The position numbers were made by a program, and so were the translations under genes. Positions 1 to 64,000 of a stretch of DNA of 64,000 bases are shown one piece after another; position 1 is the stretch's first letter; the number at the start of each line of letters is the position of its first letter. The DNA is taken from IMG/VR virus record IMGVR_UViG_3300042346_001601; one strand, given 5' to 3'. The stretch is from a virus (lineage: Duplodnaviria; Heunggongvirae; Uroviricota; Caudoviricetes). The notes beneath the pieces were generated by a model. That model made no database searches. It was not told where the DNA came from and worked only from the letters and a program-made list of their open reading frames with translations.

Positions 1-123
1 GTCGGGACTTAATCCCAATTTAGACTGGAGTTTTTTCACGTCCTCTCCTTTGGACCCAATTTTTAGTAACATAGAGTTTTTACTTTATATATCAGAAATT
101 CGTCTCAACGCTGGGAAAAAAAC

Positions 124-134
124 GATATATAAAG
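124..134 (+). promoter_or_regulatory. putative promoter -10-like element TATATAAAG 13 nt upstream of the plus-strand gene
   Basis: Sequence gaTATATAAAg at 126-134 immediately precedes the ATG at 147; resembles AT-rich phage late-type -10 boxes. Not verified. Confidence 0.25.
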
Positions 135-146
135 AAAAAAAATTTC

Positions 147-455
147 ATGGCTTACCGTATAGTTCTCCGTCAGGACACCTCAACCAACTGGACCTCCAAT
201 AACCCAACTCTGTTGAGTGGAGAATTTGGGTTTGAAACCAACACTTATAATCTTAAATTAGGCAACGGGGTTTCAACCTGGACATCTTTACCTTATTGGA
301 ACTCGATTGTAGCTGGTCCTGCTGGGGCTCCTGCCACCGGAGGATCTACTGGAGCAACTGGACAAATGGCTTTCACTGGTAGTTCTACCGGAGGGTATCT
401 TTATGTCTGTGTTGCAGGTTCTACCTGGTTGAGAACAGAATTGACTAGTTTTTAA
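147..455 (+). CDS. phage tail-fibre-like small protein (conserved fibre-type N-terminal domain plus Gly-rich stretch)
   Basis: N-terminus MAYRIVLRQDTSTNWTSNNPTLLSGEFGFETNTYNLKLGNGVSTWTSLPYW matches the widespread phage tail-fibre N-terminal motif (RxDTxxNWTxxNP..GExGxETdT..KiGdG.t.W..LPY), followed by Gly/Ala/Thr-rich collagen-like segment. Only plus-strand gene in the first 57 kb. Confidence 0.5.
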   Translation: MAYRIVLRQDTSTNWTSNNPTLLSGEFGFETNTYNLKLGNGVSTWTSLPYWNSIVAGPAGAPATGGSTGATGQMAFTGSSTGGYLYVCVAGSTWLRTELTSF

Positions 456-649
456 ATTCGGTTTTTGACTTCCTGCTTTTTCCACCAAAGGCGGGCTAAA
501 TCCCTTTTCAGATTACTACAGCTAAAAAGCTGCCCAACCCCTAGTAATAAAGTCACTATTGCCCAGATTTTTGGCAAAAAGATGAGGCACAGAAGCCACA
601 CAAAAAAACCCAGAGCATAGGCTGGGAAATTTTCTTTAAGATTTTTCAT
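452..649 (-). CDS. hypothetical small membrane protein
   Basis: ORF in minus-strand tiling, hydrophobic stretch; no motif recognised. Confidence 0.3.
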   Translation of the reverse strand: MKNLKENFPAYALGFFVWLLCLIFLPKIWAIVTLLLGVGQLFSCSNLKRDLARLWWKKQEVKNRI

Positions 650-839
650 GTTTGGAGGAAAGATATTGTTGTGCTGCTCTGCCCATCCACTGTAAGGGAT
701 CTTCTAGCTTGGGCTCGCCCTTCACGGATCCGGAATGAAATCCTGAATTGGGAGTGGCATTTGGACTGCCGGTGGAGGCCAGATTGAGTCTTTCCAATTT
801 GGAAACAATCTGTTTTAAATATTCTGGATTTGAATACAT
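636..839 (-). CDS. hypothetical protein
   Basis: minus-strand tiled ORF; no motif recognised. Confidence 0.3.
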   Translation of the reverse strand: MYSNPEYLKQIVSKLERLNLASTGSPNATPNSGFHSGSVKGEPKLEDPLQWMGRAAQQYLSSKHEKS

Positions 840-882
840 AGGCCTTGAATTGGCTTATATATCTTTCATCAACTCTGGTTTT

Positions 883-1140
883 TTATTCCCTCCCCTGTGA
901 TTCCACCAGTGAAATCACCTGGTCCAGAGTTTTAAAGATCATCATAGATGGATCCTGGTCGTCCTGGATACCCAACAGCATCTCTCCAGATTCTGATCTA
1001 CCCACTCCCAGGGTGCCTAGACCCTCGCAGATCAAAGGATAGAATTCATTCGGCTGAAGTTTTTCCCAGATTTCTGCGTAGTCGAAATCATGCCAATCAA
1101 AGTTAAATGCTTCTTCGTATTGCTTGCTAAATTCTGCCAT
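883..1140 (-). CDS. hypothetical protein
   Basis: minus-strand tiled ORF, acidic; no motif recognised. Confidence 0.4.
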   Translation of the reverse strand: MAEFSKQYEEAFNFDWHDFDYAEIWEKLQPNEFYPLICEGLGTLGVGRSESGEMLLGIQDDQDPSMMIFKTLDQVISLVESQGRE

Positions 1141-1256
1141 TTGAGGAGAGGTGGGTTAATTTTTTGTAATTTCGGATGAATGTGAGTGGATAAGTTAAGA
1201 AGAAATCCCGTGTTTAAAATACAAGATCCCTTGTAAGAGTTTTTGGGTTTAGATCT

Positions 1257-1439
1257 CTAGTCCTCGTAGAAAGAAAAAGCACCATCGGTGTCCGTGTAGT
1301 CCAGAAAGTATTCCGTTTCGGATTCAAAAAGGTCTGTTTTTAAAGGGATAGCGGAAACTTCTGACTGCTGCTGGTGAGAGTCAGCAGAAGATGATTTTTG
1401 GGGTCCGTTCTGTAGAGGTGGAAGAGAATCAAGAGACAC
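1257..1439 (-). CDS. hypothetical protein
   Basis: minus-strand tiled ORF abutting next ORF (shared coordinate 1439). Confidence 0.35.
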   Translation of the reverse strand: MSLDSLPPLQNGPQKSSSADSHQQQSEVSAIPLKTDLFESETEYFLDYTDTDGAFSFYED

Positions 1440-1639
1440 TAGTTGTCAGATGATTTTTGGGTCTGCTCTTTTTGGACTTGATTCAATAAAGTCACAAGGA
1501 TCTCCCCTAATTCATAGTAGTTGGGACAGCTAGAGGTTAACTTTTGGGCTACCTGAATAAAGTCACCGGGTCCGAACAGAGGGGAGTTGTTGATAATTTC
1601 TTTGCATTCGGCTAAGACAAGATCTTTTTCTGGTTTCAT
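1439..1639 (-). CDS. hypothetical protein
   Basis: minus-strand tiled ORF. Confidence 0.4.
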   Translation of the reverse strand: MKPEKDLVLAECKEIINNSPLFGPGDFIQVAQKLTSSCPNYYELGEILVTLLNQVQKEQTQKSSDN

Positions 1640-1651
1640 ATGATTGTGGAA

Positions 1652-1915
1652 TTAAGAAGTGATGTATTCTAAGATGTCTGACATCTTTGCTCTTCCCGAT
1701 TCCTCTGGGAAGAACCAGGATTTTCCTCGACTATCTATGATAGCAAAATTTCCTTCTAGCCATTCTCCTAATGCGGTGGGGGTAAGCGTATAACATTTTT
1801 CATCCCACTGATCGTACACGTCGAAATAATTCTTAGTGCCTGGAGATTTAACAATTCTTAAATTATCTCCTTCGTAGTTGATGAGGGGAGTGCCTTTGGC
1901 GGAAGAATGCTTCAT
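1652..1915 (-). CDS. hypothetical protein
   Basis: minus-strand tiled ORF. Confidence 0.45.
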   Translation of the reverse strand: MKHSSAKGTPLINYEGDNLRIVKSPGTKNYFDVYDQWDEKCYTLTPTALGEWLEGNFAIIDSRGKSWFFPEESGRAKMSDILEYITS

Positions 1916-1973
1916 TCTTATGTTTTTTTTTATATATTTATTTTTAAAAAGAAGTTTCGGATTTTTTGGCAGT

Positions 1974-2210
1974 TCATGAAACTATTTTCACCTCCGAGTC
2001 GGTTTCTATGACGACTCTGGCCCCACAAGAAATGAGGGGCTTGGTCTCGGTGCCCGATCCGCAGTAGGTAATCTTACTTGGCCCTAAAATCTCAACCTCA
2101 TTACAGTAGGTATTTTTTTTACCTTGTTTCACTGTAATAACTGGTAAATCCGTTCCTTTTGTTTTGTTGGAACGAATGTGATGTTGGTTGACGTGGATTT
2201 TAGTTTTCAA
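1974..2210 (-). CDS. hypothetical protein
   Basis: minus-strand tiled ORF. Confidence 0.4.
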   Translation of the reverse strand: MKTKIHVNQHHIRSNKTKGTDLPVITVKQGKKNTYCNEVEILGPSKITYCGSGTETKPLISCGARVVIETDSEVKIVS

Positions 2211-2222
2211 AATTCAAAAGAT

Positions 2223-2396
2223 TTAATTGTTGGGTGTGATTGATTTTTTAATCTCTTCTAATAAAAAATCTACTTGTTCATCTAACATACTTATACCATG
2301 TATTTCTTTTATTGATTGGTATTCATTTACACTAATTATTGCTTTAGCTTCTTTTTCACCATCTGTGATTGTAATTTTAATTTGTAAATTTTTCAT
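2223..2396 (-). CDS. hypothetical small protein (57 aa, below ORF-track cutoff)
   Basis: ATG (cat at 2394-2396) to TAA (tta 2223-2225) fills the 2211-2480 gap: MKNLQIKITITDGEKEAKAIISVNEYQSIKEIHGISMLDEQVDFLLEEIKKSITPNN. Confidence 0.25.
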   Translation of the reverse strand: MKNLQIKITITDGEKEAKAIISVNEYQSIKEIHGISMLDEQVDFLLEEIKKSITPNN

Positions 2397-2480
2397 AATT
2401 TAAATTTTTAATTTGATAAAGGTATTGTTATTTTTTAATATCTTTCTTATAAATCTGCTTTAAATATTGTTTTTCATTAT

Positions 2481-2738
2481 CTAATAAATATGTACAAGTT
2501 CAGTATTTATATCATCGAGTTTTATCCCTTTTTCTAACACATTTTGAATGAAATTAAGAGCATCATCATAATTATAAAATCTAGTAAGGCCGGTATATTC
2601 CCCACCATCATAATGTCTTATAGACTTCCAATAAGGTATTCCTATAAAGGTTTTCCTTTTTTTAATCCAAAAAAATGGTGTACCTTCTTTACCATACTCA
2701 TCTACATACACACTTTTAAATATTTTGTAGTTGCTCAT
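2481..2738 (-). CDS. hypothetical protein, paralog of 25296..25565
   Basis: C-terminal ...YDDALNFIQNVLEKG resembles ...LKDAIDFVENVHSG of ORF 25296..25565. Confidence 0.45.
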   Translation of the reverse strand: MSNYKIFKSVYVDEYGKEGTPFFWIKKRKTFIGIPYWKSIRHYDGGEYTGLTRFYNYDDALNFIQNVLEKGIKLDDINTELVHIY

Positions 2739-3304
2739 AAAAAATCAGGTTTTTTGTAATACTCCCATACTTCATCCAATTGTTTTGGGTCTTTTACCCA
2801 CATAATCCAATCATCTTTTTTAATTTCTTCCTCCAACACATCAATGTAAAATGTTTTTGGTGTAAATGGAAATCCTTTAATTTCCAAAGAACTATGAAAT
2901 CGGTTTGTATTGTTGATAGCATCCTCTCGAGTCATGTAAATAGGTCCTGACCAAGTTGTTCCATTAGGACATCTTTTGATAATAGCGTCATTATATGTAA
3001 CCCTACCATCCTTATCCTTAAACAATCCACCCTCTCTTTTGTTTTGATACCAAGGTTTACCTGCTAAATCACTAACATTTCCCCACTCTTCATCTTTACC
3101 TGTAATAGGCCCCAGTGGTTTGTAGTTAGCTAATTTGTGAAATAAAGAGGCTACAATCGGTGCTGAACCACCTGAGTGTCCTTGTTTTTCAAATACCTCC
3201 ATTAGTTCCATAACTGCCTCTCCGATGGCTCCTCCATAGTCAGAATCTTCTCCAAAGAAGCCTGCTAATTCTAATTCAAATTTTGCGTGTGATGTTGTGC
3301 TCAT
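2735..3304 (-). CDS. hypothetical protein
   Basis: 189-aa ORF, ATGA start/stop overlap with downstream gene; no motif recognised. Confidence 0.5.
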   Translation of the reverse strand: MSTTSHAKFELELAGFFGEDSDYGGAIGEAVMELMEVFEKQGHSGGSAPIVASLFHKLANYKPLGPITGKDEEWGNVSDLAGKPWYQNKREGGLFKDKDGRVTYNDAIIKRCPNGTTWSGPIYMTREDAINNTNRFHSSLEIKGFPFTPKTFYIDVLEEEIKKDDWIMWVKDPKQLDEVWEYYKKPDFL

Positions 3305-3334
3305 AACTTATATTTTTTTAATTGCTGGATGTGA

Positions 3335-3898
3335 TTATAGTACCGCATATCGTAATGTACACCCAGTATATCCCATAGGTCTATACTCTTCAGGATTATC
3401 TAATACTCTTTCTAACATATTACGAATCATTTGTTTATCATCTTCATATGTTCTTTTAGGCGCGTCAATATCTTGAGGAAACTCAGGTGACCAAGTTAAT
3501 GTTATACTTTGTTTTGGTTCAAAGGTTTCTGGGTTAAATGTTATAGGTGCAAACACACACCCATCTTTTACTGGCTTATACATCTCTTCTGGTTCGTATA
3601 TTTTTGGAGTAAATGATATAGTATAAACATATCCTACTTTATGTTTATAAGTTGGATTTTCGGAATCTGATATTTTAATAGATTTCGCAACAATGGGAGT
3701 TGTCTTGTCTTCAGTAAGACCTGAAGGTAATTCCATCCATATAATCTTATCAAACTCAAAATGTTTAATTAGTTCTGCTTCTACTTGAATACGTTGTTCT
3801 TCTGATAGTTTAGTTATCGATTCAATATCATTATAACCATAAGTTTTATCTGCACTTCCGCAGATTGATAGTAGTTTTTCTGTTAAATTTGATTTCAT
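3335..3898 (-). CDS. hypothetical protein
   Basis: 187-aa ORF; no motif recognised. Confidence 0.5.
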   Translation of the reverse strand: MKSNLTEKLLSICGSADKTYGYNDIESITKLSEEQRIQVEAELIKHFEFDKIIWMELPSGLTEDKTTPIVAKSIKISDSENPTYKHKVGYVYTISFTPKIYEPEEMYKPVKDGCVFAPITFNPETFEPKQSITLTWSPEFPQDIDAPKRTYEDDKQMIRNMLERVLDNPEEYRPMGYTGCTLRYAVL

Positions 3899-4003
3899 AA
3901 ATTATATTTTTAATTTCATAAATGTTTCTTTTTGTGTTGTACTAGATTACCATACCCACCAATTTGTTTGCTACAAATATCACAAACAAATTTTTCTAAA
4001 GTT

Positions 4004-4573
4004 TTACCTTTGTTCCATGTAGGTTTTCCCTTTTTTGGTTTCACTTATTTTGTTACTATGTTCTTTTGTTCTTGGTGGTTTTGGTTTCCTTAATTTTTCT
4101 CTATTCTCTCCTTTTTTCATTGGATTATTATCACCTGATAATGCAATGCTCATTTTATATCTATACTCATCAGATTTATGAAATCCATGTGATATTCTTT
4201 TTTGTATTGTTTCTTCGGATTGCGTTACCCCAATTTGATATTCTCTTAATTTTTGTTTTTGCTCTTCTGTTCTTGCGTATCTTAACTTTTCTCTAACTTC
4301 ATCTGATGGATTGAATAACCCCTCACCCCCATCTGTCATATTTGTCAACATATCTCTACCATATTTTTGAATTAAATATTTTTCAGTGTCACATGCACCT
4401 TCCCATTCAATATCCGATTCAATAATTTCAACATCATATCCATATTTAGCAACAACGTTTTTCCAATGTATGTTTCTATTTCTATAAGAATAAGCTCTTT
4501 CTTCATAAAGGCCAATCCCAACATAAAAAACTTCATTAGTATTTTTCTTTTTGTGTAAATAAACAACTGCCAT
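4004..4573 (-). CDS. GIY-YIG family homing endonuclease (freestanding, I-TevI/Seg-like) with C-terminal NUMOD-like basic tail
   Basis: N-terminal VVYLHKKKNTNEVFYVGIG...YSYRNRNIHWKNV...KYG fits the GIY-(x10)-YIG..R..H..N motif; lysine-rich DNA-binding C-terminus. Sits 71 nt downstream of thyA C-fragment, like I-TevI and td in T4. Confidence 0.8.
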   Translation of the reverse strand: MAVVYLHKKKNTNEVFYVGIGLYEERAYSYRNRNIHWKNVVAKYGYDVEIIESDIEWEGACDTEKYLIQKYGRDMLTNMTDGGEGLFNPSDEVREKLRYARTEEQKQKLREYQIGVTQSEETIQKRISHGFHKSDEYRYKMSIALSGDNNPMKKGENREKLRKPKPPRTKEHSNKISETKKGKTYMEQR

Positions 4574-4587
4574 ATATTATTTCTTTT

Positions 4588-4601
4588 GGTATAAATATAT
4601 G
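4588..4601 (-). promoter_or_regulatory. putative promoter element (sense strand CATATATTTATACC) upstream of GIY-YIG gene
   Basis: Plus-strand GGTATAAATATATG; near-identical 14-mer GGTATAAATATACG recurs at 28877-28890 upstream of another gene; member of recurrent CGTATATTT(G/A) family. Confidence 0.3.
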
Positions 4602-4644
4602 AAAGTTGTGAAAAAGGTGTTTTAATTGTAGGTTATTTTTCATG

Positions 4645-5445
4645 TCAATTGGACAGGGGCGCTTTAATTGTTGGATGTGATACATAATTTTCTAAAATAA
4701 TATCTCCTGGCATAAATGATTCGATACCATCTCTAACGTGAACATTTGGTAGTCTAAATGGTTCTCTTTTTATTTGCTCTTTTGCTTGTTCAATATGATT
4801 TAAATACAAATGTGTATCTCCTAAATTACCAATCAATTCATCAGGTATCATTTGTACTTCATCTGCAATCATTTCCAATAATAATCCATAAGAAGCAATG
4901 TTGAATGGTAAACCCAAGAATGTATCTACTGAGCGTTGATTCCACATTAGAGAGATTGCTCTGGTTGGAACTTCGGCTTCATTCATTATTTTAATATTTA
5001 ACTCTTTAATATGTTCTCGGGTTTCCATTTTAAATCTTTCTGTTGATTGAAATATATTACACCGTTCTTCATAACTTAACTCTCTTGTATAAACTTGAAA
5101 TCCATAATGACAAGGTGGGAGAACCATTTGGTCTAATTCACCTACATTCCAAGCCGAAACCATTAATCTCCTACTATCAGGATTTGTTTTAAGGTCGTTG
5201 ATTAGGTTTTGGATTTGGTCAATATACTGTGTTCCTTTTACATATAAGGGTTCAATATCATCACCATCATCAATTTTTAATGTTGTTGGAATAGCAACTT
5301 CGGTTTTCCATTTTCTCCACTGTTTACCATAAATTGGTCCCAAATCACCCCACTTCTTAGCAAACTCATCATCTGTTTTGATTTTGTTGATGAATTCTTC
5401 TTGGGTGTATGGTCTTCCATCTGGGTGTAAGTGTTCTTTATTCAT
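4645..5445 (-). CDS. thyA: thymidylate synthase ThyA, C-terminal fragment (from GDLGPIYGKQWR to C-terminus) with own ATG and 30-aa N-extension
   Basis: Contains canonical TS motifs DLGPIYGKQWR, DSRRLMVSAWN, LPPCH (catalytic Cys), QRSVDTFLGLPFNIASY, GDTHLY. Lacks first ~85 residues of TS, which are encoded by ORF 6454..6771. Confidence 0.9.
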   Translation of the reverse strand: MNKEHLHPDGRPYTQEEFINKIKTDDEFAKKWGDLGPIYGKQWRKWKTEVAIPTTLKIDDGDDIEPLYVKGTQYIDQIQNLINDLKTNPDSRRLMVSAWNVGELDQMVLPPCHYGFQVYTRELSYEERCNIFQSTERFKMETREHIKELNIKIMNEAEVPTRAISLMWNQRSVDTFLGLPFNIASYGLLLEMIADEVQMIPDELIGNLGDTHLYLNHIEQAKEQIKREPFRLPNVHVRDGIESFMPGDIILENYVSHPTIKAPLSN

Positions 5446-6409
5446 AACTTTTTATTTCATTTTTTAATTGTTCTAAATCAATATCACATCTTTTACTTTT
5501 AGTTCTATTACTACTCCATTCTATCATTTGTAGATTACAGTGATGACTAATAATTTCAGGTTCTACATTATTCAAAAATCCTTCAATTATTGAGTATTTG
5601 TGGTCTAATTGGAACCCAATTTTTCCATTTGTTACTCTTTCTAAATTATTTGGGTTTATAATGTTTTTATACATTTTATATGTTGTTTCAGTTAATCGTT
5701 TAACTTTTTTTCTATAAATTTGGTAATCCGACAAAAACTCATCAGGTATTATCCATCCTCTTTCGATTTTTGTTTTAATACCATTACCAATTCTATTTTC
5801 CGAGTTAATATTAGCGGAATTATTAACCCCGTATTTATCTTTTAATACTTGCTTTATTTTCTCTTTTATACTGTGAGATTTAAACGGGTTGTCAACACCA
5901 TACTTTTTAATCCAAGTATTTAACGCTTTTTGTTTTATTGCATCACTATGAAAAGAATGTTCAACACCATATTTTTTAATCATAGTTGATTTAATTTTCT
6001 TTTTTAGTTCAGGACTTTGTAAAGTATAACCACCGTATTTTTCATTAACAGTTTTACGTCTTTTATTATTTCTTATGATTTTATCTGTTTCCGATAAACT
6101 ATTATATCTTTCTCTAAATTTATTTTTAGTTAGTTCCGAATTGTTATTACACTTTGCAGAACAAAATTTTCTATTCAAATCAATAATTGGGTTACCACAA
6201 TGGAAGCAAGTATTAACGGAGTTTCTATCTTTCAAGATATACCTTATCCTATCAACCAATTTAGGATTGTAAATAGTTAGATATTGAGTACTATCAATAA
6301 TATCCTGTTTAAGTGATGATTCAATTACTCTTAATTTTTGAGACAATATTTTATACTCATTATTTTTTATAACACACAAGGTTGTTTCAATTTTAGTTTT
6401 TAGACACAT
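5438..6409 (-). CDS. HNH homing endonuclease with NUMOD-like KYG repeats, inserted between the two thyA fragments
   Basis: C-terminal QLDHKYSIIEGFLNNVEPEIISHHCNLQMIEWSSNRTK = HNH motif (DH..N..HH.NL); repeated KYGV.NPF/KYGVEHSF modules; Cys cluster CFHCGNP..CSAKC. Stop overlaps thyA-C start (TATGAATAA). Confidence 0.8.
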   Translation of the reverse strand: MCLKTKIETTLCVIKNNEYKILSQKLRVIESSLKQDIIDSTQYLTIYNPKLVDRIRYILKDRNSVNTCFHCGNPIIDLNRKFCSAKCNNNSELTKNKFRERYNSLSETDKIIRNNKRRKTVNEKYGGYTLQSPELKKKIKSTMIKKYGVEHSFHSDAIKQKALNTWIKKYGVDNPFKSHSIKEKIKQVLKDKYGVNNSANINSENRIGNGIKTKIERGWIIPDEFLSDYQIYRKKVKRLTETTYKMYKNIINPNNLERVTNGKIGFQLDHKYSIIEGFLNNVEPEIISHHCNLQMIEWSSNRTKSKRCDIDLEQLKNEIKSYE

Positions 6410-6453
6410 TTTGGTTTCTTTTATAATAAATATCTAAAAACCAACAAAAGTCA

Positions 6454-6771
6454 TTATTTTTCCTCATCTTTCTTTAACTTCTCACATTCTTTTAGGTATG
6501 CTTGATAAGCATCCCCCGTCCAAATGTTACAGTCATTTTTAAGAAGATACTCTATTGATGTATCGCCTCTTAAAAACCAAAGTAATTCTGTACATATTGA
6601 CTTCCACGCCATTTTCTTGGTTGTAAGAAGTGAAAACCCTTCACTCATTTTATGACGGATTTGTCTACCAAATACTGAAATAGTACCAGTACCTGTTCTA
6701 TCTTTCTTTTCCACTCCATTATCTAATATATCTTGGAGTAGTGATTGATACTGTTTATCGAGGTTGTTCAT
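6454..6771 (-). CDS. thyA: thymidylate synthase ThyA, N-terminal fragment (residues ~1-85) ending in its own stop codon
   Basis: [84 protein letters not shown] aligns to E. coli ThyA 1-85 (KNDRTGTGTLSIFG...FPLVTTKR...ELLWFLQGDTNIAYL...NVTIWD). Confidence 0.9.
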
Positions 6772-6943
6772 AATGTTCTAATTGTTGTTCGTTAAAAATG
6801 TGTAATAATCCATATTCATCCATTTCGGCTACTAATCTAATTTCACCTTTTATTGTTGTGAATACGGATACAATTGTGCAAGGAAATTTATATCCTTTCG
6901 GTTTCCACGCTTTATCTCCTACTTTAAATTTTGTGTTATTCAT
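6755..6943 (-). CDS. hypothetical protein
   Basis: minus-strand tiled ORF. Confidence 0.4.
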
Positions 6944-6947
6944 ATAT

Positions 6948-7241
6948 TTAATAATTTATTCCATTTTCATATTTGTTAATTGTATCTTCCATCTGATGGA
7001 ACATTTGTTTAATTCTCATCCCAAGTTCATATGGGTCGGCATGCTTAACACCTTCTAATGTTATTCTATGGTTGGCTTTAAACCATTGTGGTGTTTTAGA
7101 CCATTTTTCTTCGCCTAAAAATCCTTCATATTTTCTGTATGCCACATCATGCATTGTAACCAAACAATCAAATCTGATTTCACATACTCGTTGTGTATTT
7201 GCAACAATTTCAGGTACAGGTGTTATTTCTATTTTATTCAT
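6948..7241 (-). CDS. hypothetical protein
   Basis: minus-strand tiled ORF. Confidence 0.45.
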   Translation of the reverse strand: MNKIEITPVPEIVANTQRVCEIRFDCLVTMHDVAYRKYEGFLGEEKWSKTPQWFKANHRITLEGVKHADPYELGMRIKQMFHQMEDTINKYENGINY

Positions 7242-7268
7242 GACTTTCTATAGTTTTGTTGTTGTATG

Positions 7269-7724
7269 TTAAGATAACTGGAGTAAAATTCTATCTTCTT
7301 TTTTAAAACATTCCCCATTTATTATCATATCGCCACTTTCATTTTTTTCAGTTTCAACGGTACAATAAATCCATCTGAGTTGTTGAAGGTGAGATACAAC
7401 GCTAGATATTTTACACCATTTAGGTTTAAACATATCACTTGCCGTGTCGATATCATCTAACAACTTAAACATAAATTCAAGTTTATGTGTTAATGTTGCA
7501 ATATTAATACCTCTACGTTGTGATAAATCAATAGCATAAGTGTCTTCAGTCATTTTAACTAATTCATCATCAACAGAGTGAGCTTCTTTTGCTTTGTTAT
7601 AGCAATACTTCACATAATTTTTATTACCTTCTATCCCTTCATACCCTTCGAGAATATCTTCAATTGATGATAACACATCTCTTAATTTGTTTGCTGAATA
7701 TAGCATTTTGTGTTTGTCGTTCAT
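7269..7724 (-). CDS. hypothetical protein
   Basis: 151-aa ORF; no motif recognised. Confidence 0.5.
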   Translation of the reverse strand: MNDKHKMLYSANKLRDVLSSIEDILEGYEGIEGNKNYVKYCYNKAKEAHSVDDELVKMTEDTYAIDLSQRRGINIATLTHKLEFMFKLLDDIDTASDMFKPKWCKISSVVSHLQQLRWIYCTVETEKNESGDMIINGECFKKEDRILLQLS

Positions 7725-7827
7725 AACTTTCTAGTGTTTTAGATGTTTTTTCCAAATGTTTACTACCGCTTCTGCTCTTGGGCCTTTTAGTTTTGACCAA
7801 CGATTAATCCAGTGTTGTATTTCTTCT

Positions 7828-8589
7828 TTATTCATCATCTTTTTTTTCATGTCTAAACCAATTAATCATTCCATCATAAAAAACACTACCATGATTTATC
7901 GAACCATAATCTTTATGTTCTGCAAAATGTTCAGCATCCAGCAAATCATCTTCGTTTTGTGTTGAGTTTGGTGGTTTCACATTTGATTTTCTTTTTTCCA
8001 ACTCATTCCACCATTCATCCGATGTCATATAACTCAAATCGGGATTAATCCTAATTTCTCCGGGTTCATATCCCAATAAGATTGTGGCCGGTAATCCATA
8101 ATACCATATTTTTCTTCCAATCTCTTTTTCTGGGTTTATGAAATTAAAAGGATGTTCTGATATTTTACTTATCAAAGAATGTGCTTCAGCCAATGCCCCT
8201 CCTAAATCTCTCCAATGAAATTTATAAACTTCCTTACCATTTGCTTTAATTGTACATATCCCACCATTTCTGATGCTCCACTCATCCCACTTATATTTGG
8301 TTGAATTAAATTGTCTATAATTTATTTCCCAGCAAACTCTATGAACACCCGTATCGATGTATGGGATAAGCTCTCTCATGGTTGGTACTTCATCATCATT
8401 ATCCGAATGATAAACTGAGTAGTCTAACCACCATGTATCAGGACACCCATTCCATTTACCTAAATTGTGTTCATATCCATCAATTGAGTAAACTGGATAA
8501 AGTCTATCTCCTATTTGAATATCAAATATTTTATGCGGTTTTCCAAATTTTTCGGCGGCCTGTTCTAATGTGTAATTTTGTTGTTCCAT
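7828..8589 (-). CDS. hypothetical protein
   Basis: 253-aa ORF, Trp-rich; no motif recognised. Confidence 0.5.
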   Translation of the reverse strand: MEQQNYTLEQAAEKFGKPHKIFDIQIGDRLYPVYSIDGYEHNLGKWNGCPDTWWLDYSVYHSDNDDEVPTMRELIPYIDTGVHRVCWEINYRQFNSTKYKWDEWSIRNGGICTIKANGKEVYKFHWRDLGGALAEAHSLISKISEHPFNFINPEKEIGRKIWYYGLPATILLGYEPGEIRINPDLSYMTSDEWWNELEKRKSNVKPPNSTQNEDDLLDAEHFAEHKDYGSINHGSVFYDGMINWFRHEKKDDE

Positions 8590-8592
8590 AAC

Positions 8593-8811
8593 TTATTTTT
8601 CAAATTTTTTTAATTCATCGTATAAATCTTGATTTAACTCTTTGAGTTTATTTCCCAACTCTAAAAGAGCATGTTCGTTCCAATACCCTTTTTCATCTTC
8701 GGGTCTAAAATAGTAAAATCCATCAATATCAGGCACAAAATAACCTATCAATTTTCCACCATGTGTGGTGGTAATTTTATAACTATGTTCTACTAATTCG
8801 TAATTTAACAT
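8593..8811 (-). CDS. hypothetical protein
   Basis: minus-strand tiled ORF. Confidence 0.4.
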   Translation of the reverse strand: MLNYELVEHSYKITTTHGGKLIGYFVPDIDGFYYFRPEDEKGYWNEHALLELGNKLKELNQDLYDELKKFEK

Positions 8812-8867
8812 TGAGTTTAATTTTGGTTTTCAAAATAGGTAGTCTTGTGTGTGAATTAGTTTGTGTG

Positions 8868-9140
8868 TCATAACAAGTTTTTTAAAGTATATTCAATAGC
8901 TGCTTCATATGCTTCTGTTGGTGAATCATAGTGTGTGTCTGTAGGTTTAAATTCAGCATTCCTCTTCTCTTTCAAATTAAAATGCTCAAAATACCAAGAC
9001 CCCATAATGTTCACATTCACTACAGTCCAAATCCCATGCTTCTCATACAACCACATTACTACGTCTGATATAGTTGACAATAATACTCCATGTTTTTTAA
9101 ACAGAATTTCAGCAATTTCAAATTTTACTGGTGTGTTCAT
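8868..9140 (-). CDS. paralog-family protein (MNTPV.FEIA...TPTEAYEAAIEYTLNNL family), short form
   Basis: Shares N-terminus MNTPVKFEIAEIL and C-terminus SPTEAYEAAIEYTLKNLL with ORFs 9137..9571, 9568..9954, 12323..12688. Confidence 0.55.
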   Translation of the reverse strand: MNTPVKFEIAEILFKKHGVLLSTISDVVMWLYEKHGIWTVVNVNIMGSWYFEHFNLKEKRNAEFKPTDTHYDSPTEAYEAAIEYTLKNLL

Positions 9141-9571
9141 ATTAAATTATTTAGCGTGTACTCAATAGCTGCTTCGTATGCTTCTGTTGGTGTTTTGAAA
9201 TTTTCTCCTGATGTAAACTCTTTTTTATCAGTATCAATAGACCAATAAAATTCTTTTTGGTCTATCCTATGTGCATAAATCCAAATCCCATGTTTCTCAT
9301 ACAACCACATCACAACTTCTGCAATGGTTGGTGCTGAGTAGTAGATTGCATTATCATCATTCGGGTATGGAATTTTTTTTAAAAGCATACCTGATTTACC
9401 ACCATTCAAGTTCCAATCCCAAATACAATCTTTATCGGATTCATATTCTGTACCTGTTGTTAAATAAAATTCTTTATCGTACTTACTTTTGCGATAAAAG
9501 TGACGACATTCCCAAGAAAATCCTTTTTCTTTTAGGAGTTTTGCAATTTCAAAATTTACTTCAGTGTTCAT
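9137..9571 (-). CDS. paralog-family protein (same family), long form
   Basis: MNTEVNFEIAKLLKEKGF...YYSAPTIAEVVMWLYEKHGIW...TPTEAYEAAIEYTLNNLI. Confidence 0.55.
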   Translation of the reverse strand: MNTEVNFEIAKLLKEKGFSWECRHFYRKSKYDKEFYLTTGTEYESDKDCIWDWNLNGGKSGMLLKKIPYPNDDNAIYYSAPTIAEVVMWLYEKHGIWIYAHRIDQKEFYWSIDTDKKEFTSGENFKTPTEAYEAAIEYTLNNLI

Positions 9572-9954
9572 ATTAAATTATTTAGCGTGTATTCAATAGC
9601 CGCTTCGTGTGCTTCTGTTGGTGAATTATAGTGTGTATCTGTAGGTTTAAATTCAGCATTCCTTTTCTTTTTCAAATCAAAATGTTCAAAATACCAAGAC
9701 CCCATAATGTTCACATTCACTACAGTCCAAATCCCATGTTTCTCATACAACCACATCACAACTTCTGCAATGGTTGGTGCTGAGTAATATCCAGCATTTC
9801 TTTTATGCATAGATGTATCTCCAATAGTATGATTATTCCAATCTCCAAGTTCAAAAGTATAAAGATTTAAAGATGAATAATAACTCCAACATGGTATATC
9901 AAACCCTTTCTCTTTTAGCAACTTTGCTATCTCAAAACTTACTGGCGTGTTCAT
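9568..9954 (-). CDS. paralog-family protein (same family)
   Basis: MNTPVSFEIAKLLKEKGF...YYSAPTIAEVVMWLYEKHGIW...SPTEAHEAAIEYTLNNLI; ~40 nt at 5' end identical to ORF 12323..12688. Confidence 0.55.
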   Translation of the reverse strand: MNTPVSFEIAKLLKEKGFDIPCWSYYSSLNLYTFELGDWNNHTIGDTSMHKRNAGYYSAPTIAEVVMWLYEKHGIWTVVNVNIMGSWYFEHFDLKKKRNAEFKPTDTHYNSPTEAHEAAIEYTLNNLI

Positions 9955-10306
9955 TGGTTAGTGCTTTAATTAGTGCATCCGCTTTCATTACTTTAATTTT
10001 TGCCTCTACAAGCATCCACCATTTCATTCTTTCTAAATCAGGAGAACGCGGAATATCTGAATCCATTAACGGCCTAACCGTGTCATAGGTATAATCATCC
10101 ACCGGCATAATAGAAGCAAAGTACTCGCGCTTGGTTAATTTGCCATGAATAAAATCGTCTGGGTGTGTTTCGTTATTGCTCATAGTGGGCAATTCAATAG
10201 GGGTTACATACTCGTCAATGTATTGCATGATGTGTTTTGCGTCTATCATTGACACCTCGCATTTTTCAGCGGCAGTTAAAAACATCTCTTTTGTGTATAG
10301 TTTCAT
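9932..10306 (-). CDS. hypothetical protein, MKLYTKE-family
   Basis: Starts MKLYTKE with conserved nucleotide leader (plus strand ttttgtgtatagtttcat) shared with 10330..10662 and 15212..15475. Confidence 0.5.
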   Translation of the reverse strand: MKLYTKEMFLTAAEKCEVSMIDAKHIMQYIDEYVTPIELPTMSNNETHPDDFIHGKLTKREYFASIMPVDDYTYDTVRPLMDSDIPRSPDLERMKWWMLVEAKIKVMKADALIKALTNEHASKF

Positions 10307-10329
10307 AGTTTGGTTTGGTTTAGGTTGGG

Positions 10330-10662
10330 TTACACGATTCTACCCTTAATCGCACCTGCATAATGTTTGACAAATTTTTCGACTTCAACTTTTAATTCGT
10401 CAAGAGTATCGGTTTTAAACTCTTTCCTCAAAATTTCATCATCAAGGAAATACACTTGGACTGTTCCTTCCCAAAAATTACCAATGTTTTTATGTGGTGG
10501 ATAAAACCTGCTGCTAATTGACAGCAAGGAGCCATCAAAGTCCAATTTAAATCCACAGTCCCATTTCCATTTTGGTTCATTGTGTATTTCCTTTTTTTCG
10601 TTTGCTTTGGCTTCCCAGAGCATTGCAAAATCCCAATCCAATTCTTTTGTGTATAGTTTCAT
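10330..10662 (-). CDS. hypothetical protein, MKLYTKE-family
   Basis: Starts MKLYTKE; identical 18-nt start region as 9932..10306. Confidence 0.5.
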   Translation of the reverse strand: MKLYTKELDWDFAMLWEAKANEKKEIHNEPKWKWDCGFKLDFDGSLLSISSRFYPPHKNIGNFWEGTVQVYFLDDEILRKEFKTDTLDELKVEVEKFVKHYAGAIKGRIV

Positions 10663-10675
10663 AGGTTAGTTTGGT

Positions 10676-10936
10676 TTAGGTTGGCATGTAATCTTCAAAG
10701 TCCTTTTTTGCTTTTTCCATTTTTTCTTTCAATCGGTTTTTTTCATCCACGATAATTGCAGACGCTTGCTCTCTTGAGATTTTAAATTCATAAATTTTCG
10801 TTCCATGGTTATAAAGCGTAATTTGAGGAGTAGTGTATTGTTGGTTTACTCCTGCAGCAAAGGATTCGTAATCAGCGACAGCCCTGTTGAGCTTATCCAT
10901 AAGCTCTCTTGCGTGGTTTAATTGATGGTGATTCAT
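10676..10936 (-). CDS. hypothetical protein
   Basis: minus-strand tiled ORF. Confidence 0.45.
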   Translation of the reverse strand: MNHHQLNHARELMDKLNRAVADYESFAAGVNQQYTTPQITLYNHGTKIYEFKISREQASAIIVDEKNRLKEKMEKAKKDFEDYMPT

Positions 10937-10949
10937 GGTTTAGTTTGGT

Positions 10950-11690
10950 TTAGTAAATGTATTTCCCTACCCATTGGGTATGACCTTCGGGGGTTGTTGT
11001 TTCCTTATGTACTTTTTTCAAAGGACAGGTAGGTATTTCTTTTCTGATAGATTCATATTGAGACTCATCAAACTTAACCCAACCGGCTTCTGTGCCATAA
11101 TAATATTCACTTGACATATAAAAATATTGTATCTCACATTCAAACGCAGTAGGTAATTCGGGTTGTGATAAAGATTCAACATAATTATCAAACCACTTAG
11201 TATATTTTGAAATAGCTTGAATCATATCCCACGCCGTAACATCTCCTGTTGGAAGTAGAGTAACTAAATTGTTTCTAATTGTAAGCATATCCTCATTGGT
11301 GTACTTGTACTTCTCTTTGGCCTTGTTGTAGCCATTTATAAAGCCAGCCTTTAAGTAACCAGTATAATTAAAAAATTCGTTTGGATCATCATCACATGAT
11401 TGACTCTGCTCGCTGTATTCTCTTTCCGCTAACTCTTCAACTTCATCTTCAAGCGGTGGTAGCAAATCCACACCTTCAAGGATTGGAAAGTCATTAAGTG
11501 GTAGATGAGCAATGATTTTTTTGAAATTAAGTCCATTTTTCCCATTATCTGAGATTACATTTTTGTTGACTCTACCGATTTTAGCATTAAACAGAGAAGT
11601 CTCACCAAGAAAACACCAATCACCCTCTTTAATCTCTGAATCATCAACCACCAACAGGTAGTCTTTTGTGTGAATTAGGTTGTGTGGCAT
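10950..11690 (-). CDS. hypothetical protein
   Basis: 246-aa ORF; no motif recognised. Confidence 0.5.
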   Translation of the reverse strand: MPHNLIHTKDYLLVVDDSEIKEGDWCFLGETSLFNAKIGRVNKNVISDNGKNGLNFKKIIAHLPLNDFPILEGVDLLPPLEDEVEELAEREYSEQSQSCDDDPNEFFNYTGYLKAGFINGYNKAKEKYKYTNEDMLTIRNNLVTLLPTGDVTAWDMIQAISKYTKWFDNYVESLSQPELPTAFECEIQYFYMSSEYYYGTEAGWVKFDESQYESIRKEIPTCPLKKVHKETTTPEGHTQWVGKYIY

Positions 11691-11714
11691 AACTTTTATT
11701 TTTTTATTTATGAT

Positions 11715-11725
11715 GTAAATATACG
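11715..11725 (-). promoter_or_regulatory. putative promoter element (sense CGTATATTTAC) ~25 nt upstream of ORF 10950..11690
   Basis: member of recurrent CGTATATTT(G/A) motif family, Bacteroidetes -7 like (TAnnTTTG). Confidence 0.3.
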
Positions 11726-11738
11726 AAAATTATTTCAA

Positions 11739-12326
11739 TCATCCAAATTGTTTGAAACAACTTATCAAATTTTCTGTTAATCCATCCCAATCTCTTTCCT
11801 CAATTATTTTATAATCAAATTCATTCCTTTCGATAGATTGGTTCTCTAAAACACCCAAAATACGTTCTTTAAGGGAAATTGAAGGAAGTACTTTGAACTC
11901 ATGCTCAAATTTTTGATAAAATGGTTCGGAGGGTATGATTACTTCTATCGTTAATATTTGTTTCTCTTTTACAATTTCAATTAACTTCCTAAGACAAGCA
12001 AGTTCTGCTTCTTCGTGACTTTGGAAACCAAAACCTTTTGTCCAATTTATTTGGTAATAATAGAATGCAAACTCTTTGTCTTCGTCATCTTTAAATCCGA
12101 CATGAGAATTTATTTTATACTTCTCTCTAATCCACCTAAATGCTTGTGAGAATGTTGGTGCGGGGTAATAATATTCTCTATTGAATTGTTCTCCATCATT
12201 CAAATACCCAATCCATAATTTTAATGTTTCCATATCATAACTACCAAAACAAGGTTCATCAAACCCAAGTTCTTTAAGTGCTAATGCTTCTTCGTAGGGG
12301 ACAAATTCTTTTTTTAATGTGTTCAT
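11739..12326 (-). CDS. hypothetical protein, distant relative of the MNTPV paralog family
   Basis: Contains YYYPAPTFSQAFRWIREKYKI resembling YYSAPTIAEVVMWLYEKHGIW of the family. Confidence 0.5.
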   Translation of the reverse strand: MNTLKKEFVPYEEALALKELGFDEPCFGSYDMETLKLWIGYLNDGEQFNREYYYPAPTFSQAFRWIREKYKINSHVGFKDDEDKEFAFYYYQINWTKGFGFQSHEEAELACLRKLIEIVKEKQILTIEVIIPSEPFYQKFEHEFKVLPSISLKERILGVLENQSIERNEFDYKIIEERDWDGLTENLISCFKQFG

Positions 12327-12688
12327 AACAAGTTTTTTAAAGTGTATTCAATAGCTGCTTCGTATGCTTCTGCTGGTGAATTAAATGGATTGATATTGAG
12401 TTGTACTATTGAATTTGTTGATCTGGATTTTTGACTTTGGATTGTAAATTGAAATTTTGAAACATTACCTAAATGTGAATACAATCCTCCATTAATCCAA
12501 ATCCCATGCTTCTCATACAACCACATCACTACTTCTACAATGGTTGGTGCTGGATAATTATTACCTCTATGATTTTCAGTCAATTCTCTTGTGTCTGGGA
12601 AATAAAATTTTTGATTATCGCCAAAATCTAATTTATATCCCTTTTCTTTTAGCAACTTTGCTATCTCAAAACTTACTGGCGTGTTCAT
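12323..12688 (-). CDS. paralog-family protein (MNTPV...AYEAAIEYTL family)
   Basis: MNTPVSFEIAKLLKEKGY...NYPAPTIVEVVMWLYEKHGIW...SPAEAYEAAIEYTLKNLL. Confidence 0.55.
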   Translation of the reverse strand: MNTPVSFEIAKLLKEKGYKLDFGDNQKFYFPDTRELTENHRGNNYPAPTIVEVVMWLYEKHGIWINGGLYSHLGNVSKFQFTIQSQKSRSTNSIVQLNINPFNSPAEAYEAAIEYTLKNLL

Positions 12689-12912
12689 TTTATATTTGTT
12701 AATGGATAAGCGTTTAAAACGGCCTCTTCAACTTCATCATAAGTTGCAATATCAGTACTAGAACCTAAACAGGGTATACTTTCAAGAGAAGCTTTTAAAG
12801 CGGCTTCAACATGAAGTTTGGCAAATTCAATCATTGCTGTTTTAACATCTTTATGATTGATAATACAACCTGTTACTTTAGTGTATGTTTCTTCTGCTGT
12901 TGGTATTTTCAT
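12685..12912 (-). CDS. hypothetical protein
   Basis: minus-strand tiled ORF preceded by conserved leader motif. Confidence 0.45.
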   Translation of the reverse strand: MKIPTAEETYTKVTGCIINHKDVKTAMIEFAKLHVEAALKASLESIPCLGSSTDIATYDEVEEAVLNAYPLTNIK

Positions 12913-12914
12913 TT

Positions 12915-13199
12915 TTATTTGGTGTTAAAGGTTTCGTTTTTTATTGTGTCTAAAACTGCTAAGACACCATCCAAGTAGATTATGTCTCTAAAAGATGATG
13001 AATTGGTTTTTGCTTCTTCAAATTTGTCAATTGCTTTTTGGATTTTAACATTCATCTCATTATTATGCATCTCTTTTGCTTGATTAAATAAGTCAACACG
13101 GGTAACACCATATTGGCCAAGTGTTATTTCCTTGTTTTCAAATCGAATTAGCAGGTCCCAGACTTGGCGTTCATACCACTCTATACTACTTTGTTTCAT
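12915..13199 (-). CDS. hypothetical protein
   Basis: minus-strand tiled ORF. Confidence 0.45.
   Translation of the reverse strand: MKQSSIEWYERQVWDLLIRFENKEITLGQYGVTRVDLFNQAKEMHNNEMNVKIQKAIDKFEEAKTNSSSFRDIIYLDGVLAVLDTIKNETFNTK
12917..12932 (-). promoter_or_regulatory. conserved leader motif (sense CCTTTAACACCAAAT) directly upstream of start codon
   Basis: plus-strand atttggtgttaaagg immediately 3' of cat(12910-12912); repeated at 13444-13459, 13670-13684, 13888-13901. Confidence 0.35.
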
Positions 13200-13438
13200 T
13201 TACTGTCAATTTTAAGATTTTCAATTTCGTGCTTTACTTGCATAAGATATGGGCTTAGTGTTAATTCGGCAATATCTTTTGCAATACCCATAGAGTGAAG
13301 TGCTGAAGCATATACCTCCATCATCTCATCAATTGCAATTAATGAACATTTTTTAGCATTATCTTCGGGATATGGTCCATCTGCGACCAGCTGATAATAT
13401 TTGTAGTAAAGTTCTTCTGATTTTTCTTTAGGTGTCAT
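13196..13438 (-). CDS. hypothetical protein
   Basis: minus-strand tiled ORF preceded by conserved leader motif. Confidence 0.45.
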   Translation of the reverse strand: MTPKEKSEELYYKYYQLVADGPYPEDNAKKCSLIAIDEMMEVYASALHSMGIAKDIAELTLSPYLMQVKHEIENLKIDSK

Positions 13439-13665
13439 TTCTCTTTGGTGTTAAATGGTTGATTTCTGATTTCAGACTCAAGTTTCATCATATCAATAAA
13501 ACATTGTCTTAGATGTGAATACATTCGTCCAAGTTCAAACCCATATACAATATCGTCCCTTTCACCACTACATAAGTCTAGAACTAATTGGGCATTGAAT
13601 TCAAACATTTTCTTGAAGTGTTCAAGTTTTTCTATTTGTTCTTGAGTAATAAGATATTCTTTCAT
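13435..13665 (-). CDS. hypothetical protein
   Basis: minus-strand tiled ORF preceded by conserved leader motif. Confidence 0.45.
   Translation of the reverse strand: MKEYLITQEQIEKLEHFKKMFEFNAQLVLDLCSGERDDIVYGFELGRMYSHLRQCFIDMMKLESEIRNQPFNTKEK
13444..13459 (-). promoter_or_regulatory. conserved leader motif copy 2
   Basis: plus-strand ctttggtgttaaatgg right after start codon of 13196..13438. Confidence 0.35.
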
Positions 13666-13669
13666 GTTT

Positions 13670-13684
13670 ATTTGGTGTTAAAGG
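13670..13684 (-). promoter_or_regulatory. conserved leader motif copy 3
   Basis: plus-strand atttggtgttaaagg right after start codon of 13435..13665. Confidence 0.35.
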
Positions 13685-13690
13685 TTTGAT

Positions 13691-13882
13691 TTATCCCCAT
13701 CCTATTAGTTTGCTAACTTCGCTGGGATTGGGGTGTTTATGCTTCTTTTCACGCATCACTTCGAGATAGTATTTTCCACATTCTCCCATAAACATAGGGT
13801 CTCCAGCTGAAGCAAATCTATATGTGCTAAGAAGTTGTTCATAGTTAGCAGAATCAATCCACTCTTTTTGTTCTTGTGTCAT
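13691..13882 (-). CDS. hypothetical protein
   Basis: minus-strand tiled ORF preceded by conserved leader motif. Confidence 0.4.
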   Translation of the reverse strand: MTQEQKEWIDSANYEQLLSTYRFASAGDPMFMGECGKYYLEVMREKKHKHPNPSEVSKLIGWG

Positions 13883-13887
13883 TTCTA

Positions 13888-13901
13888 TTTGGTGTTAAAA
13901 T
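13888..13901 (-). promoter_or_regulatory. conserved leader motif copy 4
   Basis: plus-strand atttggtgttaaaa right after start codon of 13691..13882. Confidence 0.35.
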
Positions 13902-14540
13902 TTAGTAAGCTTCAGCGTAGATTTCCATATTTCGAAAGTCTGAATAATAACCATCAGTCCAACTTACTCTACGATTGCCACATTGGCACCGGTGGTATTG
14001 TGGATTCCAACCATCACATTCATCTTCACAGTTCTGACCTGAAAAGCCAATGTAACCATCGCCGATTTCAACTTTACGTTTCTCAACTTCTTTTTGGAAT
14101 GCAATATCGTTGGCGATTGAGATTGCAGTTTCTACCGAAAGACCATCACCAAAGGTTCGTCCATTGACCAAACAAAAGGCGATAGCTTCATTGACCAAAT
14201 TAGATTTTTCAGCTTCTCGTTGTTTTAGGAGCTCTGCTTGTTTCTCTTTCTCTTCCTTTTCTTTCACCATTCTCTCACGCATTTCGTAAGTGGATTTGGT
14301 GTTGTAGTAGGAACGAGCCGCTGATTGCAGACGGTCATAAACCTCATTTGGAGTTTTCAACTTTTCCAACTTAGCTTTACTTAAACCAAAGGTACGGCCC
14401 GGAAATTCTTTATTAGCGTTCTTCAATAGTTCGTTGAATTGATTTAGATATTCCTTAGCTTTATCTTCATAAGCTTTAGACAATTCCAAATTTTCTTCTT
14501 TAGTTAGGGTTTCTTTAATTTGATAATACATAACTCTCAT
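13902..14540 (-). CDS. hypothetical protein with coiled-coil middle and Cys-rich C-terminus
   Basis: 212 aa; KEKEEKEKQAELLKQREAEK charged helix; C-terminal CEDECDGWNPQYHRCQCGNRR. Confidence 0.5.
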   Translation of the reverse strand: MRVMYYQIKETLTKEENLELSKAYEDKAKEYLNQFNELLKNANKEFPGRTFGLSKAKLEKLKTPNEVYDRLQSAARSYYNTKSTYEMRERMVKEKEEKEKQAELLKQREAEKSNLVNEAIAFCLVNGRTFGDGLSVETAISIANDIAFQKEVEKRKVEIGDGYIGFSGQNCEDECDGWNPQYHRCQCGNRRVSWTDGYYSDFRNMEIYAEAY

Positions 14541-14745
14541 TTTTTAATTACAAAGTAAAGATAAGTTATTTTTTAATTCCACCCAAACTTTCTATATTAA
14601 TTTTGTGTTAAATTTTTCTATTTTAATTGCTCTTCCACCACAGGATGTAATCATTTTATCACACCAAAATGGTAAAGTAACCCAATTGTAAATAAGATAA
14701 TAAGTCCCACCTTTCCATTTACGATACCATCTATACTGCATTAAT

Positions 14746-14979
14746 TCAAATTTCATTTGCTATACAATTAAAAGTTTCGTTGTAATATTGCTCGTAGGAT
14801 TCCCATTTTTCTTTTTGAACTGCATCAATAGCGCTGTTCCAAGTTTCAGCGTGTTCCTCTTTGTGCATCTCATGGGACTGTACAAATATCCCAATTGTTT
14901 GCATGATTTGCTGGTGTGTTAATATGGTCTCTAATGCCTGTTGTAACCATAAAATACTACTTTGTTTGGTGTTGTTCAT
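14746..14979 (-). CDS. hypothetical protein
   Basis: minus-strand tiled ORF. Confidence 0.4.
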   Translation of the reverse strand: MNNTKQSSILWLQQALETILTHQQIMQTIGIFVQSHEMHKEEHAETWNSAIDAVQKEKWESYEQYYNETFNCIANEI

Positions 14980-15215
14980 TGTTGTTTTAATTTCATTTTA
15001 TGCCCGAAATAAATAAATTCCGTTATGTTATTATCGGGACTAAATATATTCACACCGTCAAATGGTGGTTGTAAATAATGATTAGCTAATTCGTTGAAAA
15101 AAATTTGTAACTCTTGGCTATCAAATTCAAATGTTAAATTTTCCGGAATATCAATTCCAGCCGACTTTAATTGATTGATGAATTTTATCAATGCACTTTC
15201 CGAATCAACCCTCAT
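14976..15215 (-). CDS. hypothetical protein
   Basis: minus-strand tiled ORF, ATGA overlap. Confidence 0.4.
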   Translation of the reverse strand: MRVDSESALIKFINQLKSAGIDIPENLTFEFDSQELQIFFNELANHYLQPPFDGVNIFSPDNNITEFIYFGHKMKLKQQ

Positions 15216-15475
15216 TTGTTACCTCCTTGTATTTGATCACGCATCCATTTCGCTCCCTCAATAAAACTACCAAGGTTATCTCCTGCTGTATCATCATTGT
15301 TTGACCATTTCATTGAGTTTTTATCAAATACCCAATTACTTGCATTGTGATATATCTCATCCTCATTTGGTAGTTCGATGGGTTTAAGTGTAACCATTAA
15401 TAAATATGCTAGCTCAGGGTTAGCTTTTGCTTGAGCAATTGCAATACTCATTTGTTCTTCTGTGTATAGTTTCAT
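15212..15475 (-). CDS. hypothetical protein, MKLYTKE-family (start moved to internal Met)
   Basis: Internal MKLYTEEQ with the same conserved nucleotide leader as 9932..10306; the start at 15475 creates an ATGA overlap with the stop of upstream ORF 15472..15753. Confidence 0.45.
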   Translation of the reverse strand: MKLYTEEQMSIAIAQAKANPELAYLLMVTLKPIELPNEDEIYHNASNWVFDKNSMKWSNNDDTAGDNLGSFIEGAKWMRDQIQGGNK

Positions 15476-15753
15476 AGATTTTGTTTTATCTTTTGATCCC
15501 AAAAAAATCTTAAACATCCCCAGTAAATAAGCACCAAACATTGCCACTTGGGTACCCATCCGGCCATGGGGGATTCAGTTTTCCACAAAAAATAGGTGTG
15601 GATGTTTTCAGAGTCATTCCAATGTCTCTCAGAGGGTGCAAATTCAATGAGAACAGTGGACCACCTTGCTCTAAAATAAAAATAGTGGTTTAAAAATTCT
15701 CCCTCTGCCTGGATAGGACACTGACCGGAGGGTTTGTAGAGCCATTTTATCAT
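15472..15753 (-). CDS. hypothetical protein
   Basis: minus-strand tiled ORF. Confidence 0.4.
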   Translation of the reverse strand: MIKWLYKPSGQCPIQAEGEFLNHYFYFRARWSTVLIEFAPSERHWNDSENIHTYFLWKTESPMAGWVPKWQCLVLIYWGCLRFFWDQKIKQNL

Positions 15754-15818
15754 TTTTTTTGGATATGCCGGACGTAGTTAAGATTTCCAAATTATTCGCA
15801 GTACTTTGACAAGATCTA

Positions 15819-16178
15819 TCAAATCTTTTTCCTCCGTGATAGACATATCTTCTCCTTCAAAAGGAAATCCGGATTTTTAGCAACGCACTCCCAGAATTCT
15901 TGCTCGGTCATCAGACGAGTGCAATTGTTGACTGGATCATCGACGTGGAGTGAATAGTCTACCTCTTCCATCCCTCCGGCCACGCGAACATACTCTTGAT
16001 ACAGGTTTTCGGAGGGTGTAACGGGCTCGTGGTCATTTAATAGATCTACTTCTAGACCTTCACTGAATAGATCTAGACCTTTATAATCAGGGTTGTTCTC
16101 GTGCATGTAGGTTATGCCTTTTACCCAGAGTAGGGTAATCACCACGGCAGCAATAAAAATTATCAGAAAAGGAGACAT
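15819..16178 (-). CDS. hypothetical membrane-anchored protein
   Basis: N-terminal TM helix MSPFLIIFIAAVVITLLWV. Confidence 0.45.
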   Translation of the reverse strand: MSPFLIIFIAAVVITLLWVKGITYMHENNPDYKGLDLFSEGLEVDLLNDHEPVTPSENLYQEYVRVAGGMEEVDYSLHVDDPVNNCTRLMTEQEFWECVAKNPDFLLKEKICLSRRKKI

Positions 16179-16197
16179 GAAAAAATGTTTTAATTTG

Positions 16198-16437
16198 TTA
16201 TAAACTGTCAGGAGGGATAAATTTATTTTTCTTCAAATGTATTAAATAATTTTCAGATTCCTCCAAAGAACTTAAAGAAGTCAAGTAAATTTTTATATCA
16301 TCTCTTAAAAGAGAACACCTGTACTCTTTTTCAAAATGAGTGCTGGTAGAATTGTGGTAGGTGTCGGTAAGAATTAGAATCTCTCCCATGACTCCATCTT
16401 CTAAATCAAGATATCTAACGTTTTCTTCTTTCTCCAC
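16198..16437 (-). CDS. hypothetical protein
   Basis: minus-strand tiled ORF. Confidence 0.4.
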   Translation of the reverse strand: MEKEENVRYLDLEDGVMGEILILTDTYHNSTSTHFEKEYRCSLLRDDIKIYLTSLSSLEESENYLIHLKKNKFIPPDSL

Positions 16438-16438
16438 T

Positions 16439-16723
16439 TTAGGAATTTAGAGCAATGTAGGTGGGTCCTTGACCAGGATAAGTTTGGGCCGGAGCATCTT
16501 CCACAACCTCGACTATTTTCCAATTTTTGTTCATCTCTTCTAAAAGTGATCTGTGAAATTTTTTCGTTTCCGGGGGTGAATCTAGATCTTCTAACAGAAT
16601 AGAACACTTGGTGATTTCTGCAACCCTTATCTTCTTTAAATTAGAAGGAAATCCGGCAGCGTCTTTCAGATCCACCAATCTGCCGATAATGTAGATCTTG
16701 TTGAGATTGAACTGATTAGTCAT
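16439..16723 (-). CDS. hypothetical protein
   Basis: minus-strand tiled ORF, 8-nt overlap with rpiB stop. Confidence 0.4.
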   Translation of the reverse strand: MTNQFNLNKIYIIGRLVDLKDAAGFPSNLKKIRVAEITKCSILLEDLDSPPETKKFHRSLLEEMNKNWKIVEVVEDAPAQTYPGQGPTYIALNS

Positions 16724-17156
16724 TGAAAATAGGAATTAAATTAACTCTTTGTTCGTGTCTTCCCCCTTCGAAGGGAGTTTCTAAGAAGGTCTTTACTATT
16801 TTCCAGGCCTCGCTGGAGGAGATAAACCTGGCAGGTAGACATAAAATGTTGGCGTCGTTGTGGCTTCTGGCCAGTCTAGAAACTTCCTCGTTCCAACACA
16901 AAGCTGCTCTGGACCTATTCCACTTATTAGCAGCCATGGTCATTCCGTTGCCCGAACCACAAATTAGAATTCCAATGTTGTTATAAAGGGTTCCTGACAG
17001 TGAATGAGCGATGTTTGGATAGTCTACTGACTCTTCAGAATGGGTACCGAAATCTCTGACCGTGAATTCGTTTTCTTGAAGCTTGTCGATGATAAAACTT
17101 TTGAGCTCATAGCCTGCATGATCCGAGCCAATGTAAATTGTTTTTTTATTTGTCAC
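16716..17156 (-). CDS. rpiB: ribose-5-phosphate isomerase B (RpiB/LacAB family)
   Basis: IYIGSDHAGYELK...DFGTHSEESVDYPNIA...GILICGSGNGMTMAANK...RAALCWN...ARSHNDANILCL...PFEGGRHEQRV closely matches RpiB family signature. Confidence 0.85.
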   Translation of the reverse strand: MTNKKTIYIGSDHAGYELKSFIIDKLQENEFTVRDFGTHSEESVDYPNIAHSLSGTLYNNIGILICGSGNGMTMAANKWNRSRAALCWNEEVSRLARSHNDANILCLPARFISSSEAWKIVKTFLETPFEGGRHEQRVNLIPIFND

Positions 17157-17227
17157 GTGGGATTTATTTTTTATGAATTTGAATAAGGTATTTATCTTAT
17201 AGGAGAAATATTCTGATTATTTCTTAC

Positions 17228-17479
17228 TTAGTCCTCTGTCCTGCAATTTTTTCTGAATAAATGAACTAATTGGATCAATTCATCGTCAAATTCAATTCTT
17301 AAATGAGAAGAAAAAGTAGAAATAACAAACCAGGAATTGGAATCGTCTGTGAAAGGCAGGCCCTGCAAGGTAAAATCTGGAAAATTGAGCACATAGTGGG
17401 GACAGCACGTTTCCCCGGTCTCGTCATCGATCATGTAATCTTTGTCAAATCCCAGGGAGATGAGGGTTGATTCTAGCAT
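17228..17479 (-). CDS. hypothetical protein
   Basis: minus-strand tiled ORF. Confidence 0.4.
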   Translation of the reverse strand: MLESTLISLGFDKDYMIDDETGETCCPHYVLNFPDFTLQGLPFTDDSNSWFVISTFSSHLRIEFDDELIQLVHLFRKNCRTED

Positions 17480-17481
17480 GT

Positions 17482-17694
17482 TTATTCGGGATTTAGGGCT
17501 TGTTTTTGACCTTCGGAAATACCCATCTCGTAGGCTTTTTGGAGATCTGATAAAGTCTGTTCGTATAATTCCCTGTAAATAGACAGGATTTCATTTTTCT
17601 TGTCGTCCGGAATTTCTCGGAGGGCTTTGAAAATCAACTTCGTGATCGGGATTCCCGTCAGGGAAAGATCCTCTAGATAAACTAATTTTTTCAT
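17482..17694 (-). CDS. hypothetical protein
   Basis: minus-strand tiled ORF. Confidence 0.4.
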   Translation of the reverse strand: MKKLVYLEDLSLTGIPITKLIFKALREIPDDKKNEILSIYRELYEQTLSDLQKAYEMGISEGQKQALNPE

Positions 17695-17713
17695 TTTTTT
17701 TATTTTTTTAATA

Positions 17714-18247
17714 TTAATCCCACCAAGATTTCAACCCAGTGTTTGTATCCTTTAATATTTCAAATAGTTCATCCCATTCATCGTTTTCTATTTTAAGTGA
17801 ACACTCAGATACTTTAGAATTATGTTCACTCTCTTCTTTAGTTAGGTTATCTTTCAATGTAAATAATTCAGAATTATCGGTTAGTGGAACAAACTTAAAT
17901 TCTCTATGAACTAATTTACCACACTCTTTTTCGGCCAATTCAATATAAGAATCATCTAAGTGATTAGACAAAATTTGGATAGCCCTTCGCATTTTGGTAA
18001 TTTTTACAAGCCGTGTCTCATTAACCTCCGAACCTTTGGTTTCTATACCATTTGCCATATCACTAATTCCTATTTTCATAAAATGTAATAAACTATGATT
18101 ATCCCACCATTTAAACTCATATAGGGGTTTTCTGAACATCCAAATGTTCTTAAAGAAGTTGATACACATTTTAATAGGGTATATAAAATCGTTATAGTAA
18201 TACTTAACCATATAGCTGTTTAAATATTTGCATTCGTTCTTCCTCAC
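17714..18247 (-). CDS. hypothetical protein
   Basis: 177-aa ORF. Confidence 0.45.
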   Translation of the reverse strand: MRKNECKYLNSYMVKYYYNDFIYPIKMCINFFKNIWMFRKPLYEFKWWDNHSLLHFMKIGISDMANGIETKGSEVNETRLVKITKMRRAIQILSNHLDDSYIELAEKECGKLVHREFKFVPLTDNSELFTLKDNLTKEESEHNSKVSECSLKIENDEWDELFEILKDTNTGLKSWWD

Positions 18248-18581
18248 TCATTGCTCGGGGTAACTCATAATCATCAGTTCGATTTTCTTCCAAGTATTGG
18301 TGTAGTTCTTCTACCGTTCGACATAATTCGTCCCCATCTTTATCTGTCATTTTCAAATCCATTCGTTCTCCCCATTCTTTTTCCCAACACCACCAATCAA
18401 ATGTTTCTTTACCTTCTTTGCCATAGATTGAACCAATTAACATAGAGATAGCACTTTCTAATGGGTCAACAAAATTTATAAGGTCAACACCTGATTTATA
18501 CGCTTTATCTAAGCTTTCTTGTTGTTCTTTAAGTTTAGAAACAATTTCTTTGAACACTTCTAGTTTTATGCTGTAATCCAT
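18204..18581 (-). CDS. hypothetical protein
   Basis: 125-aa ORF. Confidence 0.45.
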   Translation of the reverse strand: MDYSIKLEVFKEIVSKLKEQQESLDKAYKSGVDLINFVDPLESAISMLIGSIYGKEGKETFDWWCWEKEWGERMDLKMTDKDGDELCRTVEELHQYLEENRTDDYELPRAMSEEERMQIFKQLYG

Positions 18582-18871
18582 TCTGTTTTACTTTTAAGTT
18601 GGATACTTTCACTTCCATCATATTCATTGATAATAAAATCTTCTCCTTCATCTACCCACACTACGACTAAATCTTCAACCCCACCGATGTACGTGTCCAT
18701 ATAGGTATTTCTAGCATACTCGTTTGCACCATCAAAATCTTCTGATCCAACCAACTCTACTAACTTTGGATCAAATATTGCCTCAATGGGCGCTCCCCAA
18801 GTGTAGAACCCAGCTCCGTATCCACGGGAAATAAGAACTGCTACTTTACCATCTTTAATTAATTTATTCAT
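18566..18871 (-). CDS. hypothetical protein
   Basis: 101-aa ORF. Confidence 0.45.
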   Translation of the reverse strand: MNKLIKDGKVAVLISRGYGAGFYTWGAPIEAIFDPKLVELVGSEDFDGANEYARNTYMDTYIGGVEDLVVVWVDEGEDFIINEYDGSESIQLKSKTEWITA

Positions 18872-18875
18872 AGTT

Positions 18876-19193
18876 TTACATATTTTTAATTTCTTTTTCT
18901 ACCTCCACCCAGAATGTTGTTTTGGGATGGTTTGCCCAATAACAGGTTTCCGATTCTTCGTCATCATCTTTCATAAACTGGAATATTTCACCAACAACAG
19001 CAAGAGCTGATTCTTTCCATTTTGGATTTGAATAGAAACTTTTGTATTCACCGGTTGTTACTTCATAAACTTTATTAGTTGAAAATCCAACCGACCCGAC
19101 TATTTGAAGTGCCTTTTCTTTTGGTGTAATTGTGATTGGTTTGTATTTAGACATAGAATTTTTTTGAGTTAAAGAGCTTATTTTCAAGCTCAC
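18876..19193 (-). CDS. hypothetical protein
   Basis: 105-aa ORF. Confidence 0.45.
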   Translation of the reverse strand: MSLKISSLTQKNSMSKYKPITITPKEKALQIVGSVGFSTNKVYEVTTGEYKSFYSNPKWKESALAVVGEIFQFMKDDDEESETCYWANHPKTTFWVEVEKEIKNM

Positions 19194-19573
19194 AGAACAA
19201 TTTCGAATCTTTCCTTCATTTGGAGGATTCTTTCGTCAGGTACTCCGTGGACATTCTTTCCCCCGTGTCTGTTTTCAACAATCAATGAAAAAACGGTGAA
19301 TCCGTATTTTTCTGCAAGTTCATAATAGGCCGACATTTCCCATTTTCTGGTGAAAGTGTTGGACACGACTACCTTATCTTCTCCTCTACTCATAGCAGTT
19401 TCTGCAGTTTTTTTGCACCACTCGTGAGCTTCTTTGAGCAGAAGAGGATCAAATTTATATTCGTTGTCTTTCATGAAGAACATATCAGCCTCGACGTGAG
19501 AACCCCCGATTGCTTTGGCTAGGGTGGATTTTCCAGCCCCTGGGCAGCCTCTTAATAAAAATAAAGATTTCAT
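19190..19573 (-). CDS. P-loop polynucleotide kinase-like protein (T4 Pnk kinase-domain-like, stand-alone)
   Basis: Walker A LLRGCPGAGKSTLAK, compare T4 Pnk N-terminus LTIGCPGSGKSTWA; small (127 aa) kinase encoded directly downstream of the HAD phosphatase. Confidence 0.6.
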   Translation of the reverse strand: MKSLFLLRGCPGAGKSTLAKAIGGSHVEADMFFMKDNEYKFDPLLLKEAHEWCKKTAETAMSRGEDKVVVSNTFTRKWEMSAYYELAEKYGFTVFSLIVENRHGGKNVHGVPDERILQMKERFEIVL

Positions 19574-19591
19574 CCTTTTGTCGAATTTGTT

Positions 19592-20047
19592 TTAGAATGC
19601 TCCGTAGTTAACTTGAAAACAGGCAATACCTTGGTCCCTCCACATTTTTACTACTTTATCTCTATCATCATAAACGCACATTATTTCATTTCCCTCCGAG
19701 ATAAATTTATCCATCCATGCCTTCTTCAAGACCTCGTCCGGGGTGTAATCGTGATGTGATCTCATTTGGAGGAAATCAGGCACGATCCCTTGATCACCCA
19801 ACCACTGCTCGGTTTCTTTTCTGGAAATCTCATCTCTCCCCGAGAAAATCCCTACCTTTAATCCTGCCTGCTTTAAAAACTGAAAAGTTCGGATAACTGG
19901 TAAATTGGGCTCATCCAATTGGATGTTCTCAGGAGCAAAAAATTCTTTCCAGTTCAATTTGCCAGTTGGCAGAGTAGCCTTGGATCTTCTTTTTTCGATC
20001 AGAGCCAGGGTTCCATCCAGATCGAAAATAACCGATAATTTTTTCAT
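19592..20047 (-). CDS. HAD-superfamily phosphatase, polynucleotide 3'-phosphatase-like (Pnk phosphatase-domain-like, stand-alone)
   Basis: Motif I VIFDLDGTL (DxDxT), motif II FSGR, motif III K...YDDRD; same architecture as T4 Pnk C-terminal domain. Confidence 0.7.
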   Translation of the reverse strand: MKKLSVIFDLDGTLALIEKRRSKATLPTGKLNWKEFFAPENIQLDEPNLPVIRTFQFLKQAGLKVGIFSGRDEISRKETEQWLGDQGIVPDFLQMRSHHDYTPDEVLKKAWMDKFISEGNEIMCVYDDRDKVVKMWRDQGIACFQVNYGAF

Positions 20048-20054
20048 GATTTTA

Positions 20055-20747
20055 TTAATTTGATAAACTTAAAGGCAAAAAGAGAAGTGTGGGATTTTTC
20101 TTTTGAATGTCGACATCTGGATATTTTTTTCTAAATTCCATAACGTCAAACTTTTTGGTGATTAAATGGTGGCCGTTTTTGGTGGGGATAATAGCCTCTA
20201 TTTTCGGACCCACCTTGTGGCCGACAGGAAACCCAGCTTCATCAAAGTCGACTACGGTGATGGGTTGGCATCGATACTCCAAATAGGACATCATCATAGG
20301 ACTTGGAGTTTGTGACCCATCAACATCCACAATCCATCTTTTCTCGTGGGTTTGGATTTGGCCAACAACAGAATCGAAAAGATTTTTTTGGTTCGCTTGA
20401 CCATTTCGAATTCTTTCTGCCAAGGCAACCATCATGCTCAAAGAAACATCTTGGTGATTTTGCTTTTGAACATGAATATAAGCACGGGCTTTAAACAGCT
20501 CGCACAATTGTTTAATTTCATCGTATCTACGGTCTAAGTGGTCAACACTTTCGATACAGTAGGTTTTGATTGTTCTGACCGATTGGTGGTTGTCCCTTTC
20601 TTCTCCGGGCTGGTCCTTTTTTCTCTTTAACACATAGAGCATGTAAAAATCTCCAGTTTTCTCAAAATTGAGCAGAGGTTTTATTAGATGAAGGTTGTCG
20701 ATCATGGTGTTGTAATTTGTAGCAAATATACGAAAAAGATCCGACAA
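20055..20747 (-). CDS. hypothetical protein
   Basis: 230-aa ORF immediately downstream of kinase/phosphatase pair; no motif recognised. Confidence 0.5.
   Translation of the reverse strand: MSDLFRIFATNYNTMIDNLHLIKPLLNFEKTGDFYMLYVLKRKKDQPGEERDNHQSVRTIKTYCIESVDHLDRRYDEIKQLCELFKARAYIHVQKQNHQDVSLSMMVALAERIRNGQANQKNLFDSVVGQIQTHEKRWIVDVDGSQTPSPMMMSYLEYRCQPITVVDFDEAGFPVGHKVGPKIEAIIPTKNGHHLITKKFDVMEFRKKYPDVDIQKKNPTLLFLPLSLSN
20723..20732 (-). promoter_or_regulatory. putative promoter element (sense CGTATATTTG) upstream of ORF 20055..20747
   Basis: exact match to Bacteroidetes -7 consensus TAnnTTTG (TATATTTG). Confidence 0.3.
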
Positions 20748-20825
20748 AAAATAAAACCAAAAAAGGTTTAAATTTGGATCGGCAAAAATTATTCCATTTC
20801 AGAATTTACTTAAAGAGTCTTATTT

Positions 20826-21215
20826 TTAGTTTTGGTCTTTTTGAGACTCAGCGTTTTTGAAAATAAATATAAGATGCATTACTAACATTAAGAAGTTTAA
20901 TAATTTAAAAAATACATCTCCAACACCGATATTTTCAAATACCAGGACACACCCGATTACAACACTCACCCCGGTCCATAGATTAGCATTTTTAGAATCA
21001 ATAGCATTTGCTCTTTTATAAATGGTCGCAAAGGTATACCAATAAACTAAAAATAACATACCACATCCTAATAGTAACACTATTATATTTAACTCCCATC
21101 CCACACCACATGTGAACCCAGCTAGGTACTGCAAAATATTTGCAAGAATAGACCTTAAAAAATAAGTGGTACCGCCAATTCGACCAGAGAAGTCAAAATA
21201 TTTATTTTTAATCAT
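20826..21215 (-). CDS. hypothetical multi-pass membrane protein
   Basis: 3-4 predicted TM helices; start placed at internal Met (MIKNKYFDF) to avoid 98-nt overlap with upstream ORF. Confidence 0.45.
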   Translation of the reverse strand: MIKNKYFDFSGRIGGTTYFLRSILANILQYLAGFTCGVGWELNIIVLLLGCGMLFLVYWYTFATIYKRANAIDSKNANLWTGVSVVIGCVLVFENIGVGDVFFKLLNFLMLVMHLIFIFKNAESQKDQN

Positions 21216-21603
21216 CGTTTCTTTCTTTGATTGAATCTGATGAAGAATCAGGAGGAATTGCACCCCATATTTTCGCAAAATCCTTGTCTGATATTGAACG
21301 AGCAATAAAGTCGGATTTCGTGAGTGGATCGTTCAGAGTGTACATCCAGGCGTTGTAGTACTTTTGGTAGGCAGAATCCATTCTTGATATTTGTGAATTG
21401 GAGGTTGCCAAATCAATCCCGTGATGCACTCCCCTAATAAATTCTTCAATCTCCTGGTTTGAAATTAGGGGCAGGGATTTACCTAAAGCCAAGCCTACCT
21501 CGTTGCCTAAATCCGACACTTCACCATTAGGGTAGGAAACATTTTTTAAGTGGTCTGAAATTTCCTCTGTTATCCTTTTGAAGTCGAAGTTTTGGTAGGT
21601 CAT
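21208..21603 (-). CDS. hypothetical protein
   Basis: 131-aa ORF. Confidence 0.45.
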   Translation of the reverse strand: MTYQNFDFKRITEEISDHLKNVSYPNGEVSDLGNEVGLALGKSLPLISNQEIEEFIRGVHHGIDLATSNSQISRMDSAYQKYYNAWMYTLNDPLTKSDFIARSISDKDFAKIWGAIPPDSSSDSIKERNDD

Positions 21604-21620
21604 TTTTTATGATAACTTTC

Positions 21621-22261
21621 TTAATTTATTTTCTGAAATGTGGTAACCAGATCTGTTGTAAGTGGAGATGGACTGCACTGAACCTGCTGAACGATCTTAA
21701 AACCAAGTCGATGAAGTTCTTTGTTAAGTTCTTCATGATCTAGATTTGCTCTGCCACCCTTGTTTTTAAAGGACAGATCTTCACCTCCTCCAAACCAGGC
21801 GTGATGCAAAGTTGCCTTTCCCCCTATATTTAAAACTCGATGCATTTCCGGCAGATAATCTCGAATAATATCCCAGTGAATATGAACAAAAGAATCGAAG
21901 GAAACAATTGCATCGAAGGATGAACTTGGGAAGCAGGTCAAAGATTTTCCATCGTTCATGTGGTAACCGTGGATTCTATCTCCAAATCTATCTAAACAAA
22001 ATTTAAGAGGAACAGAGTTGTATTCAACCAAACTCAGGGAAGGACAGTGATTCAAGAAAAATTCTGTGATTCTACCACCTCCGGCGCTATTTCTAAATTT
22101 CTATTTCCCAGATGGGGAACATAAAGAGGATAAATTAGATCAGTCCAAAGCTGCTCAGGGGAAGAAAAATTAGTTGACCAGTATTTAAGATCGTTTTTAT
22201 TTTCCCAAATTGCAGGATCATTCCAGAATTTCTGCTCTTCTAAATTGATATGGACTTGCAC
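21621..22261 (-). pseudogene. class I SAM-dependent methyltransferase interrupted by a frameshift inside motif I
   Basis: ORF 22052..22261 ends ...NRNLEIAPEVV and alternate frame continues SAGGGRITEFFLNHCPS... into ORF 21621..22055 (..FDAIVSFDSFVHI..VLNIGGKATL). Joining them restores motif I (N)LEIGAGGG. Either sequencing error, programmed frameshift or decay. Confidence 0.5.
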
Positions 22262-22264
22262 TAG

Positions 22265-23335
22265 CTATTCGTTTTTAAGTAAAAATCTGTTGCTGATGAC
22301 CTTGAAAGAAATAGTTGTGTCCATGCTGCGAATGACCAATCCTTCCCTCTCGGCATTGGGGTTGAGAACAGATTTCCCTTCAGTCTGCTGTAAGAGTTCT
22401 TCGATGGTGTCTGGTAGAAGAAACTCAGTCCCGAGAATCGGTACGGTCTCAAATCCTAAGTCTTCCATAAGGGAGATAAAAGATCTGAGGTTGAATCTTT
22501 CCTGTTTATCAATGTCAAAAGCATTGTAGAAACGAACGGTATGACCTTTGAGCTTGTAAGGATTCTTCTGAATTCCTTCCCCGATCAATTCACCCTGAAT
22601 GCAAAGGTTAAGACCAGTATCCAGTAGCTTCTTCTTGATGTCCATTTCACGGGCCACTTTCCAGAAAGTGTTTTCCCGCTTAGGCCGTTCGATCCCATCA
22701 TCGCACAGTTCCGTTCCTGACACAAATTCACCTGGTTCTGCCAACTCGAGATTTCTAGAGCAAACCCCAAATTCACCGTCTTTGACATAAAATGATGCGG
22801 AACTGCCGTCCAACTTTTCGGTTGCATAGAACTGGTGTTTACTGGTGATCTTCCATTCTTCGTATTCTCTAGACAAATTTTGGACCCTTTCCTCATCGGT
22901 TCGGCGGAGAAAAGAAGGAAAGTAGCCTTTTACTTTGCCAGCCAGTTCGGCGGGAATGGGTGGTTCGTATTTAATCACCCCAAGAATTTCGGTTACATCC
23001 ATGCCAAGATATACATTTCCCCTAACGGGAAGCACATTCAGGGGCATGAGCAATCCCTGGGATAATTCTCCTTTCAAACGGATGGTCTTGAGTCTAAATC
23101 CCTCGACATCTCCCATTTTCTTGAAAGATGATTTTCGGAGAAACTCAAATTCATCCCGGACCGGAAGAAAAGAATCAATCTCAAAATAAACACAGGTATC
23201 TCCAGGTTTAAACTCTCCTTTCTTGGTTACCACCTGCCACCCATCAACAACAGCCAATTCGATGGCGTCTGCTCCTTTGATGGACTTGATCTCCTTGACC
23301 AATCTGATGGAAGCTAATTTTCTGGTTTGTTCCAT
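22265..23335 (-). CDS. ATP-dependent RNA ligase, DraRnl/NgrRnl (Rnl5)-like with N-terminal OB-like domain
   Basis: N-terminus LASIRLVKEIKSIKGADAIELAVVDGWQVVTKKGEFKPGDTCVYFEIDS typical of this ligase family; nucleotidyltransferase motif I ATEKLDGSSASFYV (KxDG). Confidence 0.8.
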   Translation of the reverse strand: MEQTRKLASIRLVKEIKSIKGADAIELAVVDGWQVVTKKGEFKPGDTCVYFEIDSFLPVRDEFEFLRKSSFKKMGDVEGFRLKTIRLKGELSQGLLMPLNVLPVRGNVYLGMDVTEILGVIKYEPPIPAELAGKVKGYFPSFLRRTDEERVQNLSREYEEWKITSKHQFYATEKLDGSSASFYVKDGEFGVCSRNLELAEPGEFVSGTELCDDGIERPKRENTFWKVAREMDIKKKLLDTGLNLCIQGELIGEGIQKNPYKLKGHTVRFYNAFDIDKQERFNLRSFISLMEDLGFETVPILGTEFLLPDTIEELLQQTEGKSVLNPNAEREGLVIRSMDTTISFKVISNRFLLKNE

Positions 23336-23348
23336 ATTATGTAATCAA

Positions 23349-23543
23349 TTAAGACTCGGTTGAAACGGAAGAATCACTTCCTGAAGGAGCAGAAGCCAAA
23401 ATCCACACAAAAAGAGAAATAAGCACCAGTCCAAATCTGTCGTCGTTACTCCAATTTGAAATCATCAGATCCCATCTGATAAATCCAATAATTAAATAGA
23501 GGGAAAATAAAGATTTTAGAGGAGTGATAAACCATTTTTTCAT
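23349..23543 (-). CDS. hypothetical small membrane protein
   Basis: two hydrophobic helices. Confidence 0.35.
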   Translation of the reverse strand: MKKWFITPLKSLFSLYLIIGFIRWDLMISNWSNDDRFGLVLISLFVWILASAPSGSDSSVSTES

Positions 23544-23618
23544 AAGACAATTTTTTTTTATTCTTCTAAACGATTTGAAAGGAGAAAAGTTCCGAATAAT
23601 CTTTCAGATCCTTTCTTT

Positions 23619-24068
23619 CTAAACGCTATGCGGGATGTTAACTCGAACACAGGATTGAGACTGTCCCTCATTCATCAAAAAATTGTTGATGTATCCCATG
23701 ATGTTAGCAGAGCCAATTGGATTGGCCGAATGGGTGTAAACTAAGGGGAAAATAATGCCCGATGATTTTTTCCCTACCCTGCCCTCGAGGGTGTCGTATT
23801 TATTCAGGTAGTAATCGACCAACCATTTTGCACAGTCCATCTCAGTCTTTTCAAGGATGTTTGAGTAGTTGAGCTCGTAATTAGGTTTAACATTGTTGAA
23901 ATATTCCTCCATGACAGTATCACCCAGATCGTGGTCCAGTGAAATGATCTCAATGTTTTCTAATCCTATATCAGTGACAACTTTTACAAACTGCTCGTAA
24001 TTTCGAACAACTATCCAGTTTTCATCGTTTGGGGTTCGAATATCATCTAAGTAAATTCTTTTTTTCAT
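23619..24068 (-). CDS. hypothetical protein, copy A of duplicated gene (paralog of 27968..28417)
   Basis: ~75% aa identity and ~80% nt identity to ORF 27968..28417 (MKKRIYLDDIRTP...ISLDHDLGDT...YTHSANPIGSANIMGYINNF). Confidence 0.55.
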   Translation of the reverse strand: MKKRIYLDDIRTPNDENWIVVRNYEQFVKVVTDIGLENIEIISLDHDLGDTVMEEYFNNVKPNYELNYSNILEKTEMDCAKWLVDYYLNKYDTLEGRVGKKSSGIIFPLVYTHSANPIGSANIMGYINNFLMNEGQSQSCVRVNIPHSV

Positions 24069-24098
24069 TTTTTGTGAGCTATTTTTTGCATTCTTGTG

Positions 24099-24230
24099 TA
24101 GTCAGGACAGGATTCGAACCTGTACGTGGGTTGAGTCCTTTGAGAATAACACCTTTCGGTCTCTTGAGTCTCTCCTGCAACATCCCCCACAGCTTTAGCT
24201 TACTTGCTTCTACCATTCCGCCACCTGACT
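24099..24230 (-). tRNA. tRNA-like element, 132 nt: canonical acceptor stem and T-arm, noncanonical/expanded centre
   Basis: Minus-strand RNA 5'-AGUCAGG UG GCGGAAUGGUAGAAGC...ACAGG UUCGAAU CCUGU CCUGACU A-3': 7-bp acceptor stem, U8, tRNA-Leu-like D-loop GGAAUGGUAGA, perfect T-arm GGUUCGAAUCC; but ~80 nt between D- and T-arms (possible intron or long extra arm closed by GUGGG/CCCAC). No anticodon arm could be assigned by eye. Confidence 0.45.
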
Positions 24231-24310
24231 ATAATTCACCTGCCTTTTATCTCCTCATATATTCCGCCCAAAATTATTATTATAATTATAAGTAAAAACG
24301 TCTGCATATT

Positions 24311-24601
24311 CTAAAAATGCTCCCCGAAGCCGTGTTGAGTGGCTACCAACTGTGGGTTTTCCAAGTAGCGACCAATCTCTTTGTATCCAGCCTCGATGCT
24401 TGTAAATGCAATACTCTTACATCCAACCTTGACGATACATCCTCTGTCTAGCGCGTGAATGCCAATCTCCCAGCGTTTAAGGTTTTCAATCCTTCTGCGT
24501 TGCTCTCCTTGTTCTTTGCTTTCGCATTGCTCTGTTGACTTTTCAAAGCACTGTGGCATTTCTCCGACAGGTTCTACTCTTAATGTTTGTTCTTCGTTCA
24601 T
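24311..24601 (-). CDS. hypothetical protein flanked by the two tRNA-like elements
   Basis: 96-aa ORF. Confidence 0.4.
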   Translation of the reverse strand: MNEEQTLRVEPVGEMPQCFEKSTEQCESKEQGEQRRRIENLKRWEIGIHALDRGCIVKVGCKSIAFTSIEAGYKEIGRYLENPQLVATQHGFGEHF

Positions 24602-24635
24602 TTTGATTGGGTTTAAATTGTTTTTATATTTTTAG

Positions 24636-24715
24636 TAGTCAGGACAGGTACTGCCCCTGTTGCTTGTTCTTTTGCTTTTATGCTCACACATGAGTTACTT
24701 TTACTCCACCTGACT
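24636..24715 (-). ncRNA. degenerate tRNA-like element (80 nt) sharing acceptor-stem and T-stem sequence with element at 24099..24230
   Basis: 5'-AGUCAGGUGG...ACAGG GGCAGUA CCUGU CCUGACU A-3': identical 5' 10 nt and 3' 13 nt to the first element; internal region does not fold into D/anticodon arms. Confidence 0.3.
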
Positions 24716-24720
24716 GTTTG

Positions 24721-25284
24721 TTAATCTAATTTACATTTTATTTTATCAAAATCCTTTGTTCCCAAATGAACTGAACTATCTACAGTCATATTAGAACGGG
24801 TTTCATCTTGTTTCCAAAATTCATGGCGAATAACTTGAACAATATCATAAGTTACTCTTGCACTTTCATCTACTACATCGGGATTGTAAATACCAAAACT
24901 TCCGCCATTAGCAAAGTTTTCTTGTAAAAGCATGTTAGCAGCATTATGTAATATTTTATCTGCTTCATCTCTAATACTGTGGTATTTTTCATAATCAATA
25001 GATAATTTTACATCCCCAACATCAGTCCAAGTACGAATTTCTTCTCCATTACCCCAATGACCTTTGGTTTTAATGTAACCATCTCCAATTTCTATCACCT
25101 CACCACGTTCGGTACTATCACCAACTTCTATTTCTTTTTTAGGTCGGAGTTTATCCCGTAGAACATTGTAATATGTTGGATGGTCTTTAATTACCCATAA
25201 TTGGCCGATACCGATACGGGAGTACATATCTAACGCCTGTTGAATTAGTCTAAGTTGTTCGTTTGTAACTTCTAATGTTGCCAT
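24721..25284 (-). CDS. hypothetical protein
   Basis: 187-aa ORF. Confidence 0.5.
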   Translation of the reverse strand: MATLEVTNEQLRLIQQALDMYSRIGIGQLWVIKDHPTYYNVLRDKLRPKKEIEVGDSTERGEVIEIGDGYIKTKGHWGNGEEIRTWTDVGDVKLSIDYEKYHSIRDEADKILHNAANMLLQENFANGGSFGIYNPDVVDESARVTYDIVQVIRHEFWKQDETRSNMTVDSSVHLGTKDFDKIKCKLD

Positions 25285-25295
25285 AATTTTTATTT

Positions 25296-25565
25296 TTAAG
25301 ATTTTGCGTAAATTATTTTATTTTGAAAATTTCCACTATGGACGTTTTCAACAAAATCAATTGCGTCTTTTAAAGTATTAAAAGTGTTTATCCCATTCCT
25401 AAAGTTCATTTGAGCCCAAAAAGGCCACCACCATCTCCATACTTGACATTCATAACCATGATAGCTGTCGTCTACAATTCTATATTTAATAGTTTTGTAA
25501 CCTAAAAAAGATTTTGAAGGCAATTTTTTCATAATAGTATTTTTAAAATCCCAAACGATATCCAA
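25296..25565 (-). CDS. hypothetical protein, paralog of 2481..2738
   Basis: Trp-rich; shared C-terminal motif. Confidence 0.45.
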   Translation of the reverse strand: MDIVWDFKNTIMKKLPSKSFLGYKTIKYRIVDDSYHGYECQVWRWWWPFWAQMNFRNGINTFNTLKDAIDFVENVHSGNFQNKIIYAKS

Positions 25566-25632
25566 AATAATATAACAATGAATGCAAATGCTACCGTAAA
25601 ATAATAGAATTTATCTTCCGATTTTAGATTTT

Positions 25633-25818
25633 TCATTTATTAAATAGTCTTGAAAAAAATTCAATTGTAAAAGCCACACAAAAAGGAATCCAAAGTGGAG
25701 ACGTTACCCACCACCAAGACCAATTGGCAACTACCCCGGCATCTGATAGTTTTAGAATTAAAAATATCAGAAAAATTATCCCTGCAATACCTAAACTCTT
25801 GTTTGTTTTCTTTTCCAT
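25633..25818 (-). CDS. hypothetical small membrane protein
   Basis: two TM helices. Confidence 0.35.
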   Translation of the reverse strand: MEKKTNKSLGIAGIIFLIFLILKLSDAGVVANWSWWWVTSPLWIPFCVAFTIEFFSRLFNK

Positions 25819-25846
25819 AACTTTTATTTTTATAGCGTAAATATAC

Positions 25847-25857
25847 TAGAAATTTTC
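25847..25857 (-). promoter_or_regulatory. putative promoter element (sense AGTATATTTAC) upstream of ORF 25633..25818
   Basis: member of recurrent motif family. Confidence 0.25.
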
Positions 25858-26262
25858 TTACTTTTCATCAATTTTAAAATTTTCGAAAAAAAATTTCACC
25901 TCCCTTCCTGTTTCTTCAATCAGCCCATATCTTTTTATGAATTTGTATTGTGTACTGTACTGGTTGAGCGAATTTAAAAAACCTTGAATATTGGATCTAA
26001 ATTGTTCTAACGTGAAAGAATTTTTTTGAATATTACAACTAGAGCAAGCTGGATTATAGTTTTCTAAAATCTCATTTTCTGGATACCTACATGTTCCACT
26101 ATTTACAAACTTACCTTTTTTTCTGTCCCATTTACTGTCCCTGACAATTGGCTGGATATGGTCCGCGTGCCAACTTTTTGTCAAATCACAGCCACAATAT
26201 GCACATTTTCCACCATACTTCTCAAAAATTTTAATCCTATCAGATTTTTTCATCTGTTTCAA
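25858..26262 (-). CDS. HNH endonuclease (small, freestanding)
   Basis: CAYCGCDL...WHADHIQP...NYNPACSSCNIQK = HNHc motif with zinc-binding Cys pairs. Confidence 0.7.
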   Translation of the reverse strand: MKQMKKSDRIKIFEKYGGKCAYCGCDLTKSWHADHIQPIVRDSKWDRKKGKFVNSGTCRYPENEILENYNPACSSCNIQKNSFTLEQFRSNIQGFLNSLNQYSTQYKFIKRYGLIEETGREVKFFFENFKIDEK

Positions 26263-26617
26263 TCTTTCTGATTTTCAGAATAGCCTCTATAGGCATTGTT
26301 TTCACACAATATTCAACGATATGTTTGAATTCTTCCAAAGGAAAAACTAGAAGTTCTAGGGAGAAGACTTTTGAATCTCGGTGTTCTTCTACCTGTAAAT
26401 GTTTATTGACCTTACCTACAATCTGCTCGGCCAATCGTTGGGTTATTTGTTTGAGAATAATACAATCGATATCTGGTGATAGGTAGTGTTCTAATATTTC
26501 TCGAGATAAGGTGTGTTGACATTTGTGATGGGAATTTTCTAACATTAACGCTTGTTTGGCGGTCTGTAGAGATCTGACGAGTTCTCTAGAAACATGATCG
26601 AAATCTTGTGTGTTCAT
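26240..26617 (-). CDS. hypothetical protein
   Basis: 125-aa ORF. Confidence 0.45.
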   Translation of the reverse strand: MNTQDFDHVSRELVRSLQTAKQALMLENSHHKCQHTLSREILEHYLSPDIDCIILKQITQRLAEQIVGKVNKHLQVEEHRDSKVFSLELLVFPLEEFKHIVEYCVKTMPIEAILKIRKIETDEKI

Positions 26618-26621
26618 TGAT

Positions 26622-26996
26622 TTATGTTTTTGGGTTTGATCTTTCCAATCTGAAACAAAATTCAGTATGAAAAAAACTTTTAGTGCTCGACAGAGAGTTT
26701 TTCCAATCTACAAATGCTCTAGTAAATGCCTCGAAATCCATTTTGTCATAATGGTTCAATTCGGCCAGACGAACTAACTCATTGTAGTCCATGTCTCTTA
26801 AATATCCTTTTAGTGGCATTACTCTACCCACACAAGTGCTCCAACGAAAATCTCTACCATTAAAAGTAATATAGTAGTAATCTTCGCCATCGTCTCCTAT
26901 TGCAACTAATCTTTCTATCTCGCTATATGATATAATCACAAATTGTCCCTTGAGTAGTTCAAATTCTTTTAAAATTTTCTCTAAGTTACTGTCCAT
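26622..26996 (-). CDS. hypothetical protein
   Basis: 124-aa ORF. Confidence 0.45.
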   Translation of the reverse strand: MDSNLEKILKEFELLKGQFVIISYSEIERLVAIGDDGEDYYYITFNGRDFRWSTCVGRVMPLKGYLRDMDYNELVRLAELNHYDKMDFEAFTRAFVDWKNSLSSTKSFFHTEFCFRLERSNPKT

Positions 26997-27228
26997 TTTT
27001 TGCTTGGTTTTTAATATTTTGATTATGTAGTGCTACAATATGCTCTACTATTTCTTTGCTTAGCTCTCCACCTACTAGAATATGATATTCCTCTTGAAAG
27101 TCTCCATCTTTAAATAAAATAGGTTCAACTGGACTGATAGTACGGCACCAACATTGCTCTCCCTGAGAGCAAGTGCCAATCTTCCACTCGACTAGGAGTG
27201 ATTTTTCTTTAGCTTGAGAGTAGTCCAT
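26986..27228 (-). CDS. hypothetical protein
   Basis: 80-aa ORF. Confidence 0.4.
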   Translation of the reverse strand: MDYSQAKEKSLLVEWKIGTCSQGEQCWCRTISPVEPILFKDGDFQEEYHILVGGELSKEIVEHIVALHNQNIKNQAKNGQ

Positions 27229-27239
27229 TGTGTTAAACT

Positions 27240-27938
27240 TTAGGAATGTATTTGAACTTCAAATATCTGACTTTCGTGTGCATCCGATACATAACAACCC
27301 ATAACGAGCAAAAATGTTTTTTCTCCGGGTATTCCAAAAAAACACCTATAATCGTTGGTGGAAAAGATTTCCAATTCAGATATTCCAACGAACAAAAGAT
27401 TATCAATCAATTCCCTTGTAGTCTTCATAGACAAGTAAACTCCATCCACATTAAAGTAATGATTTTCTGGTAAGTGGTAATGTCCAGTTTCCTCCGTGCC
27501 TGAGGGTATTTCACCTTCGCCATCACATTTTTCACAATCAGATTCTGAACCACAACAGTCACACTCTATAGTTCCAAATCCATCACACTCAGAGCATTCT
27601 ATGTATTTTTCCGAAAATTCTGGAATTAATTTGATTTTCTCAAAAACTTCTTCAAAATCCTTGATTTTGATTCTACCGATAGGTCGAGGCACACCCTCGT
27701 AAAATTCGGAGAATTTCTCAACAACTGGAAGTGCCTTGATCCCCTCTGTATCCGAATAAATGTATCTGTTTTCAAAATTTTTATAATCAGGATCGTACGT
27801 CCAAATTAATTTGTAGGTGTCCGTAGCGCAGACCCATCCATCGTCAAAACAAGTTGGTTTCAACATTTGTGTTCTATATGAATCCTTAGAACACCAGGAT
27901 TCAATGAACGTTTGATATTTTGGATTTTCTCTAATCAT
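27240..27938 (-). CDS. hypothetical protein with Cys-rich CxxCxGxG zinc-finger-like segment (start moved to internal Met)
   Basis: CSECDGFGTIECDCCGSESDCEKCDGEGEI; the start is placed at MIRENP (27938) so that the promoter-like motif at 27949-27960 lies upstream and the overlap with 27968..28417 is removed. Confidence 0.45.
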   Translation of the reverse strand: MIRENPKYQTFIESWCSKDSYRTQMLKPTCFDDGWVCATDTYKLIWTYDPDYKNFENRYIYSDTEGIKALPVVEKFSEFYEGVPRPIGRIKIKDFEEVFEKIKLIPEFSEKYIECSECDGFGTIECDCCGSESDCEKCDGEGEIPSGTEETGHYHLPENHYFNVDGVYLSMKTTRELIDNLLFVGISELEIFSTNDYRCFFGIPGEKTFLLVMGCYVSDAHESQIFEVQIHS

Positions 27939-27948
27939 TATTTTTTTT

Positions 27949-27960
27949 ACAAATATACGG
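27949..27960 (-). promoter_or_regulatory. putative promoter element (sense CCGTATATTTGT)
   Basis: exact TAnnTTTG match (TATATTTG) 11 nt upstream of ATG at 27938. Confidence 0.3.
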
Positions 27961-27967
27961 AAAAATC

Positions 27968-28417
27968 TCAAACAAAGTGTGGAATGTTCACACGAACACA
28001 AGATTGAGGTTGACCCTCATTCATCCAAAAATTATTAATGTATCCCATAATGTTGGCAGATCCGATTGGATTTGCCGAATGGGTATACACTTGTGGAAAA
28101 ACGATACCAGATGATTTTTTTTCTGACCTACTTTTCTGAGTAAGGTAATTGTCAAGATAGTGATTGACCAACCACTTAGCACAATCCATTCCCGTCTTTT
28201 CAAGGATGTTATTGTAATCCAATTTGTAGTTTGGACTCACGTTATTGAAATATTCATTCATCGCTGTATCACCCAAATCGTGATCCAAGGAAATTACATC
28301 TATGTTTTCTAATCCTATATTTGTTACCGCTTCCACGAACTCGTCATAATTCCTCACAACCACCCAAATATCTTCTTTGGGGGTTCTAACATCATCTAAG
28401 TAAATTTGTTTTTTCAT
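27968..28417 (-). CDS. hypothetical protein, copy B of duplicated gene (paralog of 23619..24068)
   Basis: MKKQIYLDDVRTP...ISLDHDLGDT...YTHSANPIGSANIMGYINNF. Confidence 0.55.
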   Translation of the reverse strand: MKKQIYLDDVRTPKEDIWVVVRNYDEFVEAVTNIGLENIDVISLDHDLGDTAMNEYFNNVSPNYKLDYNNILEKTGMDCAKWLVNHYLDNYLTQKSRSEKKSSGIVFPQVYTHSANPIGSANIMGYINNFWMNEGQPQSCVRVNIPHFV

Positions 28418-28418
28418 T

Positions 28419-28856
28419 TTAAAGTTTGTTTATGACTTCACCCTTTGAGTTTTCATAGTAAGTTTCATATCCTTTGGAGTTATACTCTATTCTTTCCCAC
28501 ATCCCATTGGAATCCTCTGTTCGACAACCATTATTTGAATATGTAGTTTGTTTCCAATACCCTGTCGAATCTTCATACAAAGTTATATCCCGTTCAGAAT
28601 TGTATTCATACCTTGCCCAAAACCCATTTGACGTAGTTTCTTTAATCCGATTATCATTAGAATCATATTCATATCGTTCCCAACGGTTCTTTGAATTTTC
28701 CCAATAAATTTGGTTACCTCTATCATCTCGTTCACTACTTTCCCAATAACCGGTGGCATCTTCGCTATAAGCAACCTGCCCGTCTTTAGTTTCAATTACC
28801 AAGTCGCCATCTATTTCAAAGTTCCATTTAAGCAACTGTCCAATTGTTTGTGTCAT
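28419..28856 (-). CDS. MORN/YwqK-like repeat protein
   Basis: Repeated units GYWE..ER...G..IYWENS...WERYEYDSN..., ~6 tandem ~22-aa Tyr/Trp/Glu repeats typical of MORN_2 (YwqK) proteins. Confidence 0.5.
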   Translation of the reverse strand: MTQTIGQLLKWNFEIDGDLVIETKDGQVAYSEDATGYWESSERDDRGNQIYWENSKNRWERYEYDSNDNRIKETTSNGFWARYEYNSERDITLYEDSTGYWKQTTYSNNGCRTEDSNGMWERIEYNSKGYETYYENSKGEVINKL

Positions 28857-28876
28857 ATTTTTTATTTTTATTTATG

Positions 28877-28890
28877 GTATAAATATACGA
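28877..28890 (-). promoter_or_regulatory. putative promoter element (sense CGTATATTTATACC) upstream of ORF 28419..28856
   Basis: near-identical to 14-mer at 4588-4601. Confidence 0.3.
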
Positions 28891-28931
28891 ACGAATTTTC
28901 GTGTCTCCAAATGACGGAGTTATAACCAATG

Positions 28932-29279
28932 CTAAACAAGCACTGCATATTCATAGCCAAAATTAGTTGCCCCATCAGTTACGACATACTTCCAATCAAC
29001 TTCGAATTGTTCAAGTTCACATACAGGCTTGTTGAATTTTTGGACAAGTAGTAAATCTGCAATTTGCTCGCTTTCTTTTTCAAGTTCATAAATTGGTAAG
29101 CAGTGATGCCAGTTGTTTTCTCCAGCAGGTTCAGTAATGTAATCAACAAACCATTTTCCATTTGCTTTGGTTAGTTTTCCTTTGTTTATTTCGGTTGTAA
29201 TGTTTGACATAAATTCCATATTTGTATTATTTAAGTTTAAAAATTCGTAAAAGCACTGGTTATAACAGCACATAAGCAA
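28932..29279 (-). CDS. hypothetical protein
   Basis: 115-aa ORF. Confidence 0.4.
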   Translation of the reverse strand: MLMCCYNQCFYEFLNLNNTNMEFMSNITTEINKGKLTKANGKWFVDYITEPAGENNWHHCLPIYELEKESEQIADLLLVQKFNKPVCELEQFEVDWKYVVTDGATNFGYEYAVLV

Positions 29280-29339
29280 AAGCCCAAATCCAACAGCACA
29301 ATGCCCACGCTATTTGTGCCTTCGCTTATCTGCAAAACG

Positions 29340-30059
29340 TTATGACATATTACCAACTTTAAGTTCACCATCATAAATCAAATATTGCTTTGATGGTAAA
29401 GCATCTATCATATAATATCTACCACCCATGTGTTTATTCATACCATTCAAATCTATTTCTTTAATTTGAGTATGTCCAAATATTTGAATAAAACGTTTTT
29501 TGATTGCGTTTTCATTTCTTCGTTTGTTAGACATTAACAATGAAGTAGGTCTTATCCACACAGGAGTTTGAGTTACATTATCCCCATAAGCATTAAATCC
29601 ATTAAAAGCAAAAGCATGAGGCCTGTGTTTAAATAGCTCATTGATTTCATCAACCAAAGTATCTACATTACAACGACCAAAAGTTTCTACAACCCAATAA
29701 TGGCTTACTCCTGCGTGAGTGCAAAGAAAATCATCAAATGAGTATGCCATTTGCAACAGGTCCATATTCTCTGATAAAACATGGCTGATATCAAACTGAA
29801 GAGCGGGTTGAAAACCTGAATAAGTTTCGTTGATATGCATATAGTGTAGGTCATGATTACCTGTCAATAGAATCACTTCCTTGTCGGAGTTTCGTTTAAA
29901 CTCACATATCTCCTTAAAGTTATGTATTTGGTCAACACCGGGTATATCAAAAGAATCAAAGTAATCTCCAACAAAGATTATTCTATCTGCGTTTTCTTTT
30001 GCTACAATGTCCTTCCAAATTGGACGGCCGTGGATATCTCCAATGAATATTGTTTTCAT
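29340..30059 (-). CDS. calcineurin-like Ser/Thr phosphatase (PPP family, lambda-phosphatase/PrpE-like)
   Basis: GDIHG, VGDYFD, LLTGNHD, ...THAG motifs of PPP metallophosphatases. Confidence 0.75.
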   Translation of the reverse strand: MKTIFIGDIHGRPIWKDIVAKENADRIIFVGDYFDSFDIPGVDQIHNFKEICEFKRNSDKEVILLTGNHDLHYMHINETYSGFQPALQFDISHVLSENMDLLQMAYSFDDFLCTHAGVSHYWVVETFGRCNVDTLVDEINELFKHRPHAFAFNGFNAYGDNVTQTPVWIRPTSLLMSNKRRNENAIKKRFIQIFGHTQIKEIDLNGMNKHMGGRYYMIDALPSKQYLIYDGELKVGNMS

Positions 30060-30475
30060 TTGTTAGTAAAGTTTATATCTCCATTAGTCATACCAACAGC
30101 GGTGTTAGTGGTAGTAGTACCGATTACTCCAGTTCCATATTTTTTTGGGTTAGGGACCATCTTATTACCCATAATACAACCACATAAACCACTTCCACCA
30201 TTTTTTGGATTACAAGAGCAAATACTTGCATAAGGAACTTCATCAGGTTCTGAACTTGTTAAACTTATACTGAACCCACCGGGATGACTTTTGTCCCAAG
30301 TTGGGATATTTGGAATATTTTCATCGTGTGGAATAGATTTATCATATTGAATTGTTTCAAGAGCATCCAACTGCTTTTTGAATGCTTTTCTTTCAGTTTC
30401 TAAAACTAAAATATCCCTATCAAGTGATTTGATATGTGATTTGATATCACTAATTGCTCTTTCAATCTTGTTCAT
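30056..30475 (-). CDS. hypothetical protein (N-terminal coiled coil, Gly/Thr-rich C-terminus)
   Basis: 139-aa ORF. Confidence 0.4.
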   Translation of the reverse strand: MNKIERAISDIKSHIKSLDRDILVLETERKAFKKQLDALETIQYDKSIPHDENIPNIPTWDKSHPGGFSISLTSSEPDEVPYASICSCNPKNGGSGLCGCIMGNKMVPNPKKYGTGVIGTTTTNTAVGMTNGDINFTNK

Positions 30476-30728
30476 AGTTTTTATGTGTTTTTAATCCCAA
30501 TAATAATAATATTTGATAATTACAATAATCAAAATAATCAACTAATTCTTTATGCCTTTCAGTTGTAAGTTCAGGATTAAGAATTAATCTTGCCGCTTCT
30601 GCTCTGTGTGAAAGAAGATTGAATAATGAGGGTTTAATTGAATTATCCCACATATCTCTATTAAAATGGGATGACTGTACAATTCTATGTTGAGTGCCCA
30701 GCGTCTCTAATGTGTTTGATTTAATCAT
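30462..30728 (-). CDS. hypothetical protein
   Basis: 88-aa ORF. Confidence 0.4.
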   Translation of the reverse strand: MIKSNTLETLGTQHRIVQSSHFNRDMWDNSIKPSLFNLLSHRAEAARLILNPELTTERHKELVDYFDYCNYQILLLLGLKTHKNYEQD

Positions 30729-31078
30729 ATTGTATTTTTGCTATCTTCCATTAACTTTTTAAGTTCTTTATTAAAATCTAAATAATCTAATTCCATATCA
30801 CACACATTTTCAACCAAAACCTCATATCCAAATACTATTCGCATATGAATATGAGATATATTTTTTTGATAATAATCCATATAGTATTCCCAGCTAAACT
30901 TGTCAGTATCTTCGCAGTGCTCTATAATCCCCATAAATTTTTCATCACCTTCCCAATCAGATTTGAAAGATTTCCATTCGTTTTTGTTGGTAGGATCAAT
31001 TGTACATAGTTCATCGTTGAATTTCATCCAATGCATTAAACAATTAATATGTTCCTGCGGTGCTCTTGCCATTCTCAT
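30725..31078 (-). CDS. hypothetical protein
   Basis: 117-aa ORF. Confidence 0.4.
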   Translation of the reverse strand: MRMARAPQEHINCLMHWMKFNDELCTIDPTNKNEWKSFKSDWEGDEKFMGIIEHCEDTDKFSWEYYMDYYQKNISHIHMRIVFGYEVLVENVCDMELDYLDFNKELKKLMEDSKNTI

Positions 31079-31088
31079 AACTGTAAAA

Positions 31089-31307
31089 TTAATGTTTCCA
31101 TCCCATTCTCATTTTGCTTATGGGAGTTAAAGCAGATGTGTAATTCATAAAGTTATCCCAATCTCCCCCACAACTATATACAACCCGTACTTCAGTATTT
31201 GTATGATCGGGGATTTCTTTTACCATTCCGTTTTCGCAGTCATCACATCCTTCGAATGGTATGTAATGAACCTTGTCTCCGATTTTCAATTTAGCAATAT
31301 CTATCAT
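31089..31307 (-). CDS. hypothetical protein
   Basis: 72-aa ORF. Confidence 0.35.
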   Translation of the reverse strand: MIDIAKLKIGDKVHYIPFEGCDDCENGMVKEIPDHTNTEVRVVYSCGGDWDNFMNYTSALTPISKMRMGWKH

Positions 31308-31316
31308 TTTTTTGTT

Positions 31317-31526
31317 TTAAAGGTCATACCAATACATTCCTAAACATACTTTCATAAAAGTACGATGAATCCAATTAGGTCTATAAGTTAAGTTTAATTG
31401 TACATAATGGGTGGATTGATTGCCAAATCTATACCCACCCACACATTTTGGTATTTCAGGACTTAGTACCGATATATTAGACTTTTCAAAATCCTTTGGG
31501 TGTAGGTTAAATGTTTCTCGTTTCAT
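31317..31526 (-). CDS. hypothetical protein
   Basis: 69-aa ORF. Confidence 0.35.
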   Translation of the reverse strand: MKRETFNLHPKDFEKSNISVLSPEIPKCVGGYRFGNQSTHYVQLNLTYRPNWIHRTFMKVCLGMYWYDL

Positions 31527-31547
31527 TAGTAAATCCTTTTTTCATAA

Positions 31548-32408
31548 TTATTTTCCTAAATTATACATCATATTAGTTCCACTACCCAATTGAGTAGTGG
31601 GTAAAACTCCATTCCATTTATTGATATACTCAAGTTGTAATAGTAATGGTGTTAAGGTTTGTTGTTTCATCCTGTTAGCTTCTGCTTCAGCTTTGGCTGA
31701 TGTTAGCATTGCTTGAGCATTACCTTCAGCTTGTGCGATTTTGATTTTGGCTTCAGCTTCAGCTTGCTTTACCCTATTTTCGGCTGTAAGTGCGGATTGA
31801 ACTGCGTTATTTTTAGCTTCAATGGCTTTCTTAAATGTTTCAGGATATACAAGATTTGATGTAAATTGAGCCAACATGAATCCTTCAGGTAGTAAGTGTG
31901 ATTCTAATACCTTTCTAACTTTCACTTCAAATTGTTCACGATTTGAAATAAGTTCATCGGCAGTATATGAGTTAGCAACCACACGAAACGCATCATATAC
32001 CGCAGTTTTTAAGAAACCTGATTCAATCTCATCCAATGTAACTCGGTATTTACTAAAAATATAGGGTACTCGTTCTCGTTTAACTGAATAGTTTAATAAT
32101 GGTGAAACGTGAAATTCTGAACCATCTTTTGAGTTTACCACAAATGATTCATCGGGATTATCTTCGCCATTGTTTTTATATTCTTTGTGCTGAACAAATG
32201 TTGGGAACTCAATGATTTTTGTGGTAAATGGATTGTAAAATACCCAACCAGTTACCTCAGTAATATCATCTACACCTTTACCATCTCCATAGAGATTTAC
32301 TTTAACACCAACGTGACCCGCATCAATGCGTTCACAACTTGATAGACTGAAAATGATTAATCCTAATGCTAGCAATGCTACTGATACAATTTTAAAAGGG
32401 TTTTCCAT
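31548..32408 (-). CDS. SPFH/Band-7 (prohibitin/HflC-like) domain lipoprotein
   Basis: Signal peptide + lipobox FSLSSC; SPFH-like core followed by Ala/Glu-rich coiled coil (AENRVKQAEAEAKIKIAQAEGNAQAMLTSAKAEAEAN). Confidence 0.7.
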   Translation of the reverse strand: MENPFKIVSVALLALGLIIFSLSSCERIDAGHVGVKVNLYGDGKGVDDITEVTGWVFYNPFTTKIIEFPTFVQHKEYKNNGEDNPDESFVVNSKDGSEFHVSPLLNYSVKRERVPYIFSKYRVTLDEIESGFLKTAVYDAFRVVANSYTADELISNREQFEVKVRKVLESHLLPEGFMLAQFTSNLVYPETFKKAIEAKNNAVQSALTAENRVKQAEAEAKIKIAQAEGNAQAMLTSAKAEAEANRMKQQTLTPLLLQLEYINKWNGVLPTTQLGSGTNMMYNLGK

Positions 32409-32422
32409 AGTTTTTTGTTTTT

Positions 32423-32629
32423 TTAGTTTTGTTTTGTTGTGGTTTTTGGTTTAAAAATGAATTGTAAGGTTAAAAATAAAAAATAAATACCAATAAATAA
32501 GGTTATTACTCCGAAGAAAAAAGCAATGGTAGATGGCATATTCATTAACGAGAAACTAAACTTCATTAGTTCTGAAAATGCTAATCCAAGTAGGATGCAG
32601 GAGAATGTTTTAATTAAAATGTTTTTCAT
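32423..32629 (-). CDS. hypothetical small membrane protein (possibly NfeD-like partner of SPFH protein)
   Basis: two TM helices, directly upstream of SPFH gene. Confidence 0.35.
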   Translation of the reverse strand: MKNILIKTFSCILLGLAFSELMKFSFSLMNMPSTIAFFFGVITLFIGIYFLFLTLQFIFKPKTTTKQN

Positions 32630-33257
32630 AGTTTATATTTTGTAAAGTTCTATTCAATTTTCCATAGTTTGTTTTACCATCAAATGCTCTACCAATACGA
32701 TACAAATGATTAGGTGATAATCCAAAGTAACCATCGCAATGATAAAATTTATCCATTTGTTCTGGAAGCATATCTGAGTCATCATCTAAAATTGCATAAT
32801 CCTCAACTTCAGGTCTTTTATCTAGCCATTCCTTTATTTCTTCTCCTCTCATACCAAACCCACCTCCTGTGATACCAACAAAAGTTCCCTCATTAAATCC
32901 AAAATGAACCAATGCGCGTTCCCACCACTGGGGAATTACGTTTTTCTCCGTTCCAAAATGGCGTTTCCAAACAGATGAAATACAAATTTTAGTTCCAGTC
33001 CTATTACAAAAATCAGAAAGCCACTGCCATTTTTGGGGGCAAGTCTCTTCAATCAACCTTTTAAGTTGGTATTCATAAGTGTAATGGCTATCGGGTGTTT
33101 TGTAATTTGCTAAACTCACAGGTTTTGATTTAATACCTAAAAACTTTCTGATTAGGTAGTAGTAAGTCCTGGGTTTCAACCACCTTTTTTTGTGTCGGTT
33201 CTCGTAAAAAATATGGGAGTTCATAACTCCATCAATATCTAAAAATATAACTTTCAT
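32610..33257 (-). CDS. HAD-like phosphatase-fold protein (RNA-repair-associated HAD type)
   Basis: N-terminal MKVIFLDIDGVMN (DxDGV motif I) typical of HAD domains found in RNA-repair loci. Confidence 0.5.
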   Translation of the reverse strand: MKVIFLDIDGVMNSHIFYENRHKKRWLKPRTYYYLIRKFLGIKSKPVSLANYKTPDSHYTYEYQLKRLIEETCPQKWQWLSDFCNRTGTKICISSVWKRHFGTEKNVIPQWWERALVHFGFNEGTFVGITGGGFGMRGEEIKEWLDKRPEVEDYAILDDDSDMLPEQMDKFYHCDGYFGLSPNHLYRIGRAFDGKTNYGKLNRTLQNINYEKHFN

Positions 33258-33266
33258 ATCAAAGGT

Positions 33267-33983
33267 TTATTTTGTAAGTAATTCTTTAAATCTTTTTCTT
33301 AACATTCTAACATATACATCATTGGATAGTCCGTAATTTCCGATAGCCCACATATCATTGTATTCAATAACTACGTTCTGACCCCCACTCAAAACACCTA
33401 TATCAATTGTGTAGGCCGATGGAAAAGTATTTCTATTGTTTTGGATTATTTTTTCTAAATACGAACTATCAATCGAAACATAAAGATTACCAGAGTAGTT
33501 TGCTAGATATTCAATGCGGTGATCGTTGATATAGCATCTCCATTCACTCTCAATTGGTTGATCAAAAACATCATAAACCATAACTCGTGTTTCTTCAGGA
33601 ACATTAGAAATTGATGTGTTCTGCATTTGATCAATCACAAAACCAGTGAATAATTTTATGTCAAATGGTTTTATGAAAAACTTTTGACCTAGTTGTGCTA
33701 ATCTCTTAATTTCCCCTAAGGTTTGTATGCTGTGTTTTCTATCGGAATTCATAGGTAGTCTAGGATCTTCAACACCAGCGATTTGAAACACAACTCTCAT
33801 GAACTCAACAGAACCAACAAATAAATTGTTAGATGTTACTAATTTATTAAACTTGCCGGAAATTAAATCATCATAAGTAATAAGTCTAAAGTCCTGTCCA
33901 GTATCCATAGCACCATACATAGCACAAGAAACATCAAAGTGATGTGGTAACTCTCGGTTGCTGTCTTTTTGTAAATAAATCAT
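33267..33983 (-). CDS. possible ATP-grasp-fold protein
   Basis: C-terminal VVIEYNDMWAIGNYGL resembles the ATP-grasp C-terminal strand; weak, by eye only. Confidence 0.35.
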   Translation of the reverse strand: MIYLQKDSNRELPHHFDVSCAMYGAMDTGQDFRLITYDDLISGKFNKLVTSNNLFVGSVEFMRVVFQIAGVEDPRLPMNSDRKHSIQTLGEIKRLAQLGQKFFIKPFDIKLFTGFVIDQMQNTSISNVPEETRVMVYDVFDQPIESEWRCYINDHRIEYLANYSGNLYVSIDSSYLEKIIQNNRNTFPSAYTIDIGVLSGGQNVVIEYNDMWAIGNYGLSNDVYVRMLRKRFKELLTK

Positions 33984-33990
33984 AATGGTG

Positions 33991-34000
33991 CAAATATATA
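33991..34000 (-). promoter_or_regulatory. putative promoter element (sense TATATATTTG) upstream of ORF 33267..33983
   Basis: TAnnTTTG match. Confidence 0.25.
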
Positions 34001-34079
34001 CATTTTGTAACTAAAAACAAAATTTTTTAGAAAAATTACCAACCTCAACTATTTTGAATATCTAAGAGTATAACTTTCA

Positions 34080-35156
34080 TTAAATTTTATAAAATTGGGG
34101 TTTTATTATTTTCCAAATTAATGAGGAGTATTCCTTACGATCGTACATTTTAAATAAAAGGGAAGGATTTTTGTATTTTTTTGCTTCTTCGGCAAAACTA
34201 GCTCTCCACTTGAAATCTTTTATGCTCTTGAGGGTGTCGAAGATAGCCAAATACTCCTTCTCTACCTCCTGGTATTGACTTATCAGCTCGTTGGCATATC
34301 CTGTCACCTTTCCATAAAACTCATCGGGGGTGTCGACAAGGATGGCTGACATGTCACCTCCGGTAGACAAGACCTCCCAGATCGAAGTGGAAGTAACATT
34401 TGTCATTATTCTGTGCAACCTGAGATACTCCTCAAATTTAATTTTCATCCGAAAGTTACCAGGTTGAAATCTAAGAACGAAACCCTCCTTGTTAACATCG
34501 TTCTGTGCCTTCAAACTACGGTATAACTGATCGGAAAAGTTAAAATGCTGCTTTGTTTGGGTGATGTCTTTATCAGAGACACCGTTGAACTTAAAGACAT
34601 CACAGGCCATAGACCAATGTAATTCTTCTTCGTTGGTTTGTTTGTAAAAATTATTGGGGACCGCAGATAAAAATATGACTTTTTCTTCCCCGTAATTTAC
34701 AACGATACGATTTTCCGGGTAGATGATCTCAACCAAGTACGCGTATTCTTTTATCCAACTATCCAACTTGTATTTGGATTGAACCATCTCTAATCCCTTT
34801 ATTGCCTGGTCTGAGGTAAAAGAACCCCGGGTAGCCATAATCCATTCACCCTCGTAGTAAAACAGTATGCCTAAAGAGCCATCCGCCTTTTCCTGCACAT
34901 ACACACAGTCTCCTTGGGTTGGAATTTGTCCTTTGTTCACAATTTCTTCGTAGTTGAAAAACTTTGGAAAGGGTTTAACAAGGATCCCGCCGGTAACATC
35001 ATCGGTAATAAGACCTCTACACATAAGGGTCACATCGTCCCATAATCCATCGTATTGAACCTTTTCGCTGTAGTTCCAAATTGTCAGCGGAAAGCGAGGA
35101 TGGGACTGGGAGTGGAGCAGGCCCCTTTCCTTATAATCTTCTAGTACGTTTCTCAT
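34080..35156 (-). CDS. RNA ligase, T4 Rnl1-like
   Basis: MCRGLITD / PFPKFFNYEE / VQEKADGSLGILF align with T4 Rnl1 ECRGIMFE / PMEKFFNLNE / LTKEDGSLVSTY (motif I lysine KxDGSL). Confidence 0.8.
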   Translation of the reverse strand: MRNVLEDYKERGLLHSQSHPRFPLTIWNYSEKVQYDGLWDDVTLMCRGLITDDVTGGILVKPFPKFFNYEEIVNKGQIPTQGDCVYVQEKADGSLGILFYYEGEWIMATRGSFTSDQAIKGLEMVQSKYKLDSWIKEYAYLVEIIYPENRIVVNYGEEKVIFLSAVPNNFYKQTNEEELHWSMACDVFKFNGVSDKDITQTKQHFNFSDQLYRSLKAQNDVNKEGFVLRFQPGNFRMKIKFEEYLRLHRIMTNVTSTSIWEVLSTGGDMSAILVDTPDEFYGKVTGYANELISQYQEVEKEYLAIFDTLKSIKDFKWRASFAEEAKKYKNPSLLFKMYDRKEYSSLIWKIIKPQFYKI

Positions 35157-35205
35157 TCCCCAAATATAAGAATAAATTCTAAAATTAATTCACAAAAAAT
35201 CGAAC

Positions 35206-35433
35206 CTATCCATTAAAAAAAGTTTCCCTCTGAATCTTCTCCACAAAAGACAGAAAATATTCAGAAGGCAAAACTTTTTCCAAATCAGACACAAGAACCA
35301 CATCCCGGCCAGAAACCGATTGGATTTGAAGAGATTCCCCGCATTTCTCTAACAACTGGCCGTCAAAGAAATTTGAAACCAATCCCACGGGAACTAACTC
35401 AGGAATGTTCAGTGCTTCCATTAATTTGGTCAT
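35206..35433 (-). CDS. hypothetical protein
   Basis: 75-aa ORF. Confidence 0.35.
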   Translation of the reverse strand: MTKLMEALNIPELVPVGLVSNFFDGQLLEKCGESLQIQSVSGRDVVLVSDLEKVLPSEYFLSFVEKIQRETFFNG

Positions 35434-36055
35434 TAATTCTTTTTATTTTATTCATCTTATGAATTTCTAGATATTTTGCCAAATCCTCATTACTCATCCA
35501 CTTATTGAAATCCGGTTCAATTTTTTTGATTTGTTCGGTTAAATCTTTTTTGTAACCTTTTCGATAGTAATAATCTTCAATGGAATCAGCAAGGTCCTGA
35601 ATGTATTGAGGTGCAGCAACTGAGATTCTTAAATCATACCATTCCCACTTTGTTTTATAATCTACAAATGTAATTCCTTTGGTTAGTTTTCTATGTAAAT
35701 TATGTAGTGCCCTATTACGAACCCTTACAATAGATTTATCGTTACCAAACACATCGAGAAATCTAAGAAACCAACGAGGACACCACCAAGGTTTTGCTTC
35801 ATAGTCCATAGCCAAAACTAATGGGACCATAGCTTTATTACAGTTATTGTAATCAGGTACAGAACCTAAATACCCATACTTTTCAGAAAAATCTTTAGGA
35901 AAGAAAATATAACGAATATCATCCCACTCCAAATCACGAGTATGTACTATACCTTTCTTTCTACCCTTCCAAAATAGGAGAGATTGTCCAAAGTCTTTAG
36001 CTTTTGCACTAAATGGGCGATTGTCCTTAAAAGGACCAAATTTACTTTTTTTCAT
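35399..36055 (-). CDS. hypothetical protein
   Basis: 218-aa ORF. Confidence 0.45.
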   Translation of the reverse strand: MKKSKFGPFKDNRPFSAKAKDFGQSLLFWKGRKKGIVHTRDLEWDDIRYIFFPKDFSEKYGYLGSVPDYNNCNKAMVPLVLAMDYEAKPWWCPRWFLRFLDVFGNDKSIVRVRNRALHNLHRKLTKGITFVDYKTKWEWYDLRISVAAPQYIQDLADSIEDYYYRKGYKKDLTEQIKKIEPDFNKWMSNEDLAKYLEIHKMNKIKRINDQINGSTEHS

Positions 36056-36180
36056 ACTATTTGGTTAACAAATCATAAAGGATAATTCCAAGTCCTATCA
36101 ATAAAATCGTGGAGGTTACGAAAGAAATTACTGAAGAAAGGAGGAGCAAATAAAATTTTTTGTGTTTTAGTTTCATGAGT

Positions 36181-36501
36181 TTATGGTTTTAGTGAATCCT
36201 GGATTGAGCTTTTCTCTATTGTTGTGTCCATGTGCTGACAATGTATTTTTCCACATTTTTCAGTCACCAATTTGGTAATGTAAATAGTATCTGTTGTTTT
36301 TATAGGGGGTTCTTCCTTTTTTATTTCATGAATTACTGTTCCTTCTATATCCTGTGTGGAGCTGGATCTAAAAAAATCAGAGGTGGCAACTTTATAAATA
36401 AAATAAATGCTGAAGAAACAAAAAATAAAGAAAAGCAAAAAACCCAGGCTTAGAAAAAGGGTAAAATTGTGATTTTTAGTGTTTTTGGGTGATTTCATCA
36501 A
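36181..36501 (-). CDS. hypothetical membrane-anchored protein
   Basis: N-terminal TM helix. Confidence 0.4.
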   Translation of the reverse strand: MMKSPKNTKNHNFTLFLSLGFLLFFIFCFFSIYFIYKVATSDFFRSSSTQDIEGTVIHEIKKEEPPIKTTDTIYITKLVTEKCGKIHCQHMDTTIEKSSIQDSLKP

Positions 36502-36901
36502 GGAGATTTTTAAGTGAATAACGGATATTAGCGGTGATGTCAGCCTCTAGAGAATGCCTTCTTTCTTCAATTTCCAAATTATAAGAATGAATTAATCTCT
36601 GCCAAGCTCTTTCCCGAAGGGTAACGGAGTAGCTGTGGATATTGTCTATAATTTGGACCTGGTTGGAGTCCATAATAACATAAATCTTTAACCTCTCGTT
36701 TTTTAAAAATCTTTTGTCGGTCAAAGGTGTCATTAAGAGAATAGAGTCTGACATTTTAGCCAGCTTTTTACACAGCATGACACACTGCGCCTCGTGGGGC
36801 AAAGGTGATTCTTTGCGGTCGCTGGTGGAGTCTAGACGCCTGAGCAAATAGATAGACAATTTTTGCATTCTACGTCTGAAGTTGTGAGTAATTAGTTGCA
36901 T
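36476..36901 (-). CDS. hypothetical protein
   Basis: 141-aa ORF. Confidence 0.4.
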   Translation of the reverse strand: MQLITHNFRRRMQKLSIYLLRRLDSTSDRKESPLPHEAQCVMLCKKLAKMSDSILLMTPLTDKRFLKNERLKIYVIMDSNQVQIIDNIHSYSVTLRERAWQRLIHSYNLEIEERRHSLEADITANIRYSLKNLLDEITQKH

Positions 36902-36968
36902 GGAGAATTTGGTTTAGACCCCAAATATAGAAAAATTCCTCCAATAGTTGATACTTCGAATAAAAAAA

Positions 36969-37886
36969 TTAGGCGGTAGTAGATAAGTCTTTGACCTCAA
37001 TGTTTTGGGCAAAATCTAGAGCTTTTCTGGTACCCTCTCCGATAATTCCGGCATCTACATTATTTCCTGGACCCGCATTGGCATTGTTAACTGCTCTAAC
37101 TGCAGTTTTTAAATCTTGAAAATCGTTCTCGTTGGAGTTGGAATACTTCTCCTTGATAGTTGGGTTGTTCAAAGTGATCTTAAAGAAGAGGGCTGCTACT
37201 TCGGCGGCAATTTTTGAATTCTTTTCTAAAGTTTCAGGATTAGCTACTAGATCAACATTAGTTCCAGCTTTTTTGAGTAAGTCTGTGTATACTCGGTAGT
37301 TTGCTTTCCCTGTGAGCCCGTTGTATCCTCTACCTCGATATTTCCAGCCGTCACCTGGCTGATCGTTGCCTAGATCCTTACCCGTACTAGTTGGACAATC
37401 TACGCCGTATACTCTATCCCAGAATTTAGCATCATCCTTTCTTAATTCTTCAATCTGAGCATCTGTTAGATCCTTGACCCTCCGTCCGAAAACATCTCTA
37501 ATCCTACTAGCCGGTGTGTTTCTATAAGAAATTTCAGCAACGCTGGGGTTGAACCCGCTTTCTTTATTCACAACTCCCAAGACCGCTCTTTGGACGTAAG
37601 GGTTTGTGAGACCGTGTTTATTGAGAGCTTCTACGAGCTCTTGCATTGCCTGCTTTTGATTAGCAGGGGCACTGGGCAGAATTAATTCTCCCGATACAGG
37701 AGATTCAGTATCAGAAGCTTTAGAAGCTGAAACTAATCCCGAATCGGAAGTGATGGTGGATCCAAAAGAGCTTCTAATTTCGGAATCCATCCATTTGTCA
37801 AAAGATTCCTTCCCCCTCTCTGAGTTCGATTTTGGTGTATTTTCATACAAGTCCCTAAAAGATTTGAGATATTTCATTTTTTTCAT
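36969..37886 (-). CDS. peptidoglycan hydrolase, GH19/lysozyme-like (putative endolysin or virion lysin)
   Basis: ...GVVNKESGFNPS...YRN...RDVFGRR...DGWKYRGRGYNGLTGKANY resembles GH19 catalytic region (YYGRGPIQL.WNYNY). Confidence 0.5.
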   Translation of the reverse strand: MKKMKYLKSFRDLYENTPKSNSERGKESFDKWMDSEIRSSFGSTITSDSGLVSASKASDTESPVSGELILPSAPANQKQAMQELVEALNKHGLTNPYVQRAVLGVVNKESGFNPSVAEISYRNTPASRIRDVFGRRVKDLTDAQIEELRKDDAKFWDRVYGVDCPTSTGKDLGNDQPGDGWKYRGRGYNGLTGKANYRVYTDLLKKAGTNVDLVANPETLEKNSKIAAEVAALFFKITLNNPTIKEKYSNSNENDFQDLKTAVRAVNNANAGPGNNVDAGIIGEGTRKALDFAQNIEVKDLSTTA

Positions 37887-37990
37887 TCTTTTGTTCTAAC
37901 TTTGAGATTTCTGTTGAAAGCCCTTGTTTTAATGTATAACGAGGGGGTCGGTCTATATATCCACAAGATAGTGCACACTTTTCATGTAGA

Positions 37991-38794
37991 CTACCAGTTT
38001 TCTAGACTGGGGTAGTACGTATCGCTATCAATGAACTGGTAAAGAAATGCATTTTCTCTAATTCTTGCTTCCATGTTTCTAACTTTCTGGTGATGATCCG
38101 ACATTGACAGAAATTCCCGGGTTACCATGGGCCAAATGGTGTAATTGTGAATATTTGTTTCAGGTGATGTAACGAAATGGTCAAAATCTTTTATACCAAC
38201 AACTGTGTCCCTCTTCTCGATATTCGCTTCTATCTTGTCAACAATGGTTCTTCTGAATATCCCAAAATTCAGGGTCGAGGCTGTGCCCAATGGTTTTGCT
38301 AGATGGTCTGTTAAGATCTCGATCCTGCCTATAAAATAGTGGTTCCCGATAAGACAATCCCAATCCTCAGGCAGGTCTTCAAAAGCTAAACGAATTTTAT
38401 CCATAGCTCCTGCAACGAGATACGAATCATCTTCCATAATAATAATGGTTTCTTCATCCTTTAGATGCTCAGTCAGACAAGTTGAGAAGGAGGCAAAAAT
38501 TCCATCTACTGGGGATTTTTTTTCTAGGGCAGAAAATCTGGTGATCTGAAAATTGGCCAAAGAGTTCTGATTCAATTTCATGAAATTCTCCCATCTATCC
38601 TCTCTTCTGTCAAGGTTGATCACATAAACTGAAGTTGGGAATTGACAGGGATTTTTCTTGAATTCTTGGGAACTTAGACGGGAGTTTTGAATTTTTTGTA
38701 GATCCGATAACCTGTTTTTATTGGACATGATTCTGAAATACCCTTTGGAGGGTCCTGAAGAAAGAGGATTGTCCATGCCTAATCCTCGGTCCAA
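37991..38794 (-). CDS. glycosyltransferase family 25-like protein
   Basis: VYVINLDRREDRWENF matches GT25 (LPS glycosyltransferase) N-terminal signature. Confidence 0.45.
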   Translation of the reverse strand: MDRGLGMDNPLSSGPSKGYFRIMSNKNRLSDLQKIQNSRLSSQEFKKNPCQFPTSVYVINLDRREDRWENFMKLNQNSLANFQITRFSALEKKSPVDGIFASFSTCLTEHLKDEETIIIMEDDSYLVAGAMDKIRLAFEDLPEDWDCLIGNHYFIGRIEILTDHLAKPLGTASTLNFGIFRRTIVDKIEANIEKRDTVVGIKDFDHFVTSPETNIHNYTIWPMVTREFLSMSDHHQKVRNMEARIRENAFLYQFIDSDTYYPSLENW

Positions 38795-39180
38795 ATGTTC
38801 AGATCCATGTCCTCGTAGAAATCGTCTTTCTCCTCAAATTGAATTTCCCATTCGTATTTATTTTTTTTCCATCCTTTGGAATAGAATGGAAAATTGTAAG
38901 TCCAAATGATTTTAGAATGGTCTGCAAATTCGCACAGTTCTTTTTCCACCTTTGTGACACACTCAAAAAACTCCTCTGCATTGGACATCTCGATTTCACC
39001 TTCATCAATGTAGATCTCCAATTTACCAGACTTACCAATAACAGAGGACTCGGAAACAGCTTCTTTCATCTCAGGGGGAATGTCTAATTTTTTCAATTTT
39101 TGTAAGAACCTCGCCAAAGATTCGGGGTTGACCTGACAGGTACTGATCAGATCCAGATGATAAATTCCAGTTTCTTCCAC
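38779..39180 (-). CDS. hypothetical acidic protein
   Basis: 133-aa ORF. Confidence 0.4.
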   Translation of the reverse strand: MEETGIYHLDLISTCQVNPESLARFLQKLKKLDIPPEMKEAVSESSVIGKSGKLEIYIDEGEIEMSNAEEFFECVTKVEKELCEFADHSKIIWTYNFPFYSKGWKKNKYEWEIQFEEKDDFYEDMDLNIWTED

Positions 39181-39194
39181 TTGTTTATTTTTTT

Positions 39195-40730
39195 TTAAAC
39201 TGAGGCAACAAAAGTTATTTTCATGCCTTCGGAGGGATGAATCAGATAGGCTTGAAGAGCTCTATTGGATCCTTCAAACCCGTGTTGGTGATGCCATCTA
39301 TCAGAACCAGACAGACTCGGCATTTGATAAACCTTCACCCCATTGAAGTCCTTCACCATCTCATGATGCAGGTGTCCAGTAAAGAAGAATCTGTGTTTGG
39401 TTCTGGACCAAAAATCAGGAGCTTCTCTGGCCATAAGGTAAGGAAGCTCTGAAAGTTTGGTTCCGTCACCGTGCGTGAATCCCATGAGATTTTCACCGTA
39501 TTCGTAGTACTGACGGAATTTATGACATTTAATCACCTCTACATCTTCACAGCTCCTATAATAGGCTCCCAAATACTCCAAAAGAACATGAGAAAGTTTG
39601 AAGTCGTGATTGCCCGCAGTTAATAAAATCTCAACGGGAGCCACCCCTCTCAGGATATCGATGAATTCTACCATCAGTTGCTGGCCCTCCACCATGATCT
39701 GGATAAAAGTACCATCGCAGTCCTGAGGTGTGCCTTTGGTCGTGGTTCCACCGAGGGTATCAACATGAAAAAAATCGGATCCTACAGGAATAATAATTTT
39801 CTCAATCTGATACTTAACAACATCGGACAAGATGGAGGCAGTTTTTCCGAGTAATAAATCCCGGGCCATTTGACGGTTGTATTCATCCCTCACCTCTCCT
39901 GACCAGGCATATTTCCCGTAGTGCAGATCAAAGGGAGAAATAACGAGGGAATGAGGTTCTCCGGGAGGCAGGGTCAATTTAGGAACCTCGTACTGGGCAA
40001 AAACCTGGGATAATTTTTCGGCCAAAGGATTGATAACCAGACCCTTAAAAGCCCACCAATTTGAGGCTGCCTCTTTGATCATTTTTTCCTCTTGCCGGGT
40101 GTATTTCTGGAAGAATGAAAATTTTCTTTTTTGTAGAGCATCTGAAACCATCTCTTCCTCGTCTCGGACGAACATTTCTTCGTCGGTATAGGGTTCGGAG
40201 TCGTGGGTCCAGCCCAGAATAGATTTAAGGGCGGTAAATATGTTTCTAGGTATTTCGAAATTCCGACAGATTTCGTTGATGGTTTCTGCACTGCCGGTCA
40301 GAGAAGAATAACGGGATTTCATGTCCCTAATGATGGTGCCGGTAAATCGATAGGCTTTGTTCTTGATGTACACTATATAGAGATCTTTTGCCTCATCATA
40401 GTAGTAGTTGGTGTTGTGCTTGTATTTTTTGTAGGCAGACCGGGCTATTTTTTCCTCCTCTTTGTCGATTTCTAATTCCATAGAAGGAGGAATTTCCTCC
40501 TGCCTGAATTTTTCCTCGATCGATTGTCTTAGAACATCTTCCGGTAATTCTTCTGACAGCTTGGCAGAGATTGCTCTTCTAAAAGAATCAATGGCCGAAG
40601 TGCCCAGATTTAGAAATTTTTCGGAAACCAATTTTTTGGCTATCTCAGTATGAGAAAAACCTTGACCGTGTAAAGACCAGATTTCCTCTGAGAATTTTTC
40701 GGCTAGGTCCTTGAGTGAAATTTGACTCAT
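39195..40730 (-). CDS. large metallophosphoesterase (calcineurin-like/Mre11-SbcD-like motifs in C-terminal half) with N-terminal HTH-like region
   Basis: ISPFDLHYG, VGSDFFHVD, TAGNHDF, GHLHHE motif series; N-terminal GFSHTEIAKKL helix-turn-helix-like. Confidence 0.6.
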   Translation of the reverse strand: MSQISLKDLAEKFSEEIWSLHGQGFSHTEIAKKLVSEKFLNLGTSAIDSFRRAISAKLSEELPEDVLRQSIEEKFRQEEIPPSMELEIDKEEEKIARSAYKKYKHNTNYYYDEAKDLYIVYIKNKAYRFTGTIIRDMKSRYSSLTGSAETINEICRNFEIPRNIFTALKSILGWTHDSEPYTDEEMFVRDEEEMVSDALQKRKFSFFQKYTRQEEKMIKEAASNWWAFKGLVINPLAEKLSQVFAQYEVPKLTLPPGEPHSLVISPFDLHYGKYAWSGEVRDEYNRQMARDLLLGKTASILSDVVKYQIEKIIIPVGSDFFHVDTLGGTTTKGTPQDCDGTFIQIMVEGQQLMVEFIDILRGVAPVEILLTAGNHDFKLSHVLLEYLGAYYRSCEDVEVIKCHKFRQYYEYGENLMGFTHGDGTKLSELPYLMAREAPDFWSRTKHRFFFTGHLHHEMVKDFNGVKVYQMPSLSGSDRWHHQHGFEGSNRALQAYLIHPSEGMKITFVASV

Positions 40731-40784
40731 GAATAAATTTTTTTACTGTAGTGTAAATCTTAAAACTGTTTCTATCCCGGCTAA

Positions 40785-41057
40785 TTATTTCTCGGTTTTT
40801 GATTCTTTGGTCAAGGTTAAAATTTGACTGAGTAGAATATCTTTCTCCAGCTTGGCGAAAAAGTTTGTGATGTACTGACATTTTTCATACTCCTCTGTCG
40901 ACTCATAGTATCTCAACAAACTAGCTTTAATGTCTTCTCTCTTTTCGAGAAGATGAGGATGGTTAATGGCGCTGCTGCCCATTTTTTCCATTCTAGATAA
41001 GGCTTTTTCGTACACCTTACGCTCTATCCTCGGTTCGGTTTTCAAATTCTGAATCAT
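40785..41057 (-). CDS. hypothetical protein
   Basis: 90-aa ORF. Confidence 0.35.
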   Translation of the reverse strand: MIQNLKTEPRIERKVYEKALSRMEKMGSSAINHPHLLEKREDIKASLLRYYESTEEYEKCQYITNFFAKLEKDILLSQILTLTKESKTEK

Positions 41058-41259
41058 TTTTTTTCAGTTTAGACTGGGTGCGCTCTACTGGGTGGATCTG
41101 ATGAAGATCCATACATTTTTCATATTCCTCGAAATCTTCTAAAACTTTAATACATTCTTCCCGCTGGGAAAAGGCAAGACTTTTCTCGCCAAATTTTACG
41201 ATGTCACTATAGACTTCTAAAGCCCTATTCAATCGGTCTATATTCTGATGATTTTTCAT
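41017..41259 (-). CDS. hypothetical protein
   Basis: 80-aa ORF. Confidence 0.35.
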   Translation of the reverse strand: MKNHQNIDRLNRALEVYSDIVKFGEKSLAFSQREECIKVLEDFEEYEKCMDLHQIHPVERTQSKLKKNDSEFENRTEDRA

Positions 41260-41554
41260 TTCTGATTCAGAAGTATATATGTTTTGACCAGAATGAATTT
41301 TCTGAGTTTAAAGTGCAAAAGACAATTTACAGCAATCTTTCTTGCCAGAATTTTTTAGGTCAGAAATTGAAAGCTATCCGGCGATTTTTGAAAGGGCACT
41401 CCAAAAGAGCCTGGAGCATTATATTCCACCAGTAACTCCACTTTCCCTTCATTATTTTTAAGTACATTCAATACCTTGACAGTTTTTTGGGAAGATTTCT
41501 CTCTTAAGATGTCACCCTTTTCTATTCTCATATCGTTCAAGTAGTGTGAACTGA

Positions 41555-41866
41555 TTAGTCTAAATCCTGAGTTTTCCATTTTTTTAGAAGTTGTAAAGTT
41601 TTTTTTATTTGCCCACACGCCTCGTAATTTTCAGTCCTTTCGTTCCAGAGTTGGCAGTTGACAAGGAATTTTTCATAGTCTTTTTTCTCAATGATTACGG
41701 AATAGCTGGGACCATCCGTGTTGAAATCTTGACCCATCGTAAAAAGAACTGCGAAATTATACCTTTGTTCTACAGCTTCGGTAATCTTTTCACGGAAGAG
41801 TTCCCAAAATCTGTCTTTATCTTTGAACTGAAGTGCTTCTTTGAACGGCGGGTGGGAATCGTACAT
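41555..41866 (-). CDS. hypothetical protein
   Basis: 103-aa ORF. Confidence 0.4.
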   Translation of the reverse strand: MYDSHPPFKEALQFKDKDRFWELFREKITEAVEQRYNFAVLFTMGQDFNTDGPSYSVIIEKKDYEKFLVNCQLWNERTENYEACGQIKKTLQLLKKWKTQDLD

Positions 41867-41875
41867 GAATTTAGT

Positions 41876-42928
41876 TTATTCTAATTCCTCGAGAGAGTTG
41901 GAGAGATATTTGGTGATTTTATAAGGATCCGCATTTGATCCTGGTCTCCTGTCTTCAAGATAACCCAACCACTTATCAGAGGTAGAAATGGGTATTCTGA
42001 TTGATGCTCCTCTATCACTTACACCCCAACTGAATTTCGAAATGCTTTGGGTTTCGTGCTTGCCGGTAAGTCTCAGATGATTGTCCGATCCATAGAGGGA
42101 AATAGCAACATCGTGGGTTTTTTCCAGCACTTGACAAATGCTGTTAAAAAATTCTTCCCCTCCTGTTTCTCTCATTCTATTATTTGAAAAATTGGTGTGC
42201 ATTCCTGATCCGTTCCAATCTTCCTCTGCTCCCATGGGCTTGGGGTGAAAGTCAACTTTGATCTGGTAATTTTCTGCAATTCTCATGAGCAAAAATCTAG
42301 ATATCCAAAGATCATCTGCGGCCGTCTGTTCTCCCTGGCCAAAAACCTGATATTCCCACTGACCGAGCATCACTTCGGCATTGGTGCCTGTGATCTGAAT
42401 GCCACAAGAAAGACAGGCATCCAAATGTTCCTCTGAAATATTTCTGCCAGCGGAATAAGGATGACCGACTGAACAATAATACTTGCCCTGAGACTCGGGT
42501 GGGTTGAAATTTTCAAATCCTACCGGCCGATTACTATTTTTATTGAACCACCTGAGCACATACTCTTGCTCAAACCCAAACCAAAGAGCATGAGAATCCT
42601 TTCCGATCAAGGCTCTAGTATTGGAAGAATGTGGGGTGCGGTCTGGATTTAGAACCTCACACATTACGAGATAGCAAAAGCCCATTCTGAGAGGATCTGC
42701 ATAAACCCTCACTGGTTTTAGAATCAAATCTGAGAAATTACCTTCAGCCTGCCGGGTGGAACTTCCATCAAAAGACCATTCTGGAAGTTCTTCTGGTCTA
42801 GGTTTTGCGTGTTGGGGCGAAAGAGTGTTCAGATTTGACGGGGTATAATCGAAAATCTTTACTTTTGATCTCAAATTTGGTTCGGGTTGATATCCATCTA
42901 ACCAAACATACTCCAATTTTAATTTCAT
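41876..42928 (-). CDS. glnII: glutamine synthetase, type II (eukaryote-like GSII)
   Basis: Near-collinear with eukaryotic GSII: YVWLDG, LPEWSFDGSST, FGFEQEY, YYCSVG, ITGTNAEVMLGQWEYQ, KPMGAEEDWNGSGMHTNFS, SIRIP, YLEDRRPGSNADPY. Confidence 0.9.
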   Translation of the reverse strand: MKLKLEYVWLDGYQPEPNLRSKVKIFDYTPSNLNTLSPQHAKPRPEELPEWSFDGSSTRQAEGNFSDLILKPVRVYADPLRMGFCYLVMCEVLNPDRTPHSSNTRALIGKDSHALWFGFEQEYVLRWFNKNSNRPVGFENFNPPESQGKYYCSVGHPYSAGRNISEEHLDACLSCGIQITGTNAEVMLGQWEYQVFGQGEQTAADDLWISRFLLMRIAENYQIKVDFHPKPMGAEEDWNGSGMHTNFSNNRMRETGGEEFFNSICQVLEKTHDVAISLYGSDNHLRLTGKHETQSISKFSWGVSDRGASIRIPISTSDKWLGYLEDRRPGSNADPYKITKYLSNSLEELE

Positions 42929-43020
42929 GTTAAATTTGTTTTAATGAACTCCTGTTTATAGCCCAAAAATTCAAAAAATTTCAATTTTTCAAGGGTATTG
43001 AAAGAAATTGTAAAGAAAAA

Positions 43021-43206
43021 TTATTTAGATTGGAGGCTCGAGAAAGTCTTTTTGAACTCTTCAAACTTCATGAGCTTACCAACCGTGGCCTGCTTCATAC
43101 CCAGAGAGCCAACTTTCGAACTGTAAGCCCTTTGATCGTACCACTTGACGAAATTATCGTCGGTGGTGTGTTTAGGGTCTGGAGCAACTGTTTGTGGATT
43201 TGACAT
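43021..43206 (-). CDS. hypothetical protein
   Basis: 61-aa ORF. Confidence 0.35.
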   Translation of the reverse strand: MSNPQTVAPDPKHTTDDNFVKWYDQRAYSSKVGSLGMKQATVGKLMKFEEFKKTFSSLQSK

Positions 43207-43215
43207 GGTGTTTTT

Positions 43216-43617
43216 TTAATTTGTATCAGATAGGAAAAAGATTTTTGCTAAAATCCCAACCAAAGTGGTGAAAAAGATCCACATAGCTTTGGTGATCCCC
43301 CCTTTCCACTTCATGAGGTCAGAGTGTTCTAGTAAGAGGTTCCGGTATTCAACCTCATCTTTCTCCTTCTGTCTCTGTTGTTCTAGTCTGAATTTGGTGT
43401 TTTCGTTTACTTTGACGATCACACCATCATCTGGATCCAGAAGTTTTTTCTTTAGCTCCGAGAGATCTTTTTTCATTTCAGACTGAGCTGCTTTGAGTTC
43501 CTCCATGCTGATCTGGATGATCCTTAGATCGTGGCCTGGAGATCTTTCCCTCATAGAGTTTAATTCATCCTGTAAAACCTCCCTGATGATCTCTGAAATC
43601 GGTTTTTGAGTTTCCAT
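43216..43617 (-). CDS. hypothetical coiled-coil protein with C-terminal TM helix
   Basis: 133 aa; C-terminal MWIFFTTLVGILAKIFFL. Confidence 0.45.
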   Translation of the reverse strand: METQKPISEIIREVLQDELNSMRERSPGHDLRIIQISMEELKAAQSEMKKDLSELKKKLLDPDDGVIVKVNENTKFRLEQQRQKEKDEVEYRNLLLEHSDLMKWKGGITKAMWIFFTTLVGILAKIFFLSDTN

Positions 43618-43652
43618 AACTGAGATTATATATCTGCATCAGGACTCATTTT

Positions 43653-43859
43653 TTACTGGATTTCCTTGTTCCAGTGAACTTTTATGTCGGGAATTAGAAT
43701 AAAATCATCAACGTAGATAGGTAGACTTTCTAGTAAAAAAAAACTATAAAATCCTTCTTCATCAAATTTGTTTTCTAAGATTTCAACCTTATGAAGATTA
43801 ATAAGGGAACAAACTTCCAGATGTGTTCTGGGCGAGGTGGTAAGAATCTTAATCTTCAA
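43653..43859 (-). CDS. hypothetical protein
   Basis: 68-aa ORF. Confidence 0.35.
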   Translation of the reverse strand: MKIKILTTSPRTHLEVCSLINLHKVEILENKFDEEGFYSFFLLESLPIYVDDFILIPDIKVHWNKEIQ

Positions 43860-44130
43860 CTTCTGGCTCTCCTAAAATTGATTTTGTAACGGGATCAATG
43901 GACATGATAAAGTATTCGGAGGTGGATTTTTTTTCAACCACAACTTGAACGGGACTGGTACTACCCCGAAGACAGTATTTTTCACCTTCCAATAGAAATT
44001 CTTGATCTAAGTGTTCTGGCAAGAGTTTGGATCTTCGAATCCACTTGTTTTGATTTCTGACGTATTGTTCCTGATAATGTTTCATCAGAGAATCCTCTGG
44101 CTTTCTGATTCTTTTAGGGGGGATTTGCAT
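43849..44130 (-). CDS. hypothetical protein
   Basis: 93-aa ORF. Confidence 0.4.
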   Translation of the reverse strand: MQIPPKRIRKPEDSLMKHYQEQYVRNQNKWIRRSKLLPEHLDQEFLLEGEKYCLRGSTSPVQVVVEKKSTSEYFIMSIDPVTKSILGEPEVED

Positions 44131-44141
44131 GCTGTTTATTT

Positions 44142-44876
44142 TTAAAATTTTTCGGACGATAATTTCATGCTCATTAGGTCATCTAAAATAGGACCCATAA
44201 GGTAATACTCTGCTGAAGGTTGGCCCTTATCACAAACTCCAGGCTGGGAATACCAGTGGACGTTATAGTGATAATGATTGTGAACTTTGCTGCTCATTCT
44301 TTTAGACCCTTCAACCTCGTTTGTCCAGGGATCTTCTCCATCAACAATGTTTTGGATTAAGTACTCTCTATTCCAGATAGTTGCATTATGAGAGTGGAGA
44401 TAATTTTCTCCTTGACTGTGCTTCATGATCCTAACCTTGTTAATGACGTAAGGGGTAGGATCTAGGCGGTAGGCATCGTAATAGTGTAATTTGGTGTGAA
44501 TCTTGATGGATTCCGCCTTTTGGACTTCTGCGAACAGCAAAAGTTGTTCTAAAACGGGATAGGGAAAAGAAGATTTTAGCCACATATCTTCCTGGAGATA
44601 AATGATCCATTTTGAGGTAATTTCGGATAAGGTTTTTTTCATTCTGGTGGAAAATCCATTTTTATCCGTCTTTCCGGTCAAAATGCTTTGCATCGCGGAG
44701 TTAGGCTTGAAGAGGTGACCCCTGCACGAAAGTTCAAAATCCTTGACATTCCGTTCTTCGGATGCCCAATAAACAGGGATTTTTTCAAAATCCCAGTACA
44801 GGTCTAAGGAATACAACATACCAAACCAAAACTGATGGTACGAATCACACGTGTGAACAACCAAAGAAAGATCCAT
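44142..44876 (-). CDS. hypothetical protein (first gene of glycan cluster)
   Basis: 244-aa ORF. Confidence 0.45.
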   Translation of the reverse strand: MDLSLVVHTCDSYHQFWFGMLYSLDLYWDFEKIPVYWASEERNVKDFELSCRGHLFKPNSAMQSILTGKTDKNGFSTRMKKTLSEITSKWIIYLQEDMWLKSSFPYPVLEQLLLFAEVQKAESIKIHTKLHYYDAYRLDPTPYVINKVRIMKHSQGENYLHSHNATIWNREYLIQNIVDGEDPWTNEVEGSKRMSSKVHNHYHYNVHWYSQPGVCDKGQPSAEYYLMGPILDDLMSMKLSSEKF

Positions 44877-44877
44877 G

Positions 44878-45879
44878 TTATAAAGTGTTAAAATAATTAG
44901 ATTGCTGGAGATGTTTCAAATAATCTAAAATTTTCAGAAATTCTTCCGGTCTTTTCTCGCCGTGGAGAACCTTGATGTCCCTTTTAGAAGGAGGAATTCT
45001 ATAAAAATTAAGAGAATAGTCCTTATTTTCCTCCGACATCCAGGTGGAAAATCCTGGATGTCCCTCTTCATAAAAATGACAAACCGTGTTGATCCCATCT
45101 CTTAAATTTATATAGCATAGTGGAAATCCTTCGTTGGTTTTTTTCCACGATAAAACGTTGTAGATTGTCTCTTCGTGAAAAGCGGCAACCCTAGATAAAC
45201 TAATTTTCAATTTGGGAAGCAGAAAACAGAATTCCCTCCATGTTTTAACAAAATTCAAACAAGATGAATTACAGAGTATAACGTTGGTTGTTCTGTAGGT
45301 TCCCCTAGATTCCGCAGGCATTTCTAAAAATTGCATTAAAGGCCATTCTAGGGTTTTGGTTAAATCGGCCTTTGGCCAGCACCCTTCAAATGGATTTCCT
45401 CTTTCAAACCCATTTGGCTCGACTATGATCATATATTGATGAATGCCCTCCGTGCAAACTGGGTAGTCTTTTACGATGGGCATCCAATCGAACATTTCGT
45501 CGATTATAGGAGAAGCTATACAATCCGAATCTAAGTAGCAGAGCTCTTCGAAACCTTCTTCTAAAGCCAGCTGCATAGCCATAGTCTTAGCACATAAAAT
45601 TTTATAAATTTTTGGATTTTCTCTGGTAACGTAAAAATTACCATTAGCTTGATGAGTAAAATTATCTAGGTAGTCTTCATCCAGTTCTAGATCTAAATTT
45701 CTAAAGATAACTTTTTCCAGTCCTTTAAAGAAAAGGGACGCATCAGGAGAGCAATTTACACCGCAAACAATAATAGGAAATTTAGAGAAGAGTTCTATAC
45801 TTGTAGCTAAATTTTTGGCTATGTCTAGATAATTTTCAGTGGCATGTGTAATAAAAGCTCTTTTCATACAAATTCCCAT
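44878..45879 (-). CDS. possible GT-A fold glycosyltransferase
   Basis: N-terminal Rossmann-like FITHATENYLDIA... and DxD-like YLDSDCIA. Confidence 0.4.
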   Translation of the reverse strand: MGICMKRAFITHATENYLDIAKNLATSIELFSKFPIIVCGVNCSPDASLFFKGLEKVIFRNLDLELDEDYLDNFTHQANGNFYVTRENPKIYKILCAKTMAMQLALEEGFEELCYLDSDCIASPIIDEMFDWMPIVKDYPVCTEGIHQYMIIVEPNGFERGNPFEGCWPKADLTKTLEWPLMQFLEMPAESRGTYRTTNVILCNSSCLNFVKTWREFCFLLPKLKISLSRVAAFHEETIYNVLSWKKTNEGFPLCYINLRDGINTVCHFYEEGHPGFSTWMSEENKDYSLNFYRIPPSKRDIKVLHGEKRPEEFLKILDYLKHLQQSNYFNTL

Positions 45880-46790
45880 CCTCCTCCTGGAAACTTTTCG
45901 GCTTGATCCAAAACGTCAAAAATTTTACCATTTCTCCAAAACTCGAATTTTTGTAAACTAGGATCAATCTCAAATTGTTGGAACTCTGATATTGTCATCT
46001 TTTGGATATCGTTATCCTTTCTTATAAAGATTTCCAAGGGTTGTTTCACATCGTAAACCAAACAGTGTTGGGGATCTGCGGTGCCAACATTTTTGGAGAA
46101 ATAAATTTTGAATTCCTGCCAGGGAGAATAATTGTAAAAATCTTCGTGCCAATTACGAAAAGTGTAAATATGATCTTCGATAATAAAATCCCTGTTAATT
46201 GAAACATTAATTTTTTGGGCAAGATCTGCCCAAAAGTGTTCCGCACAATCAAACTCCAAACATCTTTCCCAAATAAATTCAGATTCTAGATTTTCTAATT
46301 TTGATTGTGAGACGGAAAAAAATTGGGAAGCACAATCATTAATTAATTTTTTTCCATTTTCGGTTGTTCTAAAAGCAAAAAAAGATTCTTGGTTTTTGTA
46401 TTTGATGAAATTTAAAATTTGATTATCGATGACCAAATCATATAGCATAAAATAATTCATGTCATAATTTAGAATCCTTGCAAGTTGAACTAATTTCAGA
46501 ACCTGAGAAAACCCAGCAAAACGGTTATTTCTCCAAAATCTGTAAAATTTAATTTTTTTCGCTCCAAAAAATTCTTCTTTCCAAAAAAGGTTAGAAGAAT
46601 CCTCTTTTAATGGGTTATTTGGGTTGAAAAAATAAAAATCAACTAAGTTTAGAATGTCTCTTTCCAGATGAATAGACGAATAAAGCAAAATAGATGTGTC
46701 TATTTGCCTTAAAAGTTCCAAATTAATTTTTAGAACTTTTCTTTTTTCTTCTGAATCACAATGAGAACTAATTAAAACTAATTTTTTCAT
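45864..46790 (-). CDS. uncharacterised family protein (paralog 1 of 3 in cluster)
   Basis: N-terminus KKLVLISSHCDSEEKRKVLKINLELL...SIHLERDILNLVDFYFFNPNN aligns with N-termini of 49799..50920 and 56003..56983. Confidence 0.45.
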   Translation of the reverse strand: MKKLVLISSHCDSEEKRKVLKINLELLRQIDTSILLYSSIHLERDILNLVDFYFFNPNNPLKEDSSNLFWKEEFFGAKKIKFYRFWRNNRFAGFSQVLKLVQLARILNYDMNYFMLYDLVIDNQILNFIKYKNQESFFAFRTTENGKKLINDCASQFFSVSQSKLENLESEFIWERCLEFDCAEHFWADLAQKINVSINRDFIIEDHIYTFRNWHEDFYNYSPWQEFKIYFSKNVGTADPQHCLVYDVKQPLEIFIRKDNDIQKMTISEFQQFEIDPSLQKFEFWRNGKIFDVLDQAEKFPGGGWEFV

Positions 46791-46797
46791 AATTCTT

Positions 46798-47439
46798 TTA
46801 AAAATTAATTTTTTTTAAATATCCATTTGGATTAAAAGTGACATTGTAACCATAAAAATCACACCATTTTCTATCTATTTCGAATTGTGGATTTTGTGGT
46901 AAAAATTCTTCTATCGCTCTAAGAGGACCTCCGTCATAGTTTTTTTCGATGCCCATCCAATTCACAGTTCCGTCTTCAACGATCATATAGGAATCTTCGC
47001 TGATTAAATCTTTGAATTTATTCATCACAGACAAAACATCGTTATAGTTGTGTGACCCATCTTCAATCAACATAATTTTTTTAAATGAGGATGCATAATC
47101 CAAGTTGTATTCTTGATAACCTCCCAAGAATCTCTGAATTCTTGGATGTCGATTAATCAAACCCCTCTTTTCTTCGGAATTTGATAAAAAAGTTTCATCC
47201 TGAATATCCACAGTATGAACCATACCTTTACCTATATTATTTAAAATATCACCCAAATACAGACACGATCCTCCATAATTAGTCCCTATTTCTATTATCA
47301 AATCGGGTCTTATTTCATTAATTATCATTTGATACATTACGTAATCAAATGGGGATTTTTCAGTTATAATTCCTCTATATAAAGTTTTTAGATGTCCATC
47401 CATGATACCATCTAAATTTAAGTTGTATGAATTGTTCAT
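46798..47439 (-). CDS. class I SAM-dependent methyltransferase, CmcI/rhamnosyl-O-methyltransferase-like
   Basis: DLIIEIGTNYGGSCLYL motif I; MVHTVDIQDE; family architecture of CmcI-type sugar O-MTases. Confidence 0.55.
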   Translation of the reverse strand: MNNSYNLNLDGIMDGHLKTLYRGIITEKSPFDYVMYQMIINEIRPDLIIEIGTNYGGSCLYLGDILNNIGKGMVHTVDIQDETFLSNSEEKRGLINRHPRIQRFLGGYQEYNLDYASSFKKIMLIEDGSHNYNDVLSVMNKFKDLISEDSYMIVEDGTVNWMGIEKNYDGGPLRAIEEFLPQNPQFEIDRKWCDFYGYNVTFNPNGYLKKINF

Positions 47440-47449
47440 TTTTTTTATT

Positions 47450-47854
47450 TTAAAGATCCACTCTCATAGTATTGCACTCCCTGAAAAATCCACATCTTTC
47501 ATAGAAATTAATTCTCTCATCGAAACAGGATAGAATAACCTTATAACATCCAAGATCCCTGGCTTTTTCCAAAGCTTTTTGAACCAATAAAAAACCAATT
47601 TTATTACCTCTAAATTTTTCTTTCACCGCCACATCTTCAATGAATCCTGCTAACCCGCCATTTCGGATTAATTTTCTTTGGAGATGGAGTGTAATTGTTC
47701 CTATGATTTCTTGTTCTTCAACCGCAACAAAATTGTAATTATTTGTCATCCATTCAGATAAAACGTTTTCTTGTATTTCTGTGATGTACCAGGTCTCCTT
47801 CAAGATTTCCAGTAATCCAGCTTCATCTCCCTTCTGAAATTCGCGAATGGTCAT
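47450..47854 (-). CDS. GNAT family N-acetyltransferase
   Basis: motif A VAVKEKFRGNKIGFLLVQKALEKA (Q/R-x-x-G-x-G/A). Confidence 0.8.
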   Translation of the reverse strand: MTIREFQKGDEAGLLEILKETWYITEIQENVLSEWMTNNYNFVAVEEQEIIGTITLHLQRKLIRNGGLAGFIEDVAVKEKFRGNKIGFLLVQKALEKARDLGCYKVILSCFDERINFYERCGFFRECNTMRVDL

Positions 47855-47859
47855 AAATG

Positions 47860-49020
47860 TTATTTTTGTGATTCGATAACGTTTTGAATCACAAATTCAA
47901 TATCATCATCGGTTAAAAATAAATGTAAAGGTAAACTAATAATTTTCTCGCTCAGGTTCAATGAATTCGGATTCAACCCAAATTGTGATTTGTACATATC
48001 ATAATGGGTATTATCACGATAATGAACTCCTGGATATATCCCACGAATATTTAAAAATTCCATAGTTTTGTTTCTTTCTTCCACAACAATTTGATACAAA
48101 TGCCTAGAAGAAAGTTCTGTGTACGGAGAAACTTTAACTGACTGGATGCCTGCAGATTGAAATGACTTTTCATACATTTGGCAGATTTCTCTTCTTCTGG
48201 TGTTATCCTCTTCAAGATATTTCAAACCAACTAAAGCCATCGAAGCCATCATAGAATTACCATGATATTTGAAACCAACATCAACGAGATCATATTCCCA
48301 TTTATAACTTCCTTTGTCGTGTGATCTTTGGTAAGTGTCTTTAGAAATTCCAAGCCAAGATAATTTTCTGGCTAATACGTCATAATCTTCATTCTTGAAA
48401 CAGATCATTCCCGAATCTGCGGTCGGAAGATTTTTGACCGCCTGAAAACTAAAAATAGAAACATCAGCATCTAAACCAACATGATCTTTCGAGTAACCAA
48501 CACCAACCTCTGTTTTGTTTTTTATCCAGGTTCCAGCCATATGTGCGGCATCTAAAATAATTTTAAGGCCTTTGCGTTGGCAAAAATTTACTATTTCATC
48601 GAACCTCCCGGCATTACCCCCAATTCCCACAAATAAAACAGCTTTGGTTTTTTTGGTGATTTTTGATTCTACTGATTTTGGATCCAGACATAGAAATTCA
48701 TCTACGTCTGCAAAGATTGGTCTCAGTCTTTCGTACATTATTGCGTGATTTGAAGACACAAAAGTTAAGGGGGACGTGATAATCTCGTCTCCTTCTTTCC
48801 ATTTATTGGCGTCTTTTAAAATTTTTAAGGCAAGATGCAAACCAGAGGTGTTCGAATTTAGAAAATGCGCATGCTTAAATCCGGTGTATTTTTTCCATTC
48901 TTCTTCAATCTGCTGAGTTTTAAAACCTAAACCTGTCCATCCTATTTCCATACACTCTTGCATATGTTCCCAGATTTCTGATGTTCTGAACTTAGGTTTG
49001 AATAATTGAATATTTTTCAT
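47860..49020 (-). CDS. DegT/DnrJ/EryC1/StrS-family PLP-dependent sugar aminotransferase
   Basis: 386 aa; DAAHMAG...; PLP-lysine context SIFSFQAVKNL; overall collinearity with ArnB/FdtB-type enzymes. Confidence 0.85.
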   Translation of the reverse strand: MKNIQLFKPKFRTSEIWEHMQECMEIGWTGLGFKTQQIEEEWKKYTGFKHAHFLNSNTSGLHLALKILKDANKWKEGDEIITSPLTFVSSNHAIMYERLRPIFADVDEFLCLDPKSVESKITKKTKAVLFVGIGGNAGRFDEIVNFCQRKGLKIILDAAHMAGTWIKNKTEVGVGYSKDHVGLDADVSIFSFQAVKNLPTADSGMICFKNEDYDVLARKLSWLGISKDTYQRSHDKGSYKWEYDLVDVGFKYHGNSMMASMALVGLKYLEEDNTRRREICQMYEKSFQSAGIQSVKVSPYTELSSRHLYQIVVEERNKTMEFLNIRGIYPGVHYRDNTHYDMYKSQFGLNPNSLNLSEKIISLPLHLFLTDDDIEFVIQNVIESQK

Positions 49021-49031
49021 TCTTAAAAAAT

Positions 49032-49802
49032 TTAAAAATTATGAAATTTTTGATTGAAAATCGATTTAATTTCATCTAAATCTTTTTCTGTTATTTCAGT
49101 TTGAGCTTTAGATGACATTGAATCTTCTTTTTTTTCATAAACAAATGATGGATAATCAAGATATCCTATTCTACCGCGAAGAGATAATTCAAAATTGGTA
49201 GCCCAATCTATGAAATGCTTATTTTTAACATAACTTAAATCAATGTCAGTGAAATTTCTAAAAAATCTTGATGATGAGTAGCACAAGTTACTATGATGTA
49301 AAAGTTTTTTGTCAATTTCTCCGTCACTAATTGGATGTAAAACGGAGTTATACTCTGTCATAGCAGCAATCCAAAAGCTCCCATCCGCCGAGGGAACCAA
49401 TTTTCTTCCTTCACTAATCAAATATCCAGTGCTAACGAGAGAAAAATCAGGATTATTTTCTAAAAAATCAAATTGTTTTTTTAGTTTATATGGATCTATC
49501 CAATAATCATCTGGGTCTATATAAGCAACATAAGAAGTTGAACAATTTTTGAGAAGAAAAATAACGGTTTCTATAAATCCTTTGTTTTCTTTATTGGAAA
49601 ATATCGAAATTTTAAAATTTTCGTTTTCAAAATTTTTTAATCTGTGTAAAATAGCCAGACTTTGATCTGTAGAACAGTCATCGCAGGCTATAAAATGAAT
49701 ATTGCAGTCGATTTTTTGCACGTAAACGGAAAAAAAAGCACGATCTAAAAAATAAGCATAATTGTAGACCGGCATTATAACACTTATTTCTTTTCTTTTC
49801 AT
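49032..49802 (-). CDS. glycosyltransferase family 2
   Basis: ISVIMPVYNYAYFLDRAFFSV...IACDDCSTDQS...YIDPDDYW (DxD). Confidence 0.8.
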   Translation of the reverse strand: MKRKEISVIMPVYNYAYFLDRAFFSVYVQKIDCNIHFIACDDCSTDQSLAILHRLKNFENENFKISIFSNKENKGFIETVIFLLKNCSTSYVAYIDPDDYWIDPYKLKKQFDFLENNPDFSLVSTGYLISEGRKLVPSADGSFWIAAMTEYNSVLHPISDGEIDKKLLHHSNLCYSSSRFFRNFTDIDLSYVKNKHFIDWATNFELSLRGRIGYLDYPSFVYEKKEDSMSSKAQTEITEKDLDEIKSIFNQKFHNF

Positions 49803-50920
49803 TCGATTTTATAGTAATTTTTTACCAAAGCATATTTAGACAAGTTTTCTCTTTTAATTTTTATAGAATCTGTGAATTGACATGTTTCATCTTCTATATT
49901 ATGTAATTTTTTTGTGAAAACTACAGAGTCCCCATCTACAAACAAATCATTCAATTTTTCTTTGTACCACCCTCCCTTTCCTAGAATTATTTCGCGATGG
50001 AAAATTTCTTCTGAATTTTCAGTAATAATCTTAATGGAGAAGCTGACTTCATTACAAGGGCAACCTGGTTCAACATTTAAAAGTAAATAACAATCCGATA
50101 GATCTTCCTTCCAGAATAGTGAAGAAGTTGTGGTGAAATGTAAAGCGCTTGGCCCAGGTTTTATGATCGAACTTACTGTATTCCAATTTCCGAATCCGAA
50201 AAATTTATCCATCTCGGAATGTTCATCAACTAGATTATTATCCCCGCCAAAAAGTTTTAGCATCACATCTTCAAGACCACAATTGGGAAAAATCTTTTGA
50301 AAATTGGAATTATCCGAAAAATCGAGATTTGGAATTTTTTGAATCAAACTTTCGTCCAAAGTAAACCCAAAAAGGTGTGGGCAATACCAGCTACTAAAAT
50401 TTGGATTATTTTTTATAAAGTAATTTTTGTGCTCCCCTAAATTCGAAAAAATTTCAGAGAATTTTTGTTGAATATTATCCGGACATTTGAAATCTCCAAC
50501 AAAATAAAAGGCAAATTCATATCCCTTTGACCACAAAAATTTAATCGAATTAACAAATTGGGAGACAATGGAAACCGACCAACCGGTAACAACCAAATGG
50601 TCTCTAAACATTTCATTTCCTATTTGAATGTATTTCAGGTAAACTGGATTTTGTATTCCCTCTAGATTGTAATTTAGAATGTCTGAATCAAGGAAATGAT
50701 AATTGTTTTTCCTTTCAAAAATAAAATAAGTAGTGTTTTCAATAATCTCGGGAGTACATGGATGGTGGCTAGTTAAAAGAACGTCTATCTCATTTTGTTG
50801 AAAAATTTTTAGATTGGCCAGAAGAATTTCTTGTTCCTCCGTGGTTTGGGGATATGCATCTATGATGACACAGAACTTTTTATCTGATATTTTTTCTCCT
50901 ATTAAATTATCAGAATTCAT
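49799..50920 (-). CDS. uncharacterised family protein (paralog 2 of 3)
   Basis: N-terminus KKFCVIIDAYPQTTEEQEILLANLKIF...TSHHPCTPEIIENTTYFIFERKNN. Confidence 0.45.
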   Translation of the reverse strand: MNSDNLIGEKISDKKFCVIIDAYPQTTEEQEILLANLKIFQQNEIDVLLTSHHPCTPEIIENTTYFIFERKNNYHFLDSDILNYNLEGIQNPVYLKYIQIGNEMFRDHLVVTGWSVSIVSQFVNSIKFLWSKGYEFAFYFVGDFKCPDNIQQKFSEIFSNLGEHKNYFIKNNPNFSSWYCPHLFGFTLDESLIQKIPNLDFSDNSNFQKIFPNCGLEDVMLKLFGGDNNLVDEHSEMDKFFGFGNWNTVSSIIKPGPSALHFTTTSSLFWKEDLSDCYLLLNVEPGCPCNEVSFSIKIITENSEEIFHREIILGKGGWYKEKLNDLFVDGDSVVFTKKLHNIEDETCQFTDSIKIKRENLSKYALVKNYYKIE

Positions 50921-50921
50921 G

Positions 50922-51851
50922 CTAAGACAAGATCTTTTTATTCTGCCAAGCCCAGATCATATTTCCAGTGTGGTGTGTTTGAAATCCATTTTCTGAAAAG
51001 ATAAGCAATAATTGATCCGGAGGATGAATATGATATTCCAAAACTATCTTTGGTATAGACTTTAAAAATTCAGAGCTCATGTTTGGAAAAATTTCCCATT
51101 CACCTCCCTCGCAGTCTATTTTTAAAAAATCTATTTTTACCTCATTTTCTTTTGCCCATTCTTCCAGGACAACTCCTTGACAAAAAACACTTTCATCGGT
51201 GTGATCGAACGAAACAGAAACTGAATTCAAAACACTTGACTCATGAATATTTAGTTTCAAATCCTTTTTTTCCGACCACACAGCTAAATTGTGGACATGA
51301 ATTGGCAAATCACCGAAGTTTGTTTGAATAAAACTTGATAGCTTGGGGTCTGGTTCAAACGAGTGAACTTGTGCAGCTCCTTTTGTAATCGAAAAAAAGG
51401 AAAAGAAACCGATGTTTGCCCCAATATCAACAACAACATCTCCAGGTTCCACTTTACAATGTTCGTGGTTGTATTCCCCACTTAAAAAAATCTCCCAAAG
51501 TACAAGCCCTGTTACTAAGTCTTTTTTTGAAAGATTACTTCCTATATTTTTCAACCTGTTCTTTGGGTCCAAATTTCTTATATCATGCCTAAAAGTATCT
51601 GAGTAATCACAAACTTCGAGTAGGATTTCTCCAGTTTGCAAATCCTCTACTACAAAAGTGATAAATTTTGTGATTCTACCGCTATATGCTACCCAGTATG
51701 AACATTTGGGAAAAACATTAATTATGTCACCCCAATAACACAATCTTGTGTGAGAATCTATAAACTTAATTACAATTTCCCTTTCCTCGTCAAAATGACT
51801 GGTAAAGTCTATCCCGTTTCTATCCGGTAAAATGTGATTTAGAGAGATCAT
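50922..51851 (-). CDS. FkbM-family methyltransferase
   Basis: VVDIGANIGFFSFFSITKGAAQVHSFEPDPK matches FkbM (Methyltransf_21) signature. Confidence 0.7.
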   Translation of the reverse strand: MISLNHILPDRNGIDFTSHFDEEREIVIKFIDSHTRLCYWGDIINVFPKCSYWVAYSGRITKFITFVVEDLQTGEILLEVCDYSDTFRHDIRNLDPKNRLKNIGSNLSKKDLVTGLVLWEIFLSGEYNHEHCKVEPGDVVVDIGANIGFFSFFSITKGAAQVHSFEPDPKLSSFIQTNFGDLPIHVHNLAVWSEKKDLKLNIHESSVLNSVSVSFDHTDESVFCQGVVLEEWAKENEVKIDFLKIDCEGGEWEIFPNMSSEFLKSIPKIVLEYHIHPPDQLLLIFSENGFQTHHTGNMIWAWQNKKILS

Positions 51852-51858
51852 AATTTTT

Positions 51859-52635
51859 TTATTTATTATTTTGTCTTAGAACTTCTTTCTCCTTATTGAA
51901 ACAATGCAAAGAAGTGATGTGCATGGTAAAAAATCCAGGTTTAACCTCGCCCCAGGATTCGGGATTTCTTTCCCTCAATTTTTCTAGAACCCAAAAAACT
52001 TTCCGACAAGCCATATAGATATCGTCTCTAAAGTGGCGGAGATAGTCACAGGACCTGATGTAATACACGATGTGTAGATAATCCGCTCTTCTCATAAAAT
52101 GATAGCCGATTGTACAAGGAACTCGTTCCCCGTGGACAGATCCAGTGTCTTCCGGGAACCACAGGGGCAGAAAAGCCTGTCTAGTGAAAGGTTCTCTTGC
52201 CAACAAATCAATCACATCACCAAAGTCACCGTAGTTGTACCTAATGCCAAACATGGTCGAATTGGGTTCTTCTGATGCAAATTTAGGCCAGAGTCTTTCT
52301 GGATAAGTGTGAGAAAATTTCTCCTCTGTTTTGAATTGGGAATTCTTCTTTTGGTTGAAAGGCCACCATTCGTTAGAAGGAGGTGGATTCAGCGGCTGGC
52401 CCCCGATTCTTTCTTCAAAATGATCGTCCGCCCAGGGAAGATTAGGTCTGACCTCATCACGTAGTTCTTCGAGTGTGTGGGGGACAAACATAGAGAAAGA
52501 AGTATTTAAGGTTTCCCACATGTCGTCAGGGGAAGGTATACCCTGCCATCTCTCGGTCTGTACGACATATCCGTGATCGATCAATTTTTCCTTAGCCCAC
52601 TTGATGGCTTGTGAGGGCTTTTGAAATGTTTTCAA
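51859..52635 (-). CDS. thymidylate synthase-fold paralog: putative pyrimidine (dCMP-type) 5-hydroxymethylase/methylase
   Basis: C-terminal 120 aa collinear with ThyA: REPFTRQAFLPLWF~NDPDSRRIIVSAWN; ERVPCTIGYHFM~MALAPCHAFFQFY (catalytic Cys kept); YYIRSCDYLRHFRDDIYMA~LYQRSCDVFLGLPFNIASY with Asp replacing the ThyA Asn177 (the dCMP-hydroxymethylase-type switch); GFFTMHITSLHCF~GDFVWTGGDTHLY. Long divergent N-terminus. Confidence 0.7.
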   Translation of the reverse strand: MKTFQKPSQAIKWAKEKLIDHGYVVQTERWQGIPSPDDMWETLNTSFSMFVPHTLEELRDEVRPNLPWADDHFEERIGGQPLNPPPSNEWWPFNQKKNSQFKTEEKFSHTYPERLWPKFASEEPNSTMFGIRYNYGDFGDVIDLLAREPFTRQAFLPLWFPEDTGSVHGERVPCTIGYHFMRRADYLHIVYYIRSCDYLRHFRDDIYMACRKVFWVLEKLRERNPESWGEVKPGFFTMHITSLHCFNKEKEVLRQNNK

Positions 52636-52695
52636 TGGGATGAATTTTCAAATTATACGGCCTAATCTGAATTAGTTTTCGATGGATTTTAAGTT

Positions 52696-53328
52696 TCAAT
52701 CTAAAATCCAGGAAGATATTTTTTCAGGGGAAATTAAATTCAAATCTCTGGTTCTATTTTGCTGGAAAATTTTATACTCAAAATATGGGTTATCGAAAGG
52801 AACGAGCTCTTGGCTTTCCCTTTTGATCAGTCCAACACCTTCGTCGGTATTAACAGTACAAATATTCAGATCTGGCCTGGTTGCCTTTAACTTATAGATA
52901 GTTTTCCAAACTGTTCCATTCCATGCTACTCCAAGATAATCTTCGATGACCCGAATGTAATTTACTTCATACATAAAAGGATCACAATCATGAAGAACTA
53001 TAACTCCCTCTTCTGTCAAGTGATTCAAAGAATTTAAGATGTCTTTTTCTACCTGGTAAGAAAGGTGTAATCCGTCGATAAAAATAAGATCCCACTCATA
53101 ATCAGGAGGTAAATCCAACAGATTATTTTCTAGCCTGGAAAAAAATTCATCAGAGGTAAACGGATACTTGACCGGATTTTCAGGATTTTCTAGACCTGGA
53201 TCGACCCCAGATTTCTCTTCGCATTGAATTAAATCGTAACAATCCTCAGGCCATCTTACTCCTATCTCCAAGTAGGTGCTAAATTTTTTGGTACTGATAA
53301 TCTGATTGATCACTTCTGATCTATGCAT
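52696..53328 (-). CDS. class I SAM-dependent methyltransferase (Methyltransf_24/CmcI-like)
   Basis: STYLEIGV motif I; DLIFIDGLH; VIVLHDCDP. Confidence 0.55.
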   Translation of the reverse strand: MHRSEVINQIISTKKFSTYLEIGVRWPEDCYDLIQCEEKSGVDPGLENPENPVKYPFTSDEFFSRLENNLLDLPPDYEWDLIFIDGLHLSYQVEKDILNSLNHLTEEGVIVLHDCDPFMYEVNYIRVIEDYLGVAWNGTVWKTIYKLKATRPDLNICTVNTDEGVGLIKRESQELVPFDNPYFEYKIFQQNRTRDLNLISPEKISSWILD

Positions 53329-53353
53329 AAGTTCAAATTTGTAAATTAATCAC

Positions 53354-53379
53354 AAAAAACCCAGCCGAAGCTGGGTTGA
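53354..53379 (-). terminator. rho-independent terminator after small lipoprotein gene
   Basis: minus-strand AACCCAGC-UUCG-GCUGGGUU followed by UUUUUUG. Confidence 0.6.
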
Positions 53380-53392
53380 AGAGAAGAAATCT

Positions 53393-53553
53393 TATTGAGC
53401 TGAAACTGTATCAACAGGGGCGGTAGCTTCTGTTGTAGTGTCAACTGGAGTGGTTTCTTCAACTACTGCCGGTTCATCAGTTGTAGTTTCTACTACAGGA
53501 CCGCAGGAGCTTAGGATGGAAATGAGAGCGAGCGTAAGCAGGGATTTTGTCAT
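53393..53553 (-). CDS. small lipoprotein (53 aa, below ORF-track cutoff)
   Basis: MTKSLLTLALISILSSCGPVVETTTDEPAVVEETTPVDTTTEATAPVDTVSAQ: signal peptide + lipobox LSSC, Thr/Pro-rich; followed by terminator. Confidence 0.4.
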
Positions 53554-53618
53554 TGTTTTTTTTGTTTTTTGTTTTAACTTTCTTTATATATTGAATCACC
53601 AACAAGGTTTCAAATTTT

Positions 53619-54206
53619 TTAATTTGCTATTTGAAATTTTTTAGGATCTGTAAAGGCCGGCTTACGATTTGGAAAATAATAAGTTATTTTTTCTTTCTTG
53701 TCGATGGTTAGGATTTTCCAAAAACCAGTTGGAACTGTTGCTCCCGTACTTAATTTTTCAGGAGACCCTGAAAAATCTAGTTTAATGAGAACGTCGACCT
53801 GATGAAATTCTGCTACCAATTGTCTCTCTTTGGCCTCTAAAATTCTCCAAACCCCCCGATTTAAATCTTGGTGTTGGAGAGCACAGTTGAGGTAGGAGAA
53901 AGTTCTTACTAGTGACTCCTTAGAACAACTGAAAGTAGCCGCCGGGGCTAGGTGCCCTTTGTCCCAGATATTCTTTTCGTAATCCGCATGATCAGAGGTA
54001 ATGATGGAATCAACCCGGTAAAAATCCAATCCTTGTCTGCTCTCCTTTGCCGCAGTACATCTGACCGAGTATGATAATTCTAGAGGTTGCTGATATATTT
54101 CAGAGTAAACGAGAGAGTATTCCCCCGCATTAACCGCTACAGATGCTCTTTGTGAATATGTACAAAAAGGAAAAAAAAGGACAAAAAGTAAAATTCTTGA
54201 TAGCAT
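53619..54206 (-). CDS. secreted non-specific DNA/RNA endonuclease (Serratia NucA/EndoG family)
   Basis: N-terminal signal peptide MLSRILLFVLFFPFCTYSQ; active-site motif DKGHLAPAA (DRGH motif). Confidence 0.7.
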   Translation of the reverse strand: MLSRILLFVLFFPFCTYSQRASVAVNAGEYSLVYSEIYQQPLELSYSVRCTAAKESRQGLDFYRVDSIITSDHADYEKNIWDKGHLAPAATFSCSKESLVRTFSYLNCALQHQDLNRGVWRILEAKERQLVAEFHQVDVLIKLDFSGSPEKLSTGATVPTGFWKILTIDKKEKITYYFPNRKPAFTDPKKFQIAN

Positions 54207-54249
54207 TGGATATTTTTTCCTTTATATATCCAATCTGGGTGTCGTGAAC

Positions 54250-54498
54250 CTATCTAGAGGCTAAAGATTCGTACTCTTGCTCCAAGAAAGACATCTCAAT
54301 CTCGGCGGATCTCTGATCCAAGCCCATTTCAGCCATAATTAAATTTACCCCAAAATCAGTCCATTCTTTTTTAACCGAGCCTTTTAAGGGATGGTTCAGC
54401 ACCCAGAGGTGATCTTTCTTAATTTGCTCATCGTGTAATCCAGTGTAAAGCTGATGCCTTTTTTTGAGAGAATTAATAATGTGATTTTTCGTCTCCAT
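54250..54498 (-). CDS. hypothetical protein
   Basis: 82-aa ORF. Confidence 0.4.
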   Translation of the reverse strand: METKNHIINSLKKRHQLYTGLHDEQIKKDHLWVLNHPLKGSVKKEWTDFGVNLIMAEMGLDQRSAEIEMSFLEQEYESLASR

Positions 54499-54503
54499 TG
54501 ATT

Positions 54504-55289
54504 CTATTGTTTATTCTGATTTTTCTGAAATTCTTCTTTTCTCCTGGTAAAAATCAGGGACTTTTGATCAAGCCATTCTTTTTCACTTGTTTCATCCACT
54601 TTTTCTATTTCTTTAGGATGAGTTAAAGAATTCGAATGTTTCCTATAAATGTAGCTAGGGTAATGATCGTAGTTAATCTTACCCCTTAAGCTTAATTCAT
54701 AATTCATGGGCCAATCTGAATACGGAAATTCGAAAAAGTAAGGCTGAAAAAGATCCTCATAATTTCTAAAAAAACGGGAGGATGCATATACACAGTTCCT
54801 GCCGGTAGAAATAAATTCAGGGGAGGTGAAATTTTTATCCATAAATTCTTCGGGAACTCCAAAAAATAAATCTCCTTCTGGATGTGGACAAAATCCATAC
54901 TCTCCTTCTAAAGTTAAATAACCGGTAGAAGACGCGGAAAATTCTGGATTACTCTCAAGAAAATCAAATTGTTTCTGTAATTTATAAGGATCTATCCAAT
55001 AGTCATCACCATCAAGATAGGCTATATAATTTCCTTTAGCTTTAGAAAGTAATCTTTTAACTGTTTCTACTTCTCCCTTATTTTCTGTGTTGATAAAAAA
55101 GTCGAATTTGTCCTGCCCGTAAAATTTTTTGAACCGTGTTAAAATACCAGCGCTCTGATCTTGAGAAGAATCATCCCCCACTAATACTTGCACGTCGAAA
55201 TTGGTGATCTGCGAAAAAACGGAAAAAAGAGTCGTATCAAGAAATTCAGAGAAGTTGTAATTTGGAATTATGACGGTAACGGAGCTCAT
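54504..55289 (-). CDS. glycosyltransferase family 2 (paralog of 49032..49802)
   Basis: VTVIIPNYNFSEFLDTTLFSV...VGDDSSQDQS...YLDGDDYWIDPYKLQKQFDFLESNPEF (cf. YIDPDDYWIDPYKLKKQFDFLENNPDF). Confidence 0.8.
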   Translation of the reverse strand: MSSVTVIIPNYNFSEFLDTTLFSVFSQITNFDVQVLVGDDSSQDQSAGILTRFKKFYGQDKFDFFINTENKGEVETVKRLLSKAKGNYIAYLDGDDYWIDPYKLQKQFDFLESNPEFSASSTGYLTLEGEYGFCPHPEGDLFFGVPEEFMDKNFTSPEFISTGRNCVYASSRFFRNYEDLFQPYFFEFPYSDWPMNYELSLRGKINYDHYPSYIYRKHSNSLTHPKEIEKVDETSEKEWLDQKSLIFTRRKEEFQKNQNKQ

Positions 55290-55306
55290 TTTTCTCTACT
55301 CAATTT

Positions 55307-55693
55307 CTATTTTTGTGAATCACCTTTCCAAACACGATAAGAATCCTCGTCAAAGTGTTGGGTGGAAACCTCGAAGATTATCCCATCCGTTATTGCTTCC
55401 AGTTGATGTGGTTGGCCGGGCATTTGTCTGACCGAATCACCTTCTATTAAATTTTTTTCAACCACTTCTGCGTTGCGGGTGTCTATATACCGATAAATAA
55501 AAGTGCCTTCCTTTACGTACCAAGTTTCATCTTTGATCAAATGATAGTGCATTGAAAATTTGGCTCCTCCCTTAAAACATAGAAGTTTTCCACAATACAG
55601 TTCGTTATTTTCGAAGACAACCTCATGACCCCATCCTTTAGGGATGTTGCACTCATCGCAGGAGGGTACATGATATATAATAGGTGGTTCCAA
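55307..55693 (-). CDS. cupin-fold sugar isomerase/epimerase-like protein (WxcM/FdtA-like)
   Basis: 128 aa; HYHLIKDETWYVKEGTF cupin motif; size and context (next to GT2, aminotransferase, acetyltransferase) as in Fdt-type pathways. Confidence 0.5.
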   Translation of the reverse strand: MEPPIIYHVPSCDECNIPKGWGHEVVFENNELYCGKLLCFKGGAKFSMHYHLIKDETWYVKEGTFIYRYIDTRNAEVVEKNLIEGDSVRQMPGQPHQLEAITDGIIFEVSTQHFDEDSYRVWKGDSQK

Positions 55694-55781
55694 GAGATTT
55701 GTCAGTCAAATTAAATATGGACCTTTTATGAAAAAGAAAGAAATGATTTCGAATTATTTCTTAAATTTGTAAAAAAAAACA

Positions 55782-55988
55782 ATGGAAGTTAACAAGTGGA
55801 CCAATCGGATCAAGAATTTAATTCTAGATCTGGAGCTGAACCAAGACCCTGAGAAAAAGAGTGAAATTCTCGGTCGGTTAAAAGCTCATGTAGAAGATCT
55901 AAATAAAGAGCTGGAAAAATTAGAAGAGCATCACACTTTGGTGGTTTCGCAGCTAAAACAGGAGATCTCCAGATTGAATGGCCTGTAA
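55782..55988 (+). CDS. hypothetical coiled-coil protein (plus strand, in intergenic gap of minus block)
   Basis: 68 aa helical; alternative to overlapping minus ORF 55810..56019 which looks like a frame shadow. Confidence 0.3.
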   Translation: MEVNKWTNRIKNLILDLELNQDPEKKSEILGRLKAHVEDLNKELEKLEEHHTLVVSQLKQEISRLNGL

Positions 55989-56002
55989 GAAGAGATATTA
56001 AA

Positions 56003-56983
56003 TTAATAGATAGAACCATATCCGCCGTTTAAATCTGCAAACTCATACAGTTCTAAAAATCCTTTGGCACTGTAAAACTTTTCGTTCTCTTCGGTCAATT
56101 CGAATCTTTTTTCTAAGGAATATTTGCCATCCACGATTCGAACTTCCATTTTTTCAGAGGCTGGGCAGTACCAATAACCCCCAAGTGTAAGAACAATTTG
56201 ATTCTCTCCGACGTAATATATTATTTCTCTTGAGGTGTTGTTCATTAAAAAAAGATAGTAGCCAGTTTGAGATGGGAGGACTTCACACACTATCCCAATA
56301 GCGGAAATTCTATTCATCTCGCTAGTTCTAAATCCTTCCATAGCACCATCTTCGTAACATTCCTTAATCAAAAAATCAGATTCATTTACACCCAAATGCT
56401 CATAAAAATCTCTTTCGAGAATACCAGTGATATTAAAGGCATGATAGGCATCATAATTTGTGGGTAATTTGATTTTCTGCACAAAATATTCAGCATTTCC
56501 TCCAAACAAGAGAGTGTGATAATTGTAACCCTCGTTAAATTGGTATCTATGAAAGATCATTTTTTTTTCGGCATGAATCATTTCTTGCAGAAAATTATCA
56601 AAAGTAGAAAGATCTTTTTCAGAAATTAAATTGTCACATTCCAAAAAATAGAAATACTCATAGCCCATTCGGTGGGCGGCAGAAATACTAGTGTCCATAT
56701 TTTTACAGATAGCAAGCATGTGACCTATGTTCCACAGAGTTGCCTTAATAAAAGAATTAGCAAACCAACTGAATGAATGGGATCCTAAGAGTGGATTTTC
56801 TGAATCATAAATAAAATAGTCTATTTCCTTCTGCACATCAAGGGGCAGAGGTAAATGTGAAACAACCATCAGTTTGTAGTCAAGCCCCTTGAGTCTGACA
56901 ATACATTCTTTCAGAATTTGTAAATGGTAGTCACTAGAAGGAAAACAATTTATAATGAAAATTTTTTTAAATGGATAATTCAT
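56003..56983 (-). CDS. uncharacterised family protein (paralog 3 of 3)
   Basis: N-terminus KKIFIINCFPSSDYHLQILKECIVRLKGLDYKLMVVSHLPLPLDVQKEIDYFIYDSENP. Confidence 0.45.
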   Translation of the reverse strand: MNYPFKKIFIINCFPSSDYHLQILKECIVRLKGLDYKLMVVSHLPLPLDVQKEIDYFIYDSENPLLGSHSFSWFANSFIKATLWNIGHMLAICKNMDTSISAAHRMGYEYFYFLECDNLISEKDLSTFDNFLQEMIHAEKKMIFHRYQFNEGYNYHTLLFGGNAEYFVQKIKLPTNYDAYHAFNITGILERDFYEHLGVNESDFLIKECYEDGAMEGFRTSEMNRISAIGIVCEVLPSQTGYYLFLMNNTSREIIYYVGENQIVLTLGGYWYCPASEKMEVRIVDGKYSLEKRFELTEENEKFYSAKGFLELYEFADLNGGYGSIY

Positions 56984-57014
56984 AATAAATAATTCAAGGC
57001 GTAGTTCTGCGATT

Positions 57015-57407
57015 TTATCCCTCTGTCTGGGAATTTTTTTTGTTTGAAATATCGTTGAACCTCATTTGGCTCAACTCGTAATTTGCATTCACCTGAGCCC
57101 AGAGCTTATCGCATCTGGAATCCAACTGCTTTTGTAGAGATTCAAATTGTTCTCTTCCCGATCTGATTCCGACTTCTTCTCGTTTATTGATTTCGTCGAG
57201 AACTTCATCGATCCGATTGTGGATGTAAGAATCATCGGAGTGTAAATTGTTCCTTGTAATTTCAATCTCTTTCATGACCGATTCGATGTGGTCGGAGATT
57301 TTGGTTCTGATTTTTCGGTCTAAATCCGAATTCATCTTAAACACACCCGCCACGGTGACCAAGACCACCACGGTAAGCGCACCTAAAAGAAAATAAAGTA
57401 TTGCCAT
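57015..57407 (-). CDS. hypothetical membrane-anchored coiled-coil protein
   Basis: N-terminal TM helix MAILYFLLGALTVVVLVTVAGV. Confidence 0.45.
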   Translation of the reverse strand: MAILYFLLGALTVVVLVTVAGVFKMNSDLDRKIRTKISDHIESVMKEIEITRNNLHSDDSYIHNRIDEVLDEINKREEVGIRSGREQFESLQKQLDSRCDKLWAQVNANYELSQMRFNDISNKKNSQTEG

Positions 57408-57471
57408 AATTTTTAATTTTTTTTGAAGCAGAACTACGCCTTTCGAATTTCTATAAGAAATTACACAAAAG

Positions 57472-57504
57472 TTTCAAAAAAAAGTTTGTCTTACGACAAA
57501 CTTT
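57472..57504 (-). terminator. rho-independent terminator downstream of tmRNA
   Basis: perfect 10-bp hairpin AAAGUUUGUC-GUAA-GACAAACUUU followed on minus strand by UUUUUUUUG. Confidence 0.65.
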
Positions 57505-57944
57505 TGGTGGAGCTGGGCGGATTCGAACCGCCGTCCTGCTAGGTAATTCCATGAAACTCGTTCACAGGCTTAGTCCATTTTTCTAAACAGACAAATCTTT
57601 ACCTCCTAGTTTTTGACTGTGATAGGAGATAATCCACATCATCGATCCCTACAGCGATCTGAAGGGTATTGGACCGGAGCCCGCAGGGTTACTGAGGATC
57701 GACGGATTGTGTGGTACTGTTAACCCTTTTTCCCACCCTCGTGACTTTCTGTTCCTGGGTGTCACCCCCCGAGGTTTAGGCTGCCAAGGCAACTTCAACC
57801 GGCTCCGCTGAACCTAGTCCAGCCAAAGCAAAAAATGGATTTTCGCCATTTAAGAAGTACTTAGGATATTTAGGTGCTTCCAAAGCTAGCACCGCCTGCA
57901 TCATGTCAAAGAACTTATGCCTCCAGTCGATTCCTTTCAGCCCC
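57505..57944 (-). ncRNA. ssrA: tmRNA (ssrA), ~440 nt
   Basis: 5' end GGGGCUGAAAGGAAUCGACUGGAGG (cf. E. coli GGGGCUGAUUCUGGAUUCGACGGG), 3' tRNA-like end GGUUCGAAUCCGCCCAGCUCCACCA, internal tag reading frame ...GSAEPVEVALAA-UAA ending in the canonical ALAA degron. Confidence 0.85.
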
Positions 57945-58048
57945 ATTTTTTATATATTTCATCATTCTAAAAAACCCCGAATTTTTCTCTGAGATGGAAC
58001 GGAACCGTTTACGAGAATGAATATATAGTGCAAATGTAAAAAAAATTT

Positions 58049-60514
58049 ATGAAAAGAATATCCAAGAATTACAAAAAATTAAGATTATTCGAATCTGAGG
58101 AAGAACTAAAAGTCCCAGATGATGAAAAGCTTTGGCAAGCATACGGTGAGGATATGACCAAAGCAGCGAAGGAGGGAGAGATAAATGAAGTAATTGGAAG
58201 GGATAAGGAATTGGAACAGTTGCTTCGCATTCTGGCCAGGAAAACCAAGGATAATCCAGTTTTGGTTGGAGAGCCGGGCGTTGGAAAAACCGCTATTGTG
58301 GATAAGCTTGCTCTTTTAATGGCAAGCGATAAATGTCCCGGTTTTTTAAAGGGGAAAAAGTTAATAGATTTGACCTGGGCATTTAAAAAAATAGTTAATG
58401 GAGGTTATTTACCCCTTTTGGCCCGTGAAATTGAGGAAGATAACTTGATTATTTTTGTGGACGAACTCCATTCTCTACCTAAAGCAAGTTACGATGAACT
58501 CAAACCCTTTTTGGCTAAAGCCAAACTTCATATGATCGGTGGTTCCACTTATAGTGAATATGGTCAAACTATTGAGAAAGACGGAGCCATGGAAAGAAGA
58601 TTTCAACCGATCAAAGTTGAAGAGCCTACCTACGAGGAATGCATGGAAATACTTAGAGAAATCCAAGAAAAATATGGGGATTGGCATCATGTTAATTATT
58701 CACCAGAAGCCTTAGAATCCTTTTATAAACTATCTAAGCAGTATATTAAAGACCGATTTTTGCCAGATAAAGCTATCGACTTGATGGACGAATCCGGTGC
58801 ACGAATTCGCATTAAAAATGCCCCGGATGCGGAGGTTGCGAATCTAGAAAAGAAAAATTTAGAACTCCTAGACCGGATCAGGCAAAAGACGGCAGAAGGT
58901 GACTATGATGCTGCTGCAGATCTATCAGATGAAAAAGAAAAGATAGAGAGTCGGCTTGAAAAAATGGCTGCGAAAGGTCAAATGGGACCTAAAATTACCG
59001 TCACTAAAGAAATGGTGGAAAAACTAGTGGCAGATAAAACAGGGATTCCTGTTGAAACGATGAAAAAGGGCAGTAAGGCAATCCTAAAAGGAATGTCAAG
59101 CAGACTGAAATCAAAAGTTATCGGTCAAGACGAGGCGGTAGAGACCGTTGTTAGAACAATTAAAAGAAACAGGTCGGGTCTTAAAGACCCTAATAGACCT
59201 GAAGGGGTATTTTTATTCGTGGGCCCTACTGGGACAGGTAAAACCTATTTGGTGAAAAAATTGGCTGAGGAGCTTTTTGGATCTAGGGAATCTAAATTGA
59301 TTAGGATTGATATGAATGAATATTCGGAGGCTCATACAGGATCTAAATTGTTTGGATCACCTCCCGGTTATGTAGGTTATTCGGAAGGAGGCAAACTAAC
59401 AGAGCAAGTCAGAAGAAACCCTTATTCGGTAATTTTGCTAGATGAGATCGAAAAAGCAAACCCTCAAGTTATACAATCCCTGCTAGGGGTGCTAGAAGAT
59501 GGAAGGATGACGGACGGGCAAGGGAGAACGGTTGACTTTACAAACTGTGTTATTATCATGACTTCTAATGTGGGATCAAAAACAGGATCTAAAAAGGTTA
59601 AATCAAAGGAACCCAGAAAAGCGATTGGTTTTTTGGTTAAAGATGAACCAGAAGATGAAACAAAACAGACTGGAGCAGAATCACCTGAGGAAATCAAAGC
59701 AAGAGTCGATGCAGCGATCAAAAAAGAGTTTTCGCCCGAATTTATTAATAGAATAGATGATATTGTTATTTTTCAGTCAATAGACCAAGAATCAATAAAA
59801 AAGATTGCAGAAAAAGAGCTCGAGAAGGTGGCAGATAGGATTAAAAATACCCAAGACATTAATCTGACTTGGGGAACTTCGGTTTACAAGTTGTTACTTA
59901 AACACGGATTTGACCCTGAATATGGGGCTAGACCCCTTAGAAGAGCAGTGGAGAAATATATCAAGGACCCTCTAGCCAATTTTATAATCGAGGAAGAGAT
60001 TGAGGAAGGATCCAACCTCAAAATTGATTACGATTCCTTGGCAGATGAGTTAGTCATTAACGGAAAGAAAATTTCAGAGTTATCTGAATCTAGACTCAGA
60101 AAAATCCACAAAAGTTTTTCTTTGTTCGAATCTACAAGTCCTAGAAGAATCAATAGTTTTTCAGAATTTAGCGATAGATTAGACGAGGCGGAAACAGAAA
60201 GGGAGAAAGAAGAGGAAAAGGGAAAACCAGCTCCTTTGCCTAAACCACTGCCTAAACCACTGCCTAAACCTACGCCTAAACCACAGCCTAAGCCTACTCC
60301 TAAACCTACACCCAGTGAGGATGAAGATGAGGATGAGGATTTTGATCCAGATGCAGAACCGGTCCGAAGAATAACTCCTCATCCGTCAATTGCACCACGA
60401 ATTAAAGTTCCTTCTCATGCTCCTGGACCCCAAGCAATAAAGAAAAAAGCTTCAGAGATGGATGTGATCAAAAGGTACATATCAGAACTCAAAAAAAGAA
60501 AACCATTTTACTAA
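58049..60514 (+). CDS. ClpC/ClpB-family two-ring AAA+ unfoldase lacking the N-domain, with short middle coiled coil and proline-rich acidic C-terminal tail
   Basis: D1: IGRDKELEQLLRILARKTKDNPVLVGEPGVGKTAIVDKLA; D2: VIGQDEAVETVVRTIKRNRSGL...FLFVGPTGTGKTYL...ILLDEIEKANPQV; sensor-2 GARPLRRAV; C-terminal PKPLPKPLPKPTPKPQPKPTPKPTPSEDEDEDEDFD. Confidence 0.85.
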   Translation: MKRISKNYKKLRLFESEEELKVPDDEKLWQAYGEDMTKAAKEGEINEVIGRDKELEQLLRILARKTKDNPVLVGEPGVGKTAIVDKLALLMASDKCPGFLKGKKLIDLTWAFKKIVNGGYLPLLAREIEEDNLIIFVDELHSLPKASYDELKPFLAKAKLHMIGGSTYSEYGQTIEKDGAMERRFQPIKVEEPTYEECMEILREIQEKYGDWHHVNYSPEALESFYKLSKQYIKDRFLPDKAIDLMDESGARIRIKNAPDAEVANLEKKNLELLDRIRQKTAEGDYDAAADLSDEKEKIESRLEKMAAKGQMGPKITVTKEMVEKLVADKTGIPVETMKKGSKAILKGMSSRLKSKVIGQDEAVETVVRTIKRNRSGLKDPNRPEGVFLFVGPTGTGKTYLVKKLAEELFGSRESKLIRIDMNEYSEAHTGSKLFGSPPGYVGYSEGGKLTEQVRRNPYSVILLDEIEKANPQVIQSLLGVLEDGRMTDGQGRTVDFTNCVIIMTSNVGSKTGSKKVKSKEPRKAIGFLVKDEPEDETKQTGAESPEEIKARVDAAIKKEFSPEFINRIDDIVIFQSIDQESIKKIAEKELEKVADRIKNTQDINLTWGTSVYKLLLKHGFDPEYGARPLRRAVEKYIKDPLANFIIEEEIEEGSNLKIDYDSLADELVINGKKISELSESRLRKIHKSFSLFESTSPRRINSFSEFSDRLDEAETEREKEEEKGKPAPLPKPLPKPLPKPTPKPQPKPTPKPTPSEDEDEDEDFDPDAEPVRRITPHPSIAPRIKVPSHAPGPQAIKKKASEMDVIKRYISELKKRKPFY
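60235..60312 (+). repeat. tandem ~12-nt repeats (cctaaaccactg-like) encoding (PKPx)n
   Basis: cctaaaccactgcctaaaccactgcctaaacctacgcctaaaccacagcctaagcctactcctaaacctacaccc. Confidence 0.7.
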
Positions 60515-60518
60515 GAAT

Positions 60519-61535
60519 ATGTCACTAAAAGCCAATTTCACAAAGAATTTTGCATCCTTTAATGAGGCTATTAGGGTTAAAGACATGGTGAGTATTCCCC
60601 CCGACTACCTAGAGGATGTCACGAGAAGAGCTAAAGAAAAACTCGGCATCGGGAAAACTCCCGAGGGATCCCCGCAAGGAATCAGCCAAGCCGTTAGCCA
60701 GTTGATGGGAAATTTTTCGAGATCCCAGCAACTTTCTAGAGGGTATGAAAAGGAGCTAGAAGATCTAGCAAGAGAAATAATTACAGATCTATACAAGCCC
60801 CTCATTGATTACTACGACATAAAGCTTGAAATTAAACTAGTACAGGGACCAGAAATAAGGAGGATGTTGGATGACAGCTTTAGAAAAACAAGACAAAAAA
60901 ACAGACCTCGACCGGATTCTAAACCAGTAATTAAAGCTTTAGGAGCGGATTTCAGCATGCTGATTCATGAGGCAGTCAAAGGAATTTGGAGGGTTATGTC
61001 AATGTCTGCAGTACCAGATGACCCTGAACTAGCCAAGGCTATTGAAGATCAATTCGGATTGATAGACGAACCGGACGAATGGAGATATGGTCCTCAAATG
61101 GCCGAAGATCTAAGAAAATTTATCTTTGAGAATCCCAAGGTCATCAAATATTCTAATTTGAGAGAGGAACTTTGGAAATATATGGTGGATCCAGAGAATT
61201 TACCCACGGCTGAATTTTTACCTCTGATGACAGGAATTTTTAGAAAAACTCCAGAAGCCAGAAAAAAAATCGATGAATTGATTGATGTAGTCATTGAGAG
61301 GGTGGAAGCCAGAGATGCCTGGCTGGAGCAGGATAGAGCCGATAAGGCTGAGTATGAAAGGAAATTAGCAGCATGGAAAGCCAGACAAGCTGCCAAATCC
61401 CCAAGTGGTTCAGAATCACAGATCACCAAAGATTACGCTAGTATGTCCCAAGAAGAACTAAAAAGGGAATACAGAAAGGCCGACGAGGAGGGAGATTTTG
61501 ATAAAATGATGGAAATCTCTGATTACATAAAATAA
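60519..61535 (+). CDS. hypothetical protein co-transcribed with ClpC-like gene
   Basis: 338 aa, starts 4 nt after clpC-like stop. Confidence 0.5.
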   Translation: MSLKANFTKNFASFNEAIRVKDMVSIPPDYLEDVTRRAKEKLGIGKTPEGSPQGISQAVSQLMGNFSRSQQLSRGYEKELEDLAREIITDLYKPLIDYYDIKLEIKLVQGPEIRRMLDDSFRKTRQKNRPRPDSKPVIKALGADFSMLIHEAVKGIWRVMSMSAVPDDPELAKAIEDQFGLIDEPDEWRYGPQMAEDLRKFIFENPKVIKYSNLREELWKYMVDPENLPTAEFLPLMTGIFRKTPEARKKIDELIDVVIERVEARDAWLEQDRADKAEYERKLAAWKARQAAKSPSGSESQITKDYASMSQEELKREYRKADEEGDFDKMMEISDYIK

Positions 61536-61543
61536 ATTTTACT

Positions 61544-61822
61544 ATGGATAAATTCATGTCAGAAACAGAGAAAAGGAAGATGCTGAATTTGATTGGCCAG
61601 GGAGAAGCAAAGAACACCAAAAAAATCTTGCAGTTACCCGAGATAAAAAACAAATTGAAAAAAATTATGGGGGATGAAAAAGGTCAGGAATTAGCTAATT
61701 GTCTATTGGAACTTGCCAATTCAGCAGATAGACTAGATTGGTTGGATTGGACAGAAAACAGAGGCAGACAGATGGAACACGGAACATCATTTGGCGGGGG
61801 TTATTATGTTGAATGGGAATGA
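61544..61822 (+). CDS. hypothetical protein
   Basis: 92-aa ORF. Confidence 0.4.
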   Translation: MDKFMSETEKRKMLNLIGQGEAKNTKKILQLPEIKNKLKKIMGDEKGQELANCLLELANSADRLDWLDWTENRGRQMEHGTSFGGGYYVEWE

Positions 61823-62139
61823 AAGATCTACAGAAATTTTTCGGCACAATTAGGGTCAAAATGTTTTGGCTCTGCCGAGAGCTAGTTTACATGTACAGTC
61901 CCAAGAAATCTTTTTTTTCAAAGAAAAGAATAGAATCTAGTTTGGCTTTTGTTATTGGGCAATGGGGCATGATCTTCTGGATGTTAGAAAAACACTCTGA
62001 ATTGTCTGCCTCTGATGTTGCCATCTGGGCGGGGATCGAATTTGCGATTGCCGGGTACATCATGACCGAAATCCAGAAAGAAAAAAAGGAGGTTTCTCGA
62101 AACGCTGATGATTTCGAAGAACCTCCTATTCACTCTTAA
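61813..62139 (+). CDS. hypothetical membrane protein
   Basis: 108 aa, two TM helices. Confidence 0.4.
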   Translation: MGMKDLQKFFGTIRVKMFWLCRELVYMYSPKKSFFSKKRIESSLAFVIGQWGMIFWMLEKHSELSASDVAIWAGIEFAIAGYIMTEIQKEKKEVSRNADDFEEPPIHS

Positions 62140-62146
62140 TATCCCT

Positions 62147-62707
62147 TTAAATCAGAGAACGGTTGACTGTTCGGTTACTCACCCCACCTACACCTGGGTA
62201 GGAAGAGTACATGTTTTTAGGATCTTTGATGGTGTTGTCCGTTGGAGAATGTGTATTTTCAGTCAGGTCCATGTGCTTTTTGATGAAACGATAAAGTCTT
62301 TGGCATTCATCATCGATATCCGCCAAATCCAATTCACTTCCTCCCCATCTGATGGAAGGGTCTTGTGGATCGCACATAACAGACAGATTTCTAGGTCCCA
62401 GATGGCAAATTAAAGCCGGATATTCTCCACTGATGTCTCTGACGTTGGAGATATAACCTTGATAGGGAGGATTTTCAATTTCTTTGTAAATTTGTCCTAA
62501 TCTTTCCCGATCCTTGCTTGATTCAATACCAAACAGGCTTTTTGTTTTTCTTTTCATGGTTTGTAACATGCCTGGGGGTTGGTACCTTTTGTAGCCATAG
62601 CCGGCATCTTTCCATCCCTCCTGTAAAGGATCAGAAGATTCTGGAGTAAAATTGTCGTAAGAGATAATATTTTTCATAAAGTCTTTTTTTTTAAGAATGA
62701 GTGTCAA
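62147..62707 (-). CDS. hypothetical protein
   Basis: 186-aa ORF. Confidence 0.45.
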   Translation of the reverse strand: MTLILKKKDFMKNIISYDNFTPESSDPLQEGWKDAGYGYKRYQPPGMLQTMKRKTKSLFGIESSKDRERLGQIYKEIENPPYQGYISNVRDISGEYPALICHLGPRNLSVMCDPQDPSIRWGGSELDLADIDDECQRLYRFIKKHMDLTENTHSPTDNTIKDPKNMYSSYPGVGGVSNRTVNRSLI

Positions 62708-63008
62708 TTAATTTTTGATAGAGGTCGAGGTTTTTTAAGCCCGTAGCTCTTTCTACTTCTTGACCGTCTTTGATGAGCAGTACGGTCGGGAGAGATCTAA
62801 CCCCAAATTCAATGGCAGTTTCTCTGTTCTCGTCTACGTTGATTTTGTGGATGACTAGGTCTGGATTTTTGGTCTTGATTTGGTCCAGAATAGGATGGAG
62901 CATTCTACAAGGGCCGCACCATTCAGCCCAAAAATCGAGCAGGGTTAATTCAGTAAAATCTTCGGAAGTAATAGTTGATAAGTTCATATAATTTATTTTA
63001 GTAAACAA
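62691..63008 (-). CDS. trxA: thioredoxin
   Basis: LLDFWAEWCGPCRML active site (WCGPC), ~105 aa thioredoxin fold length. Confidence 0.85.
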   Translation of the reverse strand: MFTKINYMNLSTITSEDFTELTLLDFWAEWCGPCRMLHPILDQIKTKNPDLVIHKINVDENRETAIEFGVRSLPTVLLIKDGQEVERATGLKNLDLYQKLIDTHS

Positions 63009-63354
63009 TTGTTTGGGTCATATCGGGATTGGTCCGGTAGATAATTTCAGGACCCGGGGACATAATAACTGACATACCATCAGACAGAGTTTGAAGACTC
63101 TGAATGAAATTCTGAACGTCTTCTTTTTTAGAAGAGGGAAAGTTAAAGTGGGTCATCACATCTTTAACTAATTCATCTAAAGAAGATTCAAAATCTCCCG
63201 TGTCATGAAAATTCATGTATTTTTCGTATTTTTTAACGAAATCTTTGATTTCTTCCTGTTGGACTTCACTGAGAGACAGATTTGAAACAAAATCGTCGAA
63301 TTCTAGAATTTTTTTCTTATACATAGTGAGATATATATCTGAATTAAAAACCAA
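62998..63354 (-). CDS. hypothetical protein
   Basis: 118-aa ORF. Confidence 0.45.
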   Translation of the reverse strand: MVFNSDIYLTMYKKKILEFDDFVSNLSLSEVQQEEIKDFVKKYEKYMNFHDTGDFESSLDELVKDVMTHFNFPSSKKEDVQNFIQSLQTLSDGMSVIMSPGPEIIYRTNPDMTQTIVY

Positions 63355-63359
63355 AAACT

Positions 63360-63854
63360 ATGCAAACTTCTTTAGCAGAAAAAGACAAAGATTTTTACCT
63401 TCAGGATTCAACTTCGGAATTTGAAATAGAAGAAGCTGAAGTGGAAATTTCTCCCGAAGAAATAGAAGATCCTTCTGAAGAACCAGAAGATCTGGGTACA
63501 ATCGATTTCCAAATTTCATCAGATGAGGAAGAGGATCCGGATGAAAGAGAAGAAGACAAAGGGGAAGAGGACGAAGAGGAGAGCGACGAAGAAGAAGAGG
63601 TCCAGAGTATAGAATATAGCGAAGTCGATGACGAGGATGATGATGAAGATGATGAAGATGATGAAGATGATGATGAAGATGAAACAGATTACGAAGAAGA
63701 GGAAATGCTAACTGAACCTTTTCTCGGAGATGAAGATTCCGAAGAAGAGGACGAAGAAGAGGACGAAGAAGATGAAGAGGACGAAGAATCTTCATCGGAT
63801 GAAAGAACCCCAATCCTAAGTTTCAAAGATTTTATTAAAAAAACTAGGAAATAA
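63360..63854 (+). CDS. highly acidic Asp/Glu-rich protein
   Basis: 164 aa, >50% D/E (DDEDDDEDDEDDEDDDEDETDYEEEE...); divergent from upstream minus gene; minus-strand mirror ORF (His/Leu-rich) judged a shadow. Confidence 0.4.
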   Translation: MQTSLAEKDKDFYLQDSTSEFEIEEAEVEISPEEIEDPSEEPEDLGTIDFQISSDEEEDPDEREEDKGEEDEEESDEEEEVQSIEYSEVDDEDDDEDDEDDEDDDEDETDYEEEEMLTEPFLGDEDSEEEDEEEDEEDEEDEESSSDERTPILSFKDFIKKTRK

Positions 63855-63862
63855 TCCTAGAA

Positions 63863-64000
63863 TCAATCGTCGGAGGTTGTGCTTCTGCCCAGGTCTCTCC
63901 GAATCAATTTTCTAACGTAGTGAGAAATAGAAACCGGAGGATCGCCCTTGGTTAGAGCTTGCTTTGAGATCTTTTTGCCAAGTTCTTCCAGATCTTCAGA
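63863..64000 (-). CDS. partial CDS (C-terminal fragment; gene continues beyond window end)
   Basis: ...ALTKGDPPVSISHYVRKLIRRDLGRSTTSDD then TGA at 63863-63865. Confidence 0.3.
   Translation of the reverse strand, partial: SEDLEELGKKISKQALTKGDPPVSISHYVRKLIRRDLGRSTTSDD

Follow-up and report, generated by a model that had tools for sequence, protein, structure and literature searches.

The thymidylate synthase (TS) gene thyA of this phage lies in two pieces on the minus strand of the window, the 64-kb stretch of an ~267-kb contig that was analyzed here, where a 105-aa N-fragment is followed by a 44-nt spacer, a 323-aa endonuclease ORF and a 266-aa C-fragment (Table 1). It is likely that a free-standing homing endonuclease, probably of the HNH type, split the gene and that the two halves reassemble noncovalently, in the manner of mobE in nrdA of phage Aeh1. 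The coordinates given for the split thyA in a preliminary description were all confirmed on the minus strand, as was the overlap of the stop codon of the 972-nt ORF with the C-fragment ATG, which measures 8 nt, and the presence of only 44 nt 5' of the ORF (6453..6410). The N-fragment had been equated with TS residues ~1 to 85; the split itself stands, but the length was corrected, as the 105 aa comprise ~81 canonical (E. coli) residues, with the rest being loop.

Table 1. Features of the split thyA locus and its surroundings, in coordinates of the window
Feature	Position	Strand	Details
GIY-YIG/NUMOD3 endonuclease gene, second mobile gene	3916..4573	(-)	Pfam NUMOD3, PHROG 314
thyA C-fragment CDS	4645..5445	(-)	266 aa; Pfam PF00303 positions 76-265, E=3e-63
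Mobile block	5405..6564	(-)	about 93-100% nt identity between divergent thyA backgrounds (sliding identity, alignment A3; L076 comparison)
Endonuclease stop / C-fragment start overlap	5438..5445	(-)	8 nt, TATGAATAA / ATGAATAA
Endonuclease ORF	5438..6409	(-)	972 nt, 323 aa; free-standing homing endonuclease gene
Probable HNH (His-Me finger) motif	5498..5614	(-)	residues 266-304: FQLDHKYSIIEGFLNNVEPEIISHHCNLQMIEWSSNRTK
Spacer, N-fragment stop to endonuclease ATG	6410..6453	(-)	44 nt
Conserved hairpin	6411..6444	(-)	TTGGTTTTT - 15-nt AT-rich loop - AAGAAACCAA
thyA N-fragment CDS	6454..6771	(-)	105 aa + TAA; Pfam PF00303 positions 1-90, E=1e-30
T71-S72-I73-E74 codons (ACA TCA ATA GAG)	6550..6561	(-)	signature of endonuclease-carrying alleles

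The phosphate-binding loop (DRTGTGT) and the helix LLWFLRGDT both lie in the N-fragment, which ends in ...KKDEEK, followed by TAA and then directly by TGA (6453..6451). The C-fragment, which begins MNKEHLHPDGRPYTQEEF...GDLGPIYGKQWR, has its start codon within the mobile endonuclease gene; an in-frame TAA is located two codons 5' of this ATG, and thus the C-fragment cannot start earlier. Its motifs are GPIYGKQWR, DSRR, LPPCH with the catalytic Cys, WNQRSVD, FNIAS, and DTHLY. Together, the two fragments span positions 1 to 90 and 76 to 265 of the ThyA profile (PF00303), and the catalytic residues checked in the translations (Arg of RTGTGT, Tyr of IYGKQWR, RR, Cys of PPCH, QRSxD, Asn of FNIAS, and HxY) are all present. 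The exact N-fragment protein recurs in the collection on contigs from 62 blocks, with an identical layout wherever this was read, and the exact C-fragment protein was found on 20 contigs.

To map the break, the TS fragments were aligned to the TS structures of E. coli, S. aureus, and L. casei. Relative to E. coli TS, the break falls within 45 extra residues inserted between positions 81 and 82 of the E. coli enzyme. The longer TS chains 4dq1, 3uwl, and 1lca have their insert at this site, and the loop here is hypervariable among unsplit homologues. The location of the break in an insertion-tolerant TS loop, as put forward in the preliminary description, is borne out by both the solved structures and the unsplit homologues. 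The tails that extend beyond TS homology, ~12 aa on the N-fragment and ~13 aa at the head of the C-fragment, align to the variable loop of unsplit TS. An AF2 prediction for the TS with its halves fused (alignment A2) had a mean pLDDT of 51 and could not serve to locate the break; the sequence alignment was used instead.

A syntenic sibling contig (L076) carries a continuous 367-aa thyA, with flanks that are 94 to 98% identical to those of the split locus. Uninterrupted alleles are present in related phages, a comparison that the preliminary description had proposed, and they define the insertion. The closest TS homologues examined are likewise all unsplit (119/119). The mobile block shared between divergent backgrounds is composed of ~110 nt of the 5' exon, the stop codon, the hairpin spacer, the endonuclease gene, the start codon, and ~35 nt of the 3' exon; outside it, the remaining thyA sequence is 40 to 80% identical and the neighboring genes differ. 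Counting both thyA and genome context, the cassette was identified in at least nine different backgrounds, the endonuclease identities ranging from 99% down to 60%. Endonuclease homologues with 94, 85, 77, 76, 63, and 60% identity were all located between thyA fragments, the N-fragments being 92 to 110 aa and the C-fragments 236 to 330 aa, with the C-fragment start inside the 3' end of the endonuclease gene. The locus is polymorphic for the presence of the cassette, and a sharp-edged common block occurs in divergent backgrounds; such sharp edges are as would be expected for homing with co-conversion.

The sequence that is identical between backgrounds begins at ~6564, beside the T71-S72-I73-E74 (TSIE) codons. 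TSIE or TSID was found in 11 of the 13 split lineages, and the unsplit counterpart, ACT AAT ATT AAG (TNIK), was found in 114 of the 119 unsplit homologues. An allele that has TSIE but lacks the endonuclease gene (P0047) may represent either a precise loss or an ancestral form. We infer that the TSIE/TNIK codons are a candidate for both the endonuclease target and the immunity site, at the left edge of the co-converted block. In one lineage (L031) the cassette lies ~20 codons away with a duplicated segment, and the exon-derived tails are retained.

The endonuclease ORF comprises an N-terminal domain with a 4-Cys ribbon (C68, C71, C83, and C87), DUF7487 'KYGV-N' repeats (residues 115 to 201), and a C-terminal nuclease domain. 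It matches Pfam DUF7487 (E=6e-16) and PHROG 3339 and 12131, both of which are labeled 'homing endonuclease', and its homologues align to it from about residue 19 to 323. The enzyme is probably of the HNH type, as suggested by the motif listed in Table 1. An earlier assignment of the ORF as HNH/NUMOD is upheld only in part, namely for HNH as a probable motif at residues 266 to 304, since NUMOD3 was found in another gene (4573..4004). No match was obtained for the C-terminal 99 residues in Pfam at E<=10 or for the endonuclease model in a Foldseek search of the PDB, and phmmer comparison of the ORF with PDB sequences returned chance matches only. F-LimIII and related putative endonucleases of the Dickeya phage LIMEstone1 have DUF7487-type repeats in common with the ORF (~33% identity over residues 38 to 195) and carry the annotation of free-standing homing endonucleases (GenBank records). 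However, the likeness of F-LimIII is confined to the N-terminal and middle parts of the ORF, and the LIMEstone1 genes are not reported as splitting a host gene.

The gene that carries NUMOD3 is a GIY-YIG endonuclease gene downstream of thyA, which is frameshifted into a 189-aa ORF (4573..4004) and a 42-aa ORF (4044..3916). It shares 99.5% identity with an intact 220-aa gene located 3' of an unsplit thyA (L078) and is absent from the sibling contig L076. This gene is separate and is no part of the thyA split.

In most of the lineages examined, the spacer between the N-fragment and the endonuclease gene measures 44 nt; it is 47 nt long in L022 and 111 nt in L024, and its sequence is conserved. 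The hairpin within it has a 3' arm that ends 2 nt short of the endonuclease ATG. Using RNAalifold, a consensus hairpin of 9 pairs was obtained across 8 lineages; one pair is fully compensated and there are several GU/GC switches. The motif occurs once in the window compared with 0.07 occurrences expected. The hairpin probably masks the translation-initiation region of the endonuclease gene; RBS-masking hairpins are known to regulate mobE, I-TevI, and related genes (PMC2988022). A possible role of the 5' arm of the spacer (TTGGTTTTTAGA) as a mimic of the thyA LWFLRG codons (TTTGGTTTTTAAGAGG), in the form of an I-TevI-like operator, was dropped because a match of 10 nt is without significance in AT-rich DNA and the remainder aligns poorly. 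Similarly, the spacer-loop motif TATTATAAAAG was rejected as a phage promoter, as its single copy in the window is fewer than expected by chance. A sigma-70 promoter scan revealed no enrichment, the sigma-70 model being uninformative for an AT-rich, probably Bacteroidota-type phage, and no terminator was found in 3800-7400.

The classic phage group I intron, that of T4 td, resides in thyA, and the insert described here could in principle be a group I or other intron that is nearly filled by its ORF, with splicing restoring a single thyA mRNA as in T4 td. The length of the insert, 1011 nt, is a multiple of 3 and the two fragments share a reading frame in the window, which would suit this reading; in L020, however, the frames of the two fragments differ relative to the insert. 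The covariance search suggested in the preliminary description was run with the Rfam group I/II models and was negative over 4400-7000 (E<=10) and over seven related loci (E<=1), whereas the same search detected the T4 td intron (E=9e-8) and the nrdB intron (E=2e-6), although the group I model is imperfect for phage introns, scoring the T4 controls below its gathering threshold, and could miss a very atypical ribozyme; a ribozyme of an entirely unknown class might likewise escape such a search. The noncoding part of the insert amounts to just the spacer, and the alignment of homologues to residues 19 to 323 of the ORF leaves no space for a ribozyme core. Synonymous-codon identity along the ORF is flat, the exception being the last ~30 codons beside the C-fragment start, where it rises to 0.73-0.87, and no extended stretch of suppressed synonymous change that could reflect a hidden RNA core was found in the ORF. 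In addition, the stop codon and the overlapping start codon are present in every lineage (overlap of 8 to 26 nt) despite differences in sequence, and neither would be needed if the transcript were spliced. An intron is accordingly very unlikely, and the Rfam result, the ORF alignment, and the flat synonymous profile support the first of the two readings offered in the preliminary description, a split by a free-standing endonuclease; that description had itself leaned against an intron. The order of host N-part, endonuclease, and host C-part is also that of the fractured genes of metagenomes (PMC2677866), in which an endonuclease gene lies between the halves of a split intein, and the TS halves might be joined by trans-protein splicing. 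This appears extremely improbable, as both TS fragments give only PF00303 in Pfam, and the tails, at ~12 and ~13 aa, have no Hint or intein match, show no intein block residues, and correspond to the TS loop. Translational bypass or read-through was rejected given a gap of ~1 kb and the different frames of the halves in L020. No recognizable intron or intein is present in the split thyA.

Both thyA fragments are intact and appear to be under purifying selection, even beside a prematurely stopped endonuclease. Between lineages, dN/dS ranged from 0.07 to 0.27 in the N-fragment, from 0.19 to 0.37 in the C-fragment, and from 0.12 to 0.32 in the endonuclease gene, values that are indicative only, since dS is saturated and much of the TS divergence between backgrounds is older than the insertion. 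In L030 a premature stop lies in the endonuclease gene 5' of the catalytic motif, and both TS fragments are intact. A dead or decaying thyA, inactivated by the insertion in a phage that uses a host or other TS, is unlikely: no catalytic motif has been lost from the fragments in at least nine independent backgrounds in which the endonucleases have diverged to 60% identity, dN/dS is well below 1, the C-fragment start codon is maintained in differing sequence contexts, and in L030 the TS fragments outlive the shortened endonuclease. An intact thyA elsewhere, which according to the preliminary description would point to decay of this copy, was not found in the 64 kb of the ~267-kb contig that were covered, nor was a ThyX motif inside an open reading frame of the window. 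The partial coverage of the contig leaves some room for decay, as does one member of the C-fragment cluster (P0125) with a substitution in the WNQRSVD motif ('LNLNQRSVD'). It is also conceivable, but improbable, that the middle ORF is kept for a phage function, such as regulation of thyA or exclusion of competing phages, and is not, or not only, selfish. The ORF is under purifying selection across 60 to 99% identity and is always linked to thyA-family genes, and T4 I-TevI also acts as a repressor (PMC2988022). Against this, the nearly identical sharp-edged blocks in divergent backgrounds denote recent horizontal spread, the shortened copy (L030) and the empty sites (L076) suit an ordinary cycle of invasion and decay, and evidence for another activity of the ORF was not found.

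Under the favored reading of a split by a free-standing endonuclease, the endonuclease gene would have been inserted into a hypervariable surface loop of a phage thyA. The cassette would supply a stop codon for the upstream half, a hairpin spacer that probably restrains endonuclease translation, and, within the last codons of the ORF, a start codon for the downstream half, with neither RNA splicing nor protein splicing involved. The halves (105 and 266 aa) would be translated separately from one transcript and associate noncovalently to give an active thymidylate synthase of (N+C)2 composition. Such reassembly and TS activity are consistent with what is seen in many lineages, where the ORFs are intact, the catalytic motifs are conserved, and dN/dS is below 0.4. 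The endonuclease is predicted to cut endonuclease-less thyA ~110 nt upstream of where the cassette is inserted, close to the conserved GDTNIKYL codons, and the candidate cut region in the L076 thyA is near GATACTAATATTAAG. During co-infection, repair from the cassette-bearing genome would copy the cassette together with the flanking exon, making the new allele resistant. The exon-derived tails (MNKEHLHPDGRPY... on the C-fragment) always travel with the endonuclease gene, and we consider it possible, if rather doubtful, that the cassette is a portable 'split-and-reassemble' module in which these tails act as interaction pieces. If so, an endonuclease could colonize coding sequence without a ribozyme or an intein, and the split would be irreversible once fixed.

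The closest known system is nrdA of phage Aeh1, which is split by mobE, with the enzyme remaining active and the cassette-derived tails being essential (PMC3045599). In both cases, a free-standing HNH-type endonuclease gene (probably so here) lies inside a nucleotide-metabolism gene that is divided into two separately translated ORFs, no intron or intein is involved, the inserted element brings short C- and N-terminal tails along with it (Crona et al. 2011, PMC3045599), and a hairpin is found at the endonuclease translation start (PMC2988022). The host gene differs, being nrdA rather than thyA, and the ORF, with its DUF7487 repeats and C-terminal HNH-like motif, is of a family unrelated to MobE (hhalign of the ORF against T4 MobE gave no match). 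Furthermore, the Aeh1 nrdA is broken in a functionally critical region and in one phage, whereas thyA is broken in a variable surface loop and in many divergent lineages, the activity of the split enzyme being a prediction here. According to a 2021 paper (PMC8351571), Aeh1 nrdA is the only gene split by a free-standing endonuclease that has been shown to retain activity. T4 td with I-TevI is also a thymidylate synthase gene interrupted by a mobile endonuclease gene that spreads by homing with co-conversion of the flanking exon, as expected here, but it contains a self-splicing IA2 intron that Rfam finds, its enzyme is a GIY-YIG endonuclease in an intron loop, and the position in the gene is different; in the locus described here, a ribozyme is not detectable, a stop codon ends the upstream half, and the downstream half has a start codon of its own. 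T4 mobA (genes 39/60) and seg43 (split gene 43, Aeromonas phage 25) provide further examples of a free-standing endonuclease gene between the halves of an enzyme gene that is contiguous in relatives (PMC2988022). Their hosts are topoisomerase and DNA polymerase genes, respectively, and in gene 43 the endonuclease may or may not have caused the split, whereas the thyA split is tied to the cassette by the empty-site sibling and the sharp block edges.

No description of an endonuclease-split thyA was found in a literature search that left out most subscription journals, and no demonstration of reassembly of a two-piece TS in any organism was found. Judging from the genes, the thyA locus would join a phage ribonucleotide reductase as the second good example in nature of an essential enzyme that probably works "in pieces", and one that is far more widely sampled than the nrdA split of Aeh1. 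For genome annotation, the thyA halves should be merged and the label of pseudogene avoided. The structure and genetics of TS are textbook material, and the enzyme is directly selectable in E. coli thyA mutants. With the T4 td intron in the same gene family, splicing by a ribozyme and a gene in pieces may be compared side by side. The natural variants, which include intact, truncated, and shifted cassettes as well as empty sites, open the way to asking how a cassette invades coding sequence, how recipient alleles become immune, and how an obligate dimer tolerates breaks in its backbone.

The split thyA comprises three consecutive ORFs on the minus strand of the window (4645-6771), and the ORF coordinates and the overlap of stop and start codons are as the preliminary description gave them; both outer ORFs match the Pfam thymidylate synthase (TS) profile. 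The N-fragment is terminated by TAA followed by TGA, and the C-fragment start codon lies inside the final 8 nt of the middle ORF (ATGAATAA), with an in-frame TAA two codons 5' of this ATG ruling out an earlier start. The N-fragment had been credited with approximately 85 TS residues; it encodes 105 aa, of which approximately 81 are canonical TS by structure alignment. Alignment to solved structures showed that residues 86 to 130 of the joined protein are inserted after E. coli TS residue 81 and before residue 82, at the site where the longer TS chains 4dq1, 3uwl, and 1lca also have an insert. This loop, of no fixed length or sequence among unsplit TS homologues, is broken midway, after residue 105, bearing out the proposal that an insertion-tolerant loop was interrupted.

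Features of the split thyA locus and of associated sequences (window coordinates unless a contig is named)
Feature	Position	Strand	Description
thyA N-fragment	6771..6454	-	105 aa; first 90 positions of Pfam thymidylate synthase profile
Spacer between N-fragment and middle ORF		-	44 nt
Middle ORF	6409..5438	-	323 aa
thyA C-fragment	5445..4645	-	266 aa; TS profile positions 76-265 (Pfam)
Shared block	~6564..~5405		~110 nt upstream exon, stop codon, spacer, endonuclease gene, start codon, ~35 nt downstream exon
GIY-YIG/NUMOD3 homing endonuclease gene	3916-4573	-	Just 3' of thyA; frameshift giving 189-aa and 42-aa ORFs
Stretch differing in length from L076	7271-7819	-	~550 nt, including 151-aa ORF 7269..7724
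RPYTQEEFINKIKTDDEFAKKWG-like peptides	21250-21327; L026:729-797, 1012-1104, 1617-1694

Among isolated phages, the closest is Flavobacterium phage immuto, whose thyA is uninterrupted (56% TS identity), and all 119 of the best full-length TS homologues examined from a collection of 5.8 billion proteins are unsplit (59 to 77% identity). One of these, P0004, is encoded on contig L076, which is syntenic with the window, has flanks of 94 to 98% identity, and contains neither the middle ORF nor the downstream GIY-YIG gene. Comparison with this uninterrupted allele, of the kind suggested in the preliminary description, delimits the insertion, as approximately 110 nt of L076 thyA is replaced in the window by approximately 1.16 kb (the extent of the shared block). 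Another indel separates these otherwise syntenic phages, with only approximately 250 nt in L076 at the place of the window stretch at 7271-7819.

Many contigs encode proteins with 90% or higher identity to the middle ORF. The identical three-ORF layout was found in three genomic neighborhoods with differing neighboring genes, namely, the window type (contigs L003 and L004), L005 to L010, and L011 to L016, with N-fragments of 105 or 110 aa and C-fragments of 236, 243, 266, or 270 aa. By DNA alignment, the shared block is 93 to 100% identical and the thyA sequence flanking it only 40 to 80% identical, as homing with co-conversion of flanking markers would predict. Mosaicism is also strong across thyA: the window and L011 share 93 to 100% identity at both gene ends (4684-4922 and 6726-6800) versus 47 to 77% between, and the homologues P0002, P0003, and P0004 each match the window TS protein identically over different segments. 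Upstream of the split thyA in L005, an Rfam tRNA match (2608-2702; E = 2e-5) spans 95 nt against a 71-position model, indicating an unusually long tRNA-like gene.

The block common to different backgrounds starts exactly at the GDT(N/S)I site (~6564). GDTNIKYL or a close variant is present in 114 of the 119 unsplit homologues and GDTSI(E/D)YL in 11 of 13 split lineages; the Asn-to-Ser codon (AAT to TCA) differs at all three bases, and adjoining codons carry further synonymous changes in split alleles. We infer that the endonuclease would recognize or cut the TNIK-coding sequence of empty thyA alleles and that the co-converted substitutions at this site would render carrier alleles immune. An unsplit 360-aa thyA (P0047) bears the signature of endonuclease-bearing alleles and may represent either the ancestral, donor-type state or an allele that has since lost the endonuclease. 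The spacer itself contains a hairpin (TTGGTTTTT, loop, AAGAAACCAA), which ends 2 nt before the endonuclease ATG and is the only occurrence of this motif in the window. Across eight lineages, one of them that of a 50% identical homologue, the hairpin folds into a consensus of 9 pairs, one fully compensated and several with GU/GC switches. For mobE, I-TevI, I-TevII, I-TevIII, and segB, hairpins are known to mask the translation start (PMC2988022), and by analogy the spacer hairpin likely masks the endonuclease start.

The PHROG families matched by the middle ORF carry the annotation homing endonuclease, and similarity over its middle part extends to putative free-standing endonucleases, among them F-LimIII of Dickeya phage LIMEstone1. 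The earlier HNH/NUMOD label stands only in part, as Pfam identified DUF7487 repeats and neither HNH nor NUMOD. In the C-terminal domain, D269, H270, N292, and N301 are shared without exception by 18 homologues, and the AF2 model (mean pLDDT, 73) places strands at 266-270 and 293-297 and a helix at 298-307; because of these four residues and the predicted strand-strand-helix, the protein is probably an HNH enzyme. An intact counterpart of the frameshifted GIY-YIG/NUMOD3 gene of the window, 220 aa long and 99.5% identical, is found in contig L078, where it lies 3' of an unsplit thyA. In contig L020, an I-TevI-like GIY-YIG gene (4784-5539) lies downstream of the split thyA, its 3' end (YNSHPSIKATLNN) being a copy of thyA C-terminal codons.

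The preliminary description had weighed a group I intron against a free-standing endonuclease gene, and further points were found against an intron. A covariance-model search using Rfam (E ≤ 10) identified no group I or II intron in window 4400-7000, nor did Rfam identify any in seven related loci, while both group I introns of the T4 nrdB-td region, used as a positive control, were recovered (E = 9e-8 and 2e-6) despite scoring under the gathering score. Homologues align from approximately residue 19 through the final residue of the middle ORF, which limits any noncoding part to at most approximately 100 nt 5' and nothing 3'. Across eight lineages, synonymous-position codon identity is flat along the middle ORF (0.52 to 0.67), reaching 0.73 to 0.87 only in the last ~30 codons adjoining the C-fragment start, and no stretch of this profile hints at a buried ribozyme core. 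An intein was rejected, as the tails past TS homology are only 12 to 13 aa and contain no intein domain (Pfam), as was read-through or bypass, the halves in L020 being out of a common frame across the insert.

Sequence comparisons indicate a long-standing association of the endonuclease with split thyA. Identity to the middle ORF declines gradually from 99 to 50% among its full-length homologues, and those at 94, 85, 77, 76, 63, and 60% are each flanked by N- and C-terminal TS fragments, with the C-fragment starting inside the endonuclease 3' end through differing overlap sequences. In contig L031 (2186-4457), the cassette and tails interrupt thyA at a point approximately 20 codons closer to its 5' end, after WFLKGDDTS, and the 330-aa C-fragment contains the cassette-derived head as well as the NIKYL...EDFIKTIK segment of the gene itself, a partial duplication of loop-coding sequence. 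The 50% homologue, in L024 (2890-4810; same contig as L032), is a free-standing gene, and the TS-family gene downstream of it (276 aa) is complete but divergent, with a TS N-terminus remnant (LLQNIINNGVEKE) and the same hairpin in the spacer; this contig has another DUF7487 gene from 5898. In contig L059 (2240-4716), a different DUF7487-type endonuclease gene (341 aa), with another kind of C-terminal domain, is flanked by a 48-aa TS N-terminus remnant and a complete 414-aa thyA, which, judged from sequence, is a second way of invasion of the thyA gene family.

All TS catalytic motifs are present across the two halves (DRTGTGT in the N-fragment; IYGKQWR, SRR, PPCH, WNQRSVD, FNIAS, and DTHLY in the C-fragment). 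Between split lineages, dN/dS (rough Nei-Gojobori) was 0.07 to 0.27 for the N-fragment, 0.19 to 0.37 for the C-fragment, and 0.12 to 0.32 for the endonuclease, values that are only indicative, given the saturation of dS and a component of TS divergence older than the insertion. The 64-kb window contains no second thyA and no ThyX motif within an open reading frame, and no terminator-like site was found between the three ORFs, consistent with one transcript. In contig L030 (2501-3469), codon 267 of the endonuclease gene, for the Gln just before the DH motif, is changed from CAA to TAA, a premature stop, and the flanking thyA fragments of 104 and 264 aa are intact, the split surviving beside a truncated endonuclease. 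Decay to a pseudogene is less favored given the complete motifs, dN/dS well under 1, and the intact halves in L030; together with the sole TS in the window and the lack of a terminator, these favor a working two-piece enzyme. Peptides like the C-fragment segment RPYTQEEFINKIKTDDEFAKKWG occur in other ORFs, at 42 to 65% identity over 23 to 31 aa.

Of the known systems, mobE in nrdA of phage Aeh1 comes closest: there, nrdA is split by a free-standing HNH endonuclease gene, and the enzyme retains its activity, for which it requires the tails that the insertion created (PMC3045599). Split genes linked to endonucleases also include gene 43 of phage 25 and T4 39/60, the latter with mobA (PMC2988022); a TS split by a free-standing endonuclease was not found in the literature searched, the coverage of which was incomplete. 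An endonuclease-split thyA is not surprising in principle, and it is well supported, widespread, and situated in an easily testable enzyme.

Follow-up and report, generated by a model that had tools for sequence, protein, structure and literature searches.

A predicted phage RNA-repair island with a T4-type HAD phosphatase beside a stand-alone kinase of the polynucleotide-kinase clade

The window analysed here, a stretch of 64,000 nucleotides from a virus of the Caudoviricetes (IMG/VR record IMGVR_UViG_3300042346_001601), carries at 18876-23335 a group of genes in which a sequence-only reading had recognised an RNA ligase, a frameshifted methyltransferase, a HAD phosphatase and a P-loop kinase. 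All four are present there on the minus strand, together with further reading frames, as listed below from the upstream end.

22265-23335, minus strand: Rnl5 (DraRnl/NgrRnl-type) RNA ligase, 356 aa (PF21189, PF09414, TIGR02306, NgrRnl 5cot, phrog_968)
21621-22261, minus strand: class I SAM methyltransferase, broken by a 1-nt deletion (Methyltransf_11)
21208-21603, minus strand: protein of unknown function, 131 aa, conserved downstream neighbour of the methyltransferase
20826-21215, minus strand: open reading frame for a small protein of unknown function, hydrophobic as read from the sequence
20055-20705, minus strand: o230, 216 aa, of phrog_14949, an uncharacterised phage family with many members
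19592-20047, minus strand: predicted stand-alone T4-Pnk-type HAD (DxDxT) polynucleotide 3'-phosphatase, 151 aa (PF25109)
19190-19573, minus strand: stand-alone P-loop kinase of the polynucleotide-kinase clade, phrog_2071 family, 127 aa (AAA_33)
18876-19154, minus strand: uncharacterised protein of about 92 aa, encoded immediately after the kinase

The assignment of the ligase to the OB-domain DraRnl/NgrRnl type is confirmed by a score of 188 bits (cutoff 151) against TIGR02306 RNA_lig_DRB0094 and by a full-length alignment with Naegleria NgrRnl (5cot, 1.7e-73), in which residues 4-355 pair with residues 4-337 of 340. The protein also matches PF21189, the N-terminal OB domain (1.9e-38), PF09414 (1.7e-24) and phrog_968 (4.7e-92), and is composed of an OB-like domain at the N terminus and a nucleotidyltransferase domain with KLDG as motif I, with no C-terminal appendage. 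No natural substrate is known for ligases of the Rnl5 type (PMC4408790).

A distance of 2.2 kb, with four genes that have other functions or none assigned, separates the ligase from the phosphatase-kinase pair. The phosphatase matches PF25109 HAD_PNKP at 2.6e-30 and 106 bits, other HAD families reaching 25 bits at most, as well as phrog_415 and phrog_505 (about 6e-36), and its top PDB matches are Pnkp1 (4xrp, 1.4e-17) and T4 Pnk (1ltq, 2.7e-9). Residue-level alignments with these structures show conservation of the DxDxT, SGR, Lys and DD positions: D9 and D11 pair with Asp165 and Asp167 of T4 Pnk, SGR69-71 with Ser211-Arg213, K108 with Lys258 and D127/D128 with Asp277/Asp278, the T4 residues having described roles in the removal of 3'-, 2'- and 2',3'-cyclic phosphates (PMC3592404). 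The protein is genuinely homologous to the phosphatase domain of T4 Pnk and Pnkp1. Its closest cultured stand-alone counterpart is encoded by Burkholderia phage Maja, between the genes for a RecD-like helicase and DNA polymerase III epsilon.

The kinase matches AAA_33 (7.7e-14), phrog_2071 (1.4e-37) and the N-terminal half of phrog_505 (5.7e-8). Its P-loop reads GCPGAGKS, the SNT motif and the lid residue R102 are conserved, and the near-invariant D30 aligns in the family alignment with Asp38, the general base of Clostridium thermocellum Pnk (CthPnk). Compared with PDB, the family profile ranks polynucleotide kinases and PSTK before any nucleotide kinase (CthPnk 7e-11, T4 Pnk 7e-9, PSTK 5e-8, Pnkp1 1.7e-5, mammalian PNKP 3e-4), and it matches polynucleotide kinases over its own whole length, whereas its similarity to adenylate and deoxynucleoside kinases is confined to the P-loop. 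These comparisons place the protein, as predicted, in the polynucleotide-kinase clade, and homology thus points for neither enzyme of the pair to the dNMP kinase and nucleotidase against which the sequence-only reading had set its proposal. The acceptor of the kinase could nonetheless differ from that of T4 and Cth Pnk, because the family alignment lacks the Arg found at the T4 Arg38 / Cth Arg41 position and has an aromatic residue instead. The family is very large and stand-alone, with 5898 related metagenomic proteins about 127 aa long and 628 phage records.

The least understood component of the set is o230, which lies between the methyltransferase and the phosphatase and had been passed over by the earlier reader. 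Its predicted fold resembles archaeo-eukaryotic primases (AEP), its invariant residues are R28, K30, A73, R74, D127-x-D129 and G178-x-H180, and it sits within RNA-repair operons of related phages. The three smaller products have no Pfam, PHROG or NCBIfam match. In the related loci L025 and L034 the methyltransferase is followed by a homologue of the 131-aa protein, and in L028 such a homologue lies ahead of o230. The 20826-21215 frame, with an internal ATG start (MIKNKYFDF...) read from the sequence, encodes a probable membrane protein. The frame at 18876-19154 probably starts at the ATG at 19154; its product has a homologue of 63% identity in L028, and in L003 a 29% match lies upstream of an Rnl5-like ligase.

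The genes at 18876-23335 appear to form only the downstream end of an RNA-repair island of about 16 kb, located at about 19-35 kb of the window, in a phage that is large and uncultured. The interval first delimited does hold the genes ascribed to it but is too narrow, as the island reaches about 35.2 kb and includes a Rnl1-like ligase and more end-processing genes.

23619-24068, minus strand: cREC (cyclic-phosphate-processing receiver-like) protein, paralogue 2 (PF20274, 5.3e-18)
24099-24230, minus strand: tRNA-like RNA gene (Rfam tRNA, 31.5 bits, gathering score 29)
27968-28417, minus strand: cREC domain protein, paralogue 1 (PF20274, 7.7e-20)
29340-30059, minus strand: calcineurin-like metallophosphoesterase, 239 aa (PF00149, 9e-10)
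31548-32408, minus strand: SPFH/Band-7 protein (PF01145, 7.8e-20)
32610-33257, minus strand: HAD phosphatase of the 'Swiss Army Knife' (SAK) RNA-repair type (PF18143 HAD_SAK_2, 2.3e-19)
33267-33983, minus strand: R2K-clade ATP-grasp enzyme (PF18299 R2K_2, 1.7e-27)
34080-35156, minus strand: second RNA ligase, T4 Rnl1-like, 358 aa (PF09511 RNA_lig_T4_1, 1.4e-17; T4 Rnl1 2c5u, 1.1e-10)

The tRNA-like gene, at which ARAGORN found no tRNA, has conserved acceptor, D and T arms, the expected 17-nt anticodon arm being replaced by a 65-nt insert and a 14-nt variable region; in relatives both ends are conserved and the middles, of 40-110 nt, are unrelated. The metallophosphoesterase (MPE) has a 63% identical orthologue at 11597-12334 of L028, where it follows a YqeY gene and lies some 0.5 kb downstream of that locus's Rnl5 ligase.

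The association of the kinase family with such genes extends to other phages. In 11 of 17 IMG/VR loci, and in many cultured phages, the family has an RNA ligase, a phosphoesterase or a cREC gene as neighbour, and the clustering is not a matter of chance; among the cultured phages, those of Aeromonas and Pseudomonas carry it directly next to genes annotated 'RNA ligase 1'. With KIN for the kinase, the orders encountered include MPE-KIN-Rnl1 (L009-L011), Rnl1-MPE-KIN-cREC (L012), KIN-Rnl1-cREC (L013, L014) and o230-KIN-Rnl5like-MPE (L006), and among 80 related loci CCA-Rnl1-o230-MPE-KIN was found in 10 and o230-MPE-KIN-Rnl5like in 5. The parts do not form an obligate unit, since the ligase-o230 region of the close relative L028 has neither HAD nor kinase at this site.

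The homology of ligase, phosphatase and kinase and these conserved neighbourhoods make RNA end-healing and sealing, as first proposed, the best reading of the locus, and we consider it fairly probable that the phage mends RNA with a modular repair island in which a HAD enzyme replaces the MPE. From the same evidence and the conserved catalytic residues we infer candidate substrates, an order of action and a possible counter-defence role. The HAD phosphatase would convert a 2',3'-cyclic or 3'-phosphate into a 3'-OH, perhaps aided or replaced by the SAK-HAD, the metallophosphoesterase and the cREC proteins; the 127-aa kinase would add a phosphate to the 5'-OH. The Rnl5 ligase would then join 3'-OH/5'-PO4 nicks held in duplex, and the Rnl1-like ligase breaks in stem-loops.

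Enzymes of the T4 Pnk family work on both DNA and RNA. The HAD and the kinase might clean 3'-phosphate/5'-OH DNA ends arising in repair, recombination or host nuclease attack, with Rnl5 sealing RNA 3'-OH nicks in RNA-DNA hybrids, such as primers. Such a function would fit the weak matches of DNA 3'-phosphatase models to the phosphatase, the position of the Maja HAD_PNKP among replication genes, the primase-like fold predicted for o230, and the tolerance of NgrRnl for DNA on the 5'-PO4 side, a role of Rnl5 in DNA-gap repair having been discussed (PMC4408790). It nevertheless seems unlikely, as the surrounding island is made of RNA-repair-associated families and the kinase family recurs not beside DNA repair genes but beside those for Rnl1/Rnl5-type ligases, cREC, SmpB and the CCA-adding enzyme. 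Alternatively, the kinase could act on a nucleoside, a nucleotide or an ADP-ribose derivative and the HAD as a nucleotidase, both degrading or recycling host immune signals with cREC. A further predicted activity of cREC domains is the processing of cyclic ADPr derivatives (PMC7824862, PMC9503650), the kinase of V5-like phage neighbourhoods is named 'nucleotide kinase' (PMC9503650), NAMPT occurs near the kinase in relatives, and the kinase lacks the Arg with which T4 and Cth Pnk bind the acceptor. This small-molecule role is quite improbable in view of the match of the kinase family profile, over its whole length, to polynucleotide kinases, the 106 bits of the HAD against the polynucleotide-phosphatase family and the tight adjacency of the kinase to RNA ligases in many phages.

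T4 Pnk is one polypeptide with the kinase N-terminal and the phosphatase C-terminal, whereas the window has two genes, 18 nt apart, with the phosphatase first. Their separation is not an assembly artefact, because both frames recur, in the same o230-HAD-kinase order, in the independent assembly L035 (99.5% nucleotide identity across an ungapped 1323 nt). The pair had been described as a split Pnk, which is right as to separate adjacent frames with the phosphatase first, but the kinase comes from a stand-alone family whose usual neighbour is an MPE, not a HAD. Relatives have the order o230-MPE-kinase; in L045 the MPE and the kinase start 674 and 1534 nt past the o230 start, and in the window the HAD and the kinase start 658 and 1132 nt past it. 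HAD_PNKP was found in none of the 80 related loci. A T4-type HAD gene thus appears to have replaced the usual MPE in situ, between the same flanking genes, and the pair is best read as a juxtaposition, not a fission of T4 Pnk. The breakage of an ancestral fused phosphatase-kinase or kinase-phosphatase gene would agree with the matches of the two frames to the two halves of phrog_505 and with gp179c of Caulobacter phage CcrSC, a fused HAD(N)-AAA_33(C) protein of the same order; it is very unlikely, given that the window kinase resembles the CcrSC kinase domain at the P-loop only, that its family is stand-alone in thousands of sequences and MPE-paired in the related clade, that HAD_PNKP is missing from those 80 loci, and that the HAD's closest relative in IMG/VR (L027, 39% identity) is a fusion in the opposite, T4 order.

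The frameshift noticed in the methyltransferase is real in the present sequence: its two open reading frames, 22052-22261 and 21621-22055, are offset by one base, and alignment with L034 (89.5% identical DNA) shows a single base absent after window position 22083, in the Pro codon of the motif I stretch LEIAPGGGR. In the intact homologues P0241-P0246 (213 aa, 92-41% identity) LEIAPG[SG]GR runs across the break, and the repaired protein spans positions 1-93 of the 95 of Methyltransf_11. The enzyme is probably inactive, or the deletion a sequencing error. The suggestion of a 2'-O-methylation of the repair junction, on the model of bacterial Pnkp/Hen1 systems, has in its favour a position 4 nt downstream of the ligase, repeated in strain L034, but is hardly tenable for a frameshifted gene of a tiny family (6 homologue matches) that matches only the generic Methyltransf_11/25/12, with no Hen1 structure among PDB matches up to E = 1, and that in relatives is linked to the ligase only in the near-identical strain, adjoining no ligase in L025 and L023 and giving way to YqeY and metallophosphoesterase in the post-ligase slot of L028. 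The enzyme is of a generic class I kind, belongs to a variable cassette and probably stands outside the repair chemistry.

Jumbo phages are known to combine ATP-dependent RNA ligases and polynucleotide kinases with cRec and PKN-HAD, SAK-HAD or calcineurin-like phosphatases (PMC7824862), and a T4-like tRNA ligase has been reported in phage neighbourhoods with cREC and a kinase called only 'a nucleotide kinase' (PMC9503650). Comparative genomics has already brought to light modular phage RNA-repair sets (Iyer et al. 2021), and the island in the window is a real but fairly ordinary example of them.

The sequence-only reading had interpreted a HAD phosphatase, a P-loop kinase, an Rnl5-like ligase and a frameshifted methyltransferase at 18876-23335 as a split Pnk accompanied by a ligase and a Hen1-like enzyme. 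All four elements are real at these coordinates, but the interpretation is borne out in part only. Every gene between 18.5 and 36 kb lies on the minus strand, and Pfam scans of the upstream genes revealed a larger island to which the repair set belongs. A second RNA-repair block (27968-35156, minus strand) lies outside the interval first described.

Repair-related features of the window
34080-35156, minus strand: second RNA ligase, T4 Rnl1-like (Pfam; T4 Rnl1 2c5u, 1.1e-10)
33267-33983, minus strand: R2K ATP-grasp protein (Pfam)
32610-33257, minus strand: HAD_SAK_2, a 'Swiss Army Knife' RNA-repair HAD (SAK-HAD; Pfam)
31548-32408, minus strand: Band_7 protein (Pfam)
29340-30059, minus strand: calcineurin-like metallophosphoesterase (MPE; Pfam)
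27968-28417 and 23619-24068, minus strand: two paralogues of cREC, a cyclic-phosphate-processing receiver-like domain (Pfam)
24099-24230, minus strand: tRNA-like gene (Rfam tRNA, 31.5 bits)
22265-23335, minus strand: Rnl5 RNA ligase, 356 aa (PF21189, 1.9e-38; PF09414, 1.7e-24)
20055-20705, minus strand: o230, 216 aa (phrog_14949), directly upstream of the phosphatase
19592-20047, minus strand: HAD_PNKP phosphatase, 151 aa (PF25109, 2.6e-30)
19190-19573, minus strand: P-loop kinase, 127 aa (AAA_33, Pfam)

The phosphatase scores 105.9 bits against the HAD_PNKP model PF25109 (cutoff 27.6), and among solved structures it is closest to Capnocytophaga Pnkp1 (1.4e-17) and the phosphatase domain of T4 Pnk (2.7e-9 to 2.8e-10). 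Its DxDxT motif reads IFDLDGTL, in which D9 and D11 pair with T4 Asp165 and Asp167; in the T4 alignment K108 also pairs with Lys258 and D127/D128 with Asp277/Asp278. The SGR motif at residues 69-71 aligns with SGR of Pnkp1, its equivalence to T4 Ser211 being based on the motif because the phmmer alignment with T4 is locally offset there. In T4 Pnkp these residues remove 3'-, 2'- and 2',3'-cyclic phosphates, D165 and D167 acting as nucleophile and general acid-base (PMC3592404). With its catalytic residues retained, the window phosphatase is on alignment truly homologous to the C-terminal domain of T4 Pnkp.

The kinase belongs to a tightly conserved family of stand-alone proteins of about 127 aa (5898 relatives, the majority 60-75% identical), in which the Walker A motif GCPGAGKS (residues 9-16; consensus GxxGxGK(S/T)) is invariant. 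Because the single sequence retrieved nothing but P-loop noise from PDB, we built a profile from an alignment of 21 family members (identities as low as 30%) and searched PDB with it. The profile retrieved CthPnk, the kinase domain of C. thermocellum Pnkp (7.1e-11, profile positions 3-123 of 127), T4 Pnk (6.7e-9), the L-seryl-tRNA(Sec) kinase PSTK (4.9e-8), Pnkp1 (1.7e-5) and mammalian PNKP (3e-4). Far weaker matches were to adenylate, uridine and deoxynucleoside kinases, mostly through the P-loop region alone, with E values of at least 0.05 for the adenylate and deoxynucleoside kinases. Residue D30 (EAD), which hardly varies in the family, corresponds in the alignment to the VISSDF Asp of CthPnk, a position that is Asn in the D38N entries 4mde and 4mdf. 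The T4 counterpart of this 5'-OH-activating aspartate is Asp35; for CthPnk, Asp38 is described as the general base of the kinase reaction (PMC3902929).

DNA-end processing and small-molecule or ADPr metabolism are two rivals to RNA repair. Since the profile matches polynucleotide kinases first and D30 aligns with Cth Asp38, a dNMP kinase coupled to a nucleotidase appears improbable. 'RNA ligase 1' genes are the direct neighbours of the kinase in cultured phages of Aeromonas and Pseudomonas. The acceptor-binding arginine, T4 Arg38, stands three residues past the catalytic Asp (CRG in Cth); the kinase family has F or Y at this position (ADMFF, ADKYF), and with an aromatic residue in place of the arginine its acceptor-binding mode may differ.

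The phosphatase and kinase are encoded by two separate ORFs, phosphatase first, with a stop codon and 18 nt between them, an arrangement confirmed by an independent assembly with 99.5% nucleotide identity (L035). A 'split Pnk', in which a true fission would have made the two ORFs the halves of one ancestral Pnk, does not fit the comparison with related phages. Through the neighbouring gene o230, we recovered 80 loci from IMG/VR that belong to the same clade as the window. The kinase lies within 10 kb in 15 of them, and in 14 of these 15 an MPE of the kinase-associated type (the family found in locus L003) was detected within a few kb of it; ten of the 80 loci display the compact order CCA-adding enzyme-Rnl1-o230-MPE-kinase. 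HAD_PNKP was found in none of the 80. Measured from the o230 start, the MPE of one clade member, L045, begins at 674 nt and its kinase at 1534 nt; the corresponding offsets in the window are 658 nt for the HAD and 1132 nt for the kinase. The HAD is therefore found precisely where the MPE would be, between the same two flanking genes. The replacement of MPE by HAD is thus best described as an in-situ non-orthologous displacement, as judged from gene order. Neither the window MPE (29340-30059) nor that of L003 gave an informative match to PDB sequences. Kinase neighbourhoods in compared phages, which agree well with one another, are as follows.

Order of repair genes in compared phage loci
L009-L011: MPE-kinase-Rnl1
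L012: Rnl1-MPE-kinase-cREC
L013, L014: kinase-Rnl1-cREC
L006: o230-kinase-Rnl5-like-MPE
L003: Rnl5-like-MPE ... kinase

A similar arrangement in a single polypeptide is gp179c of Caulobacter phage CcrSC (L033 2489-3544; 351 aa, labelled only 'ATPase' in RefSeq), which fuses an N-terminal HAD_PNKP to a C-terminal AAA_33 kinase. It reverses the T4 order and shares the phosphatase-then-kinase order of the window, where two proteins are encoded instead of one. Its phosphatase is 44.5% identical to that of the window, but its kinase domain resembles the window kinase at the P-loop only; the window pair is therefore best read as a juxtaposition of modules from two lineages and not a fission product. 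Three forms of HAD_PNKP are seen in phages, namely a fusion with the T4 order (L027), a fusion with the reversed order (CcrSC gp179c) and a separate protein (Burkholderia phage Maja).

The ligase of the sequence-only reading was correctly placed in the Rnl5 (DraRnl/NgrRnl) group. An N-terminal PHA02142 OB-fold domain (PF21189, residues 7-99) precedes the RNA_ligase nucleotidyltransferase domain (PF09414, residues 168-346 of 356), with no C-terminal appendage, and the NCBIfam equivalog TIGR02306 (RNA_lig_DRB0094) is matched at 188 bits, above its cutoff of 151.15. The crystallised Rnl5 of Naegleria, NgrRnl, aligns end to end (1.7e-73, PDB), from ligase residue 4 to 355 (NgrRnl 337 of 340), and in motif I EKLDGSS pairs with KLDGSS of NgrRnl, the motif I lysine (KxDG) being kept. 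Rnl5 is defined by this organisation of an N-terminal domain and a nucleotidyltransferase domain, and phage-encoded members have been noted before (PMC4408790). The window ligase does not differ structurally from this family and is a new sequence in it, the closest GenBank phage record being at most 47% identical.

Hen1-like methylation was the least tenable of the proposals. Homology of the methyltransferase is restricted to generic Pfam models, no Hen1 chain appears among its PDB hits up to E = 1, and the best of these (E >= 0.056) are unrelated enzymes that methylate small molecules or rRNA. Its gene is also not tied to a ligase: in L025 the homologue is followed by an MPE with no ligase nearby, in L023 no repair genes surround it, and in the close relative L028, YqeY and an MPE follow the ligase in its place. 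The reported frameshift, conversely, is genuine in the assembled sequence, the gene forming two ORFs one base out of frame. Six homologues (92-41% identity) are all intact at about 213 aa, with LEIAPG[SG]GR spanning the break. In the DNA alignment with L034 (89.5% nucleotide identity), which shares the order ligase-methyltransferase-o131 (o131 being a 131-aa ORF), one base is absent after 22083; with this base restored, the protein covers Methyltransf_11 fully. The 1-nt deletion is either a true mutation or an assembly error. Programmed -1 frameshifting at the A_AAT_TTA heptamer just upstream of the break was considered and rejected, given the six intact single-ORF homologues and the plain 1-nt indel inside motif I that distinguishes L034.

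Compared with known systems, the window set is predicted to use the chemistry of T4 tRNA repair (Pnkp/PseT and Rnl1, with Rnl2 as nick sealer), in which a DxDxT HAD removes 2',3'-cyclic or 3'-phosphates, a P-loop kinase phosphorylates the 5'-OH and sealing is ATP-dependent. Like T4, the window encodes an Rnl1-like ligase. Unlike T4 Pnkp, a single polypeptide with the kinase N-terminal, it has separate proteins with the phosphatase encoded first, its kinase comes from another, stand-alone family whose match to the bacterial Pnkp kinase is slightly closer than that to T4 Pnk, and its nick sealer is an Rnl5 and not an Rnl2. The same kinase, phosphoesterase and ligase activities would also be found in the bacterial Pnkp/Hen1 system of C. 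thermocellum and in Pnkp1-Rnl-Hen1 of Capnocytophaga gingivalis. The CthPnkp kinase domain is the top PDB match of the kinase family and Pnkp1 that of the phosphatase, and the three modules of CthPnkp (kinase, MPE and ligase) are adjacent genes in related phages. The bacterial modules are however joined on one polypeptide with an Rnl4 ligase and accompanied by Hen1, whereas the window has separate genes, Rnl5 or Rnl1-type ligases and no Hen1 homologue, its adjacent methyltransferase being generic and broken.

In jumbo phages, ATP-dependent RNA ligases have been reported together with polynucleotide kinases, PKN-HAD, stand-alone SAK-HAD, calcineurin-like phosphatases and ligase-linked cRec (Iyer et al. 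2021, PMC7824862), and tRNA ligase, cREC and kinase genes have also been described as neighbours in phages (Iyer et al. 2022, PMC9503650). The parts list is that of the window island, to which the window's relatives add a CCA-adding enzyme. PKN-HAD is usually fused to an N-terminal kinase (PMC7824862, PMC9503650); in the window it stands alone, directly upstream of a kinase of another family and in the MPE slot of the relatives.

What the sequences document for the repair set is its homology, the conservation of its catalytic residues and that of its gene neighbourhoods. In the proposed mechanism, host RNases would leave 2',3'-cyclic phosphate termini along with 5'-OH ones, the HAD, alone or together with cREC, MPE or SAK-HAD, would produce a 3'-OH, and the kinase would make a 5'-PO4; Rnl5 would close nicks held in a duplex, between a 3'-OH on an RNA strand and a 5'-PO4, and breaks in stem-loops would be sealed by the Rnl1-like enzyme. 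Between 23335 and 18566 the coding strand showed no terminator, and a sigma-70 promoter/terminator scan of 18.4-24.4 kb gave no sites above shuffles. The lack of a terminator together with the tight gene spacing makes co-transcription of the repair genes compatible with the data, not proven.

The gene directly upstream of the phosphatase, o230, starts at M15 of a TTG ORF and belongs to a highly conserved, uncharacterised family of thousands of relatives (about 1500 clusters at 50% identity). No match was obtained with its profile against PDB sequences or with 43 aligned members against Pfam. An AlphaFold2 model built on a diverse alignment reached a pLDDT of 92.7; another from 29 near-identical sequences (pLDDT 53) was discarded. 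The predicted fold is like that of archaeo-eukaryotic primases (AEP), an assignment of moderate confidence because Foldseek found nothing significant for this model in PDB. AEP enzymes carry motif I (DxD), motif II (sGxH) and an acidic residue as motif III. In the 43 diverse members, D127-x-D129 at a strand end and G178-x-H180 within a strand are invariant and appear to resemble motifs I and II, and no third invariant acidic residue was identified.

In ten of the 80 clade loci o230 lies between Rnl1 and MPE-kinase, in others it comes right after the CCA-adding enzyme, and in about 30 none of the tested RNA-repair markers was detected within 10 kb. In Cellulophaga phage phi17:2, a homologue of about 32% identity adjoins the tRNA nucleotidyltransferase (CCA-adding enzyme), and in crAss-like phage cr116_1 an RNA ligase lies 1.5 kb from the homologue. 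A speculative proposal, and on balance a doubtful one, is that o230 may serve phage tRNA-repair operons as an integral enzyme instead of being a replication primase. In such a role it could replace nucleotides missing from broken RNA ends, as predicted for RlaP, Thg1 and CCA enzymes. Burroughs and Aravind reportedly mentioned 'RNA-acting prim-pol domains' in 2016; the portions of Iyer et al. 2021 and 2022 consulted (PMC7824862, PMC9503650) do not mention o230. All homologues in cultured phages come from Bacteroidota-host phages or gut samples; the sources include Cellulophaga, Tenacibaculum, Prevotella Lak phages, one crAss-like phage and uncultured gut phages. This distribution hints at the host range.

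The tRNA-like gene at 24099-24230 was not called by ARAGORN. Its ends (acceptor/D-arm and T-arm/acceptor) are 86-100% identical in six related loci (L082, L050, L045, L117, L025, L078), while the middle, at the anticodon-arm site, consists of 40-110 nt unrelated between phages and without a consistent anticodon. With its hypervariable insert, this conserved RNA could act as a cofactor or decoy in the same repair system as o230; it may act as an RNA-repair cofactor of the b7a-tRNA or YrlA-like kind (10.1101/312249), or as a decoy. A phage tmRNA, also absent from the ARAGORN calls, is encoded further along the window, and elements of a tmRNA system were seen in relatives, with SmpB right after the kinase in L001 and a permuted tmRNA in L006 (3271-3535).

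A DNA-level search of GenBank phages with 18500-23600 gave no match, indicating that the phage has no close cultured relative. Related contigs span 160-350 kb, and the rest of the window looks like a large-phage accessory region, an aminotransferase being also present.

Other features of the window
5438-6409, minus strand: homing-endonuclease-like ORF
16716-17156: RpiB/LacAB-type sugar-phosphate isomerase
25858-26262, minus strand: HNH endonuclease-like ORF
41876-42928: glutamine-synthetase-like protein
57505-57944, minus strand: phage tmRNA (Rfam RF00023, 72 bits, full length)
58049-60514: Clp-like ATP-dependent protease ATPase, 821 aa

The mobile endonucleases may contribute to cassette shuffling around the repair genes, and the region from the ligase to o105 is a gene-exchange hot spot. 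In L028 (IMG/VR, 219 kb), whose ligase is 75% identical to that of the window, the cassette is laid out differently (9995-17933), as ligase-YqeY-metallophosphoesterase-o131 (short)-o230-Band7 (480 aa)-178-aa protein, then five tandem repeat-protein paralogues (YxENSxGxW repeats)-membrane protein-o105; no HAD or kinase is present at this site. The small 'Y.ENS.G.W'-repeat proteins, without Pfam hit, have one copy in the window (28419-28856, minus strand) and form two tandem arrays in L028, upstream (4139-6331) and downstream (15512-17139) of the ligase.

For follow-up, the main interest lies in the AEP-like o230 and the tRNA-like RNA of these operons and not in a 'split Pnk'. The thousands of small, conserved stand-alone polynucleotide-kinase candidates and the stand-alone 3'-phosphatases could serve as compact reagents. 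Modular phage RNA-repair sets have already been described, and the addition made here is a neat example of a displaced phosphatase. In a single clade of phages abundant in the environment, either an MPE or a T4-type HAD fills the 3'-end-healing slot beside a conserved kinase. This provides indirect but clean evidence that both phosphatases do the same job at that slot and that the neighbouring 127-aa kinase is the 5'-end healer, and it illustrates the modularity of phage RNA repair.

Follow-up and report, generated by a model that had tools for sequence, protein, structure and literature searches.

The known mimics of tRNA, namely tmRNA, Y RNA, mascRNA, the tRNA-like structures at the 3' ends of viral RNAs and RNAs C and D of phage T4, come singly. 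The bacterial Y RNA YrlA, which does not code for protein, imitates tRNA in its D-, T- and acceptor arms and lies near RNA ligase genes. The function of T4 RNAs C and D is still unexplained (PMC9697503). What is new at the locus described here is a single scaffold fitted with about 175 unrelated modules, each conserved in its own right, which recurs in hundreds of phage genomes and often in several copies in each.

The locus lies within a window of 64,000 nt (the whole stretch of DNA that was analysed, from the Caudoviricetes record IMGVR_UViG_3300042346_001601). The original prediction had drawn two tRNA-like elements, of 132 and 80 nt, around an ORF at 24311-24601, and its coordinates and strand were correct, as was its statement that the two share a 10-nt 5' end and a 13-nt 3' end; both strings occur exactly twice in the window, only at Elements 1 and 2. 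On balance, we favour the view that these are two separate genes of a large family of phage small RNAs that have a tRNA-Leu-like outer shape and a non-decoding centre. In the direction of reading, the locus is laid out as follows:

24721-25284, minus strand: upstream gene for a hypothetical protein of 187 aa, its stop codon 5 nt 5' of Element 2
24636-24715, minus strand: Element 2, predicted RNA gene of 80 nt with the 'type B' cloverleaf
24311-24601, minus strand: ORF96, a conserved hypothetical protein of 96 aa, between the two elements
24231-24310, minus strand: spacer of 80 nt between ORF96 and Element 1, with the scaffold-like fragments GGCGGAAU and AGGCAGGUG, as read from the sequence
24099-24230, minus strand: Element 1, predicted RNA gene of 132 nt, tRNA-Leu-derived, tRNA-like and non-decoding ('El1 type')
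23619-24068, minus strand: downstream gene cREC_REC, with a cyclic-phosphate RNA-repair receiver domain (Pfam PF20274, E = 5e-18)

Between the end of Element 1 and the ATG of the cREC gene lie 30-34 nt, and a Pfam scan placed an RNA ligase gene alongside this cREC gene 3' of Element 1. Elsewhere in the window there are a second cREC, a T4 Rnl1-type ligase and a tmRNA, the true tmRNA at 57505-57944 being the sole match to the Rfam tmRNA model in the window. The topology of a 7-bp stem with a T-arm would by itself occur by chance about 55 times per strand; what sets the elements beyond chance is therefore their tRNA-type loops and their conservation across genomes, rather than the bare topology. 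In population variants of the same phage from lake samples the elements were unchanged, and the variants are therefore uninformative.

Element 1, read from 24230 to 24099, has the form AGUCAGG-UG-GCGGAAUGGUAGAAGC-A-[79 nt]-ACAGG-UUCGAAU-CCUGU-CCUGACU-A, and its parts are these:

24224-24230, minus strand: 5' strand of the acceptor stem, AGUCAGG, in perfect pairing with 24100-24106
24206-24221, minus strand: D-arm GCGGAAUGGUAGAAGC of the class II tRNA-Leu type, with G18G19 and one G.A mismatch in the stem
24191-24204, minus strand: mini-hairpin of 14 nt at the site of the anticodon arm, with a 3-bp stem and the 8-nt loop AAGCUAAA
24126-24190, minus strand: long arm of 65 nt at the variable-arm position, with the conserved core AAUGUUGCAGGAGAGACUCAAGAGACCGAAAGGUGUUAUUCUCAAAGGACUCAAC
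24107-24123, minus strand: T-arm ACAGG-UUCGAAU-CCUGU, the commonest of the family (176 stems, 172 loops)
24099-24106, minus strand: 3' strand of the acceptor stem, CCUGACU, and discriminator A73 (24099), base 24098 being C

Both the perfect 7-bp acceptor stem and the canonical T-arm that had been predicted are present, and the D-arm, whose loop had been called tRNA-Leu-like, matches the D-arms of genuine phage tRNA-Leu genes in related loci. The centre had been described as unassignable; instead, it resolves into the mini-hairpin and the 65-nt arm, which stops 2 nt 5' of the T-stem, as it does in 40 of 132 members. The flanks (AU on the 5' side, A73-C on the 3' side) are those of the family. 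Near-identical homologues of the El1 type were found in two other genomes (L156 and L158), with differing neighbour genes, and the 60-nt core is nearly invariant in both: in alignment A2, which holds three sequences, 2 of 54 columns vary within the core versus 18 of 79 outside it. The closing stem of the long arm changes from GUGGG/CCCAC to AUGA/UCAU in L156, including two double changes. In a manual reading of the same alignment, the mini-hairpin stem AGU/GCU becomes AUU/GAU in L156, again compensated, and the loop is kept as AAGCUARA, while the program's consensus fold pairs the columns differently. A 45-aa ORF that spans Element 1 (24079-24216) was considered as a coding sequence and set aside, because in L156 a stop codon interrupts it. 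Within the family, Element 1 counts among the Leu-type members and bears a 65-nt module.

Could Element 1 be a tRNA-Leu that still decodes, its extra length being an intron or an overgrown variable arm, and Element 2 its decayed copy? With the Rfam tRNA model (RF00005) Element 1 scored 31.5 bits, above the gathering score of 29, and of the two elements it alone combines the class II tRNA-Leu traits, with A73, a D-arm of the Leu type and a long arm that ends just 5' of the T-stem. The triplet at the anticodon-equivalent site, by manual reading of the alignment and in a non-standard loop, is UAA for Element 1 and, for L156 and L158, UAG, all Leu anticodons, and the family includes a near-canonical tRNA-Leu(CAA) (L030, 5644-5731). 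Against this, folding and alignment of Element 1 gave neither the 5-bp stem and 7-nt loop of an anticodon arm nor a U33, the Rfam alignment passes over the anticodon arm as a 65-nt local insertion, and ARAGORN called 0 tRNA genes in the window. In the proposed check by covariance model and ARAGORN, Element 1 thus exceeded the Rfam threshold, ARAGORN called neither element, and Element 2 matched no Rfam family even at E ≤ 10. Nor did the suggested tRNA with an unusual intron beside a decoy or fragment fare better: no member has exon-like halves of an anticodon arm, members share no splice-site-like boundaries, the opening 16 nt of the centre carry no strong motif (21 occurrences of TAAG, 12 expected), and Element 2 is conserved and covarying, neither decayed nor a fragment. 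The present data have already largely refuted a decoding tRNA, which we regard as very unlikely; the pair of tRNA mimics that had been named as a further option is the reading that the evidence supports.

Element 2, read from 24715 to 24636, opens with the 10-mer of Element 1 and closes with its 13-mer. It keeps the acceptor AGUCAGG/CCUGACU with the following A, and the T-stem; its T-loop is GGCAGUA instead of UUCRANY and its D-like loop, AAAAGUA, lacks G18G19. Its arms are as follows:

24692-24706, minus strand: D-like arm GAGU-AAAAGUA-ACUC, the stem covarying (A-U / U-A) and the loop invariant
24665-24690, minus strand: central arm UGUGU-GA-[GCAUAAAAGC]-AAAA-GAACA, an expanded loop with an inner hairpin
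24644-24660, minus strand: T-like arm ACAGG-GGCAGUA-CCUGU, the stem covarying in L173, L174 and L196 and the loop invariant, as the collecting pattern GGCAGTACC demanded

The interior had been called degenerate, and is instead a conserved cloverleaf with both of these loops unvaried, the second under the pattern just given. In alignment A3, which comprises 15 type B sequences of one architecture including Element 2, 9 of 21 pairs were changed on both sides, a number reached by 0 of 500 shuffles, and four helices covary; 93.7% of cells were paired, versus 23-48% when the partners were slid. The covariation was not significant in the first 9 sequences and became so only at n = 15. The central stem of Element 2 has U-A versus the consensus G-C, the neighbouring pair being A-U or U-A in other members, the inner hairpin of type B is of variable length and frequently capped by a GNRA loop, and the acceptor stem of type B can covary as well. 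Element 2 belongs to a second subtype, which has D- and T-loops of its own and an expanded central loop. Judged from its sequence, the lack of G18G19 and of the T-loop consensus would probably prevent it from forming the standard elbow and from being leucylated, and one mechanism may not serve both subtypes.

The sight of identical-ended elements on both sides of one ORF had led to the suggestion of a target-site duplication, in which a mobile element bearing ORF96 entered a tRNA gene and left the ends of the gene in two copies. Such an insertion is expected to leave the gene whole on one side and only a 3' fragment of it on the other. The suggestion is rejected: both elements have complete 5' and 3' halves, they belong to different conserved subtypes, and their ends are the family-wide scaffold, present in hundreds of independent copies. 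There is no integrase domain among the nine neighbouring genes scanned with Pfam, and homologues of ORF96 in other phages have an element on the downstream side only. The family data thus already refute such a duplication, which is most improbable. The related idea of an attachment site was also dropped, nearly all exact 3' ends lying in complete elements, with one clear 5'-truncated copy (L099).

ORF96 is itself real and conserved, with 117 homologous clusters; it had no match in Pfam or PHROG, and its AlphaFold model (pLDDT 77) had no fold match in the PDB (best E = 0.76). At five viral-contig loci with ORF96 homologues an element begins about 11 nt past the protein match, at L169 it begins 8 nt past the stop codon of the homologue, and L134 shows the same adjacency, while the centre of the adjoining element varies by locus. 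One homologous locus adjoins a Tad2-like anti-defence gene. Relatives of the 187-aa upstream gene have no element 3' of the gene. The spacer from ORF96 to the element is 80 nt in the window versus 8-11 nt in the homologous loci, and may be the scar of a recombination between elements.

The wider family came into view through the 25-nt 3' end of Element 1, which recurs letter for letter on at least 119 contigs of uncultivated viruses and 14 MAG contigs; a locus can have as many as 5 exact copies, and at least 7 when near-exact ones are included (L009, within about 5 kb). The census holds 221 oriented copies (212 unique) at 141 loci, with lengths of 54-197 nt (median 103); it was seeded with exact strings and required the acceptor AGUCAGG, so that the invariance of the acceptor is partly a selection effect. 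The family plan comprises the acceptor AGUCAGG/CCUGACU, the T-stem ACAGG/CCUGU, A73-C, a canonical T-arm, usually a D-arm of the tRNA-Leu type (consensus GGCGGAAU(U)GGUAGACGC), no anticodon arm and a type-specific centre. Elements 1 and 2 share the acceptor, the T-stem, A73-C, the lack of an anticodon arm and the type-specific centre. The space available for an anticodon arm in members has a median of 12 nt versus the 17 needed. A class II leucine tRNA is the source of the family, which keeps its 12-bp acceptor/T-stem helix (AGUCAGG.../ACAGG...CCUGU-CCUGACU-A), and most members also keep the tRNA-Leu D-arm and T-loop. T-stem variants are compensated across the family, and one D-stem position shows four different Watson-Crick pairs inside a single cluster.

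The carriers are uncultivated phages, many of them large, whose hosts are probably freshwater Bacteroidota. The scaffold family is apparently undescribed in Rfam and the literature: a full-text search that included the literal sequences returned no description of it, blastn of the region against GenBank phages gave no match, and with a scaffold-only query of GenBank a single uncultured record covered an element in full. Members score 28-50 bits on the Rfam tRNA model and match no other Rfam family, and at permissive thresholds, in the window and nine related loci, the elements gave weak tRNA matches only. ARAGORN, silent in the window, miscalls other members with odd anticodons.

Members are found within tRNA clusters or next to them, on the strand of the tRNAs, and share their leader and trailer context with the genuine tRNAs of the same phages. 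The base at -1 is U in 82% of members, the base at -2 is A in 73%, and 97% have C 3' of the discriminator; for the ordinary tRNAs of the same loci (n = 236), the figures are 71% for U at -1 and 61% for A at -2, and the ordinary tRNA genes in the loci checked likewise have C 3' of the discriminator. Because of this shared context, it is likely that RNase P would cut the 5' end of the elements and the tRNA 3'-end machinery the 3' end, after which CCA would be added. For an element between genes, the same cutting would sever the polycistronic mRNA, and this might be its whole purpose, the elements being cis-acting signals by which RNase P and RNase Z separate cistrons and set the ends of mRNAs, with an excised RNA that has no function and a centre of neutral filler. 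The placement of members between genes is tight, as such signals would have it. Among 156 members searched, 54 of the 119 with a scored upstream ORF have a stop codon no more than 20 nt upstream, and 48 of the 121 with a scored downstream ORF have a downstream ATG at 10-40 nt; in the window, 5 nt separate a stop codon from the start of Element 2, and 30 nt separate the end of Element 1 from an ATG. The acceptor/T minihelix that RNase P and RNase Z need is the sole part kept universally, near-centreless members exist, and plant mitochondrial t-elements act in this manner (PMC1920247). However, many members lie in pure tRNA arrays with no intervening ORFs (L009, L135), any operon-internal tRNA gene has the same side effect on mRNA, and within a type the centres are more conserved than the scaffold, with covarying helices and invariant loops that do not resemble neutral filler. 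We consider a role confined to such signals unlikely.

The centres measure about 6-130 nt and fall into about 175 types among 212 sequences, unrelated between types, conserved within a type and different in related phages at the same locus; each is a type-specific RNA module, usually an arm at the variable-arm position. Orthologous loci with near-identical flanks hold at least 5 unrelated centres, and the same type of centre is found in differing contexts. Folding of the centres is only mildly more stable than that of shuffled versions (mean z -1.1). The shortest members, of 54 nt, have almost no centre, which suggests that the function may reside in the scaffold by itself, with the centre no more than tolerated. 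No fixed protein partner was found, the genes adjoining or downstream of members being very diverse.

How the centres are exchanged leads to a further alternative. As a consequence of the family, these phages carry exact intergenic repeats of 25 nt that are able to drive the shuffling of cassettes, and the chances are about even that the identical scaffold arms provide the homology for swapping centres and neighbouring gene cassettes. If that were their main role, the scaffold would be a recombination device at the level of DNA, its 25-nt arms exchanging cassettes and centres in hyperplastic regions; the promoter/stem-loop repeats of T4-type phages are comparable. Such a device would fit the shuffled gene order around the elements in relatives, the pairing of ORF96 with an element that is kept while the centre changes, the scaffold-like fragments in the spacer at 24231-24310, and a second recurrent motif, a promoter plus hairpin, that adjoins many members (the recurrent motif TTGACAGCTCGGAAAGACGAGC of related loci is absent from the window). 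However, base changes in all of the helices are compensated, a sign that the RNA fold is under selection, and the conserved D- and T-loops, the U at -1 and A73-C point to selection on processing and not on DNA identity alone. A device of this kind is quite improbable as the main explanation, and it would complement the favoured view rather than exclude it.

If the elements are small RNA genes, as we favour, the scaffold would confer processing, stability and recognition as a tRNA-like molecule, and the centre would be the working part. It is known that Septu and retron-Eco7 cut the variable loop of the class II tRNA-Tyr and that a phage tRNA-Tyr whose loop differs is resistant or acts as a competitor (PMC13096335). 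With this in mind, and from genomic context, the RNAs may be decoys or effectors in the conflict over tRNA; the likeliest specific role, though a doubtful one, is that of a decoy or sponge that occupies host factors binding the body of tRNA, foremost the immune nucleases that cleave tRNA. A decoy that lacks the part cut by the nuclease may fail to bind it. We also put forward, more tentatively still, a display in which an invariant tRNA-like handle would secure processing and stability and present hundreds of exchangeable modules as RNA decoys or inhibitors of defence. It would be aimed at host immune nucleases that recognise the body of a tRNA and cleave in the anticodon region or in class II variable arms, similar to the effectors of Septu/PtuAB or retrons, and an arms race would then have left its mark in the extreme diversity of the centres. 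The conflict over tRNA already involves RNA ligases, cREC proteins and tmRNA, all of which are encoded in the window, and, if made as predicted, the RNAs would be concrete candidates for RNA-based counter-defence within it. They would also form a whole class of phage small RNAs that standard tRNA finders overlook, and a natural counterpart of the engineered 'tRNA scaffold' used for RNA expression.

Among known molecules, the class II tRNA-Leu (RF00005) has the same 7-bp acceptor, A73, D-arm, 5-bp T-stem with UUCGAAU, arm at the variable position, and leader and trailer context. The elements differ from it in lacking an anticodon arm and in a centre of arbitrary length and sequence; Element 1 is marginal in Rfam and nothing in ARAGORN, and Element 2 is without the D- and T-loop consensus. 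Element 1 adjoins RNA ligase and cREC genes, as YrlA lies near RNA ligase genes, but the family as a whole shows no constant link to repair genes. The RNA of YrlA ends in the Ro-binding stem and its acceptor is closed by a loop, unlike Element 1, and the Rfam Y RNA models gave no match on the elements. RNAs C and D of T4 (species 1 and 2) likewise lie in a phage tRNA cluster, and RNA C has a canonical T-arm end (CCGGGUUCGAAUCCCGG) and a large structured interior; they show no sequence relationship to the elements, are present in one copy each and have no family with exchangeable centres, and RNA C in Rfam has no tRNA score, reaching 17.5 bits on tRNA-Sec only. The topology of tmRNA is the same, with a tRNA-like acceptor/T domain and a large insert in place of the anticodon region, but the elements are much smaller, lack the G3.U70 alanine identity, the pseudoknot ring and a conserved tag reading frame, and were not matched by the Rfam tmRNA model. 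Plant mitochondrial t-elements, tRNA punctuation and signals of the mascRNA type (PMC1920247 for the t-elements) are also tRNA-like, abut coding regions and are predicted to be cut by RNase P and RNase Z, while the elements of the family are found in ORF-free tRNA arrays too and have conserved, type-specific centres. The 'tRNA-Undet' genes of Tenacibaculum phage pT24, a cultured jumbo phage of Bacteroidota, have another acceptor stem, exist in two near-identical copies only and fall outside the family by sequence; they nevertheless share with it a place in a tRNA cluster, normal acceptor, D- and T-arms and an aberrant, expanded anticodon arm, and the tRNA-Pro beside them in pT24 has the same T-arm sequence, ACAGGUUCGAAUCCUGU.

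The two tRNA-like elements, which share their ends, lie on either side of a 96-aa ORF (ORF96, 24311-24601), a conserved and real gene for which 117 homologous clusters were found:

24230->24099, minus strand: Element 1, 132 nt
24715->24636, minus strand: Element 2, 80 nt

Element 1 reads AGUCAGG UG GCGGAAUGGUAGAAGC A (79 nt) ACAGG UUCGAAU CCUGU CCUGACU A. Its first 10 nt and last 13 nt are common to Element 2, as originally noted, and each string has two exact occurrences in the 64-kb window, at these elements only. A 7-bp stem beside a 5-bp/7-nt hairpin arises by chance about 55 times per strand, and among such cases only Elements 1 and 2 had tRNA-type or family-type loops. The detectors proposed for checking them were divided: ARAGORN called no tRNA in the window, and the Rfam tRNA model accepted Element 1 (31.5 bits, gathering score 29), with the anticodon arm aligned only as a 65-nt local insertion, while Element 2 matched no Rfam family, even at E<=10.

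Exact matches to the 25 nt at the 3' end of Element 1 (ACAGGTTCGAATCCTGTCCTGACTA) were found in at least 119 IMG/VR contigs, with five copies in one locus among the matches listed, and in 14 MAG contigs, several of which had bin assignments to Chitinophagaceae, Sediminibacterium or another group of Bacteroidota; GenBank cultured-phage records held essentially none. Nearly all copies belonged to complete elements, composed of AGUCAGG, mostly UGGCGGAAU(U)GGUAGACGC, a centre and then the 25-mer. A census of all fetched loci gave 221 oriented elements (212 unique sequences, 141 loci) of 54-197 nt, median 103 nt. Because complete elements with the same ends recur throughout this census, the ends of the twins are the scaffold of a family, here called AGUCAGG, and not, as had been proposed, a target-site duplication made at this locus. 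The tRNA-Leu-like D-loop ascribed to Element 1 was upheld, its D-arm being of the class II tRNA-Leu type seen in genuine phage tRNA-Leu genes of the same loci, which have the D-arm GGAAUUGGUAGAC and other acceptor stems. The anticodon arm is absent from every member except a near-canonical tRNA-Leu(CAA) (locus L030, 5644-5731; 49.8 bits), the room for it having a median of 12 nt against the 17 needed. In Leu-type members, those like Element 1, the centre's final helix stops exactly 2 nt short of the T-stem in 40 of 132, versus 13 of 138 shuffles, which places it at the variable-arm position. Approximately 175 centre types were distinguished among the 212 sequences, 151 of them singletons; no strong motif shared among centres was found, and no Rfam family other than tRNA matched them. 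Some members have D-loop insertions, and in the shortest, at 54 nt, the centre is almost nil. A second aberrant class, with acceptor GGCUAUG.../CAUAGCC and T-loop UUCAAAU, was seen in L169 (~1002-1070) and downstream of the element of L115, so such elements are not confined to the AGUCAGG scaffold.

Conservation extended into the centres. For Element 1, two homologues were found, in contexts that are unrelated, one on a viral contig (L156) and one on a metagenome contig beside a real tRNA (L158), and their alignment contained a 54-column core with 2 variable columns, the other 79 columns having 18. The closing stem changed from GUGGG/CCCAC to AUGA/UCAU by two double substitutions, and a 3-bp mini-hairpin, by our own pairing of the same three sequences, from AGU/GCU to AUU/GAU. 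What had been called an unassignable centre thus follows a plan of mini-hairpin, 65-nt arm, GU and T-arm. A 45-aa ORF through Element 1 (24079-24216, minus strand) is also open in L158, and its coding reading was rejected since an extra T in the L156 D-loop breaks the frame; the conservation is therefore not protein-coding, and the ORF is probably spurious. The triplet at the anticodon-equivalent positions 34-36 (24195-24197) is UAA in Element 1 and UAG in both homologues, each a leucine anticodon, within a non-standard loop (8 nt, C at position 33). Other centre clusters had the same pattern, including one D-like stem position occupied by four different Watson-Crick pairs, as well as certain loops that are conserved over covarying stems. 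T-stem variants under the same acceptor were compensated (AGAGG/CCUCU, ACAAG/CUUGU, GCGGG/CCCGC), weaker evidence in that this set was pre-filtered for pairing. Judged by these alignments, the centres are not junk.

Element 2 represents a second subtype, type B. Nine further contigs contained its 3' 22-mer exactly, and more were retrieved with a degenerate pattern. The 15 sequences, Element 2 included, share the plan AGUCAGG-NR-GWGU-AAAAGUA-ACWC-R-UGGGU-GA-, a small hairpin whose length varies and whose loop is often GNRA, and -AAAA-GACCA-AGCA-ACAGG-GGCAGUA-CCUGU-CCUGACU-A. In the resulting four-helix cloverleaf 93.7% of cells were paired, versus 23-48% with the 3' partners slid, and 9 of 21 pairs changed on both sides, values reached by 0 of 500 shuffles. 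All four helices covary, even the acceptor (AGCUAAG/CUUAGCU in L176 and L195), and Element 2 itself has U-A where the consensus is G-C. The loops AAAAGUA and GGCAGUA did not vary, parts of both being fixed by the collecting pattern. The interior described as degenerate is accordingly a conserved covarying cloverleaf, which rules out a decayed copy, and a standard elbow is probably missing from Element 2. Apparent decoding tRNAs of other viral contigs (regions L171 10054-10101, L184 9434-9481 and L186 844-890) have the same loop pair together with normal 7-nt anticodon loops (UUG, GCA, GGG), and they were not called by ARAGORN.

The centres also appear to be exchanged. At one site in related phages, at least five unrelated centres (90-133 nt) lay between near-identical upstream and downstream flanks, and one centre type was found in differing contexts. 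An element follows the ORF96-homologue protein match by ~11 nt in five viral-contig loci, with the same adjacency in L134, and lies 8 nt after the homologue's stop in L169, the centre being different in every case; L170 has a second small ORF in between, with the element beginning 8 nt after the stop of that ORF. Distant ORF96 homologues had no element. Two of them have another structured leader downstream (L166 1783-1892, L167 1762-1875), its stems compensated between loci (GAGCCGAAGAG/CUCUUGCUC vs GAGGUGGUGAG/UCACCCCUC), with a possible pseudoknot GCCCUAA/UUAGGGC. Gene order in the window is a 187-aa gene (24721..25284, minus strand), Element 2, ORF96, Element 1 and a cREC_REC gene (cREC); in L134 it is an ORF96-like gene, two elements and the 187-aa gene, and no relative had a tRNA-like element after the 187-aa gene. 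The ORF96-Element 1 spacer (24231-24310, minus strand) exceeds that of homologous loci by ~70 nt and contains GGCGGAAU and AGGCAGGUG, scaffold-like fragments that look like remnants of the scaffold 5' half. We infer that recombination through the identical scaffold arms, by which cassettes would be exchanged, is the simplest mechanism for this shuffling of centres and genes. A second intergenic motif, TTGACAGCTCGGAAAGACGAGCAA(C)AT, recurs in related loci and is missing from the window; it combines a -35-like hexamer and a hairpin with a covarying stem (GCTCG/CGAGC, GCTTG/CAAGC, CCTCG/CGAGG), and lies directly upstream of elements in, e.g., L024, L029, L052 and L068, and downstream in L103, L077 and L156.

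Bacterial RNase P prefers U at -1. The flanks of members and of ordinary tRNAs in the same loci were as follows (background T 28%, A 35%):

U at -1: members (218) 82%; ordinary tRNAs (236) 71%
A at -2: members (218) 73%; ordinary tRNAs (236) 61%
C after the discriminator: members 97%, mostly CAA or CUA; ordinary tRNAs the same base in those loci that were checked

Members are placed within tRNA clusters or next to them, on the same strand, and others fit closely between genes; a stop codon was at most 20 nt upstream in 54 of 119 with a scored upstream ORF, and of the 121 with a scored downstream ORF, 48 had an ATG starting 10-40 nt further on. From the U/A leader, the C trailer, and the tRNA-cluster and intergenic placement, we infer probable excision by the tRNA maturation machinery: RNase P would form the 5' ends and the tRNA 3'-end pathway the 3' ends, and the same cut would sever any polycistronic transcript at the element. 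The main rival to a function of the RNAs themselves is that they are pure intercistronic processing signals, like plant mitochondrial t-elements (PMC1920247), which accounts for placement between genes and leaves unexplained both the conserved centres and the members inside tRNA arrays.

The genomic company of the elements bears on their role. The presence of the exact ORF96 protein on a 267-kb contig indicates a jumbo phage, which recurs in several lake metagenomes with the elements unchanged. The RNA-related features of the window are:

23619-24068, 27968-28417, 22265-23335, 34080-35156, 21621-22055, all minus strand: RNA-repair set (two cREC_REC genes, a PHA02142/RNA_ligase-type ligase, a T4 Rnl1-type ligase, and a methyltransferase beside the first ligase)
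57505-57944, minus strand: tmRNA (Rfam 72.1 bits; missed by ARAGORN; CCA encoded)

Directly after Element 1 come one cREC gene, for cyclic-phosphate RNA repair, and a gene for an RNA ligase; the second cREC paralogue (75% DNA identity), the Rnl1-type ligase and the tmRNA lie elsewhere. So dense a set suggests host attack on tRNA or other RNA, and a Tad2-like anti-defence gene adjoins one homologous ORF96 locus. A population variant of the phage (L163), identical across the elements, has ~90 substitutions relative to window 22300-23200, concentrated in the RNA ligase gene, which looks like a recombination patch. The MAG bins, gene leaders and promoter motifs, and tmRNA tag are suggestive of a Bacteroidota host: leaders are A-rich, without Shine-Dalgarno sequences, TAnnTTTG-type motifs are present, with weak to modest enrichment (8 matches vs 3.2 expected in the window), and the tmRNA frame encodes the tag GENPFFALAGLGSAEPVEVALAA and a stop, beginning GEN. 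The repeated motif (C)GTATATTT(G/A), upstream of minus-strand genes (20716-20737, 25823-25846, 27943-27964, 28868-28896, minus strand), resembles the Bacteroidota -7 element TAnnTTTG. Other genes include a ClpB-like AAA+ chaperone (58049-60514, plus strand), a glutamine-synthetase-like protein (41876-42928, minus strand) and a DegT-type aminotransferase (47860-49020, minus strand).

Elements 1 and 2 are tRNA-derived RNAs, structured and conserved, that lack an anticodon arm and in which a constant scaffold carries type-specific centres. We favor a role as scaffolded effector RNA, most specifically as a decoy that draws off host proteins able to take hold of the body of a tRNA, since the conserved part is exactly the one recognized by such proteins and by the processing enzymes, the variable part sits where class II tRNAs are attacked, and the neighbors are RNA-repair and anti-defence genes. 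Against a decoy are the lack of a fixed partner gene across the family, the members without a centre, the only mild stability of the centres, and the probable lack of a standard elbow in Element 2.

No description of the family was found in Rfam 15 or the searchable literature. Its kind, the tRNA-like non-coding RNA, is already known. Its closest analogues are T4 RNAs C and D, located in a tRNA cluster, RNA C with a canonical T-arm; tmRNA, of the same topology; YrlA; t-elements; and, in the cultured Tenacibaculum phage pT24, genes annotated "tRNA-Undet". The pT24 genes are a near-identical pair (LC168164.1 192032-192110 and 192399-192477) whose anticodon arm takes the form of an extended hairpin (UUCGCGGGU-AUAUU-ACCCUCGAA) without an anticodon loop. 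None of these is homologous to the AGUCAGG family, whose unusual point is the very large set of exchangeable modules on one scaffold.
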